A stretch of DNA of 64,000 nt from an uncultured archaeon (GCA_000965745.1 CP009479.1:1152001-1216000), one strand, 5' to 3'; shown: positions 1 through 64,000, counted from the stretch's first letter. Made by a program: numbers and translations. Notes: generated by a model from the letters alone, not told the origin.

Positions 1-1
1 C

Positions 2-472
2 ATCAACAACACAGGAATATTCCCATTCACTGTTCTCCCGTATTACGGAGTTCATTTCAGGCCCGCCCCTAAAGAGAAGCAGATGAGGGTGAGCGCTCCG
101 GATTACATAGGACGCAATTTTTCACTTGAGGAATACCCTGAGGCCGAAAAAAGCTACTATGAGTACAGCATAAAGCCTGTGCTGCAGTCATACTTCCCGT
201 CACTTGGTGATGCCAGGATCAAGGGGATGTGGGCGGGATACTATTCTTACAACACTCTGGATGCACATCCATTCATCTTCAGGGATATGAACATCATTGT
301 TGCCACGGGGACAAGCGGCAGCGGCCTCATGAAGGGTGATGCAATAGGGAGGATCGTCGCTTCAACGTACTCAGGAAAAGAGCGGACTGAGTTATTCAAC
401 GGACATGAAATTGAAAACAGCAATCTTGGTGTCGTGAAAAGAGAAGTTCCAAGGGAAAGGTTCGTCCTGTGA
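2..472 (+). CDS. FAD-dependent oxidoreductase (DAO/sarcosine oxidase beta-like), C-terminal part, truncated by window start
   Basis: Frame is open from base 2. C-terminal motifs WAGYY...DAHPFI and ATGTSGSGLMKGDAIGR are typical of the DAO family. Confidence 0.8.
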   Translation: MNNTGIFPFTVLPYYGVHFRPAPKEKQMRVSAPDYIGRNFSLEEYPEAEKSYYEYSIKPVLQSYFPSLGDARIKGMWAGYYSYNTLDAHPFIFRDMNIIVATGTSGSGLMKGDAIGRIVASTYSGKERTELFNGHEIENSNLGVVKREVPRERFVL

Positions 473-549
473 TCCGTGCTCACAATTTTCCCGCTCTCCA
501 TCTATTTCGGAATAATCTAATTACCAGATATCAATAATGGAACATCAAA

Positions 550-975
550 ATGCATGAAGAGTTCAGCAGTGGAATGATCGTTTACAAAGGAGACGGCAAT
601 AACCCAATGTTTCTTTTCCTTACACGCAAGGAGGGATTCCTGGATTTCCCCAAGGGGCATATCGAGGAAGGCGAGACTGAAGTTCAATCTGCAATAAGGG
701 AGACTAGGGAGGAAACGGGACTGAAGATCACCCCCGATACCGAGTTCAGGTACAACCAGGTTTACTGGTACCAGAGGGGCGGTGAGAGAATAAGGAAAAG
801 CGTCATAATGTTTTTAGGTGAGGCTGCAGAAAACTCCCGGGTGCAGGTCTCCTTTGAGCATGAAGGCCACAAATGGCTCACGTTTGAGCAGGCGATGGAC
901 CAGCTTTCATACAAGAACCAGAAGGAGATGCTCACTTCGGCCATGAACTACATTATGGTGCACAAGGCAAAGTGA
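550..975 (+). CDS. NUDIX hydrolase (Ap4A hydrolase-like)
   Basis: Nudix box FPKGHIEEGETEVQSAIRETREETGL; C-terminal EHEGHKW. Confidence 0.9.
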   Translation: MHEEFSSGMIVYKGDGNNPMFLFLTRKEGFLDFPKGHIEEGETEVQSAIRETREETGLKITPDTEFRYNQVYWYQRGGERIRKSVIMFLGEAAENSRVQVSFEHEGHKWLTFEQAMDQLSYKNQKEMLTSAMNYIMVHKAK

Positions 976-1059
976 TCCGGACAGGGAAGAGAAGGATCCA
1001 ACCGCAGCAGGGTTAAGTTCTCTAAAAAATTATAAATATATTCCAAATAATATAACACA

Positions 1060-1563
1060 GTGTCGAAGCTGACATCCGGTGGAAAGTCAGGCATCATCGC
1101 TGGAGTTCTGTACGGTGCCATTATGGGCGTAAACTATCACTTTATCCTCGTCTACCATAAATCAGTAATAATGCAGATAATCACAAATTCATTGACTCCA
1201 AATTCAACCTTCACTGCGGACCAGCTATACAATGCAACCCTGTACGGGATTATAATAGTTTTCATAATTCTCGGACTGATTGTGGGGGCCATACTTGGAC
1301 TTATATTCGGAGCTGTTTACGACCGCATCCCTGGTAAAAAAGCCACGATGAGGGGGCTGGTTTTCGGGCTGATCATCTGGGTGATTCTCGATGTTCTGCT
1401 AAACTTCAGGGATCTCGTATACGGCGTGCTGTACCTGATACAGTCCCTCGGAATAGGGCTTGTAGCCTCCCTTGTATACGGATACGTTATGGGCCTTATC
1501 TTTGAAAGGTACATGAAAAGGGAGGAACCCATAGAAGACCCCTTTGCCGACATTATGGGGTGA
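1060..1563 (+). CDS. Hypothetical membrane protein (about 4 TM)
   Basis: Gly-rich hydrophobic helices; AT-rich TATA-like sequence upstream. Confidence 0.75.
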   Translation: MSKLTSGGKSGIIAGVLYGAIMGVNYHFILVYHKSVIMQIITNSLTPNSTFTADQLYNATLYGIIIVFIILGLIVGAILGLIFGAVYDRIPGKKATMRGLVFGLIIWVILDVLLNFRDLVYGVLYLIQSLGIGLVASLVYGYVMGLIFERYMKREEPIEDPFADIMG

Positions 1564-1691
1564 AAAAGTACTGCCTTTCATCGGGGGAATGCACATCCGC
1601 CCAATGGTTTTGCTTCGTGCCCGGCGAGGAGCCTTGGCTGCAACCCAACAAAAACTACAGGGGTATGAGGAGGGAGCTGCAAAAGAAGGGA

Positions 1692-1772
1692 ACATTGATA
1701 TCCCCGCGGGGCAATGTCATGAACGATGACGACCTTAAAACCCCACATGCTTTAGCCGTGGGTGCATGCCAG
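1692..1772 (+). mobile_element. Degenerate IS200/IS605-family end hairpin (orphan relic)
   Basis: aaccccacatgctttagccgtgggtgcatgccag (1739-1772) resembles the CCCACGGCTTTAGCCGTGGG-type subterminal palindrome. A second hairpin acattg-atat-ccccgcgggg-caatgt lies at 1692-1717. No transposase is present. Confidence 0.5.
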
Positions 1773-1870
1773 AGGAGAAATTATAGAAATTAGAAATTAA
1801 GGAAAAAAAGCACCTTAACCGTTTAAGCCCACGTTGAAGTAGTGGCACCTTCTGGAAATCATTTCCCCTA

Positions 1871-2344
1871 TCATGATCCAGGCTCTTTTATTCTTGGCAT
1901 TCCCCAATGGAAGTAGGTCCTTACACTGGATCTGAGCATCAGGTATACCGATGCTGCTGCAATTCCAGCTACAACGATTGCGTAGCTTATGATCACAGGC
2001 CACCAGCCGGCTATTCCAAGTGGGTACAGAAGTACTGCTTGGGTTGCAATCCAGACAATCTCCAGACCCGCAAGACCTAGTGATCCGTACAGGGCCCATT
2101 TTTTGTCGTAGTATAAGCCGAATGCAAGTATTACAGGTAATGCAGCGAATGCAACAACCAGCCATATGGCGAACGGCATGAAGTTAGACACGAATGGAAT
2201 GTATCCAATTGTTGGGTCTATCTGCATTGTAACTCCGGTAGGATCCATCATAAGATTAACTCCGCCGAACAATGCCAGACCTGCCAGTACGAGATCTAGT
2301 GCGATCAGGATCAGCACGCTTACAGGCATCCTCAATTTTTTCAC
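1871..2344 (-). CDS. Hypothetical membrane protein (4 TM)
   Basis: Hydrophobic helices; GGAGGTGA RBS immediately upstream on the minus strand. Confidence 0.8.
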   Translation of the reverse strand: MKKLRMPVSVLILIALDLVLAGLALFGGVNLMMDPTGVTMQIDPTIGYIPFVSNFMPFAIWLVVAFAALPVILAFGLYYDKKWALYGSLGLAGLEIVWIATQAVLLYPLGIAGWWPVIISYAIVVAGIAAASVYLMLRSSVRTYFHWGMPRIKEPGS

Positions 2345-2387
2345 CTCCTTGCTTAAATATTGGATAAGGTGGTTAAATGTGTGTTGT

Positions 2388-2999
2388 CTAAAAGTTAAGG
2401 ATGTCGGTTAATCTCTTTCCTTCTGCAATCTGCTTCCTTATGGCGCTTTCCTTCTCTACAACAGCCTCGGCCTTGTTGATCGCCTCCCTGATCTCGCCCT
2501 TTGGTACACACACGACTCCAGATCCGTCACATGCAAGGAAGTCTCCGGGGTTTATCCCTACCCCGTTGATTGTGATAGTGACACCAACTTTTCCTTCCCT
2601 GTCAGGATCTCCGGCATTTGGAACAAAATTCTTTGCATATATGGGAAATCCAAGTGCTTTCAATTCTGGAAGGTCCCTCACTGCCCCGTCTATTACCATT
2701 GCCACCACACCCCTTAGTTTGGCAGAATTTGCGAGCAGCTCACCCATTATGGCCTTGCTATTGCCATTCAGTGATGTTGCGACAACTATGTCTCCAGGCC
2801 CGGCGGCGTCAATGGCCTTGACCACCGCCCACCAGTCACCGTTGTTGGTCTCACATGTAACTGCTTTTCCATAAACGGTCGCCCCCGGAGGGCTCAGGAT
2901 CTGGAAAGCACCGAGTGAACCCCTTCTCCCCATAGCATCGCTCAGATTGCAGGTTGAAATAGCTTCAGGTATCCTGTCTGGCAGTACTGAATCGGTCAT
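2388..2999 (-). CDS. RraA family protein / HMG aldolase-like
   Basis: STCNLSDAM, GELLA, DGAVRD and PGDFLACDGSGVV motifs. Confidence 0.85.
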   Translation of the reverse strand: MTDSVLPDRIPEAISTCNLSDAMGRRGSLGAFQILSPPGATVYGKAVTCETNNGDWWAVVKAIDAAGPGDIVVATSLNGNSKAIMGELLANSAKLRGVVAMVIDGAVRDLPELKALGFPIYAKNFVPNAGDPDREGKVGVTITINGVGINPGDFLACDGSGVVCVPKGEIREAINKAEAVVEKESAIRKQIAEGKRLTDILNF

Positions 3000-3047
3000 G
3001 ACTTTACCATGGGTATGTTTGATTTAAGGGTATCCAGACATATTCTG

Positions 3048-3082
3048 CACAAATTGTTCTATAAACTGCTATAGAAATTGTG
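3048..3082. promoter_or_regulatory. Inverted repeat (putative operator) in a divergent promoter region
   Basis: ttctata-aactgc-tatagaa (3057-3076), extendable to cacaa...ttgtg. Confidence 0.4.
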
Positions 3083-3130
3083 TCACATTGTACCACAAGC
3101 GACTTATGCCCATAACCCGATAAAAGTCAA

Positions 3131-3370
3131 ATGATTAAAGCAGTGGCTATAGTTCTTGCGTTTGTAGTAGGCGGACTTGGCGTTGCGTCGGCAGCAACAG
3201 TGCACTCAGGCTCCGGAATAACGCACCTGATACCCACAGGAAGCGGGGATGGAAGTTCAGTTCAAGACCACAACGGTTCAGCAGACCTTAACGAACAGGG
3301 TGATCTGAATGAAACTTCAAATACTAGCGAAACACAGGAGTTTGAGGGTCAGGACAGTATTGCATTATAG
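3131..3370 (+). CDS. Small secreted acidic low-complexity protein
   Basis: N-terminal signal peptide (MIKAVAIVLAFVVGGLGVASA); D/E/N/S/G-rich mature part. Confidence 0.6.
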   Translation: MIKAVAIVLAFVVGGLGVASAATVHSGSGITHLIPTGSGDGSSVQDHNGSADLNEQGDLNETSNTSETQEFEGQDSIAL

Positions 3371-3372
3371 GG

Positions 3373-3408
3373 TTTCCTGACTGTCAGCGGAGTGCGACAG
3401 TAGGGAAG
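3373..3408. terminator. Stem-loop between convergent genes
   Basis: ttcct-g-actgtc...gacagt-aggga inverted repeat between the stops at 3370 and 3429. Confidence 0.35.
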
Positions 3409-3428
3409 CTTTCAGGATGAACTGCCAA

Positions 3429-4331
3429 TTACCTCTTGCTGTCAACAATGGAGATGTAGATATCCTCAAGTGTATCGTATTCCCCAAACGATTCAACTGA
3501 AAGCCCCATCTCCATCAGTTCCATCAGAACCTCGTTGTTTGGAATTTTTTCATTTTTCTTCAGGATTAATCTTGTACCGTCTGACCTGAACTCAGAGGAG
3601 AACTTTTTCAGGAACGTTGTATCCTCTGGAAGTTTATCCAGCTTTATGGCCATCCACTGCTCATTGTCAGGGGTTTCAGAGTCATAAGCAACCTTTCCGC
3701 CGTTCACGATGACCACCCGGTCACATACCTCGTTTATCTCATATATTAGATGGCTGCTCAGAAGGATGATCGACTCTTTCTCCCCGTTTATCTTCTTGAG
3801 CAGTTGCCTCATCTCTTTCATTCCCTTTGGGTCAAGGCCGAATGTAGGCTCGTCAAGAATGAGGACCCTGGGATTGCATAGAAGTGCAGAAGAGAGTGCA
3901 ACTCTCTGGTTCATGCCTCTTGAATATGACCCGGTCTTCTTGTCCAGGTAACCGGAAACCCCGGTCAGTTTCGCTACCCTTTCGATCTCATCCTGGCACT
4001 CCTTTCTTTTCATTCCCTTTATCCTGCATACAAAATACAGTGATTCAAGGCCGGTGAGGTAGGGGTAGAACTTGGGGTACTCAACCAGCGATCCGACTTC
4101 CTTGAGGGCTTTCTTGGGGTTGCTGGAAACATGGACTCCACCTATCTCTATTCTTCCTGATGTAGGCTTGAGTATGTTGGTGATGGCCTTCATCATCGTG
4201 CTCTTTCCTGCTCCATTGGGCCCAAGCAGCCCAACGCAGGATGCATCATTCACATCGATGCTTACATTGTCTATTGCGGTGACGTTCCCGAACTTCTTTG
4301 TAAGGTGGGAGACTTTTATGTCGTGATTCAT
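3429..4331 (-). CDS. ABC transporter ATP-binding protein (ABC-2/DrrA type)
   Basis: Walker A GPNGAGKST, signature YSRGM, Walker B ILDEP, SSH switch. Confidence 0.95.
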   Translation of the reverse strand: MNHDIKVSHLTKKFGNVTAIDNVSIDVNDASCVGLLGPNGAGKSTMMKAITNILKPTSGRIEIGGVHVSSNPKKALKEVGSLVEYPKFYPYLTGLESLYFVCRIKGMKRKECQDEIERVAKLTGVSGYLDKKTGSYSRGMNQRVALSSALLCNPRVLILDEPTFGLDPKGMKEMRQLLKKINGEKESIILLSSHLIYEINEVCDRVVIVNGGKVAYDSETPDNEQWMAIKLDKLPEDTTFLKKFSSEFRSDGTRLILKKNEKIPNNEVLMELMEMGLSVESFGEYDTLEDIYISIVDSKR

Positions 4332-5161
4332 GAAGCTGCCTCCATTCTCTCAAACATTACAACGGCAACTGCAAGGGAAATTGCAGTGTAGAGTGACATC
4401 ACCAGCACAGAAACCATTATTTCAGGAAATGTGGCCGGTGAAAGCGATCCTCCGCCAAGGAGGGTGCTTGGGTTTATGTCTATGTAAACACGCCCCACCA
4501 TTCCGGAGGCACTGCTGAGCAGGAAGGAAGCATCCATGTTGTAAAGTATCTGAAACACCAGTGTCATCGAGTTGAAAATCAGGAAGTATATGACGAAAAC
4601 AGTGATGTACGCATAAAGGTTCTTGGTGAATATGCTGCTTATCATGAAAGTGAAGGCCATTATCGCCACAACAAACAGCACTGCCATGATATATGAATAG
4701 TAGAACTGGACAACCGGCCCTATGTTGAAGACATAGTCGATCACGAGGACCTGGACTGTCATGTAGAAAGTGATGAGAATTACTGTGACAGAAAGTGCTG
4801 CGAGGTATTTTCCTATCAGGAGGGTGTACCTGCTTATCGGAAGCGGGAATATATGGAATGCGGTGTTGGACTCCACTTCGCTTGAAATTGATGGTGACCC
4901 GAAGAAGACCGAGGCGAATACAGGGAAGTTTGAGAGTCCAAAGGCCCAGAGGTAGTTGAAGACCCTTGCCTTCAGGGTCAGGGACAGTGAGGAATAGACA
5001 CCTCCTCCGATAAAGGCCGGGATGGCATTGTGGTACCTGAAGGTCAGGTAAGTCATCATGAAGCTGATTATCACTACCAGTATGAGCATCAGATAGAAGC
5101 TCCTCGAACGGTAGTAGTTCTTGAAATATTGCTTATATACAATTGCAAGCAAATTTAACAC
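4328..5161 (-). CDS. ABC-2 type permease
   Basis: About 6 TM segments; SISSEVES...PISR...GKY motif; 4-bp overlap with the ATPase gene. Confidence 0.9.
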   Translation of the reverse strand: MLNLLAIVYKQYFKNYYRSRSFYLMLILVVIISFMMTYLTFRYHNAIPAFIGGGVYSSLSLTLKARVFNYLWAFGLSNFPVFASVFFGSPSISSEVESNTAFHIFPLPISRYTLLIGKYLAALSVTVILITFYMTVQVLVIDYVFNIGPVVQFYYSYIMAVLFVVAIMAFTFMISSIFTKNLYAYITVFVIYFLIFNSMTLVFQILYNMDASFLLSSASGMVGRVYIDINPSTLLGGGSLSPATFPEIMVSVLVMSLYTAISLAVAVVMFERMEAAS

Positions 5162-5171
5162 CTTTTCCTGG

Positions 5172-6023
5172 TCAGATATTCAGCCCACCTATCATGGTGG
5201 AAATGCCATCGTTGCTGCTCAAAAACCGGAAGATGTCCTGGATGCCTTTTCCGGTTACAAGCTCAATAGAGTTTTCATGCAGATAAACATGCAAACCATA
5301 TTTTACAGCAATGGTAGAAAGGGAAAGCAGTGTGGTCGAATTCAGGTTGTTGAACCCTATGTAGATCTCTGTTGAATTGTAGGATACGTTCAGGCTTACA
5401 TGATTGACGTTTAAGGATGGTGGCGAGAAATAGAATAGGGAAATATTGCTCGAATAATCGAATATTACATTCCTTTGAGAATGGAGGGCACTGTGATTCA
5501 TGTAAGCATCTATTGAATCCTCTATGAGTGGAACACTTCCTATGACGGAAATAGTGTTCTGCGGGCTTGCGATATAAAACGTCAAGTCACTCATTGACGC
5601 ATAAAGATTGGTCGCATTGACGAAAAGTGAAATTGCCGGCTCCTCCTCAACGAAAGACCTCAGTAGTCCTGAGGCATTTATCCCGTCCAGCTTGAATATA
5701 CTAATTTCCCGGTACTCCTCATAATACTGTAGGGTGGTGTTGTCGGTGATATTGGAAGGAATCCCCTGGTAGTTAAACAACTGGGGAATCGCAAAAACAG
5801 AGATTGAGGTTATGATTCCGACAGTATTGTTTTCAACGTAGATATAGTATACCCCATAATCGCTGCTTACACGGCTCACGAACTGTGTATCGGCAGGCAG
5901 ATAATTTTCAGGGTTTTTCTCATATTGCGATCCCTGATAGTATTGCATGGTGAGATATATCGAAGGAACTGTAACCGAGATCGTGACGATCATAACAATG
6001 ACACGCTTTAGTAGCAGTTCCAT
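5172..6023 (-). CDS. Membrane-anchored extracellular hypothetical protein (ABC operon)
   Basis: N-terminal TM anchor; many NxS/T sequons; 10 bp from the permease gene. Confidence 0.75.
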   Translation of the reverse strand: MELLLKRVIVMIVTISVTVPSIYLTMQYYQGSQYEKNPENYLPADTQFVSRVSSDYGVYYIYVENNTVGIITSISVFAIPQLFNYQGIPSNITDNTTLQYYEEYREISIFKLDGINASGLLRSFVEEEPAISLFVNATNLYASMSDLTFYIASPQNTISVIGSVPLIEDSIDAYMNHSALHSQRNVIFDYSSNISLFYFSPPSLNVNHVSLNVSYNSTEIYIGFNNLNSTTLLSLSTIAVKYGLHVYLHENSIELVTGKGIQDIFRFLSSNDGISTMIGGLNI

Positions 6024-6222
6024 AATTATTTATCCGATAAGAGTACTTAAATAAGCATTCTTACTATTAATTTCTCTTATTTATTTAATACCTGAAAACA
6101 CCTGATCGACGGCATTTCCAAAGGCGGCAGAAAAGAGGGCAGGAGAGAAGAACGGGCAGTCGATCAATTCCGAATAATGAATTATAGTTAAGTATCAGCA
6201 TCCCCTAGGAATATGTCGTAAA

Positions 6223-8835
6223 ATGAAGATTCCAGCGAGTACCTACAGAGTCCAGCTAAACAAGACTTTTGCACTCCAAGACCTTGAGCGGCTGATCCCC
6301 TACTTTCATAAAGCCGGGGTTTCCCACATCTACGCATCTCCAGTCCTCGCCGCTGTCCCTGGAAGCATGCATGGTTATGATATGACCGACTTTCGTTACA
6401 TTAATCCTGATATCGGAACATTGGTTCAGCTTGAAAATATCGCGAAAAGGCTGCATGATTCAGGTATGGGATGGATTCAGGACTTCGCCCCGAATCACAT
6501 GGCATATAGTGAACTCAACCCGTTCATGCTTGATGTGATGGCAAACGGAAGGGATTCGATATACTCAGATTATTTCGACATTCTTTGGGAGCGGGATAAT
6601 GAAACCCATCCAGGGAAGGTGTGCGCCCCATTTCTTGGAGAAGAACTCAACGCTTCCGTTGCGGAAGGGAAACTGAGGGCAAGGCTCAACGAAGAACTGC
6701 ATCTTGATTATCAGGGACGATATTTTCCACTGTCCAGCGAAAGCATAGAAAAACTTGATTCTATGATTTCAGAAGCCCCAGGCAGGGAGCTGCCGAATGA
6801 AAGCACGCAATATCATGGGTCTGATCAGGCTGGGAACGCTCCACATGATCATAGGTATCTGTTGTCCGTCCTTAATTCCGGCCAGGGTTTTCTTGAAAAG
6901 GCTGCATCAATGCAGAATTACAGGCTGGAGCACTGGAAGAACACTCTGATCGAAATAAATTACAGGAGGTTTTTTTCCATTAACGACCTCATAGCTTTGA
7001 GAATAGAGGATGAGAAAGTCTTTGAAGATGTTCACAATTTTGTTCTCGATCTCATCCGCAAGGGAGTAATCGACGGTCTGAGGATAGACCACATTGATGG
7101 CCTTCTGGAACCCGGTAAATACCTGGAAAGGCTGTCTGGCAAAACTGATTTCTACAAAGTGGTTGAAAAGATTCTTGAGGACGACGAACAGCTCCCTCAA
7201 AGCTGGGATTGCCAGGGAACGACAGGTTACGATTTTCTGAACGCTTTGAACCAGGTATTCACGCTCAGCAAATCAGAGCAGAAATTCACCGACAATTACA
7301 GGATGATCTCAGGAGGACCTGGATATTTTGCAGGACAGCTACGGGAGGTAAAGAGGGAGAAGCTTCACAACGAATTTTCAGGAGATCTGGAGAATGTGAT
7401 ATCTGAAATGAATCACGCTATAGACGTTCCTCGGGAAGACCTAAAACAATTCCTTTCAAGCCTGATATCACGCATGGATGTTTACAGGACATACATTTCT
7501 GACTCCTCAGGCAAGTGTGGGGAGTCATATCTTGCCAAAACTGTGCAGGACCTCGTGACGGAGGAGCCTGATTTGCGCACGGTAGGGGAGTCTATTCTTG
7601 AAGAGTTGCACGGGGCCAAAAGGCTGACCGCACTATTCGGGAGATTTCAGCAGCTCAGTTCCCCCGTAATGGCCAAGTCTCTGGAAGATACAATGTTCTT
7701 CAGGTACAACAGGCTGATCTCACTGAACGAAGTTGGGTGCGACCCCGCAGTCTTCGGGTACTCACTACCCAGATTCCATGAATTCATGAAGAGCAGGGGG
7801 GAAGCGTGGAAGTATTCAATGAATTGCACCTCAACCCACGATACCAAGCTTGGTGAAGACTCCAGGATAAGGCTTTCGGTTCTCAGTGAAGTCCCAGAGG
7901 AGTGGTTCCCGGTTTATAAAAAATGGACAGCACTCAATGCCAGGTTCAAAAAAGAAATCGACGGAAAGTTTGCACCCGATCCAAACGAGGAGTATTACCT
8001 GTACCAGGTCATGCTTGCAGGAAGGTATTTCGATGAAGATTTCAATGAAAGTTTCAGGAACAGGATCTCTTCCCACATGATTAAGGCACTCAGAGAATCC
8101 GGCACAAAGACCTCATGGATTAATGGAAACTCAGTGTATGAATCCCAGATCGAGTTATTTGTCAAGAAGATACTGGATCCCGAAATCTCAGGCGAATTTC
8201 TTTCATCATTCGACGAATTCCTTAATGTAATTTCGAAATACGGTGCATTGAAATCTCTTTCCCAGTTGGCCGTCAAGATGACATCACCTGGAGTTCCGGA
8301 TATTTACCAGGGTTCTGAGACATGGAATTTTTCCCTGACTGACCCAGATAACAGGCGTCCCGTGGATTACAATGAACTCGAAAAGTCCCTGTCCGAAATC
8401 GAAAGGCGAAAGGGGGATCCCGATCTGGCATCCAAGTTGCTCTCGAAGTACCGTGACGGCCTAGTGAAGCTATACCTGACCAACATTCTGCTCATTCACA
8501 GAAGGAATAACCGGGAATTGTTCCTTGAGGGCTCATACACTCCTCTGGAGTGTGGGGGCGATCATGAAGATAACCTGATTGCATTCTCCAGGGAGTTCAG
8601 GGGGAAAATCTCTATTACCATTGCACCAAGATTCTTTTCCGGACTGGTTTCAAGTGATGGGAAAATTCCCGGTCCTGAGTCCTGGGGAGATACATATTTA
8701 AAAATTGGCTGGCGGGCCTCAAGGCTCGTTGACATAATCACAGGGCGTCAGATTGAACTGGGGAATGATAACAGGATTGGAGCAGGGAATCTTTTAAACA
8801 AGTTTCCCGTTTGCATACTGTACGGTGAATCATGA
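6223..8835 (+). CDS. treY: Malto-oligosyltrehalose synthase (GH13)
   Basis: PASTYRVQL, NYRRFFSINDL, GLRIDHIDGL, VVEKIL, TSTHDTK, SLTDPDNRRPVD. Confidence 0.97.
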   Translation: MKIPASTYRVQLNKTFALQDLERLIPYFHKAGVSHIYASPVLAAVPGSMHGYDMTDFRYINPDIGTLVQLENIAKRLHDSGMGWIQDFAPNHMAYSELNPFMLDVMANGRDSIYSDYFDILWERDNETHPGKVCAPFLGEELNASVAEGKLRARLNEELHLDYQGRYFPLSSESIEKLDSMISEAPGRELPNESTQYHGSDQAGNAPHDHRYLLSVLNSGQGFLEKAASMQNYRLEHWKNTLIEINYRRFFSINDLIALRIEDEKVFEDVHNFVLDLIRKGVIDGLRIDHIDGLLEPGKYLERLSGKTDFYKVVEKILEDDEQLPQSWDCQGTTGYDFLNALNQVFTLSKSEQKFTDNYRMISGGPGYFAGQLREVKREKLHNEFSGDLENVISEMNHAIDVPREDLKQFLSSLISRMDVYRTYISDSSGKCGESYLAKTVQDLVTEEPDLRTVGESILEELHGAKRLTALFGRFQQLSSPVMAKSLEDTMFFRYNRLISLNEVGCDPAVFGYSLPRFHEFMKSRGEAWKYSMNCTSTHDTKLGEDSRIRLSVLSEVPEEWFPVYKKWTALNARFKKEIDGKFAPDPNEEYYLYQVMLAGRYFDEDFNESFRNRISSHMIKALRESGTKTSWINGNSVYESQIELFVKKILDPEISGEFLSSFDEFLNVISKYGALKSLSQLAVKMTSPGVPDIYQGSETWNFSLTDPDNRRPVDYNELEKSLSEIERRKGDPDLASKLLSKYRDGLVKLYLTNILLIHRRNNRELFLEGSYTPLECGGDHEDNLIAFSREFRGKISITIAPRFFSGLVSSDGKIPGPESWGDTYLKIGWRASRLVDIITGRQIELGNDNRIGAGNLLNKFPVCILYGES

Positions 8836-10916
8836 TGCCGGAGAAAAATCTGGATGTATCGGTTGAGGCTGGGGCAAGGTTCGCATTCTGTGTTCACTCC
8901 CACCAGCCTGCGGGGAACTCTCCTGATGTCCTGGAGAAGGTTTACGGGAAGTCCTATCTGCCTTTCTTTGAGAAGATGTATGAGCACCCGGGAATCATGT
9001 TAAACGCCCATTTCAGCGGTTATCTTCTCGAATGGCTTATAAAGATGCACCCGGAATATGTCGATATGCTGAAGGAAATGGTTTCCAGGGGACAGCTCGA
9101 AATCCTCGGAGGGGGAATATACGAACCAATTCTTGCGGCAGTTCCCCTGGATGATGCTGTAGGTCAGATAAAAGAGCTCAACAGCCTGGTGCTCAAAACG
9201 TTCGGAACCTATCCGGGTGGAATGTGGCTTGCAGAAAGGGTGTGGGAACCCCATCTGCCAGAGGTAATCAAGCAATCAGGGCTCACCTATACCCTTGTGG
9301 ATGATCTCGGCTTCATGAATGCAGGAATACCGAGAGAATCCCTCTCAGGTTATTACACGTCAGAGTTCAACGGGAGTGAGGTGGCCGTATTTCCGATAAA
9401 TCTCGAGATCCGCGACTCAATACCCTTCTCGGGATACATAAAGGCACTCAACAACATTGAGAGGGCTTCCACGAGAAATTCCGGCAAGCTGATCGTATTC
9501 GGAGACGACTGTGAAAAGTTTGGCTCATGGCCCGGCACCTATGAGGATGTATACAAGAAAAAATGGCTGGAGAGATTTCTGACAGGGCTGGAGAAGAGGA
9601 ATATAGAGACAGTGCACTTTTCCGACTACAAAGAGAGGGAAAGCACAACCGGAATGGTTTACCTGCCCACATGCTCCTATCCGGAGATGATGACCTGGGC
9701 CCTCGATCCGGCGGACCAGAAGAAGGCGGAATCGCTGATGAAGAAGAGGGGCATGGGGAAATCCCGGTTAATGCTGGGTGCCCACTGGAGGAACTTCCTG
9801 ACGAAATACAGCGAATCACTTCAGCTGTACAGGAAAATAAGGTTTGTCAGCGGTATGGTGCAGGAGGCCGGTGTCGATCACGAAGCTAGGATGCACCTGT
9901 ACAGGGGTGAGGCCAATGACGCCATGTGGCACGGAGTTTTTGGAGGCATATATCTTCCCCTGCTCAGGATGAAATCATACTCCAGCCTTATCCATGCCCA
10001 GAAGCTTGCTGAACACTCCCTGAGGAGAGTTGAATACTTCCGCCGGTTTGGCAGCGATCTGATGAGGAAGGATTCGTTCTGCATCTCAACTGGGGGCTTG
10101 TGGGTTTACGGAGGCGCCTCCCACGGCCTTGAAGTTGAGGAAATCGACCTCAAGGATGCAGCCCTTAACCTGACCGACTCTCTAACGAGAAGGGAGGAGG
10201 AATATCATGCCTCAATACAGCGGATACTGAAACGTGGGTCAAGGAAGAAGGGAAACATTGGCAAGGGTGTCTTTGTAAAGGATATAGGTGACATAAGCAG
10301 CCTGATCTACGATCACTCTCCAAGGAGGTCCTTCAAGGATCACTTTATAGGCACGGGGGAAGGGATTGAGGAACACATGGTTTCAGCTGACGAGGATCTG
10401 CACTTGCATTCGACATTCACAGAAATGGCCAACGAGGAGAGATTCTGGATATCCAGAAGTTATCGGGCTAATTTCAGGAATGCCAGTATTGGAATTGACA
10501 AGGAGATCTCGGTCAGGAAGAAATCAAACCAACTTACGGCGGCTTACCGGTTCTCCGGCATTTCTTCAGAGGGGGACACTTTGAGACTGGGCAGTGAGAT
10601 AAACCTTTCCGCATTCTCATCTGATTTTGACAGTATAACTGTCAACGGGAGGAGAATAGAGTCCCTGAAGGGGCGTGCGTTTGAAACCTCAACACTTGCA
10701 CTGGATTATCATGACCTGAATCTCAGGGTAGTTGTGGATGTATCGGGAAGCAAGCTCTTCTGGGTTTACCCAGTCGAAACAATAAGCAATTCTGAGGAAG
10801 GGCTGGAGACCATTCTTCAGGGAGTTTGCGTCATGCCGGTAACAGAACTGTCAGAGGGGGGGAGATTTGAAATATCGATCAAGGCCATGGACATCCCCGC
10901 AGAAAGGAGGTGGTAG
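8832..10916 (+). CDS. GH57 4-alpha-glucanotransferase/alpha-amylase
   Basis: HSHQP, GMWLAERVW (nucleophile E), GDDCEKFGSWPG (acid/base D), NDAMWHGVFGG. Confidence 0.9.
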   Translation: MMPEKNLDVSVEAGARFAFCVHSHQPAGNSPDVLEKVYGKSYLPFFEKMYEHPGIMLNAHFSGYLLEWLIKMHPEYVDMLKEMVSRGQLEILGGGIYEPILAAVPLDDAVGQIKELNSLVLKTFGTYPGGMWLAERVWEPHLPEVIKQSGLTYTLVDDLGFMNAGIPRESLSGYYTSEFNGSEVAVFPINLEIRDSIPFSGYIKALNNIERASTRNSGKLIVFGDDCEKFGSWPGTYEDVYKKKWLERFLTGLEKRNIETVHFSDYKERESTTGMVYLPTCSYPEMMTWALDPADQKKAESLMKKRGMGKSRLMLGAHWRNFLTKYSESLQLYRKIRFVSGMVQEAGVDHEARMHLYRGEANDAMWHGVFGGIYLPLLRMKSYSSLIHAQKLAEHSLRRVEYFRRFGSDLMRKDSFCISTGGLWVYGGASHGLEVEEIDLKDAALNLTDSLTRREEEYHASIQRILKRGSRKKGNIGKGVFVKDIGDISSLIYDHSPRRSFKDHFIGTGEGIEEHMVSADEDLHLHSTFTEMANEERFWISRSYRANFRNASIGIDKEISVRKKSNQLTAAYRFSGISSEGDTLRLGSEINLSAFSSDFDSITVNGRRIESLKGRAFETSTLALDYHDLNLRVVVDVSGSKLFWVYPVETISNSEEGLETILQGVCVMPVTELSEGGRFEISIKAMDIPAERRW

Positions 10917-10917
10917 C

Positions 10918-12702
10918 TTGATCTGGAGTTTCGGATCCAGGTATGTTTCAGAAAATGAAGCTGAATTCAAGGTTTGGCATCCATTCGACAGGGATATTGA
11001 ACTGAAACTTCTCACTTCGAAAAGAACGGTTCCTCTGGAGCAGGAAGATAATGGAATCCTGGCTGCCACTGCAAGAGTAGCCAGAAATGAGCTCTACATG
11101 TACAGGGTGGGCAACTCACTGTTTCCCGATCCGGCTTCCCACTACCAGCCTGATGGTGTGCATGGCCCTTCGATGGTCGTTGACCACTCATCTTATTCCT
11201 GGAGGAATGAGGGATGGAAAGGGCGTCCCATGGACGAGTACATACTGTATGAACTGCATGTTGGAACATTCGGTGAGAAGGGCACATACATGGATGTTTT
11301 GCCGAAGATAGATCATATCAGGAATCTGGGCATCACTGCAGTGGAACTGATGCCAATCAGCCAGTTTCCAGGTCGCAGAAACTGGGGGTATGACGGAGTG
11401 CAACTCTATTCCCCGCAGAACTCATACGGCGAAACCGGAGACCTGAAGAGACTGGTGGATACGTTTCATGGTGCAGGAATTGATGTTGTTCTTGATGTGG
11501 TCTACAACCACGTCGGCCCGGAGGGGAATTATCTTCCCATTTTCGGGCCATACTTCACAAAAAAATATTCGACCCCATGGGGGAAAGCGATCAACTATGA
11601 CGATTCGTATTCCGACATGGTAAGGAAGTTCATCGTTGAAAACGCACTTTACTGGCTTTCCGAATTCAGGTTTGACGGTCTGCGGCTGGATGCCATACAC
11701 GGCATATACGACTTCTCCCCAAGGCATATACTCGAAGAAATAGAGGACGCCGCGGAAGGACTGTCACAGGAAACCGGGAGGAATGTGAACATAATCGCGG
11801 AGAGTGACCTCAACGACCCCGTGCTCGTACAGAGCAAGGAAAGATGCGGCTTTGGGCTTGCCGGCCAGTGGAACGACGACTATCACCACGCCATTCACGC
11901 CTTCCTGACCGGGGAAAGAAATGGTTACTATTCAGATTTCGGCAGATTCGGGCAGATAACAAGGTCCTTGAAAAATGGCTTTGTTTATGACGGCGTCTAT
12001 TCGGAGTACAGGAAGAGGACCAGGGGGGCACCCCTCATGGCGGTTCCCCTGAACAGGCTTGTCGTCTACAGCCAGAACCATGATCAGGTTGGGAACAGGG
12101 CAGGGGCGGATCGCCTGACCTCACTGGTTGCAGTGGAGAAAGTTAAAGCTGCAGCATCCCTGGCCGTACTGTCCCCTTTCACACCCCTGATCTTCATGGG
12201 GGAGGAATACGGCGAAAATGCCCCCTTCAACTATTTCATTGACACAGGAGACAGGAAACTGGCACGTGCAGTAAGGGAAGGGAGGAGCAGGGAATTCATG
12301 AATTTCGGGATGAAGTACGACTTGGACCCCAACAATCCTGAAATGTTTGAGCAGTCGAAGCTGAAATGGGGGCGTATGGATACCAAATCAGGCAAGGCCA
12401 TGTTCAACTTCTACAGGGACCTTGCCAGTGTAAGAAAAACCATAGGAAAGAGAAGAATGGCTCTGCACAGCGTATCTTCCCCGGCAGAAAATCTGATACG
12501 CATATCGTATGGAAAGGATGAAAAACTTGACGTCTTCATCTCCCTCTCCAATGGAAAAATCAGCCTTGAGGGGATTGTCCCCCAAGGCAGCAAGGTCCTG
12601 TTCAGGTCCGGATGGAGGGACTACGGTGGCACTCTGGAACCATCCGGGCAAACAGCAGTTGAGATTGAGCCTTTCGAATCAATCGTTTCATCGCCGCCAT
12701 GA
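10918..12702 (+). CDS. treZ: Malto-oligosyltrehalose trehalohydrolase (GH13)
   Basis: FPDPASHYQPDGVHGPS, RNWGYDG, GLRLDAIH, IAESD, QNHDQVGNR. Start placed at TTG 10918 after the GGAGGTGG RBS. Confidence 0.95.
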   Translation: MIWSFGSRYVSENEAEFKVWHPFDRDIELKLLTSKRTVPLEQEDNGILAATARVARNELYMYRVGNSLFPDPASHYQPDGVHGPSMVVDHSSYSWRNEGWKGRPMDEYILYELHVGTFGEKGTYMDVLPKIDHIRNLGITAVELMPISQFPGRRNWGYDGVQLYSPQNSYGETGDLKRLVDTFHGAGIDVVLDVVYNHVGPEGNYLPIFGPYFTKKYSTPWGKAINYDDSYSDMVRKFIVENALYWLSEFRFDGLRLDAIHGIYDFSPRHILEEIEDAAEGLSQETGRNVNIIAESDLNDPVLVQSKERCGFGLAGQWNDDYHHAIHAFLTGERNGYYSDFGRFGQITRSLKNGFVYDGVYSEYRKRTRGAPLMAVPLNRLVVYSQNHDQVGNRAGADRLTSLVAVEKVKAAASLAVLSPFTPLIFMGEEYGENAPFNYFIDTGDRKLARAVREGRSREFMNFGMKYDLDPNNPEMFEQSKLKWGRMDTKSGKAMFNFYRDLASVRKTIGKRRMALHSVSSPAENLIRISYGKDEKLDVFISLSNGKISLEGIVPQGSKVLFRSGWRDYGGTLEPSGQTAVEIEPFESIVSSPP

Positions 12703-12706
12703 TGCC

Positions 12707-14824
12707 TCAAGGAGGGGATTCCACTATAACAGCAGAACTGTCGGAAGGGACAAGAATACTGCCTTCGGTTAACTTCCTGGGATATTCATCCAGCTTTGTA
12801 TCCCACGTGCAGAGGTAGATGTGGCTCCCCTTGGGGGTTTCGGGAAGCTTGAACTCAACCGCAGTCTGGCTGGGGTTGAAGAGCAGCACGACATCACCGT
12901 CCGTAATGGCTTCACCCTCATACGGTATCTCAGTGGTTATCTGGCCGGATATGTGCGCTGCAACAGGCCTGGAGTCCGCCATTACCCAGTCCTCCTCAGA
13001 CATCTCGCTCCCATCGGGGCGAAGCCAGGTCAGATCCTTTCCATCCGGAGTAGCCTGACCACTGAAGAAATTTCTCCTGTGGAACACAGGGCTGAGTTTC
13101 CTCAGGGCAATCAGGCGCTTCGTGAATTCGAGCAGAGACTCCTTCCTTTCGTCCATTTCCCAGTTCACCCAGCTCATTTCGTTGTCCTGGCAGTAAGCGT
13201 TGTTATTGCCCTTCTGAGTCCTTAGAATCTCGTCACCGGCAAGAAGCATTGGGGAACCCTGTGATGTGAACAGCGTAAGGAGATAATTGCGGATCCTCTT
13301 GTCCCGCAGCCAGGTGATCTCAGGATCATCCGTATCTCCTTCCACACCGAAATTTTCACTGTAGTTCTCATCGGTGCCGTCTGAATTGTTCTGCAGGTTC
13401 GCCTCATTGTGCTTCTCTTCGTAACTTACCAGGTCCCTCATCGTGAACCCGTCGTGGGATGTTATGTAATTAATGCTTGAATACGGATTCTTTCCTATAT
13501 TTTCGTAAAGGTCGGATGATCCAGAAAGTCTCTTTCCGAAATCTCCCAGCATCCACTTATCATCCCTCCAGTATCTCCTCATGGAATCCCTGTACTGGCC
13601 ATTCCATTCTGCCCATTGCAGGGGAAAGTTTCCGACCTGGTACCCTCCGGGCCCAACATCCCAAGGCTCGGCGATCAGTTTCACCTGAGATATGACGGGA
13701 TCCTGGTGAATAATGTCAAAGAAGCCAGAAAGCTTGTCAACATCATACAGCTCACGGGCAAGCGCGGATGCGAGATCAAAGCGGAAACCGTCAACATGCA
13801 TCTCGGTTATCCAGTATCTCAGGCTGTCCATTATAAGCTGTAAAACATGTGGCTGCCGGGCGTCAAGGCTGTTCCCGGTTCCGGTGAAGTCATAGTAAAA
13901 CCTGGGCTGCTCGTTGCTGAGCCTGTAATAGGAGGCGTTGTCAATGCCCCTGAAGCTTAGGGTGGGGCCAAGCTGGTTTCCTTCCGCAGTGTGGTTGTAC
14001 ACAACATCAAGTATCACCTCTATGTCGTTTTCGTGGAGTGTCCTCACCATCTCCTTGAACTCCACTATCTGCGAGCCCGGATATCTTGCCACCGAATACC
14101 TGATGTCCGGGGCAAAAAATGCTATGGTATTGTAACCCCAGTAGTTGGTCAAGTCATTCACCTCGAGCATCATTTCATCGGCATGGTGATGCACGGGCAT
14201 CAGCTCCACCGTGGTGATTCCCAGATCCTTCAGGTACTGAATGACACGATCCGAGGTAAGGCCCCTGTAGGTTCCAGCAATATTGCTGTCAATATCATAC
14301 CTGAGTTTGGTGAACCCTTTCACATGGAGTTCATAAATCATGGTCTTGTTCCACGGGTTCTTTGGGCTGGAAGTACCCTTCCAGTCAAAGTAAGGGTGCG
14401 TCACTACGGATTTCGGGACATTTTTGGCATCGTCGCGCTCGTTTTTTGAGAGGTCTTTTCTATCATCGTTCAGATCGTAACCGAAAATATTATCGCTCCA
14501 GTTGATAGTTCCAGAAAGGGCCTTTGCATAGGGGTCTATCAGGAGCTTTGACTTGTTGAATCTGTGGCCAAGCTCCGGCTTGTACGGCCCGTCAACCCGA
14601 AATCCGTACAGATCGCCGGGTTTTATGCCCGAGACAAACTGATGCCATACATAGGCTGAATTCTCCTTCAGTTCTATAACTTCCTTCGGGTCCGCAGAAT
14701 CATTGAACTCGTACAGTTCAAGATACACAGCTGTTGCGTTCTGGGAGAAAAGTGAAAAATTTACACCATCTTCATAAACTGTCGGTCCAATAGGGTAGGA
14801 AGATCCACGCCTTATTTCTCTCAT
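12707..14824 (-). CDS. treX: Glycogen debranching enzyme / isoamylase (TreX/GlgX)
   Basis: NYWGYNT, GFRFDLAS, IAEPWD, TSHDGF, GNNNAYCQDN. Confidence 0.95.
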   Translation of the reverse strand: MREIRRGSSYPIGPTVYEDGVNFSLFSQNATAVYLELYEFNDSADPKEVIELKENSAYVWHQFVSGIKPGDLYGFRVDGPYKPELGHRFNKSKLLIDPYAKALSGTINWSDNIFGYDLNDDRKDLSKNERDDAKNVPKSVVTHPYFDWKGTSSPKNPWNKTMIYELHVKGFTKLRYDIDSNIAGTYRGLTSDRVIQYLKDLGITTVELMPVHHHADEMMLEVNDLTNYWGYNTIAFFAPDIRYSVARYPGSQIVEFKEMVRTLHENDIEVILDVVYNHTAEGNQLGPTLSFRGIDNASYYRLSNEQPRFYYDFTGTGNSLDARQPHVLQLIMDSLRYWITEMHVDGFRFDLASALARELYDVDKLSGFFDIIHQDPVISQVKLIAEPWDVGPGGYQVGNFPLQWAEWNGQYRDSMRRYWRDDKWMLGDFGKRLSGSSDLYENIGKNPYSSINYITSHDGFTMRDLVSYEEKHNEANLQNNSDGTDENYSENFGVEGDTDDPEITWLRDKRIRNYLLTLFTSQGSPMLLAGDEILRTQKGNNNAYCQDNEMSWVNWEMDERKESLLEFTKRLIALRKLSPVFHRRNFFSGQATPDGKDLTWLRPDGSEMSEEDWVMADSRPVAAHISGQITTEIPYEGEAITDGDVVLLFNPSQTAVEFKLPETPKGSHIYLCTWDTKLDEYPRKLTEGSILVPSDSSAVIVESPP

Positions 14825-14872
14825 AATCTTATTCTCCTCTCATTAGTTATTCATGATTGCAGTCAAATGAAT

Positions 14873-16321
14873 TTAATCACGCAATTTCCGGCATATTTCC
14901 ACAATGGAAGATGCCGGTATCCAGATCCAATTCGGCCTGTATAATGCCTCGTATTTCATTTCGTACACCGCTTTTTCAAGGACGAAAAAGCTGAGTAATT
15001 TCTCGAAATCCTCCCTGTCCGGTGGAAGATAACCCCTGTTTCGCTCATGTTCTTTCCAGTACTGCTCGACCATTGCCTCTACTGCAGCATCCCTGAGCTT
15101 CTCCGTTCTTCCTTCTTTCCCGCTGCTCATAGAAGCAACTGCCGCTGCATAGTCGAATGACCTTACCAACCCCCCGAGGTCCTTTATTGCACAGTTCTTT
15201 GCCCTGCGGTATTCTGCAGACCGTGCGGGCTCTCCCTCAAAATCAATGACAGAATACCCCTGCTCCGTTTTCAGGATCTGCCCCAGGTGATAGTCACCAT
15301 GTATCCTGATCTTTTTCACAACGTCCCCTGTGAGCTTATCCAGCAGCCTTCCTGCATTCTCTATCTCATCCCTTGCGCCAAGTATATCTTCCAGATGGTA
15401 CCCTTCTTCCCTTACATCCAGAGCTGCGATAAGTGGTACTGTCTCGGACACGAGCTTCCTGTACTGTACCTGCCATGATTCAACATCATCATTCCCGATC
15501 AGCTCGGGCGAGAAAGATTCATCATCCGATGCAGAGGAAAGTGCATTGTGCATCTCTGATGTGAGGGCTCCTATCTTTCTGCACTCCCCAAGGATTGCAC
15601 TGTCATCATTCATGAAGGAATCAAGGAAGTATTTCCAGGCTTCTCCACTGTTCTTTTCGTAAACAGACAGGATGCCTCCCATTGCACGAATTGTTTCGCC
15701 TCTGTAGATAGAGTAGGCAAGAGGCCTCGGAGTTATGGATTTTTCAGAGTGCTTATTCAGGAAGTAAGGAACTTCATAATCCGGGTTCGGCATTGTGGAA
15801 AGTTTCCTGAAGCTCTTGTATATGTAGTGATCTCCGAAAATTACTGAAGAATTGCTCTGCTCGGATGTGATCACCCTTGTTTCGTGCATGTTATTGTTGC
15901 TCAAACTTGCCGGTGCAAGATCATTGAGATGGTAGGACACTGTGCCTCTGCCAGACTTGAAGGAAAGTTCCCCTGAAAGCAGGTTCAGGAGCTCATGGTG
16001 GTATTCCGGGTCAGATACGGCATCCGTGATGCTGTATGTCACTCCACCAAAATCTGCAGAAAAGGAAAGCCGGCTGTCAGCAGCCTCCTTCTGCTCGCTT
16101 ATTCTGAGAGGGATCTGGTAAAGATCCTCATTACCGTCATCTGCCATGATTTTCAGTATTGCAAGGAAATAAGAGGACTCTTTGCCAAGCTGAATGATGT
16201 CCGCAATCGCGGCCTGGCCGGCCATTGGGGCCTTTCCCGGAAACCATCTCTGCTTTGCTGCGCTGTTTCGAAGGCCATCCAGGAGGTACCTCTCTGCGTC
16301 TTCAATAGTTATGTCCCTCAA
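14873..16321 (-). CDS. mak: Maltokinase (Mak/Pep2)
   Basis: QRWF N-terminus, EQSNSSV, RIHGDYHLGQIL, IDFEGEP, EKAVYEMKYE; overlaps the treS stop. Confidence 0.9.
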   Translation of the reverse strand: MRDITIEDAERYLLDGLRNSAAKQRWFPGKAPMAGQAAIADIIQLGKESSYFLAILKIMADDGNEDLYQIPLRISEQKEAADSRLSFSADFGGVTYSITDAVSDPEYHHELLNLLSGELSFKSGRGTVSYHLNDLAPASLSNNNMHETRVITSEQSNSSVIFGDHYIYKSFRKLSTMPNPDYEVPYFLNKHSEKSITPRPLAYSIYRGETIRAMGGILSVYEKNSGEAWKYFLDSFMNDDSAILGECRKIGALTSEMHNALSSASDDESFSPELIGNDDVESWQVQYRKLVSETVPLIAALDVREEGYHLEDILGARDEIENAGRLLDKLTGDVVKKIRIHGDYHLGQILKTEQGYSVIDFEGEPARSAEYRRAKNCAIKDLGGLVRSFDYAAAVASMSSGKEGRTEKLRDAAVEAMVEQYWKEHERNRGYLPPDREDFEKLLSFFVLEKAVYEMKYEALYRPNWIWIPASSIVEICRKLRD

Positions 16322-17985
16322 TCCGATGCCTCCCCATTCTCATCCGACCTCAACTGGAACCAGAAGAAAGACCTCGGGGCCATTGTAAAGAAATAGGGAT
16401 CGCTGCCTATGGCGGGAAACGGAGTATTGGACCGGGCTTCAAACGGCTTTAACCCTTCAAATTCAGGAAGCTCCACATGCAGAGACACGGGTTCCCTGGA
16501 CAGGTTCAGGAGAAAAAGCAGATGAACATCATCCCTGTTCCTCATGTAGACGAGGACTTTCCTGTTGTCAGTCTTGGGGAAACTTATTGTTCCAAGCCCT
16601 ATGGTTTCAGAATACTCCCTCCTGGTCCTTATCATCTTTCTAAGCCAGTTCAGGAATGAGGTATTGAGTTCAGACTGGGTCTCCACATTTGCAATTTCAT
16701 AGCTGTATGGAGCCCTGGTTACGATCGGGCTGTACAGTTTCTCAGGATCGGTTGATGAGAAGCCTGCATTTTTTCCCGAAGTCCACTGCATAGGAGTTCT
16801 GACCCCATCCCTGTCTCCGAGCTCAATGTTGTCGCCCATTCCGATCTCATCCCCGTAGTAGAGGATTGGAGTTCCGGGCATAGTGAGAATCAGGCTGTGG
16901 AGCATCTCCATTGTGGGCCTGTCCTGTTCCACAAGAGTTGAGAGCCTCCTCCTGATCCCAAGATTGAGCCTCATCCTTGGAACCTTTGCATACTCCTGGT
17001 ACATCAGGTCCCTCTCCTCATCCGTGACCATCTCAAGCGTCAACTCATCATGGTTTCTCAGGAAAACACCCCACGCACAGTTGTCGGGTATTCCGATAGT
17101 CTGGGCGATCACACTTACTATGGGCAGTGAATCCTCTTTGGCAAGGGCTATGAATATTCTGGGCATCAGCGGGAAATTGAAGGCCATGTGAAACTCATCG
17201 CCGTCTCCAAAGTATTTTGCGGCATCAGTTGGCCACTGGTTTGCTTCGGCAAGAAGGACTATACCGGGAAACTCATCGTCAACCATCTTCCTGAGCTCCT
17301 TGAAATAAAGGTGTGTTTCAGGCAGATTTTCGCAGTTCGTTTCCTCATCCTCGAACAGGTAGGGAACGGCATCACACCTGAAACCATCAACTCCCAACCC
17401 TGCCCAGAAGCGGACCACGTCCTTCACTGCCTCCCTCAATTCAGGGTTCTCATAATTCAGGTCGGGCTGGTGGCTGTAAAACCTGTGCCAGTAGAACTGC
17501 CCTGTTCCCTCATCCCATGTCCAGTTGGATTTTTCTGTGTCTATGAAGATTATCCTCGCGTTCCTGTATTTTTCGTCAGTGTCGCTCCAGACAAACCAGT
17601 CCCTTTTTGGGGAGTCCCTGCTTGATCTGGCTTCCCTGAACCATTCATGCTGATCCGAAACATGGTTCAGAACCAGGTCAATTATGACCTTGAGGCCAAG
17701 GGAATGAGCCTTCTCCAGGAATTCCTTAAAATCCTCGAGTGTCCCGTAATCGGGGTGGATGGAATAATAATCAGAAACATCGTAACCGCCATCCTTCATC
17801 GGCGATTCGTAGAAGGGAAGAAGCCATATGCAGTCCACACCAAGAAACGTGAAATATTCCAGCTTTTCCATCATCCCCCTGAAATCTCCGATCCCGTCTC
17901 CATTGGAGTCAAAGAACGACTTCACAGGAGTCTCGTAAAAGATTGCTTTTTTGTACCACAGCGGGTCATGGTCTGAAGAATTCAC
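16318..17985 (-). CDS. treS: Trehalose synthase (maltose alpha-D-glucosyltransferase)
   Basis: DPLWYKKAIFYE, ARIIFIDTEKSNW, GFRCDAVPY, LAEANQWP, LRNHDELTLEMV. Confidence 0.97.
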   Translation of the reverse strand: MNSSDHDPLWYKKAIFYETPVKSFFDSNGDGIGDFRGMMEKLEYFTFLGVDCIWLLPFYESPMKDGGYDVSDYYSIHPDYGTLEDFKEFLEKAHSLGLKVIIDLVLNHVSDQHEWFREARSSRDSPKRDWFVWSDTDEKYRNARIIFIDTEKSNWTWDEGTGQFYWHRFYSHQPDLNYENPELREAVKDVVRFWAGLGVDGFRCDAVPYLFEDEETNCENLPETHLYFKELRKMVDDEFPGIVLLAEANQWPTDAAKYFGDGDEFHMAFNFPLMPRIFIALAKEDSLPIVSVIAQTIGIPDNCAWGVFLRNHDELTLEMVTDEERDLMYQEYAKVPRMRLNLGIRRRLSTLVEQDRPTMEMLHSLILTMPGTPILYYGDEIGMGDNIELGDRDGVRTPMQWTSGKNAGFSSTDPEKLYSPIVTRAPYSYEIANVETQSELNTSFLNWLRKMIRTRREYSETIGLGTISFPKTDNRKVLVYMRNRDDVHLLFLLNLSREPVSLHVELPEFEGLKPFEARSNTPFPAIGSDPYFFTMAPRSFFWFQLRSDENGEASD

Positions 17986-17990
17986 CTTAA

Positions 17991-19928
17991 TTACCTCACA
18001 AGCCTCAGTATGTGTGCAGACTGCTCACCCGGTTTCAGGCTCACGTGATTGTATTCGCCCTGCCACTCATAAACCTGATCCCTCATCAGGTCCCTCACCT
18101 TGAATGGTTTTCCATAGGGGATATTCAATTTCCACAGAGGAATTCTGATCCTTCCAGTGTGCGCCTCGAAGGGGTTTATGTTGACAATTATGATCAGAGG
18201 GTCTTCCGGATCGTCAGCCCAGCGCATGTATGCAACCATGTTAGGATTGTCTTTTTCAAGAAACTCTATGTTTCTGAAGCTCTGGAGCTGCATGTTCTCA
18301 CTCCTGATCATGTTCAGCCTGGCTATATGCGCTTTTATGTTTCCCTTCTGGCCGAAATTTCTTGCCCTGATCTCATACTTCTCGGAATTTAAATATTCTT
18401 CAGTTCCCGGCACCCCTTTGTTCTCGCAGAGTTCAAACCCGCTGTATATCCCCCACATTGGAGAAAGGGTTGCAGCAAGGACGGATCTCATAATGAAGGC
18501 TGGCCTGCCGCCTTCACGAAGCACGGCAGTCAGGATGTCAGGCGTGTTTGCAAAAAGGACAGGCCTGAAGTGTTTACCTGCTTTTCCCCCCGATATCTCC
18601 TTGAAATACTGTTCTATTTCCCAGTCATAATTCTTCCAGGTGAAGAAGCTGTATGAGCATGTGAATCCTATCCTTGAAAGCTTGTACATCACCTTTGGCC
18701 TTGTGAATGCTTCGGCAAGGAAGATTACATCCGGGTGCTCTTTCTTTATGTCTCCCAGTATCTCTTTCCAGAAATTGAAGGGCTTGGTGTGGGGGTTGTC
18801 TACCCTGAACACCCTGACTCCAACCTCTATCCAGTAAAGGAAAATACTTTTGAGTTCCTCCCATAGCTCCTTCCAGTTAGGATTGTCAAAGTTGAACGGA
18901 AAGATGTCATAGTACTTCTTGGGTGGATTCTCCGCGTACCTTATTGACCCATCAGGCCGGTGGTAGAACCACTCGGGGTGCTCGGACACGTAGGGGTGAT
19001 CAGGGGAACACTGGAACGCGATATCGAGTGCGATCTCGATTCCAGCCCTGCGTGCTTTCCTCAACAACCTCTTGAAGTCATTCAGGGTTCCCAGGTCCGG
19101 GTTTATGGACTTGTGACCGCCGAATGCGTTTCCTATGGCCCATGGGCTCCCAGGATCGCCCTTCTTCGCTTTCATCGCGCCATTCTTCCCTCTCCTGTTT
19201 GTTGCACCTATCGGATGAACGGGCGTCAGGTAGAGTATATCAAAACCCAGGGATTTCACATATTCAAGCGTGCTTTCGCAATCCCTGAACGTACCAGGTC
19301 TTCCCGGATCATCCGTCTGTGACCTTGGAAAAATCTCATACCAGCTTGAAAAAAATCCATAATGCGGAACAGACTCGATCTCAAGAACCGGGGAGTATGT
19401 TTTCAGCTTTGTTTTTTTCTGGTACTTCCTGAATACTGATACTGCTTCGGCGCTCTCGCCCAGAGCGATCGCATCCTTCACAGAGTATTCACTGTAGAGT
19501 GTCAGCATGGATTTGAGAAGCCTCTTCTCACCCTTGCTGGCCTTTCTGCGTATCGATGCAATGAGATTTTCAATGGTGTGAAAATCCGGGGAAATATCTT
19601 CCCCCGCATCAAGCCATTTCCTGATATTCTTAATCGCACCGGTATATCTATCGACCCACGCCTGCACCGTAAATTCATACATTCCAGGTGGGCCAATCCT
19701 GAGGTTGCAGGACCATCTGTCGTTGTCCCCTTTCTTCATGGGCCTGTATTTCCAGCCTCTATCTCCGATTCTCCTGTACCTGATCCTGGCATCTACCAAC
19801 TCAGTTCCATGAATGTAGATGTCTGCAGATACTGCCAGCCTCCGGCCTGAATTGGCTTTGTAGGGGCTTTTTCCGCCTGCCACTGATGGAAATACATTCT
19901 CGATAACTATCTGGTCGGAAACCCTCAT
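17991..19928 (-). CDS. glgE: Alpha-1,4-glucan:maltose-1-phosphate maltosyltransferase
   Basis: WYEIFPRS, PGSPWAIG, YAENPPKKYYDI, FRVDNPHTKP, FLAEAFT, NTPDIL, SEKYE. Start placed at ATG 19928, just after the glgB stop. Confidence 0.95.
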   Translation of the reverse strand: MRVSDQIVIENVFPSVAGGKSPYKANSGRRLAVSADIYIHGTELVDARIRYRRIGDRGWKYRPMKKGDNDRWSCNLRIGPPGMYEFTVQAWVDRYTGAIKNIRKWLDAGEDISPDFHTIENLIASIRRKASKGEKRLLKSMLTLYSEYSVKDAIALGESAEAVSVFRKYQKKTKLKTYSPVLEIESVPHYGFFSSWYEIFPRSQTDDPGRPGTFRDCESTLEYVKSLGFDILYLTPVHPIGATNRRGKNGAMKAKKGDPGSPWAIGNAFGGHKSINPDLGTLNDFKRLLRKARRAGIEIALDIAFQCSPDHPYVSEHPEWFYHRPDGSIRYAENPPKKYYDIFPFNFDNPNWKELWEELKSIFLYWIEVGVRVFRVDNPHTKPFNFWKEILGDIKKEHPDVIFLAEAFTRPKVMYKLSRIGFTCSYSFFTWKNYDWEIEQYFKEISGGKAGKHFRPVLFANTPDILTAVLREGGRPAFIMRSVLAATLSPMWGIYSGFELCENKGVPGTEEYLNSEKYEIRARNFGQKGNIKAHIARLNMIRSENMQLQSFRNIEFLEKDNPNMVAYMRWADDPEDPLIIIVNINPFEAHTGRIRIPLWKLNIPYGKPFKVRDLMRDQVYEWQGEYNHVSLKPGEQSAHILRLVR

Positions 19929-19929
19929 T

Positions 19930-22125
19930 CTATGTACCTTCCACGCTGAGCACAAAAATCTCGCCGGCCAGTGGCGGAAGGGTAAGAGAGATAGAGTATT
20001 TTCTTCCGTGGCTCGGCTTCCTCTCGGATTTCACGGAACCAAGATTGCCGACCCCGCTTCCCCCGTATTCTTTGGCATCGCTGTTGAGCATCTCCTTGTA
20101 CACTCCCTCTTGATCAACACCTATCCTATACCCGTATCTCGGGACAGGCGTCATGTTGAAGACAAACAGGGCAGATTTCTTCCCTTCTTCTGAAAACCTG
20201 TAGAATGATATCACGCTGTTTTCAGTATCCTTGAAGTCAATCCACTGGAAACCCGGCGGGCTGCAGTCTCCCTGGTACAACTGAGGCATACTGCGGTACA
20301 GGCGGTTCAGGTCCTTTACGAGATGCATGAGGGAATTGTGCATTGGCTCATTCAGCAGTTCCCACTGTAGTGTGCCGTCGACGCTCCACTCTTTTGGCTG
20401 GCCGAATTCATCACCCATGAAGTGCAGCTTCTTTCCCGGGCTGCCTATCATGTACGTGTAAAGCAGCCTTAAGTTTGCAAATTTCTGCCACCTGTCCCCG
20501 GGCATCTTGTTGAGCATAGACCCTTTCATGTGGACGACCTCATCATGCGACAGGGGAAGGATGAATTTCTCGCTGAAAGCATACCAGGCCGAAAAAGTGA
20601 GGTTGTTATGCTCATGTTTCCGGTAGACAGGGTCGCGGGAAAAATAGTAGAGTGTATCGTGCATCCAGCCCATGTTCCATTTGAAGTCAAAGCCCAGCCC
20701 TCCCTGGTAGTGGGGTATTGTTACTCCTCCCCAGGCCGTGGATTCCTCAGCAACGGTGATGACTCCGGGATAGTTGTCATGGATCGATCTGTTCAGGTAC
20801 TTGATGAAATCGATTGCCTCGAGGTTCTCCCTCCCTCCATGTATGTTCGGGAGCCATTCTCCTTTTTTTCTTGAATAGTCCAGGTATAGCATGGAGGAGA
20901 CAGCATCAATCCTGATCCCGTCGATGTGATACTGTTCCAGCCAGAAAACTGCGTTCGATGACAGAAAGGCCCTTACCTCGTTCCTTCCATAATTGAAAAT
21001 CCTGGTGCCCCAGTCGGGATGAAACCCTCTCCTTGGATCTTCATGATCGTAAAGGTGCGTGCCATCAAAATTGGACAGCCCGTACTCATCAGACGGAAAA
21101 TGGGCAGGGACCCAGTCGAGAATAACGCCAATGCCGTTGACGTGGCACTGGTCCACAAAGTACATGAAGTCCTCAGGCGTGCCGTACCTCGATGTAGGCG
21201 AGTAATAGCTGACCACCTGGTATCCCCACGATCCGTCAAAAGGGTGCTCCATAACGGGCATTAGCTCTACGTGTGTGTAACCGAGGTCTTTCAAGTATGG
21301 TATCAGCTGGTCCGCTATGTCCCTGTAGTTAAGGAATTCCCGAGGATTTTCCCCCGGACGCCTCCACGAGCCGAGATGCATCTCGTAAATCAGGAGAGGC
21401 TCTTCATAGAAGTTCCACCTTTTTCTTTCTTCAACCCACCTGTTATCTTTCCAGTCATAGTTAAGGGGAGATACAACAGATCCCGTTCTTGGCCTGAGCT
21501 CAGTGCGGAAGGCGTACGGGTCAGCTTTGTCCAGAACTTTTCCGCTGCCAGTCCTGATCGCATACTTGTACACCTCTCCTCCCGTTACTCTTGGTACAAA
21601 GACTTCCCATATCCCTGAATCGCTGACGTTGGTCATGGGGGTGGCCCCTGCAATCCAGTGATTGAAATCGGCGATCACAGAAACAGCCCGAGCAGTTGGG
21701 GCCCACACTGTAAACCTGACTCCGGCAACTCCATCTCTCTCCTCGAAATGGGCACCAAAGGTCTCATAGCTTTTCAGAAATTCGCCTTTCTTGAACAGAT
21801 ATACATCATAATCGCTCACTGTGGCAGTGAAGGAATATGGATCCTCCCTCTTTTCCGTGTATCCGGATTTTTCGGTGAAACAGATCAGGTAATTGCGCCT
21901 GAATTCAGACTTTTTCACTTCTGCCCTGAAAGTTTTTCCGTTTCCTGATCGTTTCATATTGACAACGGAACCCTCCGGGCTGTTCTCTATCCAGGCATTT
22001 TCTGCCCTTGGCAAGTAAGCAACAATCCTGTAACTGCCCTCACCAGTAACATGCGGGCCCATCGTTCTTTCCGGATGGGCTTCATTGAATCCGGCGATTC
22101 TGAGTTCCTGCTCCGACAGAGACAT
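19930..22125 (-). CDS. glgB: 1,4-alpha-glucan branching enzyme (GH13)
   Basis: YEMHLGSWR, GSWGYQ, DWVPAHF, GIRIDAVSSMLY, AEESTAW, LSHDEVVH. Confidence 0.97.
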   Translation of the reverse strand: MSLSEQELRIAGFNEAHPERTMGPHVTGEGSYRIVAYLPRAENAWIENSPEGSVVNMKRSGNGKTFRAEVKKSEFRRNYLICFTEKSGYTEKREDPYSFTATVSDYDVYLFKKGEFLKSYETFGAHFEERDGVAGVRFTVWAPTARAVSVIADFNHWIAGATPMTNVSDSGIWEVFVPRVTGGEVYKYAIRTGSGKVLDKADPYAFRTELRPRTGSVVSPLNYDWKDNRWVEERKRWNFYEEPLLIYEMHLGSWRRPGENPREFLNYRDIADQLIPYLKDLGYTHVELMPVMEHPFDGSWGYQVVSYYSPTSRYGTPEDFMYFVDQCHVNGIGVILDWVPAHFPSDEYGLSNFDGTHLYDHEDPRRGFHPDWGTRIFNYGRNEVRAFLSSNAVFWLEQYHIDGIRIDAVSSMLYLDYSRKKGEWLPNIHGGRENLEAIDFIKYLNRSIHDNYPGVITVAEESTAWGGVTIPHYQGGLGFDFKWNMGWMHDTLYYFSRDPVYRKHEHNNLTFSAWYAFSEKFILPLSHDEVVHMKGSMLNKMPGDRWQKFANLRLLYTYMIGSPGKKLHFMGDEFGQPKEWSVDGTLQWELLNEPMHNSLMHLVKDLNRLYRSMPQLYQGDCSPPGFQWIDFKDTENSVISFYRFSEEGKKSALFVFNMTPVPRYGYRIGVDQEGVYKEMLNSDAKEYGGSGVGNLGSVKSERKPSHGRKYSISLTLPPLAGEIFVLSVEGT

Positions 22126-22294
22126 ATGCAGTATATATTAGAGCAACACTATTATACAAACATTATGGAATATCGCCCGAATAAAAAATGGCGCATTTGG
22201 GCAGATAATCACTCAGTACAATTCTCCGGGCGCCTGAAATATCCGAAAGGCGAACACGCAAAGAATTAAGAGTCGAATTCACTTCACACCTTAC

Positions 22295-24244
22295 ATGGTA
22301 AGATATCTTCCATTGGCAAATGGGAGACTCAAGGTAAGTTTTGACCGTAATCACAGGATAGCAGACTTCTATTTTTCGGAATTTGCGACCGAAAACCACG
22401 CAGGAGGAAGCACCTTCAGGCATGGAATATCGGTAAACGGAGATTTCCGCTGGGTGGATTCAGACATCATACGAAACATGACTTACTTTGACCATACACT
22501 TGTGGGGAATGTTGTCTACGAGGTTGATGGTCTCACAGTGGAGAATTTTGATGCAGTTGACATCTACAAGGACATCTACCTGAGGAAAGTTAAAATAAGC
22601 AACAGGACAGACCAGCGAAAGGAAGTCAGGTTCTTTTATCACCAGAATTTCAATATCCGGGGAAGCGACATAGGCGATACCGCCCAGTATGTGCCTGAAC
22701 TCCTCGGCGTAATGCATTACAAGGCGGACGCCTATTTTCTTGCGTCCGTGCTGGATCAGTTCGGGAACAGCATTGACCAGTATGCAACCGGCGTTGAGAA
22801 ATTTGATGGCAAAGAGGGGACATGGAAGGATGCAGAGGACTCTGAACTCTCAATGAACCCTGTGTCCATAGGTTCTGTAGACTCAGTAGTACGGTATTCA
22901 CTAACAGTTGAGCCTGGCGGGGAATCCGAGTTTTTCTATTTCATACTCTGCGCAGACCAGATGAAGAACCTGTCGGAACTCAGGAAGAACATCAGCTACA
23001 CAGACCTAGAAAAAAGCCTGGCAAGAACATCAAATTACTGGAGGTTGTGGTCATCGAAAAAACAGCTTGCCATGGACGAAGCCGCCAATTCCCTTTACAC
23101 ATCCTCACTCCTTATTCTCAGGACTCACGCCAATGACATCGGGGCAATTGTTGCATCCTGCGACAGTGATGTCCAGGGGTTCAACAAGGATGGATATTAC
23201 TATGTATGGCCCCGTGACTCATCCTTTGCTGCGTACTCTATGGCCCGTGCCGGCCACAGTACCCCTGCGAGGGCTTTCTTCACTTTCTGCGGCAATGCAA
23301 TCACCGATGAAGGGTATCTTCAACACAAGTACAGGGCAGACGGGGCACCTGCCAGCACATGGCTCCCGCACGTAATCAATGGAGTGCCAATTCTTCCTGT
23401 TCAGGAGGACGAAACTTCCCTCGTGCTCTGGGCGCTGAAAAAGTACTTTGAAGAATACAGGGATGTCGAATTCATATCCTCGATTTATGAGAAGCTGATC
23501 AGAAAGGCCGCGGATTTCGTAGTTGCTTTTACTGGGGAAAACGGCCTGCCAAAGGAATCATTTGATCTCTGGGAAGAACGCTATGGCGTTCATGCGTATA
23601 CCGTTGCCACTTCATACGCTGCACTCAAGGCGGCTGCGTATTTCGCAGACGTGTTCGGGGATGTCGAAATGGCAGTGGTCTACAACAACCAGGCTGAGAT
23701 AATGTCCGAGGCTTTTGAAAGGCTTTTCTATTCCGAAGAGAAGGGTTACTATGCCAGGGCGATAATAGGAGGTGTCCCTGACTTTACGGTTGACAGCTCA
23801 TTAACCTCGCTTTACAATTTTGGATTCCGGGACCACCGGAACCCCAGGGTGAAGGCAACGGTGCAGCAGATAGAGAACAGGCTATGGGTCGGGCAATCCG
23901 GAGGAATAGCACGATATGAGAATGATCCTTATCAGCGGAGGTCGTTCAGTTCAGACACCCCCGGCAATCCATGGATAATTACAACCCTCTGGGTGGCAGA
24001 TTACCACATCAAGACAGGCGACCTTCCAAAGGCTAGGAAGTACATTGACTGGGTTATTTCTACCAGGAATTCCACGGGAGTATTGCCGGAACAGGTGAAC
24101 CCCCTTGATTTGTCTCACATTTCAGCTTCTCCACTTGTATGGAGCCATGCCCAGTTTATAATCACTCTGATGGATTACAAGGAAGCCCTTGAAACCAAGT
24201 CCGGCCAGCAAGTGAGGGCAGATCCGCTTCCACTGAGAAGTTGA
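22295..24244 (+). CDS. GH15 glucoamylase/trehalase-like glycoside hydrolase
   Basis: YYYVWPRD, DLWEERYG, LPEQV, PLVWSHA. Confidence 0.92.
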   Translation: MVRYLPLANGRLKVSFDRNHRIADFYFSEFATENHAGGSTFRHGISVNGDFRWVDSDIIRNMTYFDHTLVGNVVYEVDGLTVENFDAVDIYKDIYLRKVKISNRTDQRKEVRFFYHQNFNIRGSDIGDTAQYVPELLGVMHYKADAYFLASVLDQFGNSIDQYATGVEKFDGKEGTWKDAEDSELSMNPVSIGSVDSVVRYSLTVEPGGESEFFYFILCADQMKNLSELRKNISYTDLEKSLARTSNYWRLWSSKKQLAMDEAANSLYTSSLLILRTHANDIGAIVASCDSDVQGFNKDGYYYVWPRDSSFAAYSMARAGHSTPARAFFTFCGNAITDEGYLQHKYRADGAPASTWLPHVINGVPILPVQEDETSLVLWALKKYFEEYRDVEFISSIYEKLIRKAADFVVAFTGENGLPKESFDLWEERYGVHAYTVATSYAALKAAAYFADVFGDVEMAVVYNNQAEIMSEAFERLFYSEEKGYYARAIIGGVPDFTVDSSLTSLYNFGFRDHRNPRVKATVQQIENRLWVGQSGGIARYENDPYQRRSFSSDTPGNPWIITTLWVADYHIKTGDLPKARKYIDWVISTRNSTGVLPEQVNPLDLSHISASPLVWSHAQFIITLMDYKEALETKSGQQVRADPLPLRS

Positions 24245-24258
24245 TTTCCTTCATCTGT

Positions 24259-25239
24259 TTATGAGTTGTAGATTGTGAGCACTGTTTCCAGATCTCTCAG
24301 TGCCAGTTCAGGCGGGAATGGAACATCGGAATCGTTGTTTATGCTGTCAATGAATCCCTGAATCTCAGCATAGAACACATCGAAATACCCGGTCTGAAGG
24401 ATCCTGTTATTCACGACTGGGTCTCCAAATGCCCGGTAACCTCTCAGGGCCTGGAACCCAGGCCCCGGCCTTGTCCCCAGATCCTCTATTATTGCACCGT
24501 TGTCGCCGATTATCTCATAAGAGGGGACCTGCAGCATGCCGGAATATGCCCAGGAGTGAAAAAGGAGGCCCTTGGCACCGCTCGTGAAGTCGAATATTGC
24601 CATTGCAGTATCTTCGGCAGCCCTTAAAGAGTCGCCCTTGTAGCATCTTGAAGTTACAGCCTCATATTCGCCGCCTATGTTCAGCATGGCATCGACAAAA
24701 TGGATTCCGCCGTCTATGAGGGACCCTCCGCCATTTGCCACCGGGTCCCACCTCCACTCTGTTCCTCGGTGAAGTCTCTGGTTTCTCATTATGATGGTGT
24801 GCATTCTGCCAATCTCGTTTTTCAGGATTGAGTCCCTTATTCTTGCTATTGCCGGGTCGAAATAATATTGTTCTGCAACCATCAGTTTTTTCCCGGTTTT
24901 TTTCGACAGTCCAATCATTGATCTTGCATCTTTAACATCTGTAGCAAGTGGTTTCTCAACAATCACATGTTTACCTGCATTCAGTGCCTTCAACGCCATA
25001 GGGGCATGGAGGTTATGCGGCACAACAAGGTCGATCATGTCCGCATTGCTCCTGAGCGCTTCATCGAATCCACCGTAGACAGATTTTATGTTGTAGTTGT
25101 CCCTGCATAATTTCACGGTTTCGTGGTCTCTCTCAACTATGCTGACATCGACATCGATTTTGGAGAGCGCTTCGAGGTGATACTTTCCGAAACCTCTGCA
25201 GCCTACAACCACGTATTCCATTGGAAAAAGTATTCTCAC
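24259..25239 (-). CDS. Gfo/Idh/MocA family oxidoreductase
   Basis: VVGCRGFG Rossmann motif, GKHVIVEKP, GGGSLIDGGIHFVD. Confidence 0.92.
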   Translation of the reverse strand: MRILFPMEYVVVGCRGFGKYHLEALSKIDVDVSIVERDHETVKLCRDNYNIKSVYGGFDEALRSNADMIDLVVPHNLHAPMALKALNAGKHVIVEKPLATDVKDARSMIGLSKKTGKKLMVAEQYYFDPAIARIRDSILKNEIGRMHTIIMRNQRLHRGTEWRWDPVANGGGSLIDGGIHFVDAMLNIGGEYEAVTSRCYKGDSLRAAEDTAMAIFDFTSGAKGLLFHSWAYSGMLQVPSYEIIGDNGAIIEDLGTRPGPGFQALRGYRAFGDPVVNNRILQTGYFDVFYAEIQGFIDSINNDSDVPFPPELALRDLETVLTIYNS

Positions 25240-25288
25240 ATCGTTTAACTATTTTGGGAGAGTCGGCGTGTATCTGCGGGCGGTGACA

Positions 25289-25881
25289 CTAAACCTCCTT
25301 CACAATATCGAATTCATCACCATTTCCAGATGACTCCCTGCTGTACTCAGAATGGCCCCTGAGAATCCGGATGGATTCGCCAATCAGCATCCCCGCAGTC
25401 AGGGCCAGGACTGAATCAACTATGAAGGCAATCTCGAAGTTCGCGCCGTAGGCGCAAACAGGGTGGGCCTGGCCACGTATGGGGCGAGCCAAATTACCGT
25501 CACCACGGGCGATCTCTTGAAGAATAGGGCTCACCCGTTTTTGAGGAACGAGATCTGTTTACCGAACATGTAACCTATGCCAAAACCTACCGGCATTGTT
25601 AGTAGTGATTTAAATGCTATAGGATAAGCATATTCGAGGGGAACTATGATCGCTGCGGTAAGAATCACATAGATGATCGGGAGGGACAGGACTCTTCCCC
25701 TGCTGAATCTTCGCCCTCTCACTGCCCACATTATACGCCTTACAACAACCCAATCAACAATTACGAGTAAGAAAGCAAGGTCCCCTGGATTTCCCAATCC
25801 GGTGGGGGAGGTGGCGGTGTCTGGCTTGAAGCGCTGTCGAGAATTGAAATAAGGGCTTTCTCCAGCAACAATATCTGACAT
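25289..25881 (-). pseudogene. Disrupted membrane protein gene (DUF1453/CcdC-like)
   Basis: In-frame TGA at 25531-25533 is followed by protein-like ALFFKRSPVVTVIWLAPYVAR. A frameshift then leads into ...FEIAFIVDSVLALTAGMLIGESI. Confidence 0.65.
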
Positions 25882-25980
25882 CTGTCAGATTTTGTCTTAT
25901 AAATATTCTCGATGCAAATTCCGTCCGGAAACCCTTCAGACCCGATATCTATTATGTATCCCGGGCATAACAGTTCAAAG

Positions 25981-27057
25981 ATGTGCAATCCGGATACCAC
26001 CCACAGGATATACTTTGAAAAGTCTCACGAAATGAAACAGCTTGAGGACGAATCTGTGGACCTGGTGGTCACTTCTCCACCGTACCCTATGATCTCAATG
26101 TGGGACGACCTTTTCACTTCCATGAGCCCGGAAATCGGTCTGCAACTTAACACCGAAAACGGATGGATCGCATTTGACATGATGCACACTGAACTCGATA
26201 AGACATGGGGCGAACTGTACAGGGTTATGAGGAACGGCGGGCTTGTCTGCATTAATGTCGGAGATGCCACCAGGAAGGTGGGGAATGAGTTTGCTCTATA
26301 TTCATCACACAGCAGGATAACAGAACTGATGCTGCAGCATGGCTTTCATGCCCTCACAGGCATATTGTGGAGAAAGCCTACCAACTCCCCGAACAAGTTC
26401 ATGGGGTCCGGAATGCTCCCAGCGGGAGCCTACATAACTCTTGAACATGAACATATCCTCGTCTTCAGGAAGGGCGGGAAGAGGGTGTTCGCCACCGAGA
26501 AGGAAAGGGAGAACAGGCGCAAGAGCTCATATTTCTGGGAGGAAAGGAACAGGTGGTTTTCAGATATATGGCAGGACCTAAAGGGTGCAAGCCAGATCCT
26601 TGACCCGGAAGGGCCAAGGAAGAGAAGCGCTGCATTCCCCATCGAATTGCCGTTCAGGCTCATAAACATGTTTTCAGTGAAGGGTGACACAGTTCTCGAT
26701 CCCTTCCTCGGTACCGGAACCACGTCGGTTGCTGCCCTGATGTCGCAGAGATGCAGCATTGGGTATGAAATGGATGAAAAACTATCCGGGATTATACACG
26801 AGAGAATTACAAATTCAGGAAGCATTTCAAACGCGTATCTTATGGACAGGGTCCTGAAGCACAGGGAATTTGTCAGTAACCAGCAGGAACTCGGGAAACA
26901 GTTCAAATATCACAACGACCACCTCGGAGTGCCTGTGAAAGAACGTTCCGAACAGTACATTGAGCTGAACCTTGTCAAAAAAGTCTCACCGATTGAGCCG
27001 GGAAGGCACTATACGACAATTTACGAGCCTGTCAAGCCTCTTCCGGGGAGACGGTGA
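25981..27057 (+). CDS. Site-specific DNA methyltransferase (beta class N4-C/N6-A), orphan
   Basis: Motif IV VVTSPPY near the N-terminus; motif I VLDPFLGTGTT near the C-terminus; no adjacent endonuclease. Confidence 0.9.
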   Translation: MCNPDTTHRIYFEKSHEMKQLEDESVDLVVTSPPYPMISMWDDLFTSMSPEIGLQLNTENGWIAFDMMHTELDKTWGELYRVMRNGGLVCINVGDATRKVGNEFALYSSHSRITELMLQHGFHALTGILWRKPTNSPNKFMGSGMLPAGAYITLEHEHILVFRKGGKRVFATEKERENRRKSSYFWEERNRWFSDIWQDLKGASQILDPEGPRKRSAAFPIELPFRLINMFSVKGDTVLDPFLGTGTTSVAALMSQRCSIGYEMDEKLSGIIHERITNSGSISNAYLMDRVLKHREFVSNQQELGKQFKYHNDHLGVPVKERSEQYIELNLVKKVSPIEPGRHYTTIYEPVKPLPGRR

Positions 27058-28294
27058 CGCCGTGAATTTTCTCATTACGGGTCAGGAAAGCTGATGTCAG
27101 AAATCCTATGATCATAAAGGTTGTGACCGAAATTACCCCGGTTAACCTGAAATTCACGAATGACAGCATGACTCCAAAGAAAGTTCCTCCTATGATGCCT
27201 CCCGCGTAATAGAAGGTGAAGACGAGCCCGGAAGCGGCCCCCACCGATCCCTTGTCTGCGTAATCCTGGGCGGATGCTGCAATAACAATGATGAGGCCGT
27301 TGTAGGATGCACCGAAAATGAAGCTTATGACTATCAGCGCTACTGAATTCATGTAAACCCCGAAAATGATGAACGAAGTAACAGCCAGCAGCCCGTAAAG
27401 AAGCAGTAAAACATTCTTGCGCCCGATCCTGTCACTTGCATAGCCGAACGGGAGCGTGAATATTATGCCCCCTATTCCAAGCATGGAAGCCGTGATTGCA
27501 CTTATGAACTGGCTCATGTGCAGATAGTTTATGAGGAAATGGGAAAAGTAACCAATAAACCCAAAGAAACCGATGCCATAGAAGAATATTCCTGTGAAAA
27601 CAAGCGTCGTGTTCCTGTTGAACAAACCTTTCCTGGAAAGTCTTCTCTTCTCCCCTCTACCGCTGTATACATTCGGCATGAAGGCAAGCACGAGTAGTAT
27701 GCTGGCAACACCTATTACACCTGCGATCAGAAATGACTCAAGGTAAAGTGGGGCGATAAAGGACTCAGAATATGGCCCGAACAACAGGCCTATGCTGAAG
27801 GCAATACCAGTCAGTGAAAGCAGAAACCCTCTCTTCTCGGGGTAAGCAGTACCCATGAAACCCATCACGGTCCCCTGCAGCATACCGGTTCCCATTCCAA
27901 CCAGAAACCGGAGGAGAAACAACTCGGGAACATTTTCCACGAAGCCGGTTAGCACTGACCCGCTTGTAGCAAATATGAGGGACAGGAGGATAATCAGTTT
28001 TATGGAAATCCGGTTGAACGCTATTCCCCCTACTGTGGCAAATATGATCACCCCCAGTGTGAATGCACTTACCGATATGCCTATGAAAAGTGTGGGAGCT
28101 TTCAGGTAGGAGACGATGAAGGTGGAAGCATAGAAGTACAGGTTTATGTCATACGATGCAACAAAGAATGTAAAGACGAGCGAAAAAACAAGCAGTGTGT
28201 ATATTAGCATCTTGCCGGAGAATCGCTCTTTTACATCCTCAATATCTAGGTGGCCTTTGTGTCCGCTCATTGAACTCATGGGACCTCTTATCAC
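27032..28294 (-). CDS. MFS transporter
   Basis: 12 TM; GYASDRIGRK motif A; RFLVGMG. Confidence 0.92.
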   Translation of the reverse strand: MIRGPMSSMSGHKGHLDIEDVKERFSGKMLIYTLLVFSLVFTFFVASYDINLYFYASTFIVSYLKAPTLFIGISVSAFTLGVIIFATVGGIAFNRISIKLIILLSLIFATSGSVLTGFVENVPELFLLRFLVGMGTGMLQGTVMGFMGTAYPEKRGFLLSLTGIAFSIGLLFGPYSESFIAPLYLESFLIAGVIGVASILLVLAFMPNVYSGRGEKRRLSRKGLFNRNTTLVFTGIFFYGIGFFGFIGYFSHFLINYLHMSQFISAITASMLGIGGIIFTLPFGYASDRIGRKNVLLLLYGLLAVTSFIIFGVYMNSVALIVISFIFGASYNGLIIVIAASAQDYADKGSVGAASGLVFTFYYAGGIIGGTFFGVMLSFVNFRLTGVISVTTFMIIGFLTSAFLTRNEKIHGVTVSPEEA

Positions 28295-28439
28295 GGGTAT
28301 TGCAACATCAGTATAATTATCATTAGGGATTAATTCAATAAAGGTTCAGATCAGAACCATCTTCATGCCTCTACAATTCCTGAAGATGGATGTGACTCCC
28401 ACATCACTTTATATTTCATCTTATCATTTTGTGGCGCAA

Positions 28440-29123
28440 ATGAAAAGCAGCACCATTCGAACAATATTTTTTGATCTGGACGGCACCATAGTTGACAGCG
28501 AAGCAAAGGCAGTTAACGTGGTTCAGAGAATAATGCCAAACTATCTTGGGAGAACCCTGACCGGAGTTGAGCTAAGGAACTTCAAGGGAGTTCCATGGCT
28601 GGGTGCATTCCGGGAAATGCTTCCCGGCAGGGAATATGAGATATATGAAGAATGTCTGAAAGAATGGGACAGGATACCCACCAAACTCAACGTTTACAGC
28701 GGAATTGTTGAGGAGATTAAACATCTGAATAGAATGGGTTTCACCCTTGGAATAGTCTCCTCCAAGGAGAGCAGGTACATTCATATGGACCTTGAAGACT
28801 TCTCCATTTCAGATTATTTCAGTGTTGTAATCGGAAGCGATGATACCTTGCGACACAAGCCGAACCCGGACCCACTGATTGAAGCTGCAAGGAGGATCAA
28901 CAGGAATCCCGCAGATTGTATTTACATAGGCGATCAGCCAACTGACATGTCAGCTGCAAGGATGGCTGGAATGAGGTGCGGGGGAGCATTGTGGGGAGAT
29001 GGTGAGTATGAATATCTCAAAGATTCCGCACCGGATTTCATGTTCAAAGACCCCGCTGATATCACCGAGAATCTCATCGGCCTTTCTGAAAGTAGAGCAG
29101 GAAGCTCACAGGACAATTATTGA
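28440..29123 (+). CDS. HAD-superfamily hydrolase IA (PpaX/Gph-like)
   Basis: FFDLDGTIVDS, VSSK, KPNPDP, YIGDQPTD. Confidence 0.92.
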   Translation: MKSSTIRTIFFDLDGTIVDSEAKAVNVVQRIMPNYLGRTLTGVELRNFKGVPWLGAFREMLPGREYEIYEECLKEWDRIPTKLNVYSGIVEEIKHLNRMGFTLGIVSSKESRYIHMDLEDFSISDYFSVVIGSDDTLRHKPNPDPLIEAARRINRNPADCIYIGDQPTDMSAARMAGMRCGGALWGDGEYEYLKDSAPDFMFKDPADITENLIGLSESRAGSSQDNY

Positions 29124-29200
29124 TTAAACCTCTTGTCCGGTCATTTTTATGGGTCATTTCGGTAAAAATTCATTTTTGTTATCCAAAAATTTCCAAAATA

Positions 29201-29285
29201 TGCGAGGGATGGGATTCGAACCCACGAACTCCTACGAGACAGAATCTTAAGTCCTGCACAGTTGGCCAGGCTTTGTTACCCTCGC
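29201..29285 (-). tRNA. tRNA-Leu(TAA)
   Basis: GCGAGGGTAACAAAGCCTGGCCAACTGTGCAGGACTTAAGATTCTGTCTCGTAGGAGTTCGTGGGTTCGAATCCCATCCCTCGCA; TAA anticodon, long variable arm, TTCGAAT T-loop. Confidence 0.97.
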
Positions 29286-29310
29286 AATCAATCGGTTTAT
29301 ACTCCGGGAA

Positions 29311-29320
29311 TATATTAAAA
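29311..29320 (-). promoter_or_regulatory. TATA box of tRNA-Leu promoter
   Basis: TTTTAATATA ~26-35 nt upstream of the tRNA 5' end; identical in copy C. Confidence 0.6.
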
Positions 29321-29411
29321 GTGCTGAAATTCGACGAATTAGGGAAAGGTGTCCTGTCTTGAGAATTGATTGTGGGAGAACACTGGGTTAACCCGACTTG
29401 AAAGATTTTCA

Positions 29412-29449
29412 TGTAATACGAGTATATACAGGTATATACACGTATTACA
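29412..29449. repeat. 38-bp near-perfect palindrome
   Basis: tgtaatacg-a-gtatatac-ag-gtatatac-a-cgtattaca. Confidence 0.9.
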
Positions 29450-29645
29450 AATCAGATAACGAATTTGTATGGAGATTTCTCGATAATTTGTCCAACATCA
29501 GAAAATAACGGTTTAAATGTTGATTGTGAACTATTATTCATAGCAATGAACAGCCAAAGAAAGAGACAGAGGAACAGGCAGCCATAAGGAAAGAGATCAG
29601 GATAATTTAGAGAAATAATTGCAGTAATTTTATTCATAAAGGGAT

Positions 29646-30107
29646 TTATGCCTTAATACCTTCTTTCATGGTTATCATGTCATGTAGGACAACACTCATG
29701 ATTCCTGCCACAAATGTTCCTATACCTATTACGAACATGCCCGACAGGAAACCAGAGGGAACAGTCCAATGGAGACCCGGGTAGTATTCAAAAGTTGAAG
29801 TTAGAAAGTCCATAGAATTCAAGATAAAGGCAGATGCCGTCAGAATAAGTCCAATAACGGCGATAATGAATATTCTTCCTTTTGGCTGATAACCTAATCC
29901 AAATGCAAGCAAGACTGAGGCACCAGTTGAAATTCCTCCAGGTATATTTGCTAAAATTCGATTATATGTGTTCAAATTGGAAAGCGAAGGGTTATTCACA
30001 AGCCAAAGTTGAATTATTTCAGCTACTATTTCTGCAGCGAGAAAAATTACTATTGAAGATATCAGGAACACCCTTGATTGCTCTAGTGTAATCCCTTTGC
30101 TTTTCAT
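29646..30107 (-). CDS. Hypothetical membrane protein (4 TM), island cargo
   Basis: Hydrophobic helices; own AT-rich promoter at ~30120-30135. Confidence 0.75.
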   Translation of the reverse strand: MKSKGITLEQSRVFLISSIVIFLAAEIVAEIIQLWLVNNPSLSNLNTYNRILANIPGGISTGASVLLAFGLGYQPKGRIFIIAVIGLILTASAFILNSMDFLTSTFEYYPGLHWTVPSGFLSGMFVIGIGTFVAGIMSVVLHDMITMKEGIKA

Positions 30108-30151
30108 ATTATAATTATCCTATATAACTATAAAATTATTGTCCAGTCCTA

Positions 30152-30226
30152 GAAAATAATGGTTTAAATGCAGATTGTGAATTATTATTCATGGCAAAGG
30201 GACAGTCTAAGAAAGAAAAGTGGTAG
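30152..30226 (+). repeat. Module copy B: promoter motif plus truncated MAKGQSKKEKW* gene start
   Basis: gaaaataatggtttaaatgcagattgtgaattattattcATGGCAAAG. Confidence 0.8.
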
Positions 30227-30315
30227 TTTGAAAAACATTATGCACAATTGAGCGCCATAATGTGAGTCATATAGTTATTCATAATTATTATATACAACAA
30301 TAGAATGTTTGGTGC

Positions 30316-30501
30316 ATGGTGCAAACTACCATCCAGGTGTCCAAGGAGACCAGAGAGAAGCTCAAGAAGATAGGTGGCAAAGGCCAGACTTACGATGAAA
30401 TAATTGAAAAGCTTCTTGAGATCGGTCAGAAAGTAGCATTTTTCAACGAACTTGACAGGATTTCTGATAGCGAGGAGTTCATACCTCTTGACGAACTATA
30501 A
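30316..30501 (+). CDS. Antitoxin (RHH-like), partner of RelE
   Basis: TTIQVSKETREKLKKIG-KGQTYDEIIEKLL; acidic C-terminus; overlaps the toxin start. Confidence 0.8.
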   Translation: MVQTTIQVSKETREKLKKIGGKGQTYDEIIEKLLEIGQKVAFFNELDRISDSEEFIPLDEL

Positions 30502-30766
30502 AGTTCTAGTTTCCCAGACCGCAGCCAAAGAACTGAGGGTTTTAGAGAAGAGTCTGCAGGACCGGATAAAGGAAAGACTGAGGGGACTGTCAAAAGATCC
30601 TATTAATAGTACTGGAAGATTGGACGTAAAAAAGCTTTCAGGAACTGGAAGAAATTACAGCAGGCTTATGGTAGGGGACTACAGAGTTATATTTTTCGTG
30701 GATGGTATGAAAATCAAAGTTGTAAGGATAGCTAAGAGATCTGATGTCTATTCTTGGCTGGATTAG
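30488..30766 (+). CDS. relE: RelE/ParE family toxin
   Basis: YKVLVSQTAAKEL...KKLSG...RLMVGDYRVIF...IAKRSDVY; TTG start after GAGGAG. Confidence 0.88.
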   Translation: MTNYKVLVSQTAAKELRVLEKSLQDRIKERLRGLSKDPINSTGRLDVKKLSGTGRNYSRLMVGDYRVIFFVDGMKIKVVRIAKRSDVYSWLD

Positions 30767-30829
30767 TGCATGGCTGCCATCAATCGAAAATCTTAATAGA
30801 CTATCTGGTTTAACTAGGGTTGAGCTAGT

Positions 30830-31090
30830 TTGACACTGAAGTTGAAAGTTGGAAAAAAAGGTTACGTGATTCTTCCTAAGGCGCTACGAGAAGCTGTTGG
30901 AATCGAAGAAGGAGATGATCTGACAGTGAGTGTTAACGATGGGATTACATTGACACCTTCCAAGAAGTTCGACAAATCTGCATTCGAGAAAATCGCAGAA
31001 AAACACAAAGATACAATTCTCTCATTGAAGGATGCAAAAGCCCCAGAACCGGGTGAAGCCAAAAAATACTCCTTGGAGGATGAATTTTGA
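30830..31090 (+). CDS. vapB: AbrB/MazE-type antitoxin (VapB)
   Basis: LKVGKKGYVILPKALREAVGIEEGD. Confidence 0.9.
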   Translation: MTLKLKVGKKGYVILPKALREAVGIEEGDDLTVSVNDGITLTPSKKFDKSAFEKIAEKHKDTILSLKDAKAPEPGEAKKYSLEDEF

Positions 31091-31491
31091 CTGGCGTGTT
31101 CATAGATACTAACTTCTTTATTTACATGAACACACCAACGAAAACTCTGGACAGATTCATAGAGCACTATGAGGTAGAACTATCCAATAACAGAACCTTC
31201 ACCAATATGATAGTTCTGGATGAGCTCATTTATGTTTCCAAGAAGAAATATTCCATCCCTGTTGAAGTGACTCTTGAATTTATTGATTCCATGATACTTC
31301 CGTTCACTTCTATATTACCACTTGAGGAAAATGATTATCACGTATTGAAAGACATGATAAACTATTGCCCCAAACCGAGTGACGCATTGATTGCCTCTTC
31401 CATGAAACGCAATTCTATCATGGACATCCTTAGTGAAGACAACGACTTTGACAAGGTTCCTGGGATTAACAGGAGATGGTTGGCCCTCTGA
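31087..31491 (+). CDS. vapC: PIN-domain toxin VapC
   Basis: FIDTN, LDELIY, SDALIA and SEDNDFD acidic tetrad; 4-bp overlap with vapB. Confidence 0.9.
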   Translation: MTGVFIDTNFFIYMNTPTKTLDRFIEHYEVELSNNRTFTNMIVLDELIYVSKKKYSIPVEVTLEFIDSMILPFTSILPLEENDYHVLKDMINYCPKPSDALIASSMKRNSIMDILSEDNDFDKVPGINRRWLAL

Positions 31492-31516
31492 GAAGGTACA
31501 TTACAGGTCCCATTAA

Positions 31517-31860
31517 AGTTGGCCAGGCTTTGTTACCCTCGCAATCAATCGGTTTATACTCCGGGAATATATTAAAAGTGCTGAAATTCGTTGAATTAGG
31601 GAAAAGTGTCCTGTCTTGAGAATTGGATGCGGGAGAATACTGGATTAAATGGAGATGTAATTTTTTTTTCTGTAATATACGTATATATCTGTATTACAAA
31701 TCAAGTTAGGAATTTTTATGAGGACTTCTCAATAATTTGACCAACCCAGTGAAACAACGGTTTAAATATTGATTGTGAACTATCACACATGGCAAAAGAC
31801 AAGCCTGAAAAGAAGGAAACGGAAGATCAACAGAAGTTGAGACAAGAGATTAGAAAGTTA
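31517..31860 (+). repeat. Direct repeat copy C; begins with the displaced tRNA-Leu 5' fragment (31517-31542, minus strand)
   Basis: agttggccaggctttgttaccctcgc equals tRNA nt 1-26; followed by the same promoter, dyad (31671-31698) and promoter motif. Confidence 0.95.
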
Positions 31861-31992
31861 TGGAGCGATATTGAGCCTCAACTGATTACCATGGCCCACA
31901 AACTCGAAGATGCAGGTTGCATTGAAAACAAGGACTATATCTGGCTCAAGTCAAGAATCTCGAATTTGTCCAAACATTTCGATAAACAGTAA
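31789..31992 (+). CDS. Small helical hypothetical protein (67 aa); intact member of the repeated module
   Basis: Leaderless-type TATA (tttaaat) ~22 nt upstream; degenerate homologous starts at 29540, 30191 and 35928. Confidence 0.7.
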   Translation: MAKDKPEKKETEDQQKLRQEIRKLWSDIEPQLITMAHKLEDAGCIENKDYIWLKSRISNLSKHFDKQ

Positions 31993-32004
31993 TTTTTTCG
32001 TGCA

Positions 32005-32994
32005 TCAATGTGGCACCTTAATTGAAAAGTGAAATCTCGTTCTCATCGGGCCACTCAGGCTTCCGATTGTTACGACTGCAAAGGTGATAATTAAAAGTAT
32101 GTAAAGAAATAGAGAAACCGGGCCGAAAAGTGATATATGATCAGATAAGTTTATTGTTGCAAGTGTAAATACTGCGGTTGGGAATACGTAGCTCCACCAC
32201 CCTATATGAAACTTCAGGCCATTGTGAATATATTTACCTATCAAGAGAAGGTTGACAAAGGCAGCCCACATGCCAAACCCCCAAAGGCTTATCCCTGAGA
32301 TTGTAGCAAGTGTTGTGAGATCGGAACCAAAGAATTGCCCAATGTGGGCGGCTATCTGATATATGTCTACAATCAGAATGCCAATTGGGGCAAGCATAAT
32401 GTAATTTGTAGGGGCAAGTTCGACAGGTGGCAGATCATGACTCAACAGTCTGAAGAATAGCACTACAAGAATGAGCAGAAATAACATGGAACCGATGCCG
32501 AAAAATAAAAGTGATACCAAAGTGCTAATCTCGCTTATTGGGTAGAGGAGAATCGCATCAGTCACCAAAATTGTAGCGACTGGCGTTATGAACCATCCAC
32601 CATGAAGTTGTGAGAAACTCACGTTCATATTTGAGAAGAAATGGTATGGTAGATAGACTGATAAAGCCAGTATGAACACTCCCCCATAGACAAGCATCCC
32701 AATATCTATACCAGGAGGGAAAATGTGCATGCACAACATGGAAATGATCACAGAAGAAATTGGGTGCAGGGCATAGAAATTCCCAGGAAGGGGATGCTGC
32801 AACTCACTGCGGACAATTGCAGGGTATCTTATGACCTTGGCTATGAGTATTCCGGTAAAAATAAAGAATACAACAACCAGGAGCAAGGTCATTGGGAAAA
32901 CAATAGTAGGGGCAAATTGCTTTGAGGCAAGTATCAAGCCTCCTGTTCCAAGTATGGAACCAAAGACGGACACGGAGAAATCCTTCAGGATCAT
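32005..32994 (-). CDS. TDT/SLAC1 family transporter (TehA/Mae1-like)
   Basis: FGSILGTGGL, ELQHP, GWFITPVA, APIG, GWWSYVFP. Confidence 0.88.
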   Translation of the reverse strand: MILKDFSVSVFGSILGTGGLILASKQFAPTIVFPMTLLLVVVFFIFTGILIAKVIRYPAIVRSELQHPLPGNFYALHPISSVIISMLCMHIFPPGIDIGMLVYGGVFILALSVYLPYHFFSNMNVSFSQLHGGWFITPVATILVTDAILLYPISEISTLVSLLFFGIGSMLFLLILVVLFFRLLSHDLPPVELAPTNYIMLAPIGILIVDIYQIAAHIGQFFGSDLTTLATISGISLWGFGMWAAFVNLLLIGKYIHNGLKFHIGWWSYVFPTAVFTLATINLSDHISLFGPVSLFLYILLIITFAVVTIGSLSGPMRTRFHFSIKVPH

Positions 32995-34046
32995 GGGGTA
33001 TGCCTCAAGACTGGAGAAAATGTGAATAATTTCTTTATTCCCTTCTCTAAGTGTATGTACACAATTGCCAGTACTGGCTGTATCATGGGAATCACTGCGG
33101 GGGCCAAAGCTGCCGCCGGGTTTAAAGCAAAAACAGCAATGACTGCTGCAACACTCTGGTTCTTCGTCACCGAGATGAATGCAATCGCCTGGTGATCTTC
33201 ATAGGAGAAGTGCATCAACCTGCTCACAAGGATTGATAATGCGAGTATGCCCAGTATGATTGCAGACTGGTATCCTATGAGGTATCCCACTATCTGAGGC
33301 ATGGATATGATAACGGATGCCTCCTTGTCCACCAGGACGAATATGAGAGCTAACATGGACATCATTGTTGTCAATGACAGGTATTTTCTTGAAGTCTTGT
33401 TGACTGTCACAGCCCCTCTCCACCTTATCAGGAGATATCGAGTGATCTGGCCTGCTATGAGAGGAAGTATGAGGATATAAACAACTGACATCATTATGGG
33501 CTCAACTGGAATGGAAGTAGATGCCTGGCTGCTATAAAGCCCAAGAATTAAAGGTATGGCTGGGATGGAAACTACCAGGCTCACAATTGCGAGAGCCGTT
33601 GCCAATTCAATGCTCCCACCTGCTATTAGAACGTAGCCAAGGGATGCACTTGATGCCGGCACGATATTGGAAACTACAAACCCAGTTCCAATTGAAGTGC
33701 CCATGGTTGGGCCAATGATGAATGCAATGAGAGGAGAGAGGGCGAATACATAAACAAGTGATACCACGATTGGTTTCCATGACCTCAGTTCTTTGGCGAA
33801 TCCCTCAGTCTTAAGCTGTATCATGGAAGGGTAGATTGTCATTATCGCAAAGAGAATGACGAGGTCTGAAAACAGCCCCTTGTTAATCACAGTGAATTGC
33901 CTTGTATAATACCCGACAGGTATGGCCACACTGACTGAGAGGAGTGTATAAACGATCAGATATTTCCTGATGTGCTCAGACAAAGTTCCAATTATCCCGT
34001 TTGGCCTTGATTTTGTTAGGGAACTCCTTTTCCCATCGCTTTCCAT
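32991..34046 (-). CDS. Acr3-like / bile acid:sodium symporter (BART) family transporter
   Basis: TIYPSMIQL, ILPLIAGQITR, TKNQSVAAVIA; 10 TM; downstream of arsR. Confidence 0.8.
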   Translation of the reverse strand: MESDGKRSSLTKSRPNGIIGTLSEHIRKYLIVYTLLSVSVAIPVGYYTRQFTVINKGLFSDLVILFAIMTIYPSMIQLKTEGFAKELRSWKPIVVSLVYVFALSPLIAFIIGPTMGTSIGTGFVVSNIVPASSASLGYVLIAGGSIELATALAIVSLVVSIPAIPLILGLYSSQASTSIPVEPIMMSVVYILILPLIAGQITRYLLIRWRGAVTVNKTSRKYLSLTTMMSMLALIFVLVDKEASVIISMPQIVGYLIGYQSAIILGILALSILVSRLMHFSYEDHQAIAFISVTKNQSVAAVIAVFALNPAAALAPAVIPMIQPVLAIVYIHLEKGIKKLFTFSPVLRHTP

Positions 34047-34048
34047 CT

Positions 34049-34426
34049 CTATCGCCTGGTGTCGTCAACTCTTGTGCCAACAGGTTGCGAAGTTGAAACA
34101 GCATAGCCCTGGTTTTTAAGGATATCACTGATAAGCTGCTTGTATTTTGGATTGATAAAATAATAGCTATATTTCCACACCTCCTTGTGCTTGAGGAGAC
34201 CAATATCATACATCTTTCTCAAATGTGTGGTAATTGTGGGCTGTGGTAACCCTAGTGCAGGCTGAAGTTCACATGCACAGACTTCATTGTGTCTCTCCAT
34301 TATGGCCAGTATCGCAACTCTAGTCTTGTTTCCCAGAACATTGAGAACTCTGGATATCTCGTAGTATCTATCGACATCCTGAGCTTCGATTTCTTTAATT
34401 TCACATGATTCTTTGTCGTCAGACAT
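34049..34426 (-). CDS. arsR: ArsR/SmtB family regulator
   Basis: LGNKTRVAIL...EVCACEL...QPTITTHL (CxC metalloid site). Confidence 0.9.
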   Translation of the reverse strand: MSDDKESCEIKEIEAQDVDRYYEISRVLNVLGNKTRVAILAIMERHNEVCACELQPALGLPQPTITTHLRKMYDIGLLKHKEVWKYSYYFINPKYKQLISDILKNQGYAVSTSQPVGTRVDDTRR

Positions 34427-34498
34427 CTCACATCACTTTCTACAAGTCCAGTCAGTTAAAGGTAACTTATTGGCACTATATTTCCTACACACGCAAGA

Positions 34499-34527
34499 AT
34501 CACAATGTCATATTAATATATTGTGAT
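34499..34527. promoter_or_regulatory. Putative ArsR operator
   Basis: atcacaat-N13-attgtgat perfect 8-bp inverted repeat over an AT-rich promoter upstream of arsR. Confidence 0.55.
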
Positions 34528-34556
34528 ATGATAACCTTACAAAATTAAATTCAACC

Positions 34557-34616
34557 ATATACGCAACGAAATGGCTATCTCACTGACTACAGACCGGATA
34601 CATTTACAGAGAATAA
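34557..34616 (+). pseudogene. Possible tyrosine-integrase C-terminal relic
   Basis: Translates as IYATKWLSH*LQTGYIY, reminiscent of the LGH...TT..Y box II; ~100 bp upstream of a tRNA att fragment. Confidence 0.3.
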
Positions 34617-34718
34617 GCTGTGTTTTATAGCCAACTTTTTGAATCAATCCGATAACACCTTGCCATGTCATAGTAGTTGGATAAATCAATCAGAAATGCT
34701 TCCAGAAGAAAGTCGAAT

Positions 34719-34758
34719 TCTTAATCCATAGGTCGGGGGTTCGAACCCCTCGGACCCG
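34719..34758 (+). pseudogene. tRNA-Lys(CTT) 3'-half fragment (att-site relic)
   Basis: TCTTAATCCATAGGTCGGGGGTTCGAACCCCTCGGACCCG runs from the anticodon loop through T-arm to acceptor 3' strand; no 5' half. Confidence 0.8.
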
Positions 34759-35026
34759 CTATATCTCTGGTTACTTCTGTGAGCATTTTCAATAGTCAAT
34801 TTGTGGTGTGGAGTGGAAACTAATTCCTCTTTCAATTTGCTTTGGGGAGTAAATCAGGATTGAACCAGTTTGAAAGTAATTGTTTTAATAATTTTACATA
34901 AAACTAAATAAAGTGGCAGGCCCATTTGTATGGAGAGGTCGTATTAGTTTATCCAACATGGATAATATATAGCCTCAATAATAATATTGGCAATAAATTT
35001 AAAAGCTGTCATTTACTAAATTTGGT

Positions 35027-35788
35027 ATGAGGAGACAAAAATTAGTTGCCCTTGTTGTCTCAGTTGCATTGACATCTTCCCTTGGACTTTACATAGCTTA
35101 TGATTTAGGGCAGAATTCATCATCACATAAAGAAAACCTTCAGGCAATCTTCTATGAGCAAGGTTTGCCAAAAGGTGACTACTGGAGCGTAACAATTCAT
35201 CCCTACGATTCTCCTTCTAACATAACGACTCTGTCTACCAACTCTACCAAAATAGTCTTTGACAATCTCAGGGCCAGTACATACAACTATTCATTTTCAC
35301 AGATAAATGGAGACTTGATACTCAGTTATGGTGGAATAAATACAAGTTTTGGGGTTGTTGGCACACAAAGCGGATCTATATGGGTTGGCACGAAGCTAAT
35401 CCCCGCTTTCCCTGATGGGAAAATCACAGCTGTAAATACTGTTTACACATTAGGAGTGTACTATCCAAAAGTCATAGCAAATGATGTTGGAGTTTATCTC
35501 AACGATAACGGGACGCTCTACAATCTCACAAGATCTGAAAATTCCATAGTGTATCTTATCAATTCTTCGTTTACTTACATAGTTGATTCAAATTTTAACG
35601 GAATTCTTTTTGGAAATGAGTACCGGATCAACAGTATAGGAACGAACAATTCTGAATATGGGAACATCTTCAAAACAAACCCTGGTACACCCATTGTTAA
35701 CTCTATGTCGAACAACCTTACGTTTACAGTAAACCTGACTTCTCTTCCTCATGTGGGCTATTACTCGGTAGTTATGTACGGCTATTGA
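35027..35788 (+). CDS. Membrane-anchored surface glycoprotein with F-x-E-x-GLP-x-G-x-x-WSV domain
   Basis: N-terminal anchor; FYEQGLPKGDYWSVTI motif common in thermoacidophile surface proteins; many NxS/T sites. Confidence 0.8.
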   Translation: MRRQKLVALVVSVALTSSLGLYIAYDLGQNSSSHKENLQAIFYEQGLPKGDYWSVTIHPYDSPSNITTLSTNSTKIVFDNLRASTYNYSFSQINGDLILSYGGINTSFGVVGTQSGSIWVGTKLIPAFPDGKITAVNTVYTLGVYYPKVIANDVGVYLNDNGTLYNLTRSENSIVYLINSSFTYIVDSNFNGILFGNEYRINSIGTNNSEYGNIFKTNPGTPIVNSMSNNLTFTVNLTSLPHVGYYSVVMYGY

Positions 35789-35888
35789 GGATGCGTCAGG
35801 AATTTGCATACGAGATGGTTGCTTATTAATAGTACAGAGCTGCCAGTAAAAGGGTAGAAAGAACGAACAAAATGACTGTCGTATCCAT

Positions 35889-35935
35889 GAAAATAACGGT
35901 TTAAATAACAATTGTGAATTATTAGTCACGGTAAA
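35889..35935 (+). repeat. Module copy D: promoter motif with start decayed to ACG
   Basis: gaaaataacggtttaaataacaattgtgaattattagtcACGgtaaa. Confidence 0.75.
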
Positions 35936-36098
35936 AATGCAGCGTAAATCCAGAAGGATTGAGCAGTACTGGTAAAAGCGTGTTCTTTCTCAAAATTAAT
36001 TTAAGTATCTTGTTAGCTATCACCGTACGAGCACATTCAAAGATTCGCTGAAGAAGCCGTCTGAATCTTTACATCTGGATGTGAGAAGAGGCATAAAC

Positions 36099-36242
36099 AT
36101 GAATTTCAGGTTCTCGTTAATGGGTATAATTTTCTGGGGCTTAAGCGCATTTCTCTTTGTTTACCGTGGCTACCATCCGAACTTCTTTATCCCGCTTGTA
36201 GTTGGAACCGTCATATTCCTTTATGGAGTGTTTGGCAGATAA
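36099..36242 (+). CDS. Small 2-TM protein (47 aa), not in ORF track
   Basis: MNFRFSLMGIIFWGLSAFLFVYRGYHPNFFIPLVVGTVIFLYGVFGR; purine-rich RBS-like sequence upstream. Confidence 0.5.
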   Translation: MNFRFSLMGIIFWGLSAFLFVYRGYHPNFFIPLVVGTVIFLYGVFGR

Positions 36243-36363
36243 CCCCACAGGTTCCAAACTGACATTTTTATGTAATCTTGGAATGGAGTTTTCCAGTTTC
36301 AATGCACGCATAAAGATTCTGCGGTTTGGAAATAATTATATCAGGACACAGGGTTCAGACAGT

Positions 36364-36975
36364 ATGTTCGAACCGGTAGCCAAGAATATTTTCAGATGGG
36401 GGACCATTGATGGTGAAACAGGAGTAATGATGTATTCACACTTACTCCTCAAAGATGGAAAGGCAGTTCTAATCGATCCGCTTGCAATGCCGGGCCTTAA
36501 TCGAATGATACAGATTTTGGGTAAACCAGAGGCCGTAGTCATGACCGTATATCCACATTTACGTGGATGCTCCTTAATTTCCAGGCAGCTAAACATCCCT
36601 CTGTTTATCCCTGATATTAAAGTGGTCGAGGAAGATGAGACAGTCACAAGAATGTTCATTGATTTATATGACATGAAACACGGGCAGCAGTACAATGAAT
36701 CAACAGAACTCCCGCTTGGAATACGGGCCCACAATATCGCTGGCCGTCATGAAATGGCTCTGAAGTTTGATGATTACTTGATAGTTGGTGATTCCGCTTA
36801 TGGAATTAATGGTCAACTCAATTTCTATCCAAGCGGAATTTGGCCAGATGATTCGAGCAGCAAGGCACGTGCCACTTCAGACGCTTTGATACCGTTGATA
36901 AGAAAAACTGGAGCTAAAGGACTCCTGTCGGGGCATATGGAAGACATTCCTTCAGGACTTCAGGAAATGGTATAA
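36364..36975 (+). CDS. Metallo-beta-lactamase-like fold protein
   Basis: AVLIDP, degenerate T-x-x-x-H-x-RG, IVGD and LSGH motifs; start placed at ATG 36364. Confidence 0.7.
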   Translation: MFEPVAKNIFRWGTIDGETGVMMYSHLLLKDGKAVLIDPLAMPGLNRMIQILGKPEAVVMTVYPHLRGCSLISRQLNIPLFIPDIKVVEEDETVTRMFIDLYDMKHGQQYNESTELPLGIRAHNIAGRHEMALKFDDYLIVGDSAYGINGQLNFYPSGIWPDDSSSKARATSDALIPLIRKTGAKGLLSGHMEDIPSGLQEMV

Positions 36976-37174
36976 ATCCAATCCCCCATTTGCCCGTTCT
37001 GACAGAAATTTCAGCCGTGCACAGTCTGTCAAGTTCCGTCACCCCTGCAATTCGGTTTACACTCCTGCACTGTATTATAAGGGCTGAAATTTGAGAATGG
37101 ACGCCTGAAAAATAATTTCGTTTTATCAAGCTCATGGCGCCACAAGTTAAGTATGGAATCTTTATGATACTTCA

Positions 37175-37651
37175 TTGATAAACGGCCCGCTCCTGAAGAT
37201 GATTTTCCTGTTTCCCACGTTTTTATATGTGGTCAGCGCAGCAGTACGAATCATCATCCGGAGGGAAAGCAGATATCTTGGCCTTAAGGGGCGTGAAAGC
37301 CGTATTTACGAGAGAAATTTTATATTCACCCTTCTTGCAGATTGCCTGATTCTGAATCTGGTCAACGGCCTGATAATCATTTTTGGTGTAATTCAAATCA
37401 TCTTTGGAATTGCAATAATCTTGGTTGGCACCTTGATCTCACTGTTCGGTATGTCTTCCTTGTTCACAGAAACAGAGGAAGTTAGAGAATTGTTCCTTGT
37501 TATTGCCAACATCGTGATTTTTGGCGAAATTATCGACTTTGTACTTCATTCGCCCATTGCTTCTGGAGGCGTTATGGTTGCTCTTGTTGTACTGCTCCTC
37601 TATTACGCATTCCGTGTGTCAGGAGCATTCGAATCACCAACTGCCCAGTGA
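37175..37651 (+). CDS. Hypothetical membrane protein
   Basis: Five hydrophobic segments. Confidence 0.65.
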   Translation: MINGPLLKMIFLFPTFLYVVSAAVRIIIRRESRYLGLKGRESRIYERNFIFTLLADCLILNLVNGLIIIFGVIQIIFGIAIILVGTLISLFGMSSLFTETEEVRELFLVIANIVIFGEIIDFVLHSPIASGGVMVALVVLLLYYAFRVSGAFESPTAQ

Positions 37652-37840
37652 GGGGATTCAATGAAAACCGCGGGATGTATACTTCCAATCAAGTATTGAA
37701 AATATTCAAAACATCAGTTGATAAACCACCTGTCTCTTTTTGTCCCAACAGCTTGAGCCACTTCCAATCAACCGCTGATCAGGCTGGCCTGAACTCTCCA
37801 CTTTCATTCCTCGCGAGACTTCTAGTGATTTTGTTCATTA

Positions 37841-38623
37841 TCAGTAAGTTGACAACAGGTAAAGGGCTGCGGACAGCACTCCAAAAGCTATTATTATGTA
37901 TCCCTGAAAGAACCTGAGACTGACCTGGGGCGCCTTTCTTATTACCCATGACCCTATGATTCCGCCCAGAAATGCCCCGATTACCAGAGGCGGAGCATAC
38001 GCAATGTTTATGAAGCCCGTGTAATAGAAATGGAGTGCCATTCCGGCAACTGTAACAGGAAGTGTAGCAGCAATAATTGTTGCTATGGCTCTCTTCGGCT
38101 GGGACCTTTTTATCGCCGTCAGGTAGGTCCCTATTATGCCGCCTATGCCTATTCCGATAAAACCTGATACAATTCCGGCAATGAGCGATACAATTCCTGT
38201 GTCTGGAGAATGGGCTGGCCGGGAACTGTATTCTTCAACTCCACCCCTTGTCTGCATGCGGGATGCGTATACAGAAAACAGTCCAAGAGTGATGAGGATT
38301 GTGGAAAACACTCCCTTGAAAATCCCGGATGGTACGTAGCTGGCCAGAAAGGAACCGAATAATGCCCCGAATACGGCAACTGTTGCCATTATCAGGAAAA
38401 GCCTTATGTCCACGAGCTTCTGCCTCATGTTCTGAACGAATCCGGTCAAGGAACTGAATACAAGGGTCAGAAGGCTAAGGCCTGCTGCATCAAGAGGGTT
38501 GAAGCCAAACACGTAGATAAGGAAAAGTATGATCATGACGCCTCCACCTATTCCGGAAATATTCCCTATCAGGCCTACCAGAAAGGCGAGTGCGAAAATT
38601 ACTATTAACAGCAGAAGAAGCAC
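37841..38623 (-). CDS. TauE/SafE family sulfite exporter
   Basis: Duplicated G-x-x-GIGGG repeats, 8 TM. Confidence 0.88.
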   Translation of the reverse strand: MLLLLLIVIFALAFLVGLIGNISGIGGGVMIILFLIYVFGFNPLDAAGLSLLTLVFSSLTGFVQNMRQKLVDIRLFLIMATVAVFGALFGSFLASYVPSGIFKGVFSTILITLGLFSVYASRMQTRGGVEEYSSRPAHSPDTGIVSLIAGIVSGFIGIGIGGIIGTYLTAIKRSQPKRAIATIIAATLPVTVAGMALHFYYTGFINIAYAPPLVIGAFLGGIIGSWVIRKAPQVSLRFFQGYIIIAFGVLSAALYLLSTY

Positions 38624-38759
38624 AATACCCTGAATGTGAGCCTGTATTTAAAGAAAAACAGCAGTTTTACACTTCTTCTTAGAGTTTGTCATTTATGGGT
38701 GTTTCCTCATTTAATTCGGTGCAGGTAACGTTTATATCGAATACTATCTAAACGACAGC

Positions 38760-39482
38760 ATGGCAACATTCGTTCTCGTCCCCGGAGCATGGCTGGGAGC
38801 ATGGGTCTGGAAAAAAATCACACCTGTTCTGCGCAAAAAGGGGCACGATGTGTACACTCTAGCTCTGACAGGGATGGGTGAAAGAGTACACCTCGCAAAC
38901 AGGGACAGCGGTATTGAAGTGGCAGTCCTGGATGTAATCAACCTGATAGAATTTGAGGACCTGAGAGAGGTGGTGCTTGTAGGCCACAGCTTCGCAGGAA
39001 AGGTAGTGAGCATGGTTAAGGACAGAATTCCTGACCGGGTAAATATGGTGGTATTCCTTGACGCCGTGGTTCCTGATAAAAAAGAGGGGCCGCAGAAAGG
39101 CAGGGATGACTGGATGCCGGAACACATAAAGCTTGTGGAGGATGATGCAACTAGGAATGGTGACGGATGGCGTTTGCCTCTCACAGACGGCCTTCTTGTT
39201 GATCTGGTCGATATAAAGGGGGCAGACTGGGAATGGTTCGGGTCCAAGCTCACTCCGTGGCCTCTGAGATTACTGTGGGACCCAATTTCTGTTGGGAAGA
39301 ACTACTTTGAATCCAAGAAGGCATACATCCTCTGTACAGAAGGAGGCGACAATGTCCAGGAGATCATAGACAAAGGACTTGATGGTGAGTATCGGATCAT
39401 AGATTCAGGGCACTGGCCCATGGTTTCCAAACCAAATGAACTTGCAGAAGCACTGATGGATTTGGCCGGGGCCAGTTGGTGA
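38760..39482 (+). CDS. Alpha/beta hydrolase (esterase)
   Basis: FVLVPGAWLG, GHSFAG nucleophile elbow, SGHWPM. Confidence 0.92.
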   Translation: MATFVLVPGAWLGAWVWKKITPVLRKKGHDVYTLALTGMGERVHLANRDSGIEVAVLDVINLIEFEDLREVVLVGHSFAGKVVSMVKDRIPDRVNMVVFLDAVVPDKKEGPQKGRDDWMPEHIKLVEDDATRNGDGWRLPLTDGLLVDLVDIKGADWEWFGSKLTPWPLRLLWDPISVGKNYFESKKAYILCTEGGDNVQEIIDKGLDGEYRIIDSGHWPMVSKPNELAEALMDLAGASW

Positions 39483-39617
39483 TCCCTGGCTACACACTCA
39501 AAATATGGAAAAACTTCCCATATTCGTTCGGTCAGTTGTCTAAAGTGCGGTGAATCGTCAGGGTTTTTGGTCGACAATAACAGAATAGATTTAATAAAAT
39601 ATAACAATGACATTACA

Positions 39618-39899
39618 ATGGCAACTCCAGGCTTTAATTTTCAGGGTGAAGGGGAAATAGTTGAATTTCAGACCGAAGAAGAACCAAAATGGATAACTGT
39701 TCGCCTTGGCGACGGATCCGTAATACAAATCAAGATGGAAATAGTTTCAGTTATGAGGAATGGCAATGATCCAAACACCGGGATTCCAAATTACATGGTT
39801 CAGGCTACCAATATTATAAGAATGGTGAAAATACCAAAAGAACTCATAAAGAGAGGAAAGAAAGAGGACGACAACAGGGGACAGACAATGTACCGGTAG
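39618..39899 (+). CDS. Conserved hypothetical beta-rich small protein
   Basis: ATG ~22 nt downstream of tttaataaaa; protein-like composition. Confidence 0.7.
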   Translation: MATPGFNFQGEGEIVEFQTEEEPKWITVRLGDGSVIQIKMEIVSVMRNGNDPNTGIPNYMVQATNIIRMVKIPKELIKRGKKEDDNRGQTMYR

Positions 39900-40152
39900 T
39901 TTACCGACACATTTCAGATTAGGCCCCAAGCATTTTTCAGTTCACAAATAGTATCAACGGTACATTATTCGAACCTCATTATACAAAACGGCTCTAATAT
40001 ATTTCCACCAATTAAATACTGACGTTCAGTTGATGGAGAAATATCAGTTTCATTCAAAATTCCTGATGTTCTGCCTTCAAAACGGTTTTTAGATTGGAAT
40101 TCTGACAGAACAAATTCGGAAACTATTTTTAAGCAAATGCCATTACAATAAC

Positions 40153-40545
40153 GTGGACGAGAGGGACAGGGCAATTCTTGCCCGACTCCGGGAAAACTCA
40201 AGGTTATCTAACTCAGAGATAGCCAGGGAGCTTAATGTATCAGAGGGAACCATACGTAAGCGGATTTCCAGGCTTGTTTCTTCCGGGGTTATAAAGCAGT
40301 TCACGGTTGTAACAAGCAGCAGCGGGATAGACGCAATTGTCCTCATCAGAATGGACGTCAAAAGGGCCCAGGACATCATCAAACTTCTAAAATCCAGATT
40401 CAGTGAGATCTATGAATTTTCAGGAAGAGTTGATCTCGCAGTGAAACTCACTTGCGGCAGTGTTGAGGAGTTGAACAGGATTGTAGATGAAATAAGGGTA
40501 ATTGACGGAGTGAAGGGAACAGATACACTGATAAGGCTGGGATAG
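40153..40545 (+). CDS. Lrp/AsnC family regulator
   Basis: DERDRAILARLRENSRLSNSEIARELNVSEGTIRKRI wHTH plus RAM domain. Confidence 0.93.
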   Translation: MDERDRAILARLRENSRLSNSEIARELNVSEGTIRKRISRLVSSGVIKQFTVVTSSSGIDAIVLIRMDVKRAQDIIKLLKSRFSEIYEFSGRVDLAVKLTCGSVEELNRIVDEIRVIDGVKGTDTLIRLG

Positions 40546-40639
40546 GCTGACACGTGACACGTGACGTACGTTATTATATATTCAACATGACGATATGATT
40601 AAATATCAAACCAGAATCAGACAAATGGAGAGGACTACA

Positions 40640-40909
40640 ATGGCTGAAGAAAACGTAATCTTTGTGGGAAAGAAACCAACAATGAACTATGTTCTCGCAG
40701 TTGTTACTCAATTCAACAACAACATAGACAAAATAGTCATAAAAGCGAGAGGCAAGACAATCAGCAAGGCAGTGGACATTGCGGAAATTACAAAACACAA
40801 GTTCATTCCTGAAGCTAAATACGCTAACATAAACATTGAGACAGAAGTCCTCCGCGGTGAAAGGGGAGACTCCAACGTTTCATCAATAGAAATTACCTTG
40901 ACAAGGTAA
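40640..40909 (+). CDS. albA: Chromatin protein Alba
   Basis: IFVGKKPTMNYVLAV, IKARGKTISKAVD, VSSIEI. Confidence 0.97.
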   Translation: MAEENVIFVGKKPTMNYVLAVVTQFNNNIDKIVIKARGKTISKAVDIAEITKHKFIPEAKYANINIETEVLRGERGDSNVSSIEITLTR

Positions 40910-41048
40910 GCCTCTCTTTTTTTGATGAGCAATAACAGATCCTCTATTTTCAAGGGTTTTTGTCATTTCTGATAAACACAAGTACATAATATGGACTAAA
41001 AAAGAGTTATATGACTATTCGTAATCATCAGTCTGCATCCTGATAATC

Positions 41049-42029
41049 ATGAAGAGCTTCTTTGAATGGGAGATGGGCCTCCATGGAAAGGTAGAGGAAG
41101 TTAATGAGACACTTCTAAGGAATATCTATACTGCTCAGGATGAACTGTACAGAATGTCAAAGTATGTCATTGAAGCTGGCGGAAAGAGATTCAGGCCCCT
41201 TCTTACGATTCTGGCATATGAAATAAGCACTTCTGAGCCATATTCAAATATTCTTGACCTTGCAGCAGGTTACGAACTCATACACACCGCAAGCCTGATT
41301 CACGACGACATAATAGATAACGCTACGGTAAGGAGGGGACTTCCTACGCTCAATCATGTGGACGGGGAATCCAACGCAATCGTTGTAGGGGACTACCTTT
41401 TTGCAAAGGCCTATGAACTTGGCTCCAGGTATGGCCCGACAGTATCTAAGATAATGGCGGACGCATCCAGCAACCTCGCCGAAGGGCAGATTCTTGAGGC
41501 AACGAATCTTGGCAACCTGGATCTCCAGGAAGACATATACCTTGAGATAATAAGCAACAAGACCGCAAAATTCTTCGGTGCCTGCGCTGAAGGTGCGACT
41601 ACTGCTGCCAAGGCACCCTATGAGGTCAGGATCAATCTGACGAACTTTGCGTACAACCTGGGCATGGCATTCCAGGTTACTGACGATATAATGGACATTG
41701 TTGGAGACCAGGAGAAGATGGGAAAGCCTGTTCTGGCTGATATAGGGCATGAGGCAATAACGCTCCCGGCAATTTATGCACTGAAGCATGGGAACAGGGA
41801 TGCGAAGGAGACTTTGAGAGCTGCACTGACAGGGGACAATACAATCTCCGGTGATAAGATCAAGACTGTCTTTATGGAAACAGGATCCATAGATTACTCG
41901 TTCCGCAAGGCCAAATCATTCACAGAAAAGGCTCTTGAGTCGCTAGGCAAGACCAAGAAGTCCGCCGACCTCGATCTTCTGATGGAACTCGCACTCATAG
42001 TAATTGACAGGATTGAAGAATTCGGATAA
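41049..42029 (+). CDS. trans-Polyprenyl diphosphate synthase (probably medium/long-chain)
   Basis: GGKRFRP, FARM ASLIHDDIID, RRG, SARM FQVTDDIMD; Ala at the fifth position before FARM. Confidence 0.9.
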   Translation: MKSFFEWEMGLHGKVEEVNETLLRNIYTAQDELYRMSKYVIEAGGKRFRPLLTILAYEISTSEPYSNILDLAAGYELIHTASLIHDDIIDNATVRRGLPTLNHVDGESNAIVVGDYLFAKAYELGSRYGPTVSKIMADASSNLAEGQILEATNLGNLDLQEDIYLEIISNKTAKFFGACAEGATTAAKAPYEVRINLTNFAYNLGMAFQVTDDIMDIVGDQEKMGKPVLADIGHEAITLPAIYALKHGNRDAKETLRAALTGDNTISGDKIKTVFMETGSIDYSFRKAKSFTEKALESLGKTKKSADLDLLMELALIVIDRIEEFG

Positions 42030-42030
42030 G

Positions 42031-43194
42031 ATGACAACTAGAATAATGCTTTTTACCGGCAAAGGTGGAGTGGGCAAAACGAGTGTCGCAGCAGCAACTG
42101 CTGCCATGATGGCAAGCAGGGGCCTGAAGACCCTGATTATGTCAACGGACCCTGCCCACAGCCTAGCAGATGCTGTCGGAGCCAGAATAGGGCCTGTTAC
42201 AAAGAAGATTGGCGAGAATTTCTATGCACAGGAAGTGAGCGTTCTCGAAGCCATAAGCAGCCACTGGGATGAACTCAAGGGATACCTCACTGGCCTCTTT
42301 CAATCCCAGGGACTAGACCCTGTTTCTGCCGAGGAAATAGCAACGCTTCCCGGGTTCGATGAAGCTTCTCACCTCCTCTATCTCAACGAATATGTCGAAG
42401 CAGGCGAATATGATGTTATTGTTCTTGACAGCGCCCCTACTGGCGAAGCTCTGAAGCTTCTGTCATTCCCCGAGGCGATGTCCTGGTACATGGAGAAGTT
42501 CTTCCCAATAAGCAGGAAAACTGCCAAGATAATCAGGCCAATGGCCAAGCCGTTTTTCAACCTCCCTCTTCCCGACGATTCTGTATTCAGGAGCATGGAG
42601 ACCCTTTACAACAACCTGAGCAAAGTGAGGGGGCTGCTCTTGGATCCTGAAATGACTTCAATCAGGCTCATTTGCAATCCCGACAGGATGTCTGTCAATG
42701 AAACGAAGAGGGCTTACACCTACCTCATGCTTTATGAGTATCCGGTTGACGGTGTTATAGTAAACAAAATATACAGGGAAAATACAGGGCCGTTCTTTGA
42801 GAAATGGAGAAAGTCCCAGGATGAGATAATAAAGGAGATTGAGGACTCATTCGGCGATGTCAAGATATTCAAGTCCTATCTTACGGAGGAGGAGCCTACA
42901 GGCCTGGAAAGGCTGATCGACTTCGGCAGGAGAATTTACGGTGACGACGATCCTTACGACATATTCTACTCGGGAAGGCCAGTCGAGTATATCAGGGAAA
43001 ACGGTGAAAGTATTGTCAAGATAAAGCTCCCATTCGCGGACAAGGAGAACCTGAACCTCTTTAACAAAGGGGGAGAGCTTGTTATAGAAATGGACAACTG
43101 GAGAAGGGTATTTTATCTGCCACAGACTTTTTCAGATAAGAGTCCTGAGTCCGCAGAATTTATTAACCAACATTTACTCATAAAGATGTCATGA
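42031..43194 (+). CDS. ArsA/Get3 family ATPase with C-terminal alpha-crystallin (HSP20-like) domain
   Basis: GKGGVGKTS, STDPAHSL, DSAPTG; C-terminal LPF...GELVI...RR...LP beta-sandwich. Confidence 0.9.
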   Translation: MTTRIMLFTGKGGVGKTSVAAATAAMMASRGLKTLIMSTDPAHSLADAVGARIGPVTKKIGENFYAQEVSVLEAISSHWDELKGYLTGLFQSQGLDPVSAEEIATLPGFDEASHLLYLNEYVEAGEYDVIVLDSAPTGEALKLLSFPEAMSWYMEKFFPISRKTAKIIRPMAKPFFNLPLPDDSVFRSMETLYNNLSKVRGLLLDPEMTSIRLICNPDRMSVNETKRAYTYLMLYEYPVDGVIVNKIYRENTGPFFEKWRKSQDEIIKEIEDSFGDVKIFKSYLTEEEPTGLERLIDFGRRIYGDDDPYDIFYSGRPVEYIRENGESIVKIKLPFADKENLNLFNKGGELVIEMDNWRRVFYLPQTFSDKSPESAEFINQHLLIKMS

Positions 43195-43415
43195 GCACGT
43201 CGGATCAGAAGCAGGGGAGCAACGAAAAACAGAATTCCCAAAACAGCACGGTCATTGAGATAAAGATTTCAATACCCCCATTTCTAGGTGGGAACGTAGG
43301 ATCACTTTTCGACCATCTAGGCCAGGCAGCCAAGGAACTGGCAAAGGCAGGAAGGTCGTTCATCTCTGCAGAAAACCAGCAACCCGTGAAAATGCGCAAG
43401 ATTGAAATAAAATAA
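43191..43415 (+). CDS. Small protein with amphipathic helix and C-terminal IxI motif
   Basis: 4-bp overlap with the ATPase gene; FDHLGQAAKELAKAGRSF; ends KIEIK. Confidence 0.7.
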   Translation: MSTSDQKQGSNEKQNSQNSTVIEIKISIPPFLGGNVGSLFDHLGQAAKELAKAGRSFISAENQQPVKMRKIEIK

Positions 43416-43496
43416 TTATCACTATACATTTAGTCGTTAATATTTTAACATTATCCCGATTACCCATGCGGTAGTTTTCATCTGAATGGTGATGTT

Positions 43497-45041
43497 ATGG
43501 ATATTGACAAATTTAGGGAAGAAACATTGAAGAGACTTGGCCTGGGTGAGGTCAACTCCGGTATTTATGATGGCAAGTGGGCTCCAGTAGAGGGAAGGGA
43601 GACTGTTACTTCATACAGCCCAATTGATGGAAAACCGATAGCAAAAGTCACCCTGGCAAGAAAGGATGACTACGATGAAACCGTCAAGAAATCCAAATCA
43701 GTTTTTGAGGAGTTCAGGCTGATTCCCGCACCAAAGCGTGGGCAGATAATAGCCGAAATAGGACGTGCCCTCAGGGAACATAAGGAAGACCTGGGAAGGA
43801 TGGTGACCCTCGAGGTCGGGAAGACAAAGAGTGAAGGCGAGGGCGAAATTCAGGAGATGATTGACATTGCCGATTTTGCAGTGGGGCTCTCAAGGCAACT
43901 TTACGGGCTGACAATTGCAAGTGAACGCCCTTACCACAGGCTGTATGAACAATGGATTCCACTGGGGCCGGTTGCAGTCATATCCGCATTCAACTTCCCC
44001 TCTGCAGTATGGTCATGGAATGCATTCATAGCTGGAGCAGCAGGGGATACAGTTGTGTGGAAACCTTCCACTAAAGCACCACTTACAGCTGTTGCGGTAA
44101 TGAAAGTCATATCCGGCGTTTTTGAGAAACACGGATTCCCGCCTGTCTACAGCCTGATAGTCAGCAAAGGGTCCGAAGGGGGAAACTGGATCACCGATGA
44201 TCCTGAACTCAGGCTTGTGTCATTTACCGGTTCAACAAGGGTTGGAAAGAGAATCTCTGAGCAAGTTTCCAGGAGGCTGGGAAGGAGTATCCTCGAGCTT
44301 GGAGGCAACAATGCAGCGATTGTCACAGCAAAGAGCGATGAAAACATAGCTCTTAAGGGAGTCGTATTCGGCGCCCTTGCAACTGCGGGGCAGAGATGTA
44401 CAAGCACCAGAAGGGCAATTGTTGAATCCTCAATTTATGATAACTTCCTTGGGAAGCTGAAGAACGCGTATTCGAAGATCAAGGTTGGAAATCCCTCTGA
44501 GAAAGGGACGCTTGTTGGCCCCCTTATTGATGCCGAAGCCATAGAAGATTTCAAGAATACGGTTGAGACAGCCAAGAGACAGGGTGGAAAAGTGATATAC
44601 GGAGGAAAAGTAGTGGAGAATCCGACTGTTCCTGGCGGGTTCTACGTCGAACCAACACTGATAGAGGCACACAGCGGAATGGACATAGTCAAAGAAGAAA
44701 CATTTGCCCCCATACTGTATGTACTTAAGTACACAGGTATCGAAGAAGCACTCAGGCTGCACAACTCAGTCCCGCAGGGTCTTTCATCAGCACTGTTCAC
44801 CAATGACATGAGGGAAGAGGAAGCCTTCCTGTCGGCCTACGGATCGGACTGCGGGATTGCAAATGTAAACACGAGCACTGCCGGTGCAGAAATCGGCGGG
44901 GCATTCGGCGGCGAGAAGGAGACCGGGGGAGGCAGAGAGAGCGGCAGTGACGCCTGGAAGGGGTATATGAGGAGGCAGACGGTCACAAAGAACTGGGGAG
45001 ACGACATACCTCTGGCGCAGGACGTTGTTTTTGACTTCTAG
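43497..45041 (+). CDS. Aldehyde dehydrogenase (ALDH7/AASA dehydrogenase-like)
   Basis: SFTGST, LELGGNN, GQRCT, ETFAP, GAEIGGAFGGEKETGGGRESG. Confidence 0.95.
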   Translation: MDIDKFREETLKRLGLGEVNSGIYDGKWAPVEGRETVTSYSPIDGKPIAKVTLARKDDYDETVKKSKSVFEEFRLIPAPKRGQIIAEIGRALREHKEDLGRMVTLEVGKTKSEGEGEIQEMIDIADFAVGLSRQLYGLTIASERPYHRLYEQWIPLGPVAVISAFNFPSAVWSWNAFIAGAAGDTVVWKPSTKAPLTAVAVMKVISGVFEKHGFPPVYSLIVSKGSEGGNWITDDPELRLVSFTGSTRVGKRISEQVSRRLGRSILELGGNNAAIVTAKSDENIALKGVVFGALATAGQRCTSTRRAIVESSIYDNFLGKLKNAYSKIKVGNPSEKGTLVGPLIDAEAIEDFKNTVETAKRQGGKVIYGGKVVENPTVPGGFYVEPTLIEAHSGMDIVKEETFAPILYVLKYTGIEEALRLHNSVPQGLSSALFTNDMREEEAFLSAYGSDCGIANVNTSTAGAEIGGAFGGEKETGGGRESGSDAWKGYMRRQTVTKNWGDDIPLAQDVVFDF

Positions 45042-45109
45042 GCTTCATATTACCAAGAGTAATATTTTTATCACTAAATTTTTTTAATCTGTTCCCATAC
45101 AAAATCCCA

Positions 45110-45937
45110 GTGAGCGAGATCAGAACCATTGAAGATATAAAATTCGTAAAATCAGTAGAACTTGTACCCAGGAAGGAGGGAGGGGTCGAAGACATCCTGG
45201 AGGCCGTGGATATCCTGGGCTCCTCAGCCAATTTCCTCACTTCCCCGGAGAACCCCATGGGAAAGCCCGGCATCGATCCTGTAATGTCGCTATATCTCGC
45301 ATCCAGGAACAGTAATTTTATCGTGATGCCACATATTACTCCTAGGGATAAAAACTCATTATTCGTTTACTCCCAGGTGCTTACTGCACTGAAATTCGGC
45401 ATAAACCACTTTTTCATTATAGGCGGAGATCCGATAGACCAGACTATAGGCGCAAAGGAAGTGCGGGAGATGGATGTAATGGGAATGATATCCGCTATTT
45501 CCGGAGAAGACGGGTACGTCAAGAGGCAGAATGGATATGGCAATTCGATCAGGCTTGGCGCTGCGCTTAACCCTTACAGGGAACAGGAACCTGAGATAGC
45601 TGGAAAGAAGCTGGAAGCAGGGTCCAACTTCTTCATTTCACAGATTCTATACGAGAGTCAATGGTTGAAGAAAGACTGGGTCAAGGAAAGGAAATTTAAA
45701 GTGGTAGCAGGCTTTTTCCCGTTGCGCAAGAAATCACAGCTGAAGTTCGTGAAAAAAATGCATGTCCCGGTTTCTGAAGAAGTTGAGAACAGGATAGAAA
45801 ATTCTGACAACGTCGCGGAAACCTCAAGAAAATTAATATTGGATACAATTGACGACCTCAAGGGCTACATCGACGGAGTCCACATCATGCCCATAGGCCA
45901 CAATGAGATAGCCAGGGACATACTGGAGAGTGTATAG
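45110..45937 (+). CDS. metF: Methylenetetrahydrofolate reductase-like protein
   Basis: SVELVP, PHITPRDKN, GGDP, KKLEAGSNFFISQ, GVHIM. Confidence 0.8.
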   Translation: MSEIRTIEDIKFVKSVELVPRKEGGVEDILEAVDILGSSANFLTSPENPMGKPGIDPVMSLYLASRNSNFIVMPHITPRDKNSLFVYSQVLTALKFGINHFFIIGGDPIDQTIGAKEVREMDVMGMISAISGEDGYVKRQNGYGNSIRLGAALNPYREQEPEIAGKKLEAGSNFFISQILYESQWLKKDWVKERKFKVVAGFFPLRKKSQLKFVKKMHVPVSEEVENRIENSDNVAETSRKLILDTIDDLKGYIDGVHIMPIGHNEIARDILESV

Positions 45938-46852
45938 ATGGCAAAAGTTGAAACACATGTTTACGGCATATACCCAAAAACAGAGAATCTGAGAAAAAAT
46001 ATTAACAGATGGGAACGCGGAAAGATTGAGACAGGAGAAATATATGAGGCATTGCGACAGGAGAAAGAACAGTATTTTACTCTCCTCGACGAGAATAAAA
46101 TCGCCACTTTCACCGATCCGCTTTTCAACTGGTATGATGTTCTCAGGCCCATAGTCCTTCTGTCAGGGGGGTCTCTCGGTCCACTTACAAGATATAAGGA
46201 GAACAACACTTTCTACAGGCTTCCTGAGTTTGAGGAGGTGAAAGGCCTTACAATGGACCCGACAAAGAATGCTGAGGTTGAATCAAACCCCCCGTTTCCC
46301 CTTTACCAGAACGCTGGGTCAAACGGCTTCAGTGCATTTTTACCCTCACCGGTGACCATATACAGGATGTCGCAGGTATCCGAGAAAATCGGAAAAAGTG
46401 ACTTCATAAACAAAATCACGGACAACTATCTTGAAATCTGCAGGAAGTTCGGAGTAAAGAGAACCACCATTTTTGAGTCATTTGAATACGGCAACGAGGA
46501 CATATCTTTCTTGGACAGGCTTTCCAAGGAACTTGATGTTTACCTGATCACAGAGGGAAAGCTGAACGAGGCGACCTTCAAGAACCTTGGTGAAAAGCTA
46601 TACTCGGTCGTGGTCTCAAAGGAGGGCGATATCTCCCTGGCAGCCAAGTATTCAAAGGTTCCGGGCGTGAAACTGCTTGATGCCCACAACACCAAGCTTG
46701 AAAGAGTGGATTCACTCAAAAAGAAGGTTGAAGAACTGTCCGGCGGAATCAATGCGGAAAGCATTGTCGTCACGAATTCAGACTATTATGATTTCCTTCC
46801 CCGCAGCATCGCAGACAGGAAGGTAGAAATTCTCTCTCAGGTAGGTGAGTAA
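45938..46852 (+). CDS. Split MetE, folate-binding (N-half-like) subunit
   Basis: GIYPK, TDPLFNWYD, RYKENNTFYRLP; lacks Zn ligands; lies between metF and the catalytic subunit. Confidence 0.75.
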   Translation: MAKVETHVYGIYPKTENLRKNINRWERGKIETGEIYEALRQEKEQYFTLLDENKIATFTDPLFNWYDVLRPIVLLSGGSLGPLTRYKENNTFYRLPEFEEVKGLTMDPTKNAEVESNPPFPLYQNAGSNGFSAFLPSPVTIYRMSQVSEKIGKSDFINKITDNYLEICRKFGVKRTTIFESFEYGNEDISFLDRLSKELDVYLITEGKLNEATFKNLGEKLYSVVVSKEGDISLAAKYSKVPGVKLLDAHNTKLERVDSLKKKVEELSGGINAESIVVTNSDYYDFLPRSIADRKVEILSQVGE

Positions 46853-47894
46853 ATTGACGAACATCAAATTCATTACACAGGAAATAGGAAGTTACAGGAA
46901 GCCAGATTATCTCAGCAAGAAATTCCACACTCTAAAGGGAACGCCTGAGTTCAGGGAAAAAGCTGAGAAAGCAACTCTTGAGACACTTAAGCTATTTGAC
47001 GAAGCTGGTCTGCAGAACATCGGCGTTGGCGGAGAAATGTTCAGGTGGGAAATGTATGAACATCTCGCGGACAACATATCGGGGATCGAATTCTATGGAA
47101 AAGTGAGATCATTCGACAACAGGTACTACAACAAAGGTAGCATAGTCAAGGAAATAACCAGGAAGAACCCGGTACATCTGGACGAGCTGGAGTTTGTGCT
47201 CAACAACACGGAGAAAGCCATAAAGGTACCGATCACGGGACCTTATACGATGATGGACTGGTCATTCAACGAGCACTACAGGGACAGAAGGGAACTTGCA
47301 AACGCTTTTGCTGACATAATCAGAGAAGAGATAAGGGACCTGAAAAAGCTCTGGGATACAAGAAGGAGTGGACAGCTCCTGGAGATCCAGATAGATGAAC
47401 CTGCGGCGACAACTCACCCTGACGAGATGGATATTGTTGTTGAGTCAGTCAACAGGTCATTCGAGGGAATAACCGGAGCCGAATTCAGCGTTCATGTATG
47501 CTACAGCAAGGACTACCGGATGCTTTACAACGTAATGCCAGACCTGAAGGTCGATGGTCTTAACCTCGAGTATGCGAACAGGGATACCTTCAAGCTTGGG
47601 GTCGAGGATGAAGCAAGGCCAGGATATGACGATCTTGCTGATTTTGCGGACATCAATGATCAACTTTCAAGAAGGAAGTTCCTTGGCCTTGGCGTCACAG
47701 ATGTCCATCAGGACACCATTGAATCCGTCCAGCTCATAAAAGACAGGATAGGTTATGCGATGGCATTCATCGAGAACCCGACAAACATCAGGCTCAACCC
47801 TGACTGCGGGCTCAGGACAAGGTCAAGGGAAGTGGCATTCCAGAAATTGAAAAATATGGTGGAAGCGAGAGATCTGGTAATGGAAGAATACTAG
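46845..47894 (+). CDS. metE: Cobalamin-independent methionine synthase, catalytic subunit
   Basis: EIGSYRKP, KVPITGPYT, IQIDEPA, HVC, LEY, NPDCGLRTR (Zn ligands). Confidence 0.92.
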   Translation: MSKLTNIKFITQEIGSYRKPDYLSKKFHTLKGTPEFREKAEKATLETLKLFDEAGLQNIGVGGEMFRWEMYEHLADNISGIEFYGKVRSFDNRYYNKGSIVKEITRKNPVHLDELEFVLNNTEKAIKVPITGPYTMMDWSFNEHYRDRRELANAFADIIREEIRDLKKLWDTRRSGQLLEIQIDEPAATTHPDEMDIVVESVNRSFEGITGAEFSVHVCYSKDYRMLYNVMPDLKVDGLNLEYANRDTFKLGVEDEARPGYDDLADFADINDQLSRRKFLGLGVTDVHQDTIESVQLIKDRIGYAMAFIENPTNIRLNPDCGLRTRSREVAFQKLKNMVEARDLVMEEY

Positions 47895-50800
47895 AATTTT
47901 ATCTCCCTTTTTTTACGCATTCTTCCAAGATATCTTGTTGCCATTACAGCGTAAACAATGATTCCGATCACGATCGCAGCATTTGCCAGAAGCACGAATG
48001 GATTGGAATATCCCAGCGACACCACATGGCTGCCGTATATCTCCCCGTCTGTAAGGAACACCGAGACAGTGATGTAATAGTTCTTGCCGGGTATGATTCC
48101 GGTAATGAAAGCAAAGGTAGTGTTCTGGTTCCCCACAGTGACAGTACGGTACTGGGTCATTGCGTGGCTGGTCGAGATATAAATCTGATAAGCGCCGAAC
48201 TGTGGCCCTGTGTATTTGCTCCATGATACATACCCGAAGTAGAAAAGGAGGGGAAAGGCTCTTCCTATTTTCATGCTCGGGATGTTGGTGATGTTGGTCT
48301 GTTTGGGGTAGAGCTCCACACTGAGGCTTGAAGTCTGAGTACTCGTGATGTTCAGGTTGAGATATTTTGGCTTGTAAAGGGTCTGGTTAAATGAGATGTT
48401 ATAATTTCCCGGGTTCAGGAACATTATGAAGTATCCGCTGTTGTTCGTGTAAGTGTGCTGCGAATCCTTCGTGGCCACATTGACACCGACTATTGGAAAA
48501 CTGTATAGGCCGTCTGTAACGTTGCCGTTGATTACCGCCATGCTTGAAACATTCAGGGGAATAAGCGTCTCCTGCCTGGTGTAATTATTCCCCGGGATCA
48601 CGTCAATTTTGTAGCTTATTGGCTGGTATCCTGGAGAACTTATGGCAACATTGGTTGACTGGGGAGTTATTGAAAGGGTGTGCATTCCCATTATTCCTGT
48701 GGTGTTCTGCCCGTTGATCTCCACTGATGCGTTTCCCGGGAATGTGAAAACAGATACGTTGACGTTCCTCGGGATCAGTGTGGCAGAGTAGTCATGCCCG
48801 CCTGTAATATCGCGGGCGTATGGGTTGAAACCTTTTGAATTAATTGTTATATTGTTTGTGCCGGAGACAACAGGAACAGTGACTTTTCCCTGCGCATTAA
48901 AATGGTAGAACCGGTTCACATTTATCGTGTAATCGGGGGTGCTGTAGTAGCCAAGACCGCTTGATACGGTGATTGCTGAACTTGCCATCGAGGGTAGGTG
49001 TATGAACCTGGTTATCACAAGGCCTGTTCCATACTCCGCAGTTATGTTGTATATGCCACCCGAGGCAAAGGTGTAACTGTTTCCCGTAATGTACTGTCCG
49101 TCGACAAACCACTGTGGAGGGCTGGGCGAAGGGTTGTTGAGAAGTGAGAATGTTCCCACGGGTTTTGCCGAGTATGTCAGGTTATAGAGTACCTCCGTTA
49201 TAGAACCCACATATGTTCCCAGGACCTTGTCAGAAGGTTTGCTGTTGTACAGTACAGAGTAGTTGGAAGCTGATGAGCTTTCGATCTGAATCGTGCTGTA
49301 TTCATGATACCCCGTAGAAGAGTAGTGTGTTTCATAAACCTCCGCCGGTGTCAAATTCGTGTTGTTCTTGTGAATTGTAACTCCGGTGAAAGTCGCATAG
49401 GGAATTCTGGTCATATTGGTGCCTGAAGCTATCTGCTCAGCCCCGAATGACATCCTCGACCGGCCGGCATTTTCAAGAAACAGGTTCAGGTTTGTCTTAT
49501 GGCCATTCTCTGTGAAGTTGAGATACTGGCCGCTGGCACTAAGGTTGAGGTTGAAGCTGTGTGTCGATGATGTAAAGGAACCCAGCGGAGTGAATGACTT
49601 GAATACCTCCCCACCCTGGGATATCATGTACCCTTCAGATATTGTGGAGTTGTTGACCTCGATCCCGAACTTTGCAAAATTGCCGCTGTTGTAATAGGAG
49701 CTGAGGTAATAGAAACTCGTGCCGTTGTAGGTTTCATTTGACGGGTAACCGCCTATGCTGAGTGAAGCAGAGATTCCGGACGAATCATACCCGGTTCCGT
49801 TGATCAGTGCAATAGCACCGTATGGTGACAGTATTTTCTGCGTAGCGTTGATCAGGTCACCTACCTTCGGGGTTCCCAGTCCTGTTACCGGATCCCAGCC
49901 GGTGGTGGCATTGTAGTACCCGTTGTTTCCAGCGGTGATATCCTGAAAACTTGTCTTGTACATTGGCGTGTTGGAGATCTGGTATAGAAGTGGGTTTACG
50001 AAACCAAGTGATCTGTGCGACACCTGATCAATGAGGCTGATTACATCAGCCCACATCGGTGAGGATATGCTGGTCCCTCCGATCTTGTATGGTTTTGCCT
50101 CGGAAATGACAAGCATCCCTGTATTCTTGTTCGCGTTCATGGAGACATCAGGAGTGCCCCTGTAAGCAGAGCCGAAACCCGGGGCAACCTGCCACCATGG
50201 CCTGGAAAAGTAACTGCTGTACCCCCCTCCACTTCCGTACGTGCTTCCATCAAGTATTCCTCCCCATGCACTCTGTTCAAAATGGTTATTGACCGGATAG
50301 AGTGAAGTTCCACCTATGGCAAGCACATACGGGTCTGATGACGGGAAATTGACAGTAAGTGTCTTCTGCTGATCGTAAGCACCGTAGTCTCCAGTTGCAG
50401 CCAGCACTGAAATTCCACTGTCTGCAGCATACTTGTAAACCTGTGAGAACGTGTTAAGTCCCTGGGTACCAAGCTGGGATTCCGGGAGGCCCCAGCTCAA
50501 TGATATGATGTTTGCAAGGCGGTGGGAAATTACATAACTCACGGCATTGTCCAGCGTACTGACATTGGCGTTCTGGGCTATTACCAGAACTATCCTTGCA
50601 CCCGGTGCAAGTGCATGAGCCCATTCAACATCAGTTGCAGTCTCAATGGACCAGCTGTTGTTATACCCTGCCGGATGGTAATTGTTCGGGTAAACAACAG
50701 TGAGGTTGGTGGGCGGGAGGCCCGTGAGGTTGTCAAAGGCATTCACGTCGTATTTTATCAGGGGATCGCCGTAAGCATCAACTAGCGCTATGGTGGTCCC

Positions 50801-51289
50801 TTTGCCGGTGATATTGTGCTGCAGGGGATATGTGAAGTTGTAAGCCCTGCGTATATCGCTTGGGAGATACTCGTTCGCTGTCTGCTGCAGGGGGGATGCG
50901 TTTGAAACCTGGTATAGCGCCGGGAATGCTACTGCACTCCCGTTGTTCACATAATACTGTATGCCAAAGTCCTGTTTAAGAATATTAAGTTCTCCAGTGA
51001 TCTGGGAGCTGGCGGCGGCAGGCATGTTAAATGAAGAGAGAAGACCGTACGATTGGATTCCGATTCCCCTGTAGGAAAGGAAATCTGCGAGTATGTTTCC
51101 GGCCACTGCATTTCCGGGAGGTACAAAAACAGAAACCTCAGTGGTGTTTCCTGTGAAGTGATTTTGTGTCTCAAAATTAGTTACAGCAAATACTGGAACA
51201 TTAACTGACGGGTGGAGGACAGGTTGCAGCTGCAATACGACAAGAGCTAACAGAATCAGTGCAGCAAGCCCCCTTTTTTTACTGATCAC
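47891..51289 (-). CDS. S53 sedolisin-family peptidase, large membrane-anchored surface protease
   Basis: ETATD, ATGDYG, GGTSISSP, GWDPVTGLGTP; signal peptide; Ig/FnIII-like tail; C-terminal TM with basic tail. Confidence 0.92.
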   Translation of the reverse strand: MISKKRGLAALILLALVVLQLQPVLHPSVNVPVFAVTNFETQNHFTGNTTEVSVFVPPGNAVAGNILADFLSYRGIGIQSYGLLSSFNMPAAASSQITGELNILKQDFGIQYYVNNGSAVAFPALYQVSNASPLQQTANEYLPSDIRRAYNFTYPLQHNITGKGTTIALVDAYGDPLIKYDVNAFDNLTGLPPTNLTVVYPNNYHPAGYNNSWSIETATDVEWAHALAPGARIVLVIAQNANVSTLDNAVSYVISHRLANIISLSWGLPESQLGTQGLNTFSQVYKYAADSGISVLAATGDYGAYDQQKTLTVNFPSSDPYVLAIGGTSLYPVNNHFEQSAWGGILDGSTYGSGGGYSSYFSRPWWQVAPGFGSAYRGTPDVSMNANKNTGMLVISEAKPYKIGGTSISSPMWADVISLIDQVSHRSLGFVNPLLYQISNTPMYKTSFQDITAGNNGYYNATTGWDPVTGLGTPKVGDLINATQKILSPYGAIALINGTGYDSSGISASLSIGGYPSNETYNGTSFYYLSSYYNSGNFAKFGIEVNNSTISEGYMISQGGEVFKSFTPLGSFTSSTHSFNLNLSASGQYLNFTENGHKTNLNLFLENAGRSRMSFGAEQIASGTNMTRIPYATFTGVTIHKNNTNLTPAEVYETHYSSTGYHEYSTIQIESSSASNYSVLYNSKPSDKVLGTYVGSITEVLYNLTYSAKPVGTFSLLNNPSPSPPQWFVDGQYITGNSYTFASGGIYNITAEYGTGLVITRFIHLPSMASSAITVSSGLGYYSTPDYTINVNRFYHFNAQGKVTVPVVSGTNNITINSKGFNPYARDITGGHDYSATLIPRNVNVSVFTFPGNASVEINGQNTTGIMGMHTLSITPQSTNVAISSPGYQPISYKIDVIPGNNYTRQETLIPLNVSSMAVINGNVTDGLYSFPIVGVNVATKDSQHTYTNNSGYFIMFLNPGNYNISFNQTLYKPKYLNLNITSTQTSSLSVELYPKQTNITNIPSMKIGRAFPLLFYFGYVSWSKYTGPQFGAYQIYISTSHAMTQYRTVTVGNQNTTFAFITGIIPGKNYYITVSVFLTDGEIYGSHVVSLGYSNPFVLLANAAIVIGIIVYAVMATRYLGRMRKKREIKF

Positions 51290-51336
51290 GGCACCCCTAT
51301 CACAAACATAATTAAAATATTATTATATTTAGCTTC

Positions 51337-52383
51337 ATGGGCGAAAGAGAGTCCGAATTTAAGCTGAAAAACTATTTCTTCAAGTATTATGACAGCTGGA
51401 CTCTCAGATCTCCTGAACTTCTCCAGTCAAGAGAGATAGGTTATATTCCTTTCTTCGGCACAATGACCAGGCACAGGAAGGTTAACAGCACTAAAGAGAT
51501 GGACAGTTTTGTCAAGTCTGCGGTGCCAAGGCACCTCTACTATTCGTCAGCTTATTACAGGAAACCCGATGAAAAGAGAATGCAGGACAAGGAATGGCTT
51601 GGCGCTGAGCTTATCTTTGATCTCGATGCCGATCACGTTGAAACTGGCAGGAAGATCACCTATGAGCAAACTCTTGCTCTTATTAAAGAGCATACAATAA
51701 GGCTGATTGACAAGTTTCTCATAAAAACACTCGGGTTCGATGAATCTGAGATCAAGGTTTTCTTCTCAGGGGGCAGAGGGTACCATGTACATATACTAAG
51801 TGAAAGGGTGTACTCAATGACTTCAGATTCCAGGAGGGAGATCGCCAGTTACATCAGGGGTGAAGGGGTCACGCTGGATGAATTTCTCAAGACCTACAAG
51901 TCAACACCCCTGGACCATGGGGGGTGGGCACAGGAAGTAGCCTGGACAATTCTCTCTGAAATGGGCCCATCTCCCTCAGGCAACGGTAAAATCTCCGATC
52001 AGGTCATGGACCTCAAGTCTGCAGGGGTAAGGAAGCAAAAAGCAGTTGCAAAGGCCATAGAGGAGATGAAGTCTGCAAATATGGCCGAGATAGACGAACC
52101 TGTAACAACCGATGTCCACCGGCTCATCCGATATCCCGGCAGCCTGCATGGCAAGACAGGCTTCGAGGTGAAGGAGGTGGCGCTCGACGATTTGCCAAGC
52201 TTCGAGCCTTTGATGGAATGCATACCCGAAATTTTCACAGTGGGCGAAGAGGAAATAGAAGTACCTGCACCCTTCAAGATATCACTGCTTGACGAGAAGC
52301 ACGAGCTTGCCAGGGGAAAAAACACCGTCCCCCTTCATGTGGCGTTGTACTCAGTTTTGTCGGGGAAAGCACAATTTATATGA
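51337..52383 (+). CDS. priS: DNA primase small (catalytic) subunit
   Basis: ELIFDLDADH, FSGGRGYHVH, IDEPVTTDVHRLIRYPGSLHGKTG. Confidence 0.96.
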   Translation: MGERESEFKLKNYFFKYYDSWTLRSPELLQSREIGYIPFFGTMTRHRKVNSTKEMDSFVKSAVPRHLYYSSAYYRKPDEKRMQDKEWLGAELIFDLDADHVETGRKITYEQTLALIKEHTIRLIDKFLIKTLGFDESEIKVFFSGGRGYHVHILSERVYSMTSDSRREIASYIRGEGVTLDEFLKTYKSTPLDHGGWAQEVAWTILSEMGPSPSGNGKISDQVMDLKSAGVRKQKAVAKAIEEMKSANMAEIDEPVTTDVHRLIRYPGSLHGKTGFEVKEVALDDLPSFEPLMECIPEIFTVGEEEIEVPAPFKISLLDEKHELARGKNTVPLHVALYSVLSGKAQFI

Positions 52384-52451
52384 AATATTGATTGATAGTT
52401 ACTATCAGAAATATTTATTACCGGAGTCTCAATCAAGATCCTGGTGAATAA

Positions 52452-52877
52452 ATGGAGCTTAAAAACAGCAAAACTCTGGAAAACCTCAAAGCCGGATTTG
52501 CAGGCGAATCTCAGGCGAACAGGAGATACCTGTACTTCGCCCAGAAGGCTGACGAGGAGGGAAATCAGGAAATAGCGCAGGTATTCCGTTCAACTGCCGA
52601 TGGTGAGACGGCTCATGCATTCGGCCATATGAAGTACCTGGCAACTGTGGGTGACCCTGTAACAGGAGAACCAGTTGGAACCACGGAACAGAACCTCAAA
52701 TCTGCCATAGCCGGAGAGACCTACGAGTACACCCAGATGTACCCTGGATTTGCCAAGTCAGCAAGGGAAGAGGGCTTTGACGACATAGCGCACTGGTTTG
52801 AAGTTCTGTCAAAGGCAGAAAAGTCCCACGCCAAAAAGTATGAAGACACGCTTGAGAAACTGCAGCAGTCACAGTAA
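52452..52877 (+). CDS. Rubrerythrin (short, lacks rubredoxin domain)
   Basis: AGESQANRRY, ETAH, GETYEY and EKSH di-iron ligands. Confidence 0.95.
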   Translation: MELKNSKTLENLKAGFAGESQANRRYLYFAQKADEEGNQEIAQVFRSTADGETAHAFGHMKYLATVGDPVTGEPVGTTEQNLKSAIAGETYEYTQMYPGFAKSAREEGFDDIAHWFEVLSKAEKSHAKKYEDTLEKLQQSQ

Positions 52878-52879
52878 AT

Positions 52880-53461
52880 ATGTCACAGAAAATACTAAGG
52901 GAAGATATCCTTCCCCCGGACACTTATTCGAAAAACAGGAATGAGGTCAACGCAGAGGTAATCAAGAAAATCAAGCTCAGGCGTCTAACAACAAAGACCT
53001 TCAGTTTCCTTTTTGAAGACAAGGATACGGTTCTTAACCAGATCAATGAGATGGTATTCCTTGAGAACATAAAGGATGAAGAGGAGATTGACAGGCTGAT
53101 TGAAGTGTACAGTGAACAGCTGCCTGGTGACAGTGAACTGAGTGTTTCAATGTTTATCGAGTTTGAGGACGAAAACCAGATGGTAAAGGAACTCCCAAGA
53201 CTGGCTGGCATTGAGCAGTCCGTCTACCTTACATTTGATGGGAATGAACTGAGGGGAATCCCAGAAGAAGGGCGGTCAACCGAAGTCCTGGAATCAACAC
53301 TGCAGTACCTGAAGTTCCAGTTTACATCGAGTCTTCTGGAGAAGTTTCTCACTTCAAAGAACGTGTACATTGAGACAAGGCACAAGACGTACCAGGAGAT
53401 TGCAAAGATAACGCCTGAGCTTCTTGAACAGCTCAAGGAAGAACTCAGGCAGGATCACTAA
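52880..53461 (+). CDS. DUF3501 family protein
   Basis: FLFEDKDTVLNQINEMVFLE, LSVSMFIE, QYLKF; directly after rubrerythrin. Confidence 0.85.
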   Translation: MSQKILREDILPPDTYSKNRNEVNAEVIKKIKLRRLTTKTFSFLFEDKDTVLNQINEMVFLENIKDEEEIDRLIEVYSEQLPGDSELSVSMFIEFEDENQMVKELPRLAGIEQSVYLTFDGNELRGIPEEGRSTEVLESTLQYLKFQFTSSLLEKFLTSKNVYIETRHKTYQEIAKITPELLEQLKEELRQDH

Positions 53462-53608
53462 CCAATATTTTTTTTACCGAACTGATAGAATTCCACAGGA
53501 CTCCTGATGTTATCCGAGCGGCAGCATCACCATATGCTATGCTGTAACATTACCGGTGACTCTAAAGAAAACATAATAAAGTGAAGCCCCATCTAAACTT
53601 GATTACAT

Positions 53609-54754
53609 ATGGATACCATTCATTTGTCTGAGCCTGAAAAAGATGTTCTGAAGTACGTCACACAATTTGCTCAGAAAGAGGTGAAGCCTCTCGCAAGGGA
53701 AATTGACGCGAATATGACAGTTCCCCGGAAGCTGATAGACAGGATGAATGAACTTGGCCTCTTTGCAAGTTATATCCCTGAGGAATATGGAGGGGCAGGC
53801 CTGAGTTTCAGTTTTCTTGTAAGAGTCATAGAAGAACTTTCCAAGGCATGCCCGAGCACAGCTCTTGTCCTGGACGGTGCACTTACCCTTTTCGCAGAGC
53901 CCCTGATAATGTTCGGGTCAGAGGAACTTAAGAAGAGGTACCTCACAAGGATTGCAAAGGGTGCAGTCGGCGGGCTTGCTTTAACGGAAACTTCTGCAGG
54001 AAGCGATGCCGCTGCAATCAAGACGACTGCCGAAAAGAAAGGAGGCAAATACATCATCAACGGCAGCAAGATGTTCATTTCAAACGGGAGCATTGCTGAG
54101 TTTTTTGTTGTTGATACGGTAACAGACAAGGAGAAAGGTTACAAGGGGATCACGACCTTCGTCGTTGACAAGGGTACACCGGGGTTTGAAATAGGGCGCG
54201 AAATTCACAAGATGGGAATACGCGGCAGCAGCACCGTTGAGCTTTCATTAAACAACGTTGAAATACCCGAGAGCAACATGGTTGGGAAGCTCAACGAAGG
54301 GTTCAAAGTGGTCATGGAAACTCTCGACGCTGGAAGGATAGGCATAGCTGCACAGGCCCTCGGAATAGCACAGACAGCCTTCGACGAGGCACTGGAATAC
54401 ATCAAGGACAGGAAGCAGTTCGGAAGGAGCATCTCGGACTTTCAAGGCATAAAATTCATGATCGCAGATATGGCCACCCAGCTGGAGGCTGCTAGATTGA
54501 TCACATACAGGGCTGCGGACATGTGGACGAACCATGAAGACACAATAAAGGTCGCGTCCATGGCCAAGATGTTTGCGTCCGACATGGCCATGAAGGTAAC
54601 CACAGATTCTCTTCAGCTATTCGGTGGATACGGATTTACCACGGACCTAGACGCTGAAAGGCACATGCGTGACGCTAAGATAACCCAGATATACGAGGGG
54701 ACAAATCAGATCCAGAGGGACATAATAGCCAGGGAAATACTGAAAGGCAAGTGA
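53609..54754 (+). CDS. Acyl-CoA dehydrogenase
   Basis: ALTETSAGSD, NGSKMFISNG, KMGIRGS, RKQFG, IYEGTNQIQR. Confidence 0.96.
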   Translation: MDTIHLSEPEKDVLKYVTQFAQKEVKPLAREIDANMTVPRKLIDRMNELGLFASYIPEEYGGAGLSFSFLVRVIEELSKACPSTALVLDGALTLFAEPLIMFGSEELKKRYLTRIAKGAVGGLALTETSAGSDAAAIKTTAEKKGGKYIINGSKMFISNGSIAEFFVVDTVTDKEKGYKGITTFVVDKGTPGFEIGREIHKMGIRGSSTVELSLNNVEIPESNMVGKLNEGFKVVMETLDAGRIGIAAQALGIAQTAFDEALEYIKDRKQFGRSISDFQGIKFMIADMATQLEAARLITYRAADMWTNHEDTIKVASMAKMFASDMAMKVTTDSLQLFGGYGFTTDLDAERHMRDAKITQIYEGTNQIQRDIIAREILKGK

Positions 54755-54760
54755 TGTTCC

Positions 54761-55573
54761 ATGATCTATCTGGGCTGCTCAGGCTGGAGCTATCCTGACT
54801 GGGTAGGCCCATTTTACCCTAGAAAGGCTACCGAAAAGCTCAGTTTTTACTCCGGAATCTTCAACACCGTTGAGATAAACACCACATTCTACAGAATCCC
54901 AGACGCGGGAATGGTCACTGGATGGATGAAGCGGGTCTCAAACAGGGACTTCAAGTTCTCCGTAAAATTTCCCGGGCAGGTGACCCATAAAGATATTCTC
55001 GGCGACCTTGAACGGGCGGTGACAACATCAGTGGATTTTGAAGAGAGGTACCTCAAGCCTATGGCCATGGAAAACAGGCTCGCGGCTGTACTTCTTCAGC
55101 TCCCGCCATATTTTACAATCAAGAGCACGCACAGGCTGGCCACTTTACTCAAAAGCCTCAACACCGATGCGATAGGGTATTTTGTTGAACCACGGCATCA
55201 AACGCTCTACGGCAACAGTCAATTCCGGGAGGAGATTGCCAGCGCTGGTGCAGGTGTTGTGGAAATAGACGGGCCAGAGAAAGAGTTCCTGGACATTTCA
55301 TCCACTGGAAAGAGTTTCTACATGAGGCTTCATGGCAGGAACTATGACCTCTGGAACAGGAAAACTGACACTCCCTCGGAGAGATACGATTATGAATACT
55401 CGACAGAAGACCTCAAACCGATATCGGAAGTCATCAGGAAGAACATCGGGAAGTATGAGGACGCGTTCATTTATTTCAACAATCACCCCCGGGGAAAAGC
55501 TCCAAGGAACGCAATGGCACTTTCAACCCTCCTCGGACTGCCCCGGGACACCCCCCAGAAAAGGCTGATATAA
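54761..55573 (+). CDS. DUF72 domain protein
   Basis: GCSGWSY, TVEINTTFY, LLQLPP, YMRLHGRN, YFNNH. Confidence 0.93.
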   Translation: MIYLGCSGWSYPDWVGPFYPRKATEKLSFYSGIFNTVEINTTFYRIPDAGMVTGWMKRVSNRDFKFSVKFPGQVTHKDILGDLERAVTTSVDFEERYLKPMAMENRLAAVLLQLPPYFTIKSTHRLATLLKSLNTDAIGYFVEPRHQTLYGNSQFREEIASAGAGVVEIDGPEKEFLDISSTGKSFYMRLHGRNYDLWNRKTDTPSERYDYEYSTEDLKPISEVIRKNIGKYEDAFIYFNNHPRGKAPRNAMALSTLLGLPRDTPQKRLI

Positions 55574-55657
55574 TCCTGCACTTGAGCGATGCACTCAACT
55601 GTGGGCCGACACACTAATTATTTATCATAAGCTCATATTTCTACCTGTTCGAGTTAT

Positions 55658-56896
55658 ATGTCAGATAACAGAGAGTCATTGAAGTTAAGGAAAATCAGGT
55701 TTGTGTACAAGGGGGCGGAGCAGGAAGGCACCCTTATCCATGAAAACTCCGGCTTATTGACAATTAAACTGAAAAGCGGATATAACATAGTTGCAGAAAA
55801 GGGGGCCGTGGAAATTAAAGAAGAATCGCTTGAAGAGGCTCCACAGGCCCGCTCTTCAAAAGACACCTTCATCGGCAGCGGCCCCGGGAAGGTCACGATA
55901 GTTGCAACAGGCGGAACTATATCGAGCCGGGTGGATTACTCAACAGGGGCGGTCACTCCCTCTAACGACATCAGCTTCCTCAAGTCCACAGTGACAGATC
56001 TCGAGAGAAGGTTCACGGTTGAGCTGGAAAGCAGGGACAACATCCTGAGTGAAAATATGACCCCGGAGAAATGGGTCAACATTGTGAGATGGGTCAAGGA
56101 AGGCCTGAAGAAGTCGCACGGGGTTATAGTATCCCATGGGACAGACACAATGTCCTACACCGCTTCCGCTGTGTCATTCATGCTCGAGAAGCAGTCCGGA
56201 CCGGTTATATTTGTAGGCTCCCAGAGGAGCCCGGACAGGCCCAGCAGCGACGCCTTCACCAATATAGAGGCCGCAATACATTTTGCATCCGCTGAAATAG
56301 GTGACGTGGGCATTTCGATGCACAGCGGGAATTCAGACAACAAGATCTCACTGCTCCGGGCAACAAGGTCAAGGAAAATGCACTCCTCGAGGAGGGATGC
56401 GTTTCATTCAATAGGTGAGGAGCCCATGGCATTCTACTCCGACGGCAGTGTGGTGATAAACCGCCTGAGCAAGAGGCCCGATGACGAAACGGTCATCAAT
56501 GACCGCCTCGACAGTTCTGTCGGCCTTATGTATTTTCATCCCTCACTCAGCCCTGAAGATCTGATGAATTACAGTGAAAACAAGAAAGCTGTAATCTTGA
56601 TGGGGACGGGGCTGGGCCATGCTGCCGACAGGCTTATTGGTCCCATAAGGGAAATGACAAGAGAGGGAAAGCAGATAGTAATGACCACTCAATGCATAAG
56701 CGGTACAACAAACCTGAACGTATATTCAACAGGAAGAAAACTCCTTGACGCAGGGGTTCTGGAAATGGGGAACGTCGTCCCTGAGATCGCATACGTAAAG
56801 GCGATGTATGTCCTGGCAAACTACGATTTCAATGACTTTGGGAAAATAATGAAGACAAATCTGAGAGGGGAATTGCTCACAAGGGAGGAGTTGTGA
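55658..56896 (+). CDS. gatD: Glu-tRNA(Gln) amidotransferase subunit D
   Basis: KLKSGYNI, TGGTISSRVDY, HGTDT, GSQRSPDRPSSD. Confidence 0.96.
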   Translation: MSDNRESLKLRKIRFVYKGAEQEGTLIHENSGLLTIKLKSGYNIVAEKGAVEIKEESLEEAPQARSSKDTFIGSGPGKVTIVATGGTISSRVDYSTGAVTPSNDISFLKSTVTDLERRFTVELESRDNILSENMTPEKWVNIVRWVKEGLKKSHGVIVSHGTDTMSYTASAVSFMLEKQSGPVIFVGSQRSPDRPSSDAFTNIEAAIHFASAEIGDVGISMHSGNSDNKISLLRATRSRKMHSSRRDAFHSIGEEPMAFYSDGSVVINRLSKRPDDETVINDRLDSSVGLMYFHPSLSPEDLMNYSENKKAVILMGTGLGHAADRLIGPIREMTREGKQIVMTTQCISGTTNLNVYSTGRKLLDAGVLEMGNVVPEIAYVKAMYVLANYDFNDFGKIMKTNLRGELLTREEL

Positions 56897-56900
56897 TCCC

Positions 56901-58751
56901 ATGGCGTCAGGAGAAAAGGGAAAAGCACCCAAAGAAAGCAAAGTGATGATCGGACTGGAAATACATTTCCAGCTGAAGGGAAAGAAACTCTTCTGCGACT
57001 GCAGTACCGAGAGCTACGGCGTGCAGAAAACCTCTTTCGAGAGGATACTTTCTCCAACTGCAAGTGAAATGGGTTTCTACGATCCCGCAGCAGAATATGA
57101 GAAGACGAGGGACAGGAAGTTCAGATATGTCTCCACAGACAACAGCTGCCTGGTTGAAGCGGACGAGGAACCTCCTCATTCGCCGAATGAAGATGCTATT
57201 GCAACGGGTATGATGGTTGCAGGCTCGCTAAACTGCAGGCCCCTCGACTCAGTGATGTTCATGAGGAAGGTCGTGGTTGACGGCTCAAACACTTCTGGAT
57301 TTCAGAGAACAGCGGTTGTTGGCTTCGACGGAAAGATGGAAACGAGCAGGGGGCCTGTGAGAATCTCAAGTGTCTGCGTTGAGGAAGACTCGGCAAGAAA
57401 AATAGAACAGGACAGGAAGGTGGAGGAGGACGTTCTTTACTCTCTGGACAGGCTTGGCATACCTCTTCTTGAAATTGTAACGGAACCGGATATACTCGAT
57501 GCGGAACATGCAGTGGAAGTGGCCAAGTCGATAGGCTTCATAGTCGCATCCACTGGTAGATCGAGAAGGCAGGTGGATTCAATAAGGCAGGACGTGAACA
57601 TTTCACTCGGCTTCGGCAGGGTTGAAATTAAGGGGATCCAGAAACTGTCCCTGATTGGAAAATCGATCTCGCATGAGATAGAAAGGCAGAGAAATATGAG
57701 GGATGCAATGGAGATTCTCAAAAAGAGAGGAGGCATGAAAAGGCCCATAATGTTTTCCGAAGCAGGGAAATATTTTGAGAAAACCGAGTCTAAGATGCTG
57801 AAGAATGCATTCAGGAACCGGCTGTCCATATACGCATCAGTAGGGTCCAATCTGGACGGCCTGCTCAAGAATGACCAGTTCAGGGTAGGGAAGGACCTTT
57901 CCGATATTGCCAAGGCATTCGGCCTCGGAGGCATTCTCCATACCGACGAACTTCCGGCATTCGGCATAACTGGCAAGGAAGTGGAGATGGCCAGAGAGGA
58001 GCTTTCACCAGGGGATGAGGACGCAATTATTTTCGTTATAGCAGACAAAAGTAAAGCGGGCAAACTTTCAGACGCCTTCACCTCAAGAATTAAGAAATTG
58101 TCAAGCCTCGATTTCTCCGAGACGAGGGGTCCACTTGAAGACGGGTCCACAAAATTCCTGAGGCCGCTGCCAGGGAAGGACAGAATGTATCCCGAAACAG
58201 ATGTCCCTATTGTCCAGATTGGCAGTGATGCACGCCAGAGAATCAGCGAGTTCGTTCCAAGGAGCGAGGAGGAGATCGCTAAGGACCTCTCTGAAGAGTT
58301 TTCAATTTCGTTGCAGGACGCAAGGACGATAGCATCCAACTTTCTTCTCGACGATTTCCGCGATCTGACTGAAACAACAAAGGACGGAAAACTCTCCGCA
58401 AGGATCATGCTGCAGACAATTCCGGAAATGGAGAAGAAGCACAAAGCCAGTTTCGAAACAGGGGAGCTCAACAGGCTCCTCAAAATCTCGACAGAAATGG
58501 GTTGGTCCCGGAACACACTTGAGAATGCCATGGAGGTAATGCTCACCAGGAAACTTGACGCCAAACAGAGTGCAAAGGAAGTACAGGAAGCCTCACTGTC
58601 GGAAGGAGATCTCATGGTCCTGGTGAAGGAGATCGCTGATGCGTCAGGCAAGGAAATAAAGCCCGGAACTCTGATCGCGATGCTTAAGCAGAAGACGAAA
58701 AAGTCCTTCGATCCCAAGGAAGCAATCGAGATTCTTGAGAAGCTTAAGTGA
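56901..58751 (+). CDS. gatE: Glu-tRNA(Gln) amidotransferase subunit E
   Basis: GLEIHFQL, DEEPPH, RKVVVDGSNTSGFQRT, RPLPGKDRMYPETD. Confidence 0.96.
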   Translation: MASGEKGKAPKESKVMIGLEIHFQLKGKKLFCDCSTESYGVQKTSFERILSPTASEMGFYDPAAEYEKTRDRKFRYVSTDNSCLVEADEEPPHSPNEDAIATGMMVAGSLNCRPLDSVMFMRKVVVDGSNTSGFQRTAVVGFDGKMETSRGPVRISSVCVEEDSARKIEQDRKVEEDVLYSLDRLGIPLLEIVTEPDILDAEHAVEVAKSIGFIVASTGRSRRQVDSIRQDVNISLGFGRVEIKGIQKLSLIGKSISHEIERQRNMRDAMEILKKRGGMKRPIMFSEAGKYFEKTESKMLKNAFRNRLSIYASVGSNLDGLLKNDQFRVGKDLSDIAKAFGLGGILHTDELPAFGITGKEVEMAREELSPGDEDAIIFVIADKSKAGKLSDAFTSRIKKLSSLDFSETRGPLEDGSTKFLRPLPGKDRMYPETDVPIVQIGSDARQRISEFVPRSEEEIAKDLSEEFSISLQDARTIASNFLLDDFRDLTETTKDGKLSARIMLQTIPEMEKKHKASFETGELNRLLKISTEMGWSRNTLENAMEVMLTRKLDAKQSAKEVQEASLSEGDLMVLVKEIADASGKEIKPGTLIAMLKQKTKKSFDPKEAIEILEKLK

Positions 58752-58929
58752 TTTATTTTAATCACTATATAATATTTTCTCCTGTTGACATGATCACAGT
58801 GTCCTATCTGAGAAAAATTTAAATAGTCAGTCAAAGAAATTTAATACTGACAATTTCCAATTTTTTAGCTGTTAAGCTCCATTAAAAGCTTGTAAACAAT
58901 ACTTAAATATCGCGTGACGATTACAGAAT

Positions 58930-59367
58930 ATGTTGGATGGGTATATAGCACTGCTGATAACGCTGGTGCTGATGGTACTTTCCCTCTATGCCATTTTTGC
59001 AATATTACCCTCAATTTCCAAGAAAAGGTACGATCCATCGGGCAAAATCAGTTTCAAGTTCGCGGATGTTCTCAAAAATCTTGTCAATGAATCTAACCCC
59101 CCTGTCAAGGATACCAGATACCTGGAACCTTACGAATCCGGTGAGGTTGCCAAAGGTGACCTTGGCAAATACGTGAACGTCCAGTATTATATCGTGATTC
59201 TGCTTTTCGCTCTCTTTGATATTGATATGGCGCTGCTGCTGCCATGGGCATTCGACTTCAAGTATCTTGGCCTTATTCCTTTCATTGAGACCCTGCTTTT
59301 CCTCTCCATGCCCATGTTTGCGGTATTCTATGCCATGAAGGAAGGATATTTGAGGTGGTTGAAATGA
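58930..59367 (+). CDS. nuoA: Complex I-like subunit A
   Basis: [24 protein letters not shown]. Confidence 0.9.
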
Positions 59368-59828
59368 AAACCGGTGATATGGGGGTCATCACAACTACGA
59401 TTGAAAAGGCCCTTGAATGGGGAAGGAGCAACTCTCTATGGCCGCTTACTTTTGGGCTGGCCTGCTGCGCCATTGAAATGATGGCAACGCAGGCATCGAA
59501 TCTGGATATTTCCAGGTTCGGCAGTGAAATATTCAGAAATTCACCCAGGCAGTCTGATCTCATGATAGTTTCGGGGACTGTTACCAAAAAAATGGCACCA
59601 AGGGTCAGGAGGCTGTATGATGAAATGCCCTACCCGAAATATGCCATAGCAATGGGTGTATGTGTTATCCAGGGTGGGCCATACAATCAGGGTTATTCTG
59701 TCGTGCTTGGAGTCGATAAGGTGATTCCTGTTGACGTTTACGTACCGGGCTGCCCTCCGACCCCTGAGGCGTTGACATACGGAATAGTTACTCTTCAGAA
59801 GAAGATCAGGGGAGAAACCGACAGGTGA
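59355..59828 (+). CDS. nuoB: Complex I-like subunit B
   Basis: [20 protein letters not shown]. Confidence 0.96.
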
Positions 59829-60292
59829 TTTCAGTGGCTGAAATACTTGAAGAGACTAAAGGAAAAGACGGGAGAAGAATACTGAAAGTCGATAAGGACA
59901 ATTTTCTTCAGTTAATGGAAGAGCTGAAAGAGCAGGGGTTTGATCATCTGTCCCTGATAACCGCTGTCGACTGGAGGGATAGGATAGAACTAGTCTATCA
60001 CCTTCACAATATGGAAAATGACAATTATGTGGTCGTAAAATCAGACACCCTCAACAACGTATTTCCGAGCGTAGTGCATCTCTGGACCAGTGCAGACTGG
60101 GAAGAAAGAGAGCAGTGGGACATGATGGGTGTGTGGTTTGACGGTCATGCCAACCTGAGGAGGCTTTTCCTCCCGGAGAGCTGGACCGGGCATCCACTTA
60201 GGAAAAATTACGATCTCAGCAAAGTACAGTACATCAATATGGACGATGAGGGAAACGATTACGCCACATTCGATCCGGGAGATGGTTGGTGA
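59825..60292 (+). CDS. nuoC: Complex I-like subunit C
   Basis: [19 protein letters not shown]. Confidence 0.93.
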
Positions 60293-61413
60293 TGACAGAG
60301 GCCGAAGAGAGGCAGAAATGGGTCGACCTGAACATGGGCCCGCAGCATCCGTCTACCCATGGCGTACTGAGGCTAAAAGTCAAGCTTGACGGCGAGATTG
60401 TAAAGGAACTTGAGCCGGTAATAGGATACCTGCACAGAAATGCTGAAAAGATCTGTGAGCTTGATTATTATTGTGATTCTATTATTTATTTTGACAGGAT
60501 GGACTATGTGGCAGCCATGAACATGGAAGTCGGGTACCTTGAAGCCGCTGAGAAGCTGCTTGGCATACCTCCACCCGAGAGAGTTCAATGGATCAGGGTA
60601 ATCATGGCAGAACTCAGCAGGGTTGCTTCACACCTTGTATGGACCGGCGCCTTCGGGCTGGACCTTGGCATGCTGACCCCATTCTTCTACGCTTTCATCG
60701 AGAGAGAGAAGATTCTGAAGATATTCACGGAAGTATCAGGCTCCAGGCAGGAAGTCAACTATATGAGCATAGGTGGAGTCTATCAGGATTTTAACGAAAA
60801 GATCGTGCAGGAGATCAACGAATTCTGCGACCAGTTCCCCAAGAAGCTCGAGGACATGTACGATCTGTTCACAAAGAATGACATATTCATTTCAAGAAAC
60901 AAGGGCATTGGAGTGCTTCCAAAGGAGGTTGCTCTCGATTATGCAGTTACCGGCCCTATGCTCAGGGCATCAGGGGTTCCGTACGATGTCAGGAAAGCTG
61001 AACCTTATCTCGTATATGACAAAGTGAATTTTGACATACCTGTTTCCCAGAAGGGAGACAATCTCGCAAGGTTCCTCGTAAGGTTTGAGGAGATGAGGCA
61101 ATCGATAAAGATTGTCAAGCAGGCAATTTCAAAACTTCCGGAAGGACCGTTCTTCAACCCTAAGGCAAAGAAATCACTCATGATAAGGCTGAGGGGTGAG
61201 GGTGACGTCTACGCAAGAACGGAATCCTCCAAGGGCGAGCTCGGAGTTTATATCGTCGGCGACGGCTCGGTCAAGCCTTACAGGTTGAGGGTCAGGAGCC
61301 CGACACTGAGAAACCTTTCAGTTCTCAGATATCTTGCAAAGGACCAGATGATAGCGGATGTGGTAGCCATATCCGGGACAATTGATCTGGTATTCGGGGA
61401 GGTCGACAGATGA
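60286..61413 (+). CDS. nuoD: Complex I-like subunit D
   Basis: GPQHPSTHGVLR, GYLHR, DRMDY, GEVDR; no NiFe CxxC motifs. Confidence 0.96.
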   Translation: MVMTEAEERQKWVDLNMGPQHPSTHGVLRLKVKLDGEIVKELEPVIGYLHRNAEKICELDYYCDSIIYFDRMDYVAAMNMEVGYLEAAEKLLGIPPPERVQWIRVIMAELSRVASHLVWTGAFGLDLGMLTPFFYAFIEREKILKIFTEVSGSRQEVNYMSIGGVYQDFNEKIVQEINEFCDQFPKKLEDMYDLFTKNDIFISRNKGIGVLPKEVALDYAVTGPMLRASGVPYDVRKAEPYLVYDKVNFDIPVSQKGDNLARFLVRFEEMRQSIKIVKQAISKLPEGPFFNPKAKKSLMIRLRGEGDVYARTESSKGELGVYIVGDGSVKPYRLRVRSPTLRNLSVLRYLAKDQMIADVVAISGTIDLVFGEVDR

Positions 61414-62456
61414 ACGTACTCTTGAGGCTTGCGAATTTCTTCTCTCCCTTGACACATTATATAGCCTACATCCTGGCATATTTCTTCGAAACTCTATTCA
61501 TGCTGATTTTCATCACAATCTCACTTGTGGCGGTAATATACATCTTCAGAAAATATATGGCAAGGCTCCAGGTTCGCCGTGGTCCAAACAGGGTGGGGAA
61601 ATTCGGCATTTTTCAGATGATCGCTGACATGATGAAACTGGTGCAGAAAGAGTCGATCCTACCGAAGAAGAGGGATGATCTTCCTTACAAGGTGGCACCC
61701 GTTGTCGTCATGCTCGGCCTTTTCCTAGGATTCGCGCTAATGCCTTATGGAAGTTTCTACTACATAGGTTCCCTGACAGTTACCCACTCGTCAGTAAGCC
61801 TTGTCCTTCTAATAGCGGTCATAGCAATAATGCCAATTGGAGAAATACTGGCGGGAATAAGCTCCCACAACAAATATGCAATGGTGGGGGCACTCAGGGC
61901 AGTGGCAAAGGATGTATCGTTCGAAGTTCCGATGATGATCACCATCCTTGCACTTGTAATGATGGCATCAGGCCAGACTTCGTCCCCTCTCAACATAGAT
62001 TCCATAGCTTCAAGCTCCAGGGCATTTATTGCATACGGCCTGGTTCAGCCGATAGGCCTTGGCGTATTCATGATATCCATGATTGCGAGGGCATCCTACA
62101 GTCCGTTTGATCTGGGAGAGAGCGACAGTGAGCTCGTTTCGGGCCACTCAACAGAGTATACTGGGATGAGGTTCGGAATATTCTATGTCGGGCTATTCGG
62201 CAGCATATTCCTGGGGTCCATGATGGTATCCACACTGTATCTCGGTGCATACAACGGGCCCTTCTCCGGGGATGTTGGCTTCATATATCTTGTGATAAAG
62301 ACCTGGATACTTGTCCTGATATCATTTACTATCTGGCTGTCAATGCCAAGAATAAGGATTGACAAATTTGTCAACTTCGGCTGGAAATACCTGCTTCCGG
62401 CATCAGTTATAAATCTGATCCTTGCAGGCATTCTTACACTTGGGTGGTCATTGTGA
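61410..62456 (+). CDS. nuoH: Complex I-like subunit H
   Basis: RRGPNRVG, PFDLGESDSELVSG, PRIRID. Confidence 0.95.
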   Translation: MNVLLRLANFFSPLTHYIAYILAYFFETLFMLIFITISLVAVIYIFRKYMARLQVRRGPNRVGKFGIFQMIADMMKLVQKESILPKKRDDLPYKVAPVVVMLGLFLGFALMPYGSFYYIGSLTVTHSSVSLVLLIAVIAIMPIGEILAGISSHNKYAMVGALRAVAKDVSFEVPMMITILALVMMASGQTSSPLNIDSIASSSRAFIAYGLVQPIGLGVFMISMIARASYSPFDLGESDSELVSGHSTEYTGMRFGIFYVGLFGSIFLGSMMVSTLYLGAYNGPFSGDVGFIYLVIKTWILVLISFTIWLSMPRIRIDKFVNFGWKYLLPASVINLILAGILTLGWSL

Positions 62457-62896
62457 TTGGAATAAAAGAAGTGGAAGAACCAAAAAAGCAGATTCCCATC
62501 GTCGGCTCACTGAAAGGGATCCTTCTGGTTGCGAAGCACCTGTTTGAGAAACCGGCTACTGTTGAGTATCCCGAGACCAAACCTTACATAGCTGAACGAT
62601 TCAAATTCAGGATTTTCCTCAGTCTTGACGACTGTGTCGGCTGCACTCTGTGTGAGCAGGTCTGCCCTAACCTGACTATACATATGCAGCCAGTCGACAG
62701 GGAAAATCCCAGGAACAAGAGAAAAATATACCCTGATGTGAACTTTGGAACATGCACTGTATGCAGGAACTGCGAGGAAATTTGCCCCACCGACGCAATT
62801 TACCTCACCCATGAATTTGAGACTTCCAGGACGAGGAACAGCTTCACCTATTCACCAGAGGAGCTTCAGAATCCGGAGGACGAGGTAAAAAGATGA
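62453..62896 (+). CDS. nuoI: Complex I-like subunit I
   Basis: Two CxxCxxCxxxCP motifs. Confidence 0.93.
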   Translation: MIGIKEVEEPKKQIPIVGSLKGILLVAKHLFEKPATVEYPETKPYIAERFKFRIFLSLDDCVGCTLCEQVCPNLTIHMQPVDRENPRNKRKIYPDVNFGTCTVCRNCEEICPTDAIYLTHEFETSRTRNSFTYSPEELQNPEDEVKR

Positions 62897-63144
62897 TAGC
62901 TTACACTCTGATATTCATAATATTCGCAGCAATACTTGTTCCTCTTGCACTTCAGGCAATAAGGGCAAAGAACCTCGTTCATTCAGGGGTGTACCTGATG
63001 GTCTTCCTGTTTGTGCTCGCATCACTCTTCATATTCCTAGGCGCATCGATTGTGGGAAGCATTGAGCTGCTAGTATATGTTGGTGCAGTGATTACGCTTC
63101 TGATCTTCACTCTTATGCTTACGGGGGGTAAGGAGATTGAATAA
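62893..63144 (+). CDS. nuoJ: Complex I-like subunit J, N-terminal part
   Basis: KNLVHS, ELLVYVGAV. Confidence 0.85.
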   Translation: MIAYTLIFIIFAAILVPLALQAIRAKNLVHSGVYLMVFLFVLASLFIFLGASIVGSIELLVYVGAVITLLIFTLMLTGGKEIE

Positions 63145-63355
63145 GAACCTGTCCAGGCTTGCAGTAATATTCTTCTTCCTGGTATTCTTCTTTGCCATGA
63201 TCCAGATACCCGGAAACTTTGTCCCAACATCTCAGGACATCGCCGGGATTGGGAGGAGCCTGTTCGGGCCATATGTGATAGCCTTCGAGCTTCTGTCGGT
63301 GATACTTGTTGGGGCAATCATTGGAATGTTCTACATCGCCGGGAGGGATGAATAA
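63137..63355 (+). CDS. nuoJ: Complex I-like subunit J, C-terminal part
   Basis: IGRSLFGPYVIAFELLSVIL. Confidence 0.8.
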   Translation: MNKNLSRLAVIFFFLVFFFAMIQIPGNFVPTSQDIAGIGRSLFGPYVIAFELLSVILVGAIIGMFYIAGRDE

Positions 63356-63654
63356 TGCAGATAGAATTCGTGAATGTACTTTCCCTGATACTGTTCAGTA
63401 TAGGCCTGTATGGAGTTATGACGTCCAACATAGGAATCAAGATGCTGATCTCAATTGAGATTCTTCTGAACTCCGCCATTCTGAGCCTCATTGGTGCAGG
63501 CATACTCTTCAACACGAGCAGCCCCCTTGTCTTTGCACTTTTTGTCATTGCCATAGGCGTGATCGAGTCAGTGATCGGCATGAGCCTCATGGCTGCCATA
63601 TACAGAAAATACGGCAAAATCAGCATTTCGCTCATTAAGGAGATAAAGTGGTAA
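63355..63654 (+). CDS. nuoK: Complex I-like subunit K
   Basis: IGLYG, SIEILLNSA, IESVIG. Confidence 0.92.
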   Translation: MQIEFVNVLSLILFSIGLYGVMTSNIGIKMLISIEILLNSAILSLIGAGILFNTSSPLVFALFVIAIGVIESVIGMSLMAAIYRKYGKISISLIKEIKW

Positions 63655-63655
63655 C

Positions 63656-64000
63656 ATGTTTATCTGGGCATGGCTAATATTCATCTTTCCGCTTATCGGG
63701 TTCGTTCTCTCCTGGTCCATAGGCAGATACAGGAAGATGCTTGGCGGTGTGATAGCATCATTCATGGTTGGGCTTTCCCTTCTGGCATCCTATGAGACAT
63801 TTCTCTACGTTAACAGCCTGGGGCACCCTCTGTATCAGAGCTACCAGTGGTTCTACAACATAAAAATTGGAGTTTATGTAGACCACATCACGCTGATAAT
63901 GGTGCTTATGGTTTCCCTAGTGTCGACCATAATCCACCTCTTCACAATGTATTACATGAAGGGGGACCCGGGAAGGCACGTATTCTTTGCTGAAACATCC
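63656..64000 (+). CDS. nuoL: Complex I-like subunit L, N-terminal part, truncated by window end
   Basis: MFIWAWLIFIFPLIG...QWF...VDHITLIM...IHLFTMYYMKGD. Confidence 0.88.
   Translation, partial: MFIWAWLIFIFPLIGFVLSWSIGRYRKMLGGVIASFMVGLSLLASYETFLYVNSLGHPLYQSYQWFYNIKIGVYVDHITLIMVLMVSLVSTIIHLFTMYYMKGDPGRHVFFAETS

Follow-up and report, generated by a model that had tools for sequence, protein, structure and literature searches.

Promoter modules in a tRNA-Leu island of a soil archaeon as probable left ends of worn tRNA-targeting elements

Four copies of a short module stand in the same orientation, with unrelated genes between them, in a window of 64,000 nt from an uncultured archaeon (GCA_000965745.1, CP009479.1:1152001-1216000). 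This locus raises the question of whether the module is a recombination site by which genes are captured or the end of elements that were inserted one after another. We consider it highly probable that the island is a stack of worn integrase-less remnants and that the modules are the left-end promoters of tRNA-targeting elements of soil Thermoplasmata archaea. Stacked worn element remnants at a tRNA gene are an already known kind of structure. The anatomy and distribution of the module, one complete and two further integrase-bearing elements and a differing unit order in a congener were observed directly.

Module copies, tRNA-derived sites and cargo of the island

Applying a repeat search to the window we found that the four copies form one direct repeat family with units of 67 nt, which are 69-78% identical to the reference copy (Table 1). 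The core pattern GGTTTAAATNNNNATTGTGAAYTAT has exactly four matches in the window, all on the plus strand, compared to 0.00 expected from 100 shuffles. The first-pass annotation had described four direct copies, a start codon 38-39 nt downstream of each motif (ATA, ATG, ATG and ACG), a full ORF at copy C alone and unrelated cargo between the copies (a membrane protein; two toxin-antitoxin pairs; an ars-like gene set, an att relic and a surface protein, in fact an ORFan with a signal-like N-terminus), and all of this was confirmed. It had also named the array the best candidate for an undescribed system in the window, with an unfamiliar motif; the motif is an ordinary archaeal BRE/TATA with a leaderless start. 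The module as a whole measures ~70-100 nt and is composed of an upstream box, ATTTGTCCAAC, the BRE/TATA, AAATAACGGTTTAAAT, a spacer of ~21 nt and the start of a gene that we call MAK. Its TATA begins 27-28 nt before the ATG, within the genome-wide peak at -30 to -26, and the 11-nt box shows no genome-wide enrichment. The module would be the conserved left-end promoter and gene start of small tRNA-targeting elements, with promoter activity being putative.

Table 1. Features of the window island and of the complete relative L041
Feature	Coordinates	Strand	Basis or remark
tRNA-Leu(TAA)	29200-29286	-	ARAGORN; Rfam tRNA, 46.8 bits
P' arm copy 1	29287-29480	.	repeats D2 and D5; 43-nt block 29292-29334; dyad 29412-29449
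Module A and decayed MAK remnant	29481-29602 (module 29481-29547)	+	start mutated to ATA (29540); repeats
Membrane protein, 153 aa, no Pfam family	29646-30107	-	directly upstream of and divergent from module B
Module B	30132-30219 (repeat 30132-30198)	+	ATG 30191; 11 MAK-like codons, then TAG; repeats, profile match
RHH (DUF7557/VapB-like) antitoxin and ParE toxin	30316-30766	+	Pfam PF24434, PF05016
AbrB/MazE-type antitoxin and PIN toxin (VapBC)	30830-31491	+	Pfam PF04014, PF01850
tRNA-Leu(TAA) copy, first ~27 nt	31517-31543	-	att core relic between two accreted units
P' arm copy 2	31544-31729	.	putative tRNA-promoter block 31549-31591; dyad 31671-31698
Module C	31730-31796	+	ATG 31789; only window copy still joined to an intact gene
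MAK gene	31789-31992	+	67 aa; conserved; predicted two-helix hairpin
Ars-like cargo block, overall	32005-34426	-	the three genes below
SLAC1/TDT channel	32005-32994	-	Pfam
SBF/ACR3-like carrier	32991-34046	-	Pfam
ArsR regulator	34049-34426	-	Pfam
P arm (integrase-proximal attP arm)	34633-34722	+	alignment; nhmmer; inverted repeat I2
tRNA-Lys(CTT) 3' fragment (att core)	34719-34760	+	85.5% identical to genome 78643-78718
Lys-type P' arm	34761-34959	+	repeats D4 and D6
ORFan, 253 aa, N-terminal hydrophobic signal-like segment	35027-35788	+	between Lys-type P' arm and module D
Module D	35864-35951 (repeat 35869-35935)	+	start-codon position ACG (35928)
Protein of 257 aa, no Pfam family	36202-36975	+	last cargo gene
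Diverged tRNA-Leu 5' ~49 nt and promoter block	37001-37098	-	73.5% identical to 29238-29339; repeat D5
L041 tRNA-Leu(TAG)	1333-1420		
L041 module	1593-1692		
L041 MAK	1665-1868		
L041 integrase	9716-10681		PF16795 at 7e-44; phrog_5127 at 3e-52
L041 P arm	10807-10897		
L041 tRNA 5'-half repeat, 41-42 nt	10892-10933		

Copy A keeps roughly the first 20-25 MAK codons, out of frame, and in its region nhmmer aligned model positions 2-312 to window positions 29288-29602. Module B is a solo copy with no tRNA fragment adjoining, and at module D just a few recognisable bases of the MAK coding start are left. Copies A and C sit in a longer repeat of ~320 nt (29260-29576 versus 31517-31829, 80%), which opens with the 5' part of tRNA-Leu. 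Outside the coding part, modules of different genera are 56-65% identical. The gene behind copy C has 46 homologues with 66-83% identity and occurs in 13 of 101 family genomes; because pN is 0.11-0.21 against a saturated pS of 0.82-0.94, MAK is, by its substitution pattern, a real gene. Its AlphaFold model reaches a pLDDT of 87, and the protein has no match in Pfam, PHROG, PDB or Atlas.

The island spans 29287-37098, and the intact tRNA-Leu(TAA) gene beside it, with its 5' end toward the island, is both the integration target and the reconstituted gene of the attL side. Direct repeats of part of this target accompany the intact gene in the window, at 31517-31543 and at about 37001-37050, and the diverged copy at 37001-37098 is read as an old attR relic and the distal edge of the island. 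Within P' arm copy 1 the 43-nt block has a TATA-like TATATTAAAA lying 25-34 nt before the 5' end of the tRNA; in L041 the same block comes after the att core on both the attL and the attR side, and it is a putative element-supplied tRNA promoter. The dyad of this arm has 18-nt arms that are 94% complementary. In sites of the Lys, Leu(TAG) and Leu(TAA) types alike, conservation of the P arm extends to the very edge of the anticodon loop, and in seven arrays the arm lies at a constant ~200-210 nt from the module. In an inverted-repeat search the module box recurred inverted in the P arm as GTTGGATAAAT; its position and this one matched variant make it a candidate arm site. The tRNA-Lys(CTT) 3' fragment is flanked by conserved element arms, with the genuine gene located elsewhere in the genome, and at the end of the Lys-type P' arm (34921-34959) stands the upstream portion of the module, including the box GTTTATCCAAC. 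The first-pass annotation had overlooked the ~320-nt repeat of A and C, the old tRNA fragment at about 37001-37098 and the tRNA-Lys(CTT) nature of its att relic. A tRNA-Lys-type attP-like site within a tRNA-Leu island needs an extra recombination event to be explained.

Among the cargo genes, homologues of the membrane protein (36-37% identical) were found in only two of 100 family genomes and lack an adjoining module, and none of the 253-aa ORFan was found in 100 family genomes. The AbrB/PIN pair is also found behind a module in G009 and G016, and conserved counterparts of the 257-aa protein lie in the G092 island and at the distal end of that of G009. No PF00589 or PF16795 match was found in the window island, and there is no recombinase in or beside the array. 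The genome has no intact integrase of the element's family and holds only two fragments related to the L041 integrase (326076-326402 and 2070959-2071273). Since the island lacks an integrase, the window holds remnants and not an autonomous member; at least three such remnants, none with an integrase, have accreted at tRNA-Leu(TAA) to form the island. Across modules B, C and D, contigs from soil metagenomes agree with the reference arrangement; one putative back-joint was found among them and no circle was demonstrated.

Integrase-bearing relatives, distribution and proposed origin

A complete relative of 9.5 kb was found on the metagenome contig L041, in the order tRNA-Leu (attL), P' arm, module leading into MAK, cargo, integrase on the opposite strand, P arm and tRNA 5'-half repeat (attR). 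It is bounded by the tRNA-Leu 5'-half repeats and contains a single module, a layout from which it follows that the crossover site is the tRNA anticodon-loop core. The integrase is a single ORF of 321 aa that starts ~210 nt from the att core, matches PDB chains 3UXU/3VCF/4DKS at about 1e-11 and resembles SSV1 Int in the catalytic domain only. The tyrosine integrase, which is absent from the island, was found in two further members: G042:C91 contains tRNA-Lys, module, a frameshifted integrase, P arm and a 37-nt tRNA-Lys repeat, and G030:C5 contains an integrase 82% identical to that of L041, followed by a P arm and a Leu core. Integrase, module and MAK in one fully intact element were observed in one case only, and no PF16795 integrases lie near MAK loci in complete or near-complete genomes of relatives.

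A scan of the 2.23-Mb genome with a nucleotide HMM of the module gave eight copies, which are confined to three tRNA-linked islands: the four of the window, two beside tRNA-Leu(TAG) and two in a tRNA-Lys-fragment array. Modules occur in 37 of 101 family genomes, with up to eight per genome in same-orientation arrays, and this patchy distribution tracks the MAK gene and the att arms. That the module could be a host promoter or regulon motif of several unrelated chromosomal genes, as its good archaeal BRE/TATA consensus and a spacing like that of the genome's other leaderless genes might suggest, is effectively refuted by this copy count and family distribution. About 15 of the 38 modules examined are followed by VapBC, ParDE or a similar pair. 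The cargo varies between relatives: in the congener G009 the same units are found in a different order, with breakpoints at the edges of shared segments, and the ACR3-ArsR-P arm block takes a different place in the array. Between genomes, homologous units align from one att core to the next. The identity of island units is 76-85% between species or genera, and 80-85% for those shared by different genera, compared to 66.5% for the core flank within the genus; units shared between genera above the identity of core DNA require transfer and insertion. The module-ParDE block of module B is 80% identical to G074:C10 of another genus, with a different upstream neighbour. Several points of the first-pass annotation were borne out: the locus is an accretion hotspot, the module represents the conserved end of elements that were inserted in series, and neither a generic promoter nor an invariant cargo, the two conditions it had named as refuting, was found.

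A complete element of this kind would consist of the intact tRNA (attL), P' arm, module, MAK, variable cargo, an opposite-strand integrase, P arm and the displaced tRNA fragment (attR), and in the circular form integrase and MAK would be transcribed divergently across attP. The recombination core would be the anticodon loop with either the tRNA-Leu 5' half, read in reverse, or the tRNA-Lys 3' half; in the Leu type the P' arm would supply a replacement tRNA 5' half and probably a replacement promoter. In many units a VapBC or ParDE operon stands in the place of MAK. The window island was probably built by repeated site-specific insertion at tRNA-Leu(TAA), followed by integrase loss, internal deletions and recombination between the shared module, P arm and P' arm. 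Toxin-antitoxin pairs probably hold the remnants in place, and integrase-less units may be mobilised in trans. Archaeal mobile elements are known to integrate in tandem, to lose their integrases and to exchange modules by homologous recombination (review PMC8371274). Not every copy is explained by simple tandem integration, since B and D, like many modules in relatives, stand solo, with neither a tRNA fragment nor a P arm adjoining.

Alternative origins of the arrays

We regard it as unlikely that recombination takes place at the module itself, or at its upstream half with the box, and that circles of one or two genes were captured there into an integron-like array anchored at the tRNA. Solo modules do bracket single cargo genes: in the window the membrane protein lies between A and B, and relatives have glyoxalase, methyltransferase and hydrolase genes in such a position. 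The changed neighbour of the module-ParDE block and the inverted box in the P arm point the same way. However, the methyltransferase and glyoxalase genes found there in different genomes are homologous, and several of these 'insertions' are thus one inherited architecture. In two cases (window 34921-34959 with 35864; L033 8516-8561 with 9544) a partial upstream module copy flanks an insert of ~0.9-1.0 kb, but a comparison by eye puts the similarity of the flanking parts at only ~70-75% in L033, and those of the window hardly resemble each other, so that neither pair looks like a fresh target duplication. The complete element has one module and tRNA-derived repeats as its bounds, the module edges are scattered in alignments (left ends at model positions 2-30, right ends at 47-104) and no recombinase gene adjoins any array. 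The gene-capture hotspot of the first-pass annotation, which offered the module as a handle or as an element end, is supported for the element end and not for an integron- or dif-like handle. One observation speaks for the handle: breakpoints recur at the left edge of the module, often with a gene directly upstream that differs from case to case, and the module may therefore act as a substrate in homologous recombination or as a binding site of the arm type.

An origin of the arrays mainly by homologous recombination and local duplication among repeats of ~100-300 nt, with modules as substrates or scars and no repeated site-specific insertions, appears very unlikely. Copies A and C do lie within the ~320-nt repeat, the unit order of G009 changes at the edges of shared segments and modules are exchanged by homologous recombination among tandem elements (review PMC8371274). 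But A and C are only 78-89% identical in the repeat search and so do not stem from a duplication that was both local and recent. Junctions of P arm, core and P' arm are frequent and have exactly the form that integration into an occupied site would produce, and units are shared by different genera at an identity above that of core DNA.

Comparison with known systems

The accretion of element remnants proposed here has its closest counterparts in archaeal tRNA elements, for which 'gene capture' (She et al. 2001-2004) and tandem integration (Krupovic et al. 2010, 2019; reviewed in PMC8371274) have been described. As there, insertion of a tyrosine-integrase element into a tRNA gene duplicates part of the tRNA as a direct repeat, several elements accumulate at one locus, the integrases disappear while cargo is kept, and shared modules recombine. 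The difference is that the host is a soil Thermoplasmata archaeon, that the units, of about 0.7-3 kb, are very small, carry no integrase in most cases and often consist of a toxin-antitoxin pair alone, and that a promoter module of ~100 nt and the 67-aa MAK mark the left end across tRNA targets. For pTN3-like integrases of Thermococcales attB is the tRNA 5' half, and the recombinant tRNA needs an element-borne promoter (Cossu et al. 2017, PMC5495485; PMC8371274). The same attB half and a putative element-borne promoter are seen here, although on the MAK side (P' arm) and not on the integrase side, and the present family also uses the tRNA-Lys 3' half. The pTN3 type is 'suicidal', with attP inside int, which is split on integration, whereas the L041 int is intact; an SSV-type element with int(N)/int(C) halves was likewise rejected.

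In the accretion of CIMEs and ICEs (ICESt1/ICESt3, Streptococcus thermophilus), att-bounded integrase-less units lie in tandem with, or at the site of, integrase-bearing relatives, and such units could be mobilised in cis or in trans. The array has this character, since its units share homologous P arm, core and P' arm sequences with L041 and it has no integrase. These units, however, belong to an archaeon, have cores from the anticodon loop of tRNA genes and stand in no conjugation context, and their mobilisation is hypothetical. In pdif modules, which depend on XerCD in Acinetobacter plasmids, inverted XerC/XerD pairs of 28 bp bound small cargo blocks. Small blocks between repeated short sites are common to both, but the repeats here are direct, about 70-400 nt long and composed of promoter and att arms, with no Xer involvement indicated. 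With integrons, including superintegrons rich in toxin-antitoxin pairs, the island shares a one-orientation stack of small units of one or two genes, many of them toxin-antitoxin pairs, and a unit order that varies between relatives. An IntI/attI/Pc platform was not found, with no integrase gene at either array end, and attC sites, which are imperfect inverted repeats that form hairpins, do not fit a direct repeat with promoter anatomy; no inverted repeats within or spanning module copies were listed at >=20 nt (27-39 kb) or >=10 nt (around A and C), and Rfam gave nothing beyond tRNA. Unlike promoterless cassettes each unit opens with a BRE/TATA, and unlike in integrons the units are bounded by tRNA-derived cores flanked by long arms.

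The module as a probable promoter and its occurrence

A repeat search recovered the four module copies described in the first-pass annotation as a single family of 67-nt direct repeats, located at 29481, 30132, 31730 and 35869 (modules A–D). Their core pattern, GGTTTAAATNNNNATTGTGAAYTAT, has exactly four matches in the window, always on the plus strand, where shuffled sequences are expected to give none. The aligned copies carry ATA, ATG, ATG and ACG at the start-codon position and a complete ORF (31789-31992, 67 aa, here termed MAK) lies behind copy C only, both as had been claimed, while gene and family annotation bore out the cargo listed between the copies, namely a membrane protein, toxin–antitoxin pairs, an ars-like set and a surface ORFan.

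The anatomy of the module is that of an archaeal promoter of a leaderless mRNA, with a purine-rich BRE and a TATA element (AAATAACGGTTTAAAT) starting 27-28 nt ahead of the ATG; TTTA[AT]A hexamers ahead of long ORFs in the same genome have their maximum at -30 to -26. Aligning 18 copies out of 11 genomes, we found conservation in four blocks, namely a box on the upstream side (ATTTGTCCAAC), the BRE/TATA itself, a TATA-to-start block (ATTGTGAAYTAT) and the opening codons (ATGGCAAAAGAAAAG). A 5-4-5 palindrome (TGAAT-TATT-ATTCA) between TATA and ATG was rejected as an operator, as it is present in several copies and absent from the intact copy C. An inverted repeat of 10-11 nt, TCGCAATCAAT / ATTGATTGTGA (29282-29292 / 29520-29529 and 31539-31549 / 31768-31778), pairs the tRNA 5'-end junction with the TATA-to-start block in copies A and C; elements of the Leu(TAG) or Lys type showed no clear counterpart. 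That the module is merely a generic promoter can be dismissed: the exact pattern matches six times in the 2.23-Mb genome, and a module HMM found only eight copies, four in the window, two in the tRNA-Leu(TAG) region and two in a region with tRNA-Lys fragments.

Features of the window island, the source genome, the congener G009 and the complete element on metagenome contig L041
Location	Feature	Position	Strand	Remarks
Window	tRNA-Leu(TAA)	29200-29286	minus	5' end toward island
Window	~320-nt repeat, part 1			first ~27 nt of tRNA-Leu(TAA)
Window	~320-nt repeat, part 2			43-nt block, TATA-like element 25-34 nt upstream of tRNA 5' end
Window	~320-nt repeat, part 3 (dyad)	29412-29449; 31671-31698		copy A; copy C
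Window	~320-nt repeat, part 4			module
Window	cargo between modules			153-aa membrane protein
Window	cargo			RHH/ParE pair and AbrB/PIN pair
Window	cargo			SLAC1, SBF/ACR3-like carrier, ArsR
Window	cargo			253-aa ORFan
Window	cargo			257-aa protein, no Pfam family
Window	conserved ~90-nt arm, then tRNA-Lys(CTT) 3' 42 nt	34633-34760
Window	module upstream part	34921-34959		~200 nt past tRNA-Lys fragment; ORFan gene, then module D next
Window	third, more diverged copy of tRNA 5' ~49 nt and promoter block	about 37001-37098
Genome	two module copies	1596.9 and 1599.2 kb	minus	adjoin tRNA-Leu(TAG) at 1600504
Genome	two module copies	328.8 and 332.1 kb		region has three tRNA-Lys 3' fragments
G009 array	1st			tRNA, P' arm without module
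G009 array	2nd			ACR3-like and ArsR, P arm
G009 array	3rd			43-nt tRNA fragment, P' arm, module, VapBC
G009 array	4th			30-nt tRNA fragment, P' arm, module, MAK pseudogene
L041	tRNA-Leu(TAG)	1333-1420	minus
L041	module	1593-1692
L041	MAK	1665-1868
L041	unrelated cargo, about 7.8 kb			between MAK and integrase
L041	integrase, 321 aa	9716-10681	opposite to MAK/module
L041	conserved arm (P arm)	10807-10897
L041	41-42-nt repeat of tRNA 5' half	10892-10933		reaches anticodon loop

Among the 101 sampled family genomes the module model matches 37, with a maximum of 8 copies per genome. The copies form same-orientation arrays with spacings of 0.7-3.5 kb, adjoining tRNA-Leu(TAA), Leu(TAG), Lys(CTT), Val(GAC) or Glu(CTC) genes, or junctions of the P arm (the integrase-side att arm) with a tRNA-derived core. 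Of the ~38 modules examined, about 15 have a two-gene toxin–antitoxin operon directly behind them; at least three VapBC/PIN families are represented among these operons, as is ParDE, and RHH-MazF is also among the cargo. Some other modules have MAK next, and directly upstream there is often an opposite-strand gene (SAM methyltransferases, glyoxalase-family proteins, a hydrolase, the window membrane protein).

A second array of the source genome, outside the window, lies at tRNA-Leu(TAG) (L006:1440-2920, genome 1599.1-1600.6 kb). It consists of the tRNA, a partial P' arm (the tRNA/module-side att arm), a reverse-strand RHH-MazF pair and a P arm, and then of the full 42-nt Leu core, a P' arm, a module and MAK as a pseudogene containing a single TAA; beyond it (on stretch L005) follow another module and a VapBC pair. 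Its first unit is without a module, and the homologous unit of the family genome G047 has one. At 312-333 kb, again outside the window, we observed three tRNA-Lys 3' fragments with arms, two modules, a C-terminal piece of MAK and an N-terminal piece (110 aa) of an integrase. The distance of about 235-250 kb to the true tRNA-Lys(CTT) gene (genome position 78610) suggests that this old array was moved by rearrangement.

MAK has 46 metagenomic homologues of 66-83% identity, is almost invariant in its C-terminal two-thirds and shows 0.11-0.21 non-synonymous differences per site, with synonymous sites saturated; it is a real gene. Its predicted structure is a confident two-helix hairpin (pLDDT 87), which among solved folds resembles generic helical hairpins only (E >= 0.7). 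Searches of MAK against Pfam, PHROG, PDB folds and Atlas gave no match, and nothing was found in viral contigs. MAK was detected in 13 of the 101 sampled genomes, many times as a pseudogene or N-terminal stump. A 378-aa gene located 3' of MAK in some relatives was rejected as a core gene of the element, as it is multi-copy in the source genome and may be an insertion-sequence gene.

A complete element and its attachment arms

Metagenome contig Ga0070737_10003220 (L041) carries the element complete, from tRNA-Leu(TAG) through module, MAK and cargo to an integrase and the repeated tRNA 5' half. The integrase, whose N-terminal domain is RHH/CcdA-like, gave E-values of 7e-44 against PF16795 and 3e-52 against phrog_5127, and its nearest solved chains are 3UXU, 3VCF and 4DKS (E about 1e-11, labelled 'Probable integrase'), which we take to be the catalytic domain of the SSV1 integrase. 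The gene is unbroken, with its start about 210 nt away from the core, and therefore its arrangement, unlike that of the SSV type, is not 'suicidal'. A complex prediction of this integrase with MAK scored 0.00, which counts neither for nor against.

Two family genomes contain related integrases. Contig G042:C91 has, besides tRNA-Lys and a module, an integrase gene that is frameshifted (67% identical), together with the P arm and a tRNA-Lys repeat of 37 nt, while on G030:C5 an integrase 82% identical to that of L041 is followed by a P arm and Leu core. In the former (L058:5560-5720) the BRE/TATA string AACGGTTTAAATA, the same as in the module, precedes the integrase gene as well, so that the divergent genes on either side of attP may share a promoter design. 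The source genome has no intact integrase of the element family and only two fragments of one. None of the PF00589 integrases of the source genome and five relatives lies near MAK loci, and the PF16795 integrases of the relatives are located elsewhere in the genome or on other contigs.

In an alignment of P arms the conservation runs up to the anticodon loop whichever core type follows: for tRNA-Lys(CTT) this core is the 3' half, and for tRNA-Leu(TAA) and tRNA-Leu(TAG) it is the 5' half as reverse complement. The three core types are alike in their loop regions (CTCTTAATCC, TCTTAAGTCC, CCTAAATCC), and this likeness would offer a simple reason for the use of both kinds of site by one element family. 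The module is the end of the P' arm. Its distance from the P arm is 198-209 nt in seven arrays, and the P arm contains an inverted copy of the module's upstream box, which matches at 10 of 10 positions at the tRNA-Leu(TAG) site and at 13 of 15 at the Lys-type site of the window, where one variant is common to both arms (TTTATCC / GGATAAA). This suggests putative arm-type binding sites; the 11-mer box shows no genome-wide enrichment, so that this reading remains an inference.

Modules A and C each form the far end of a ~320-nt repeat, whose two copies (29260-29576 and 31517-31829) are 80% identical and include the tRNA start and its upstream promoter block. A Leu-type insertion would displace the tRNA 5' half together with the native promoter. 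Since the native promoter is taken along and the TATA block is conserved, the working tRNA-Leu is probably transcribed from a promoter in the P' arm; the Leu-type element thus appears to supply a replacement tRNA promoter. A single family targets tRNA-Lys at its 3' half and tRNA-Leu, read in reverse, at its 5' half. According to a 2021 review, 5'-half targeting is unique to pTN3-like integrases (PMC8371274), whereas here the tRNA-Leu 5' half is used by a non-suicidal integrase.

Proposed accretion and decay of the island

The window island is an inert, decayed stack of this new element family. In the best-supported account, family elements would integrate into tRNA-Leu(TAA) at its anticodon-loop core, every insertion placing a new P' arm, module and cargo beside the tRNA and shifting older units outward. 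Insertion at an already occupied site would create the observed P arm-core-P' junctions, integrases and other parts would later be lost, and recombination of shared segments would result in solo modules and in the tRNA-Lys-type site within the tRNA-Leu island. Archaeal elements are documented to integrate in tandem, to lose integrases and to exchange modules through homologous recombination (PMC8371274). The parts kept most often are toxin–antitoxin pairs behind the module promoter, which fits a putative stabilisation of post-segregational or addiction type. The closest bacterial parallel is the site-specific accretion of integrase-less CIMEs.

An alternative in which the module would act as a cassette attachment site in its own right keeps some probability. 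Two inserts have partial module copies on their flanks, but these copies are diverged from one another; solo module copies and the gene 'slot' directly upstream of the module also speak for it, whereas the complete element has one module and tRNA-derived boundaries, the alignment edges of the modules are scattered and no array has an adjoining recombinase. We consider it improbable that the module's upstream half (box ATTTGTCCAAC beside the BRE) is a second integrase-recognised attachment site, capturing small gene circles upstream or downstream of a ready promoter. If true, tRNA-anchored stacks would be an archaeal functional analogue of the integron platform, made of attP arms from an element with an SSV-like integrase.

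With accretion and decay of elements as the preferred reading, a repeat that once resembled an unknown cassette system now has an identity as the promoter end of an element. The family is previously undescribed and of a known kind, targeting tRNA genes in poorly studied soil Thermoplasmata. New here is what the promoter module is and how it connects to the att arms; also new are the MAK gene, a complete reference element with integrase and the targeting of the tRNA-Leu 5' half by a non-suicidal integrase. No current ideas are overturned. Integrase-less units, down to the size of att-promoter-toxin/antitoxin-att, are widespread in the family and occur across genera as shared units, and the ~100-nt promoter module and the conserved 67-aa protein provide markers for finding elements and testing regulation.

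Variation between genomes and strains

Comparing cargo order between relatives (the first-pass annotation had proposed this check between strains) revealed the same blocks in a different order at tRNA-Leu(TAA) of the congener G009. Between the source genome and G009 the island blocks are 76-85% identical and the core flank just 66.5%. At 328.6-329.6 kb the source genome has a P'-module-VapBC unit that shares 85% identity over 962 nt with a unit of G074, a genome of another genus, and the module B-ParDE block is 80% identical to a second G074 unit whose upstream neighbour is not the same. The RHH-MazF unit at tRNA-Leu(TAG) shows 79% identity, core to core, to units of G047 and G016, likewise between genera. 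For the membrane-protein cargo we found few homologues, none with an adjoining module, and for the surface ORFan no homologue in the family genome sample.

ArsR, the SBF/ACR3-like carrier and the SLAC1/TDT anion channel form one minus-strand block (window 32005-34426), of which the ACR3-like and ArsR part travels with the P arm as a unit; G009 has both beside the tRNA without SLAC1. On the core side of the tRNA, an N6/N4 DNA methylase (window 25912-27057) may itself be mobile, because homologues lie beside the MAK copies of the family genome G017 (L030 9965-10756) and in the G009 flank.

Strains were compared using assembled Logan contigs of soil metagenomes, which break at repeats. In near-identical soil strains from several studies, all contigs bridging modules B, C or D have the reference arrangement. 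In soil run X3, a contig connects position 35923 within module D backwards to 34719, where the tRNA-Lys core starts; this joint has only 33 nt on its shorter side and a depth of 46.6, against a main form at ~193. It may reflect a circular or tandem copy of the 1.2-kb unit, or else another arrangement belonging to a related organism. Contig L040 (OFHI01000425.1, 2104-6138), from a near-identical strain, is 99.1% identical to window 30765-32866 and diverges inside SLAC1, which is truncated to 265 aa; after it come an IS66-family transposase, then an HTH protein and a 284-aa ORF with weak similarity to an integrase-like region at 1502.8 kb.
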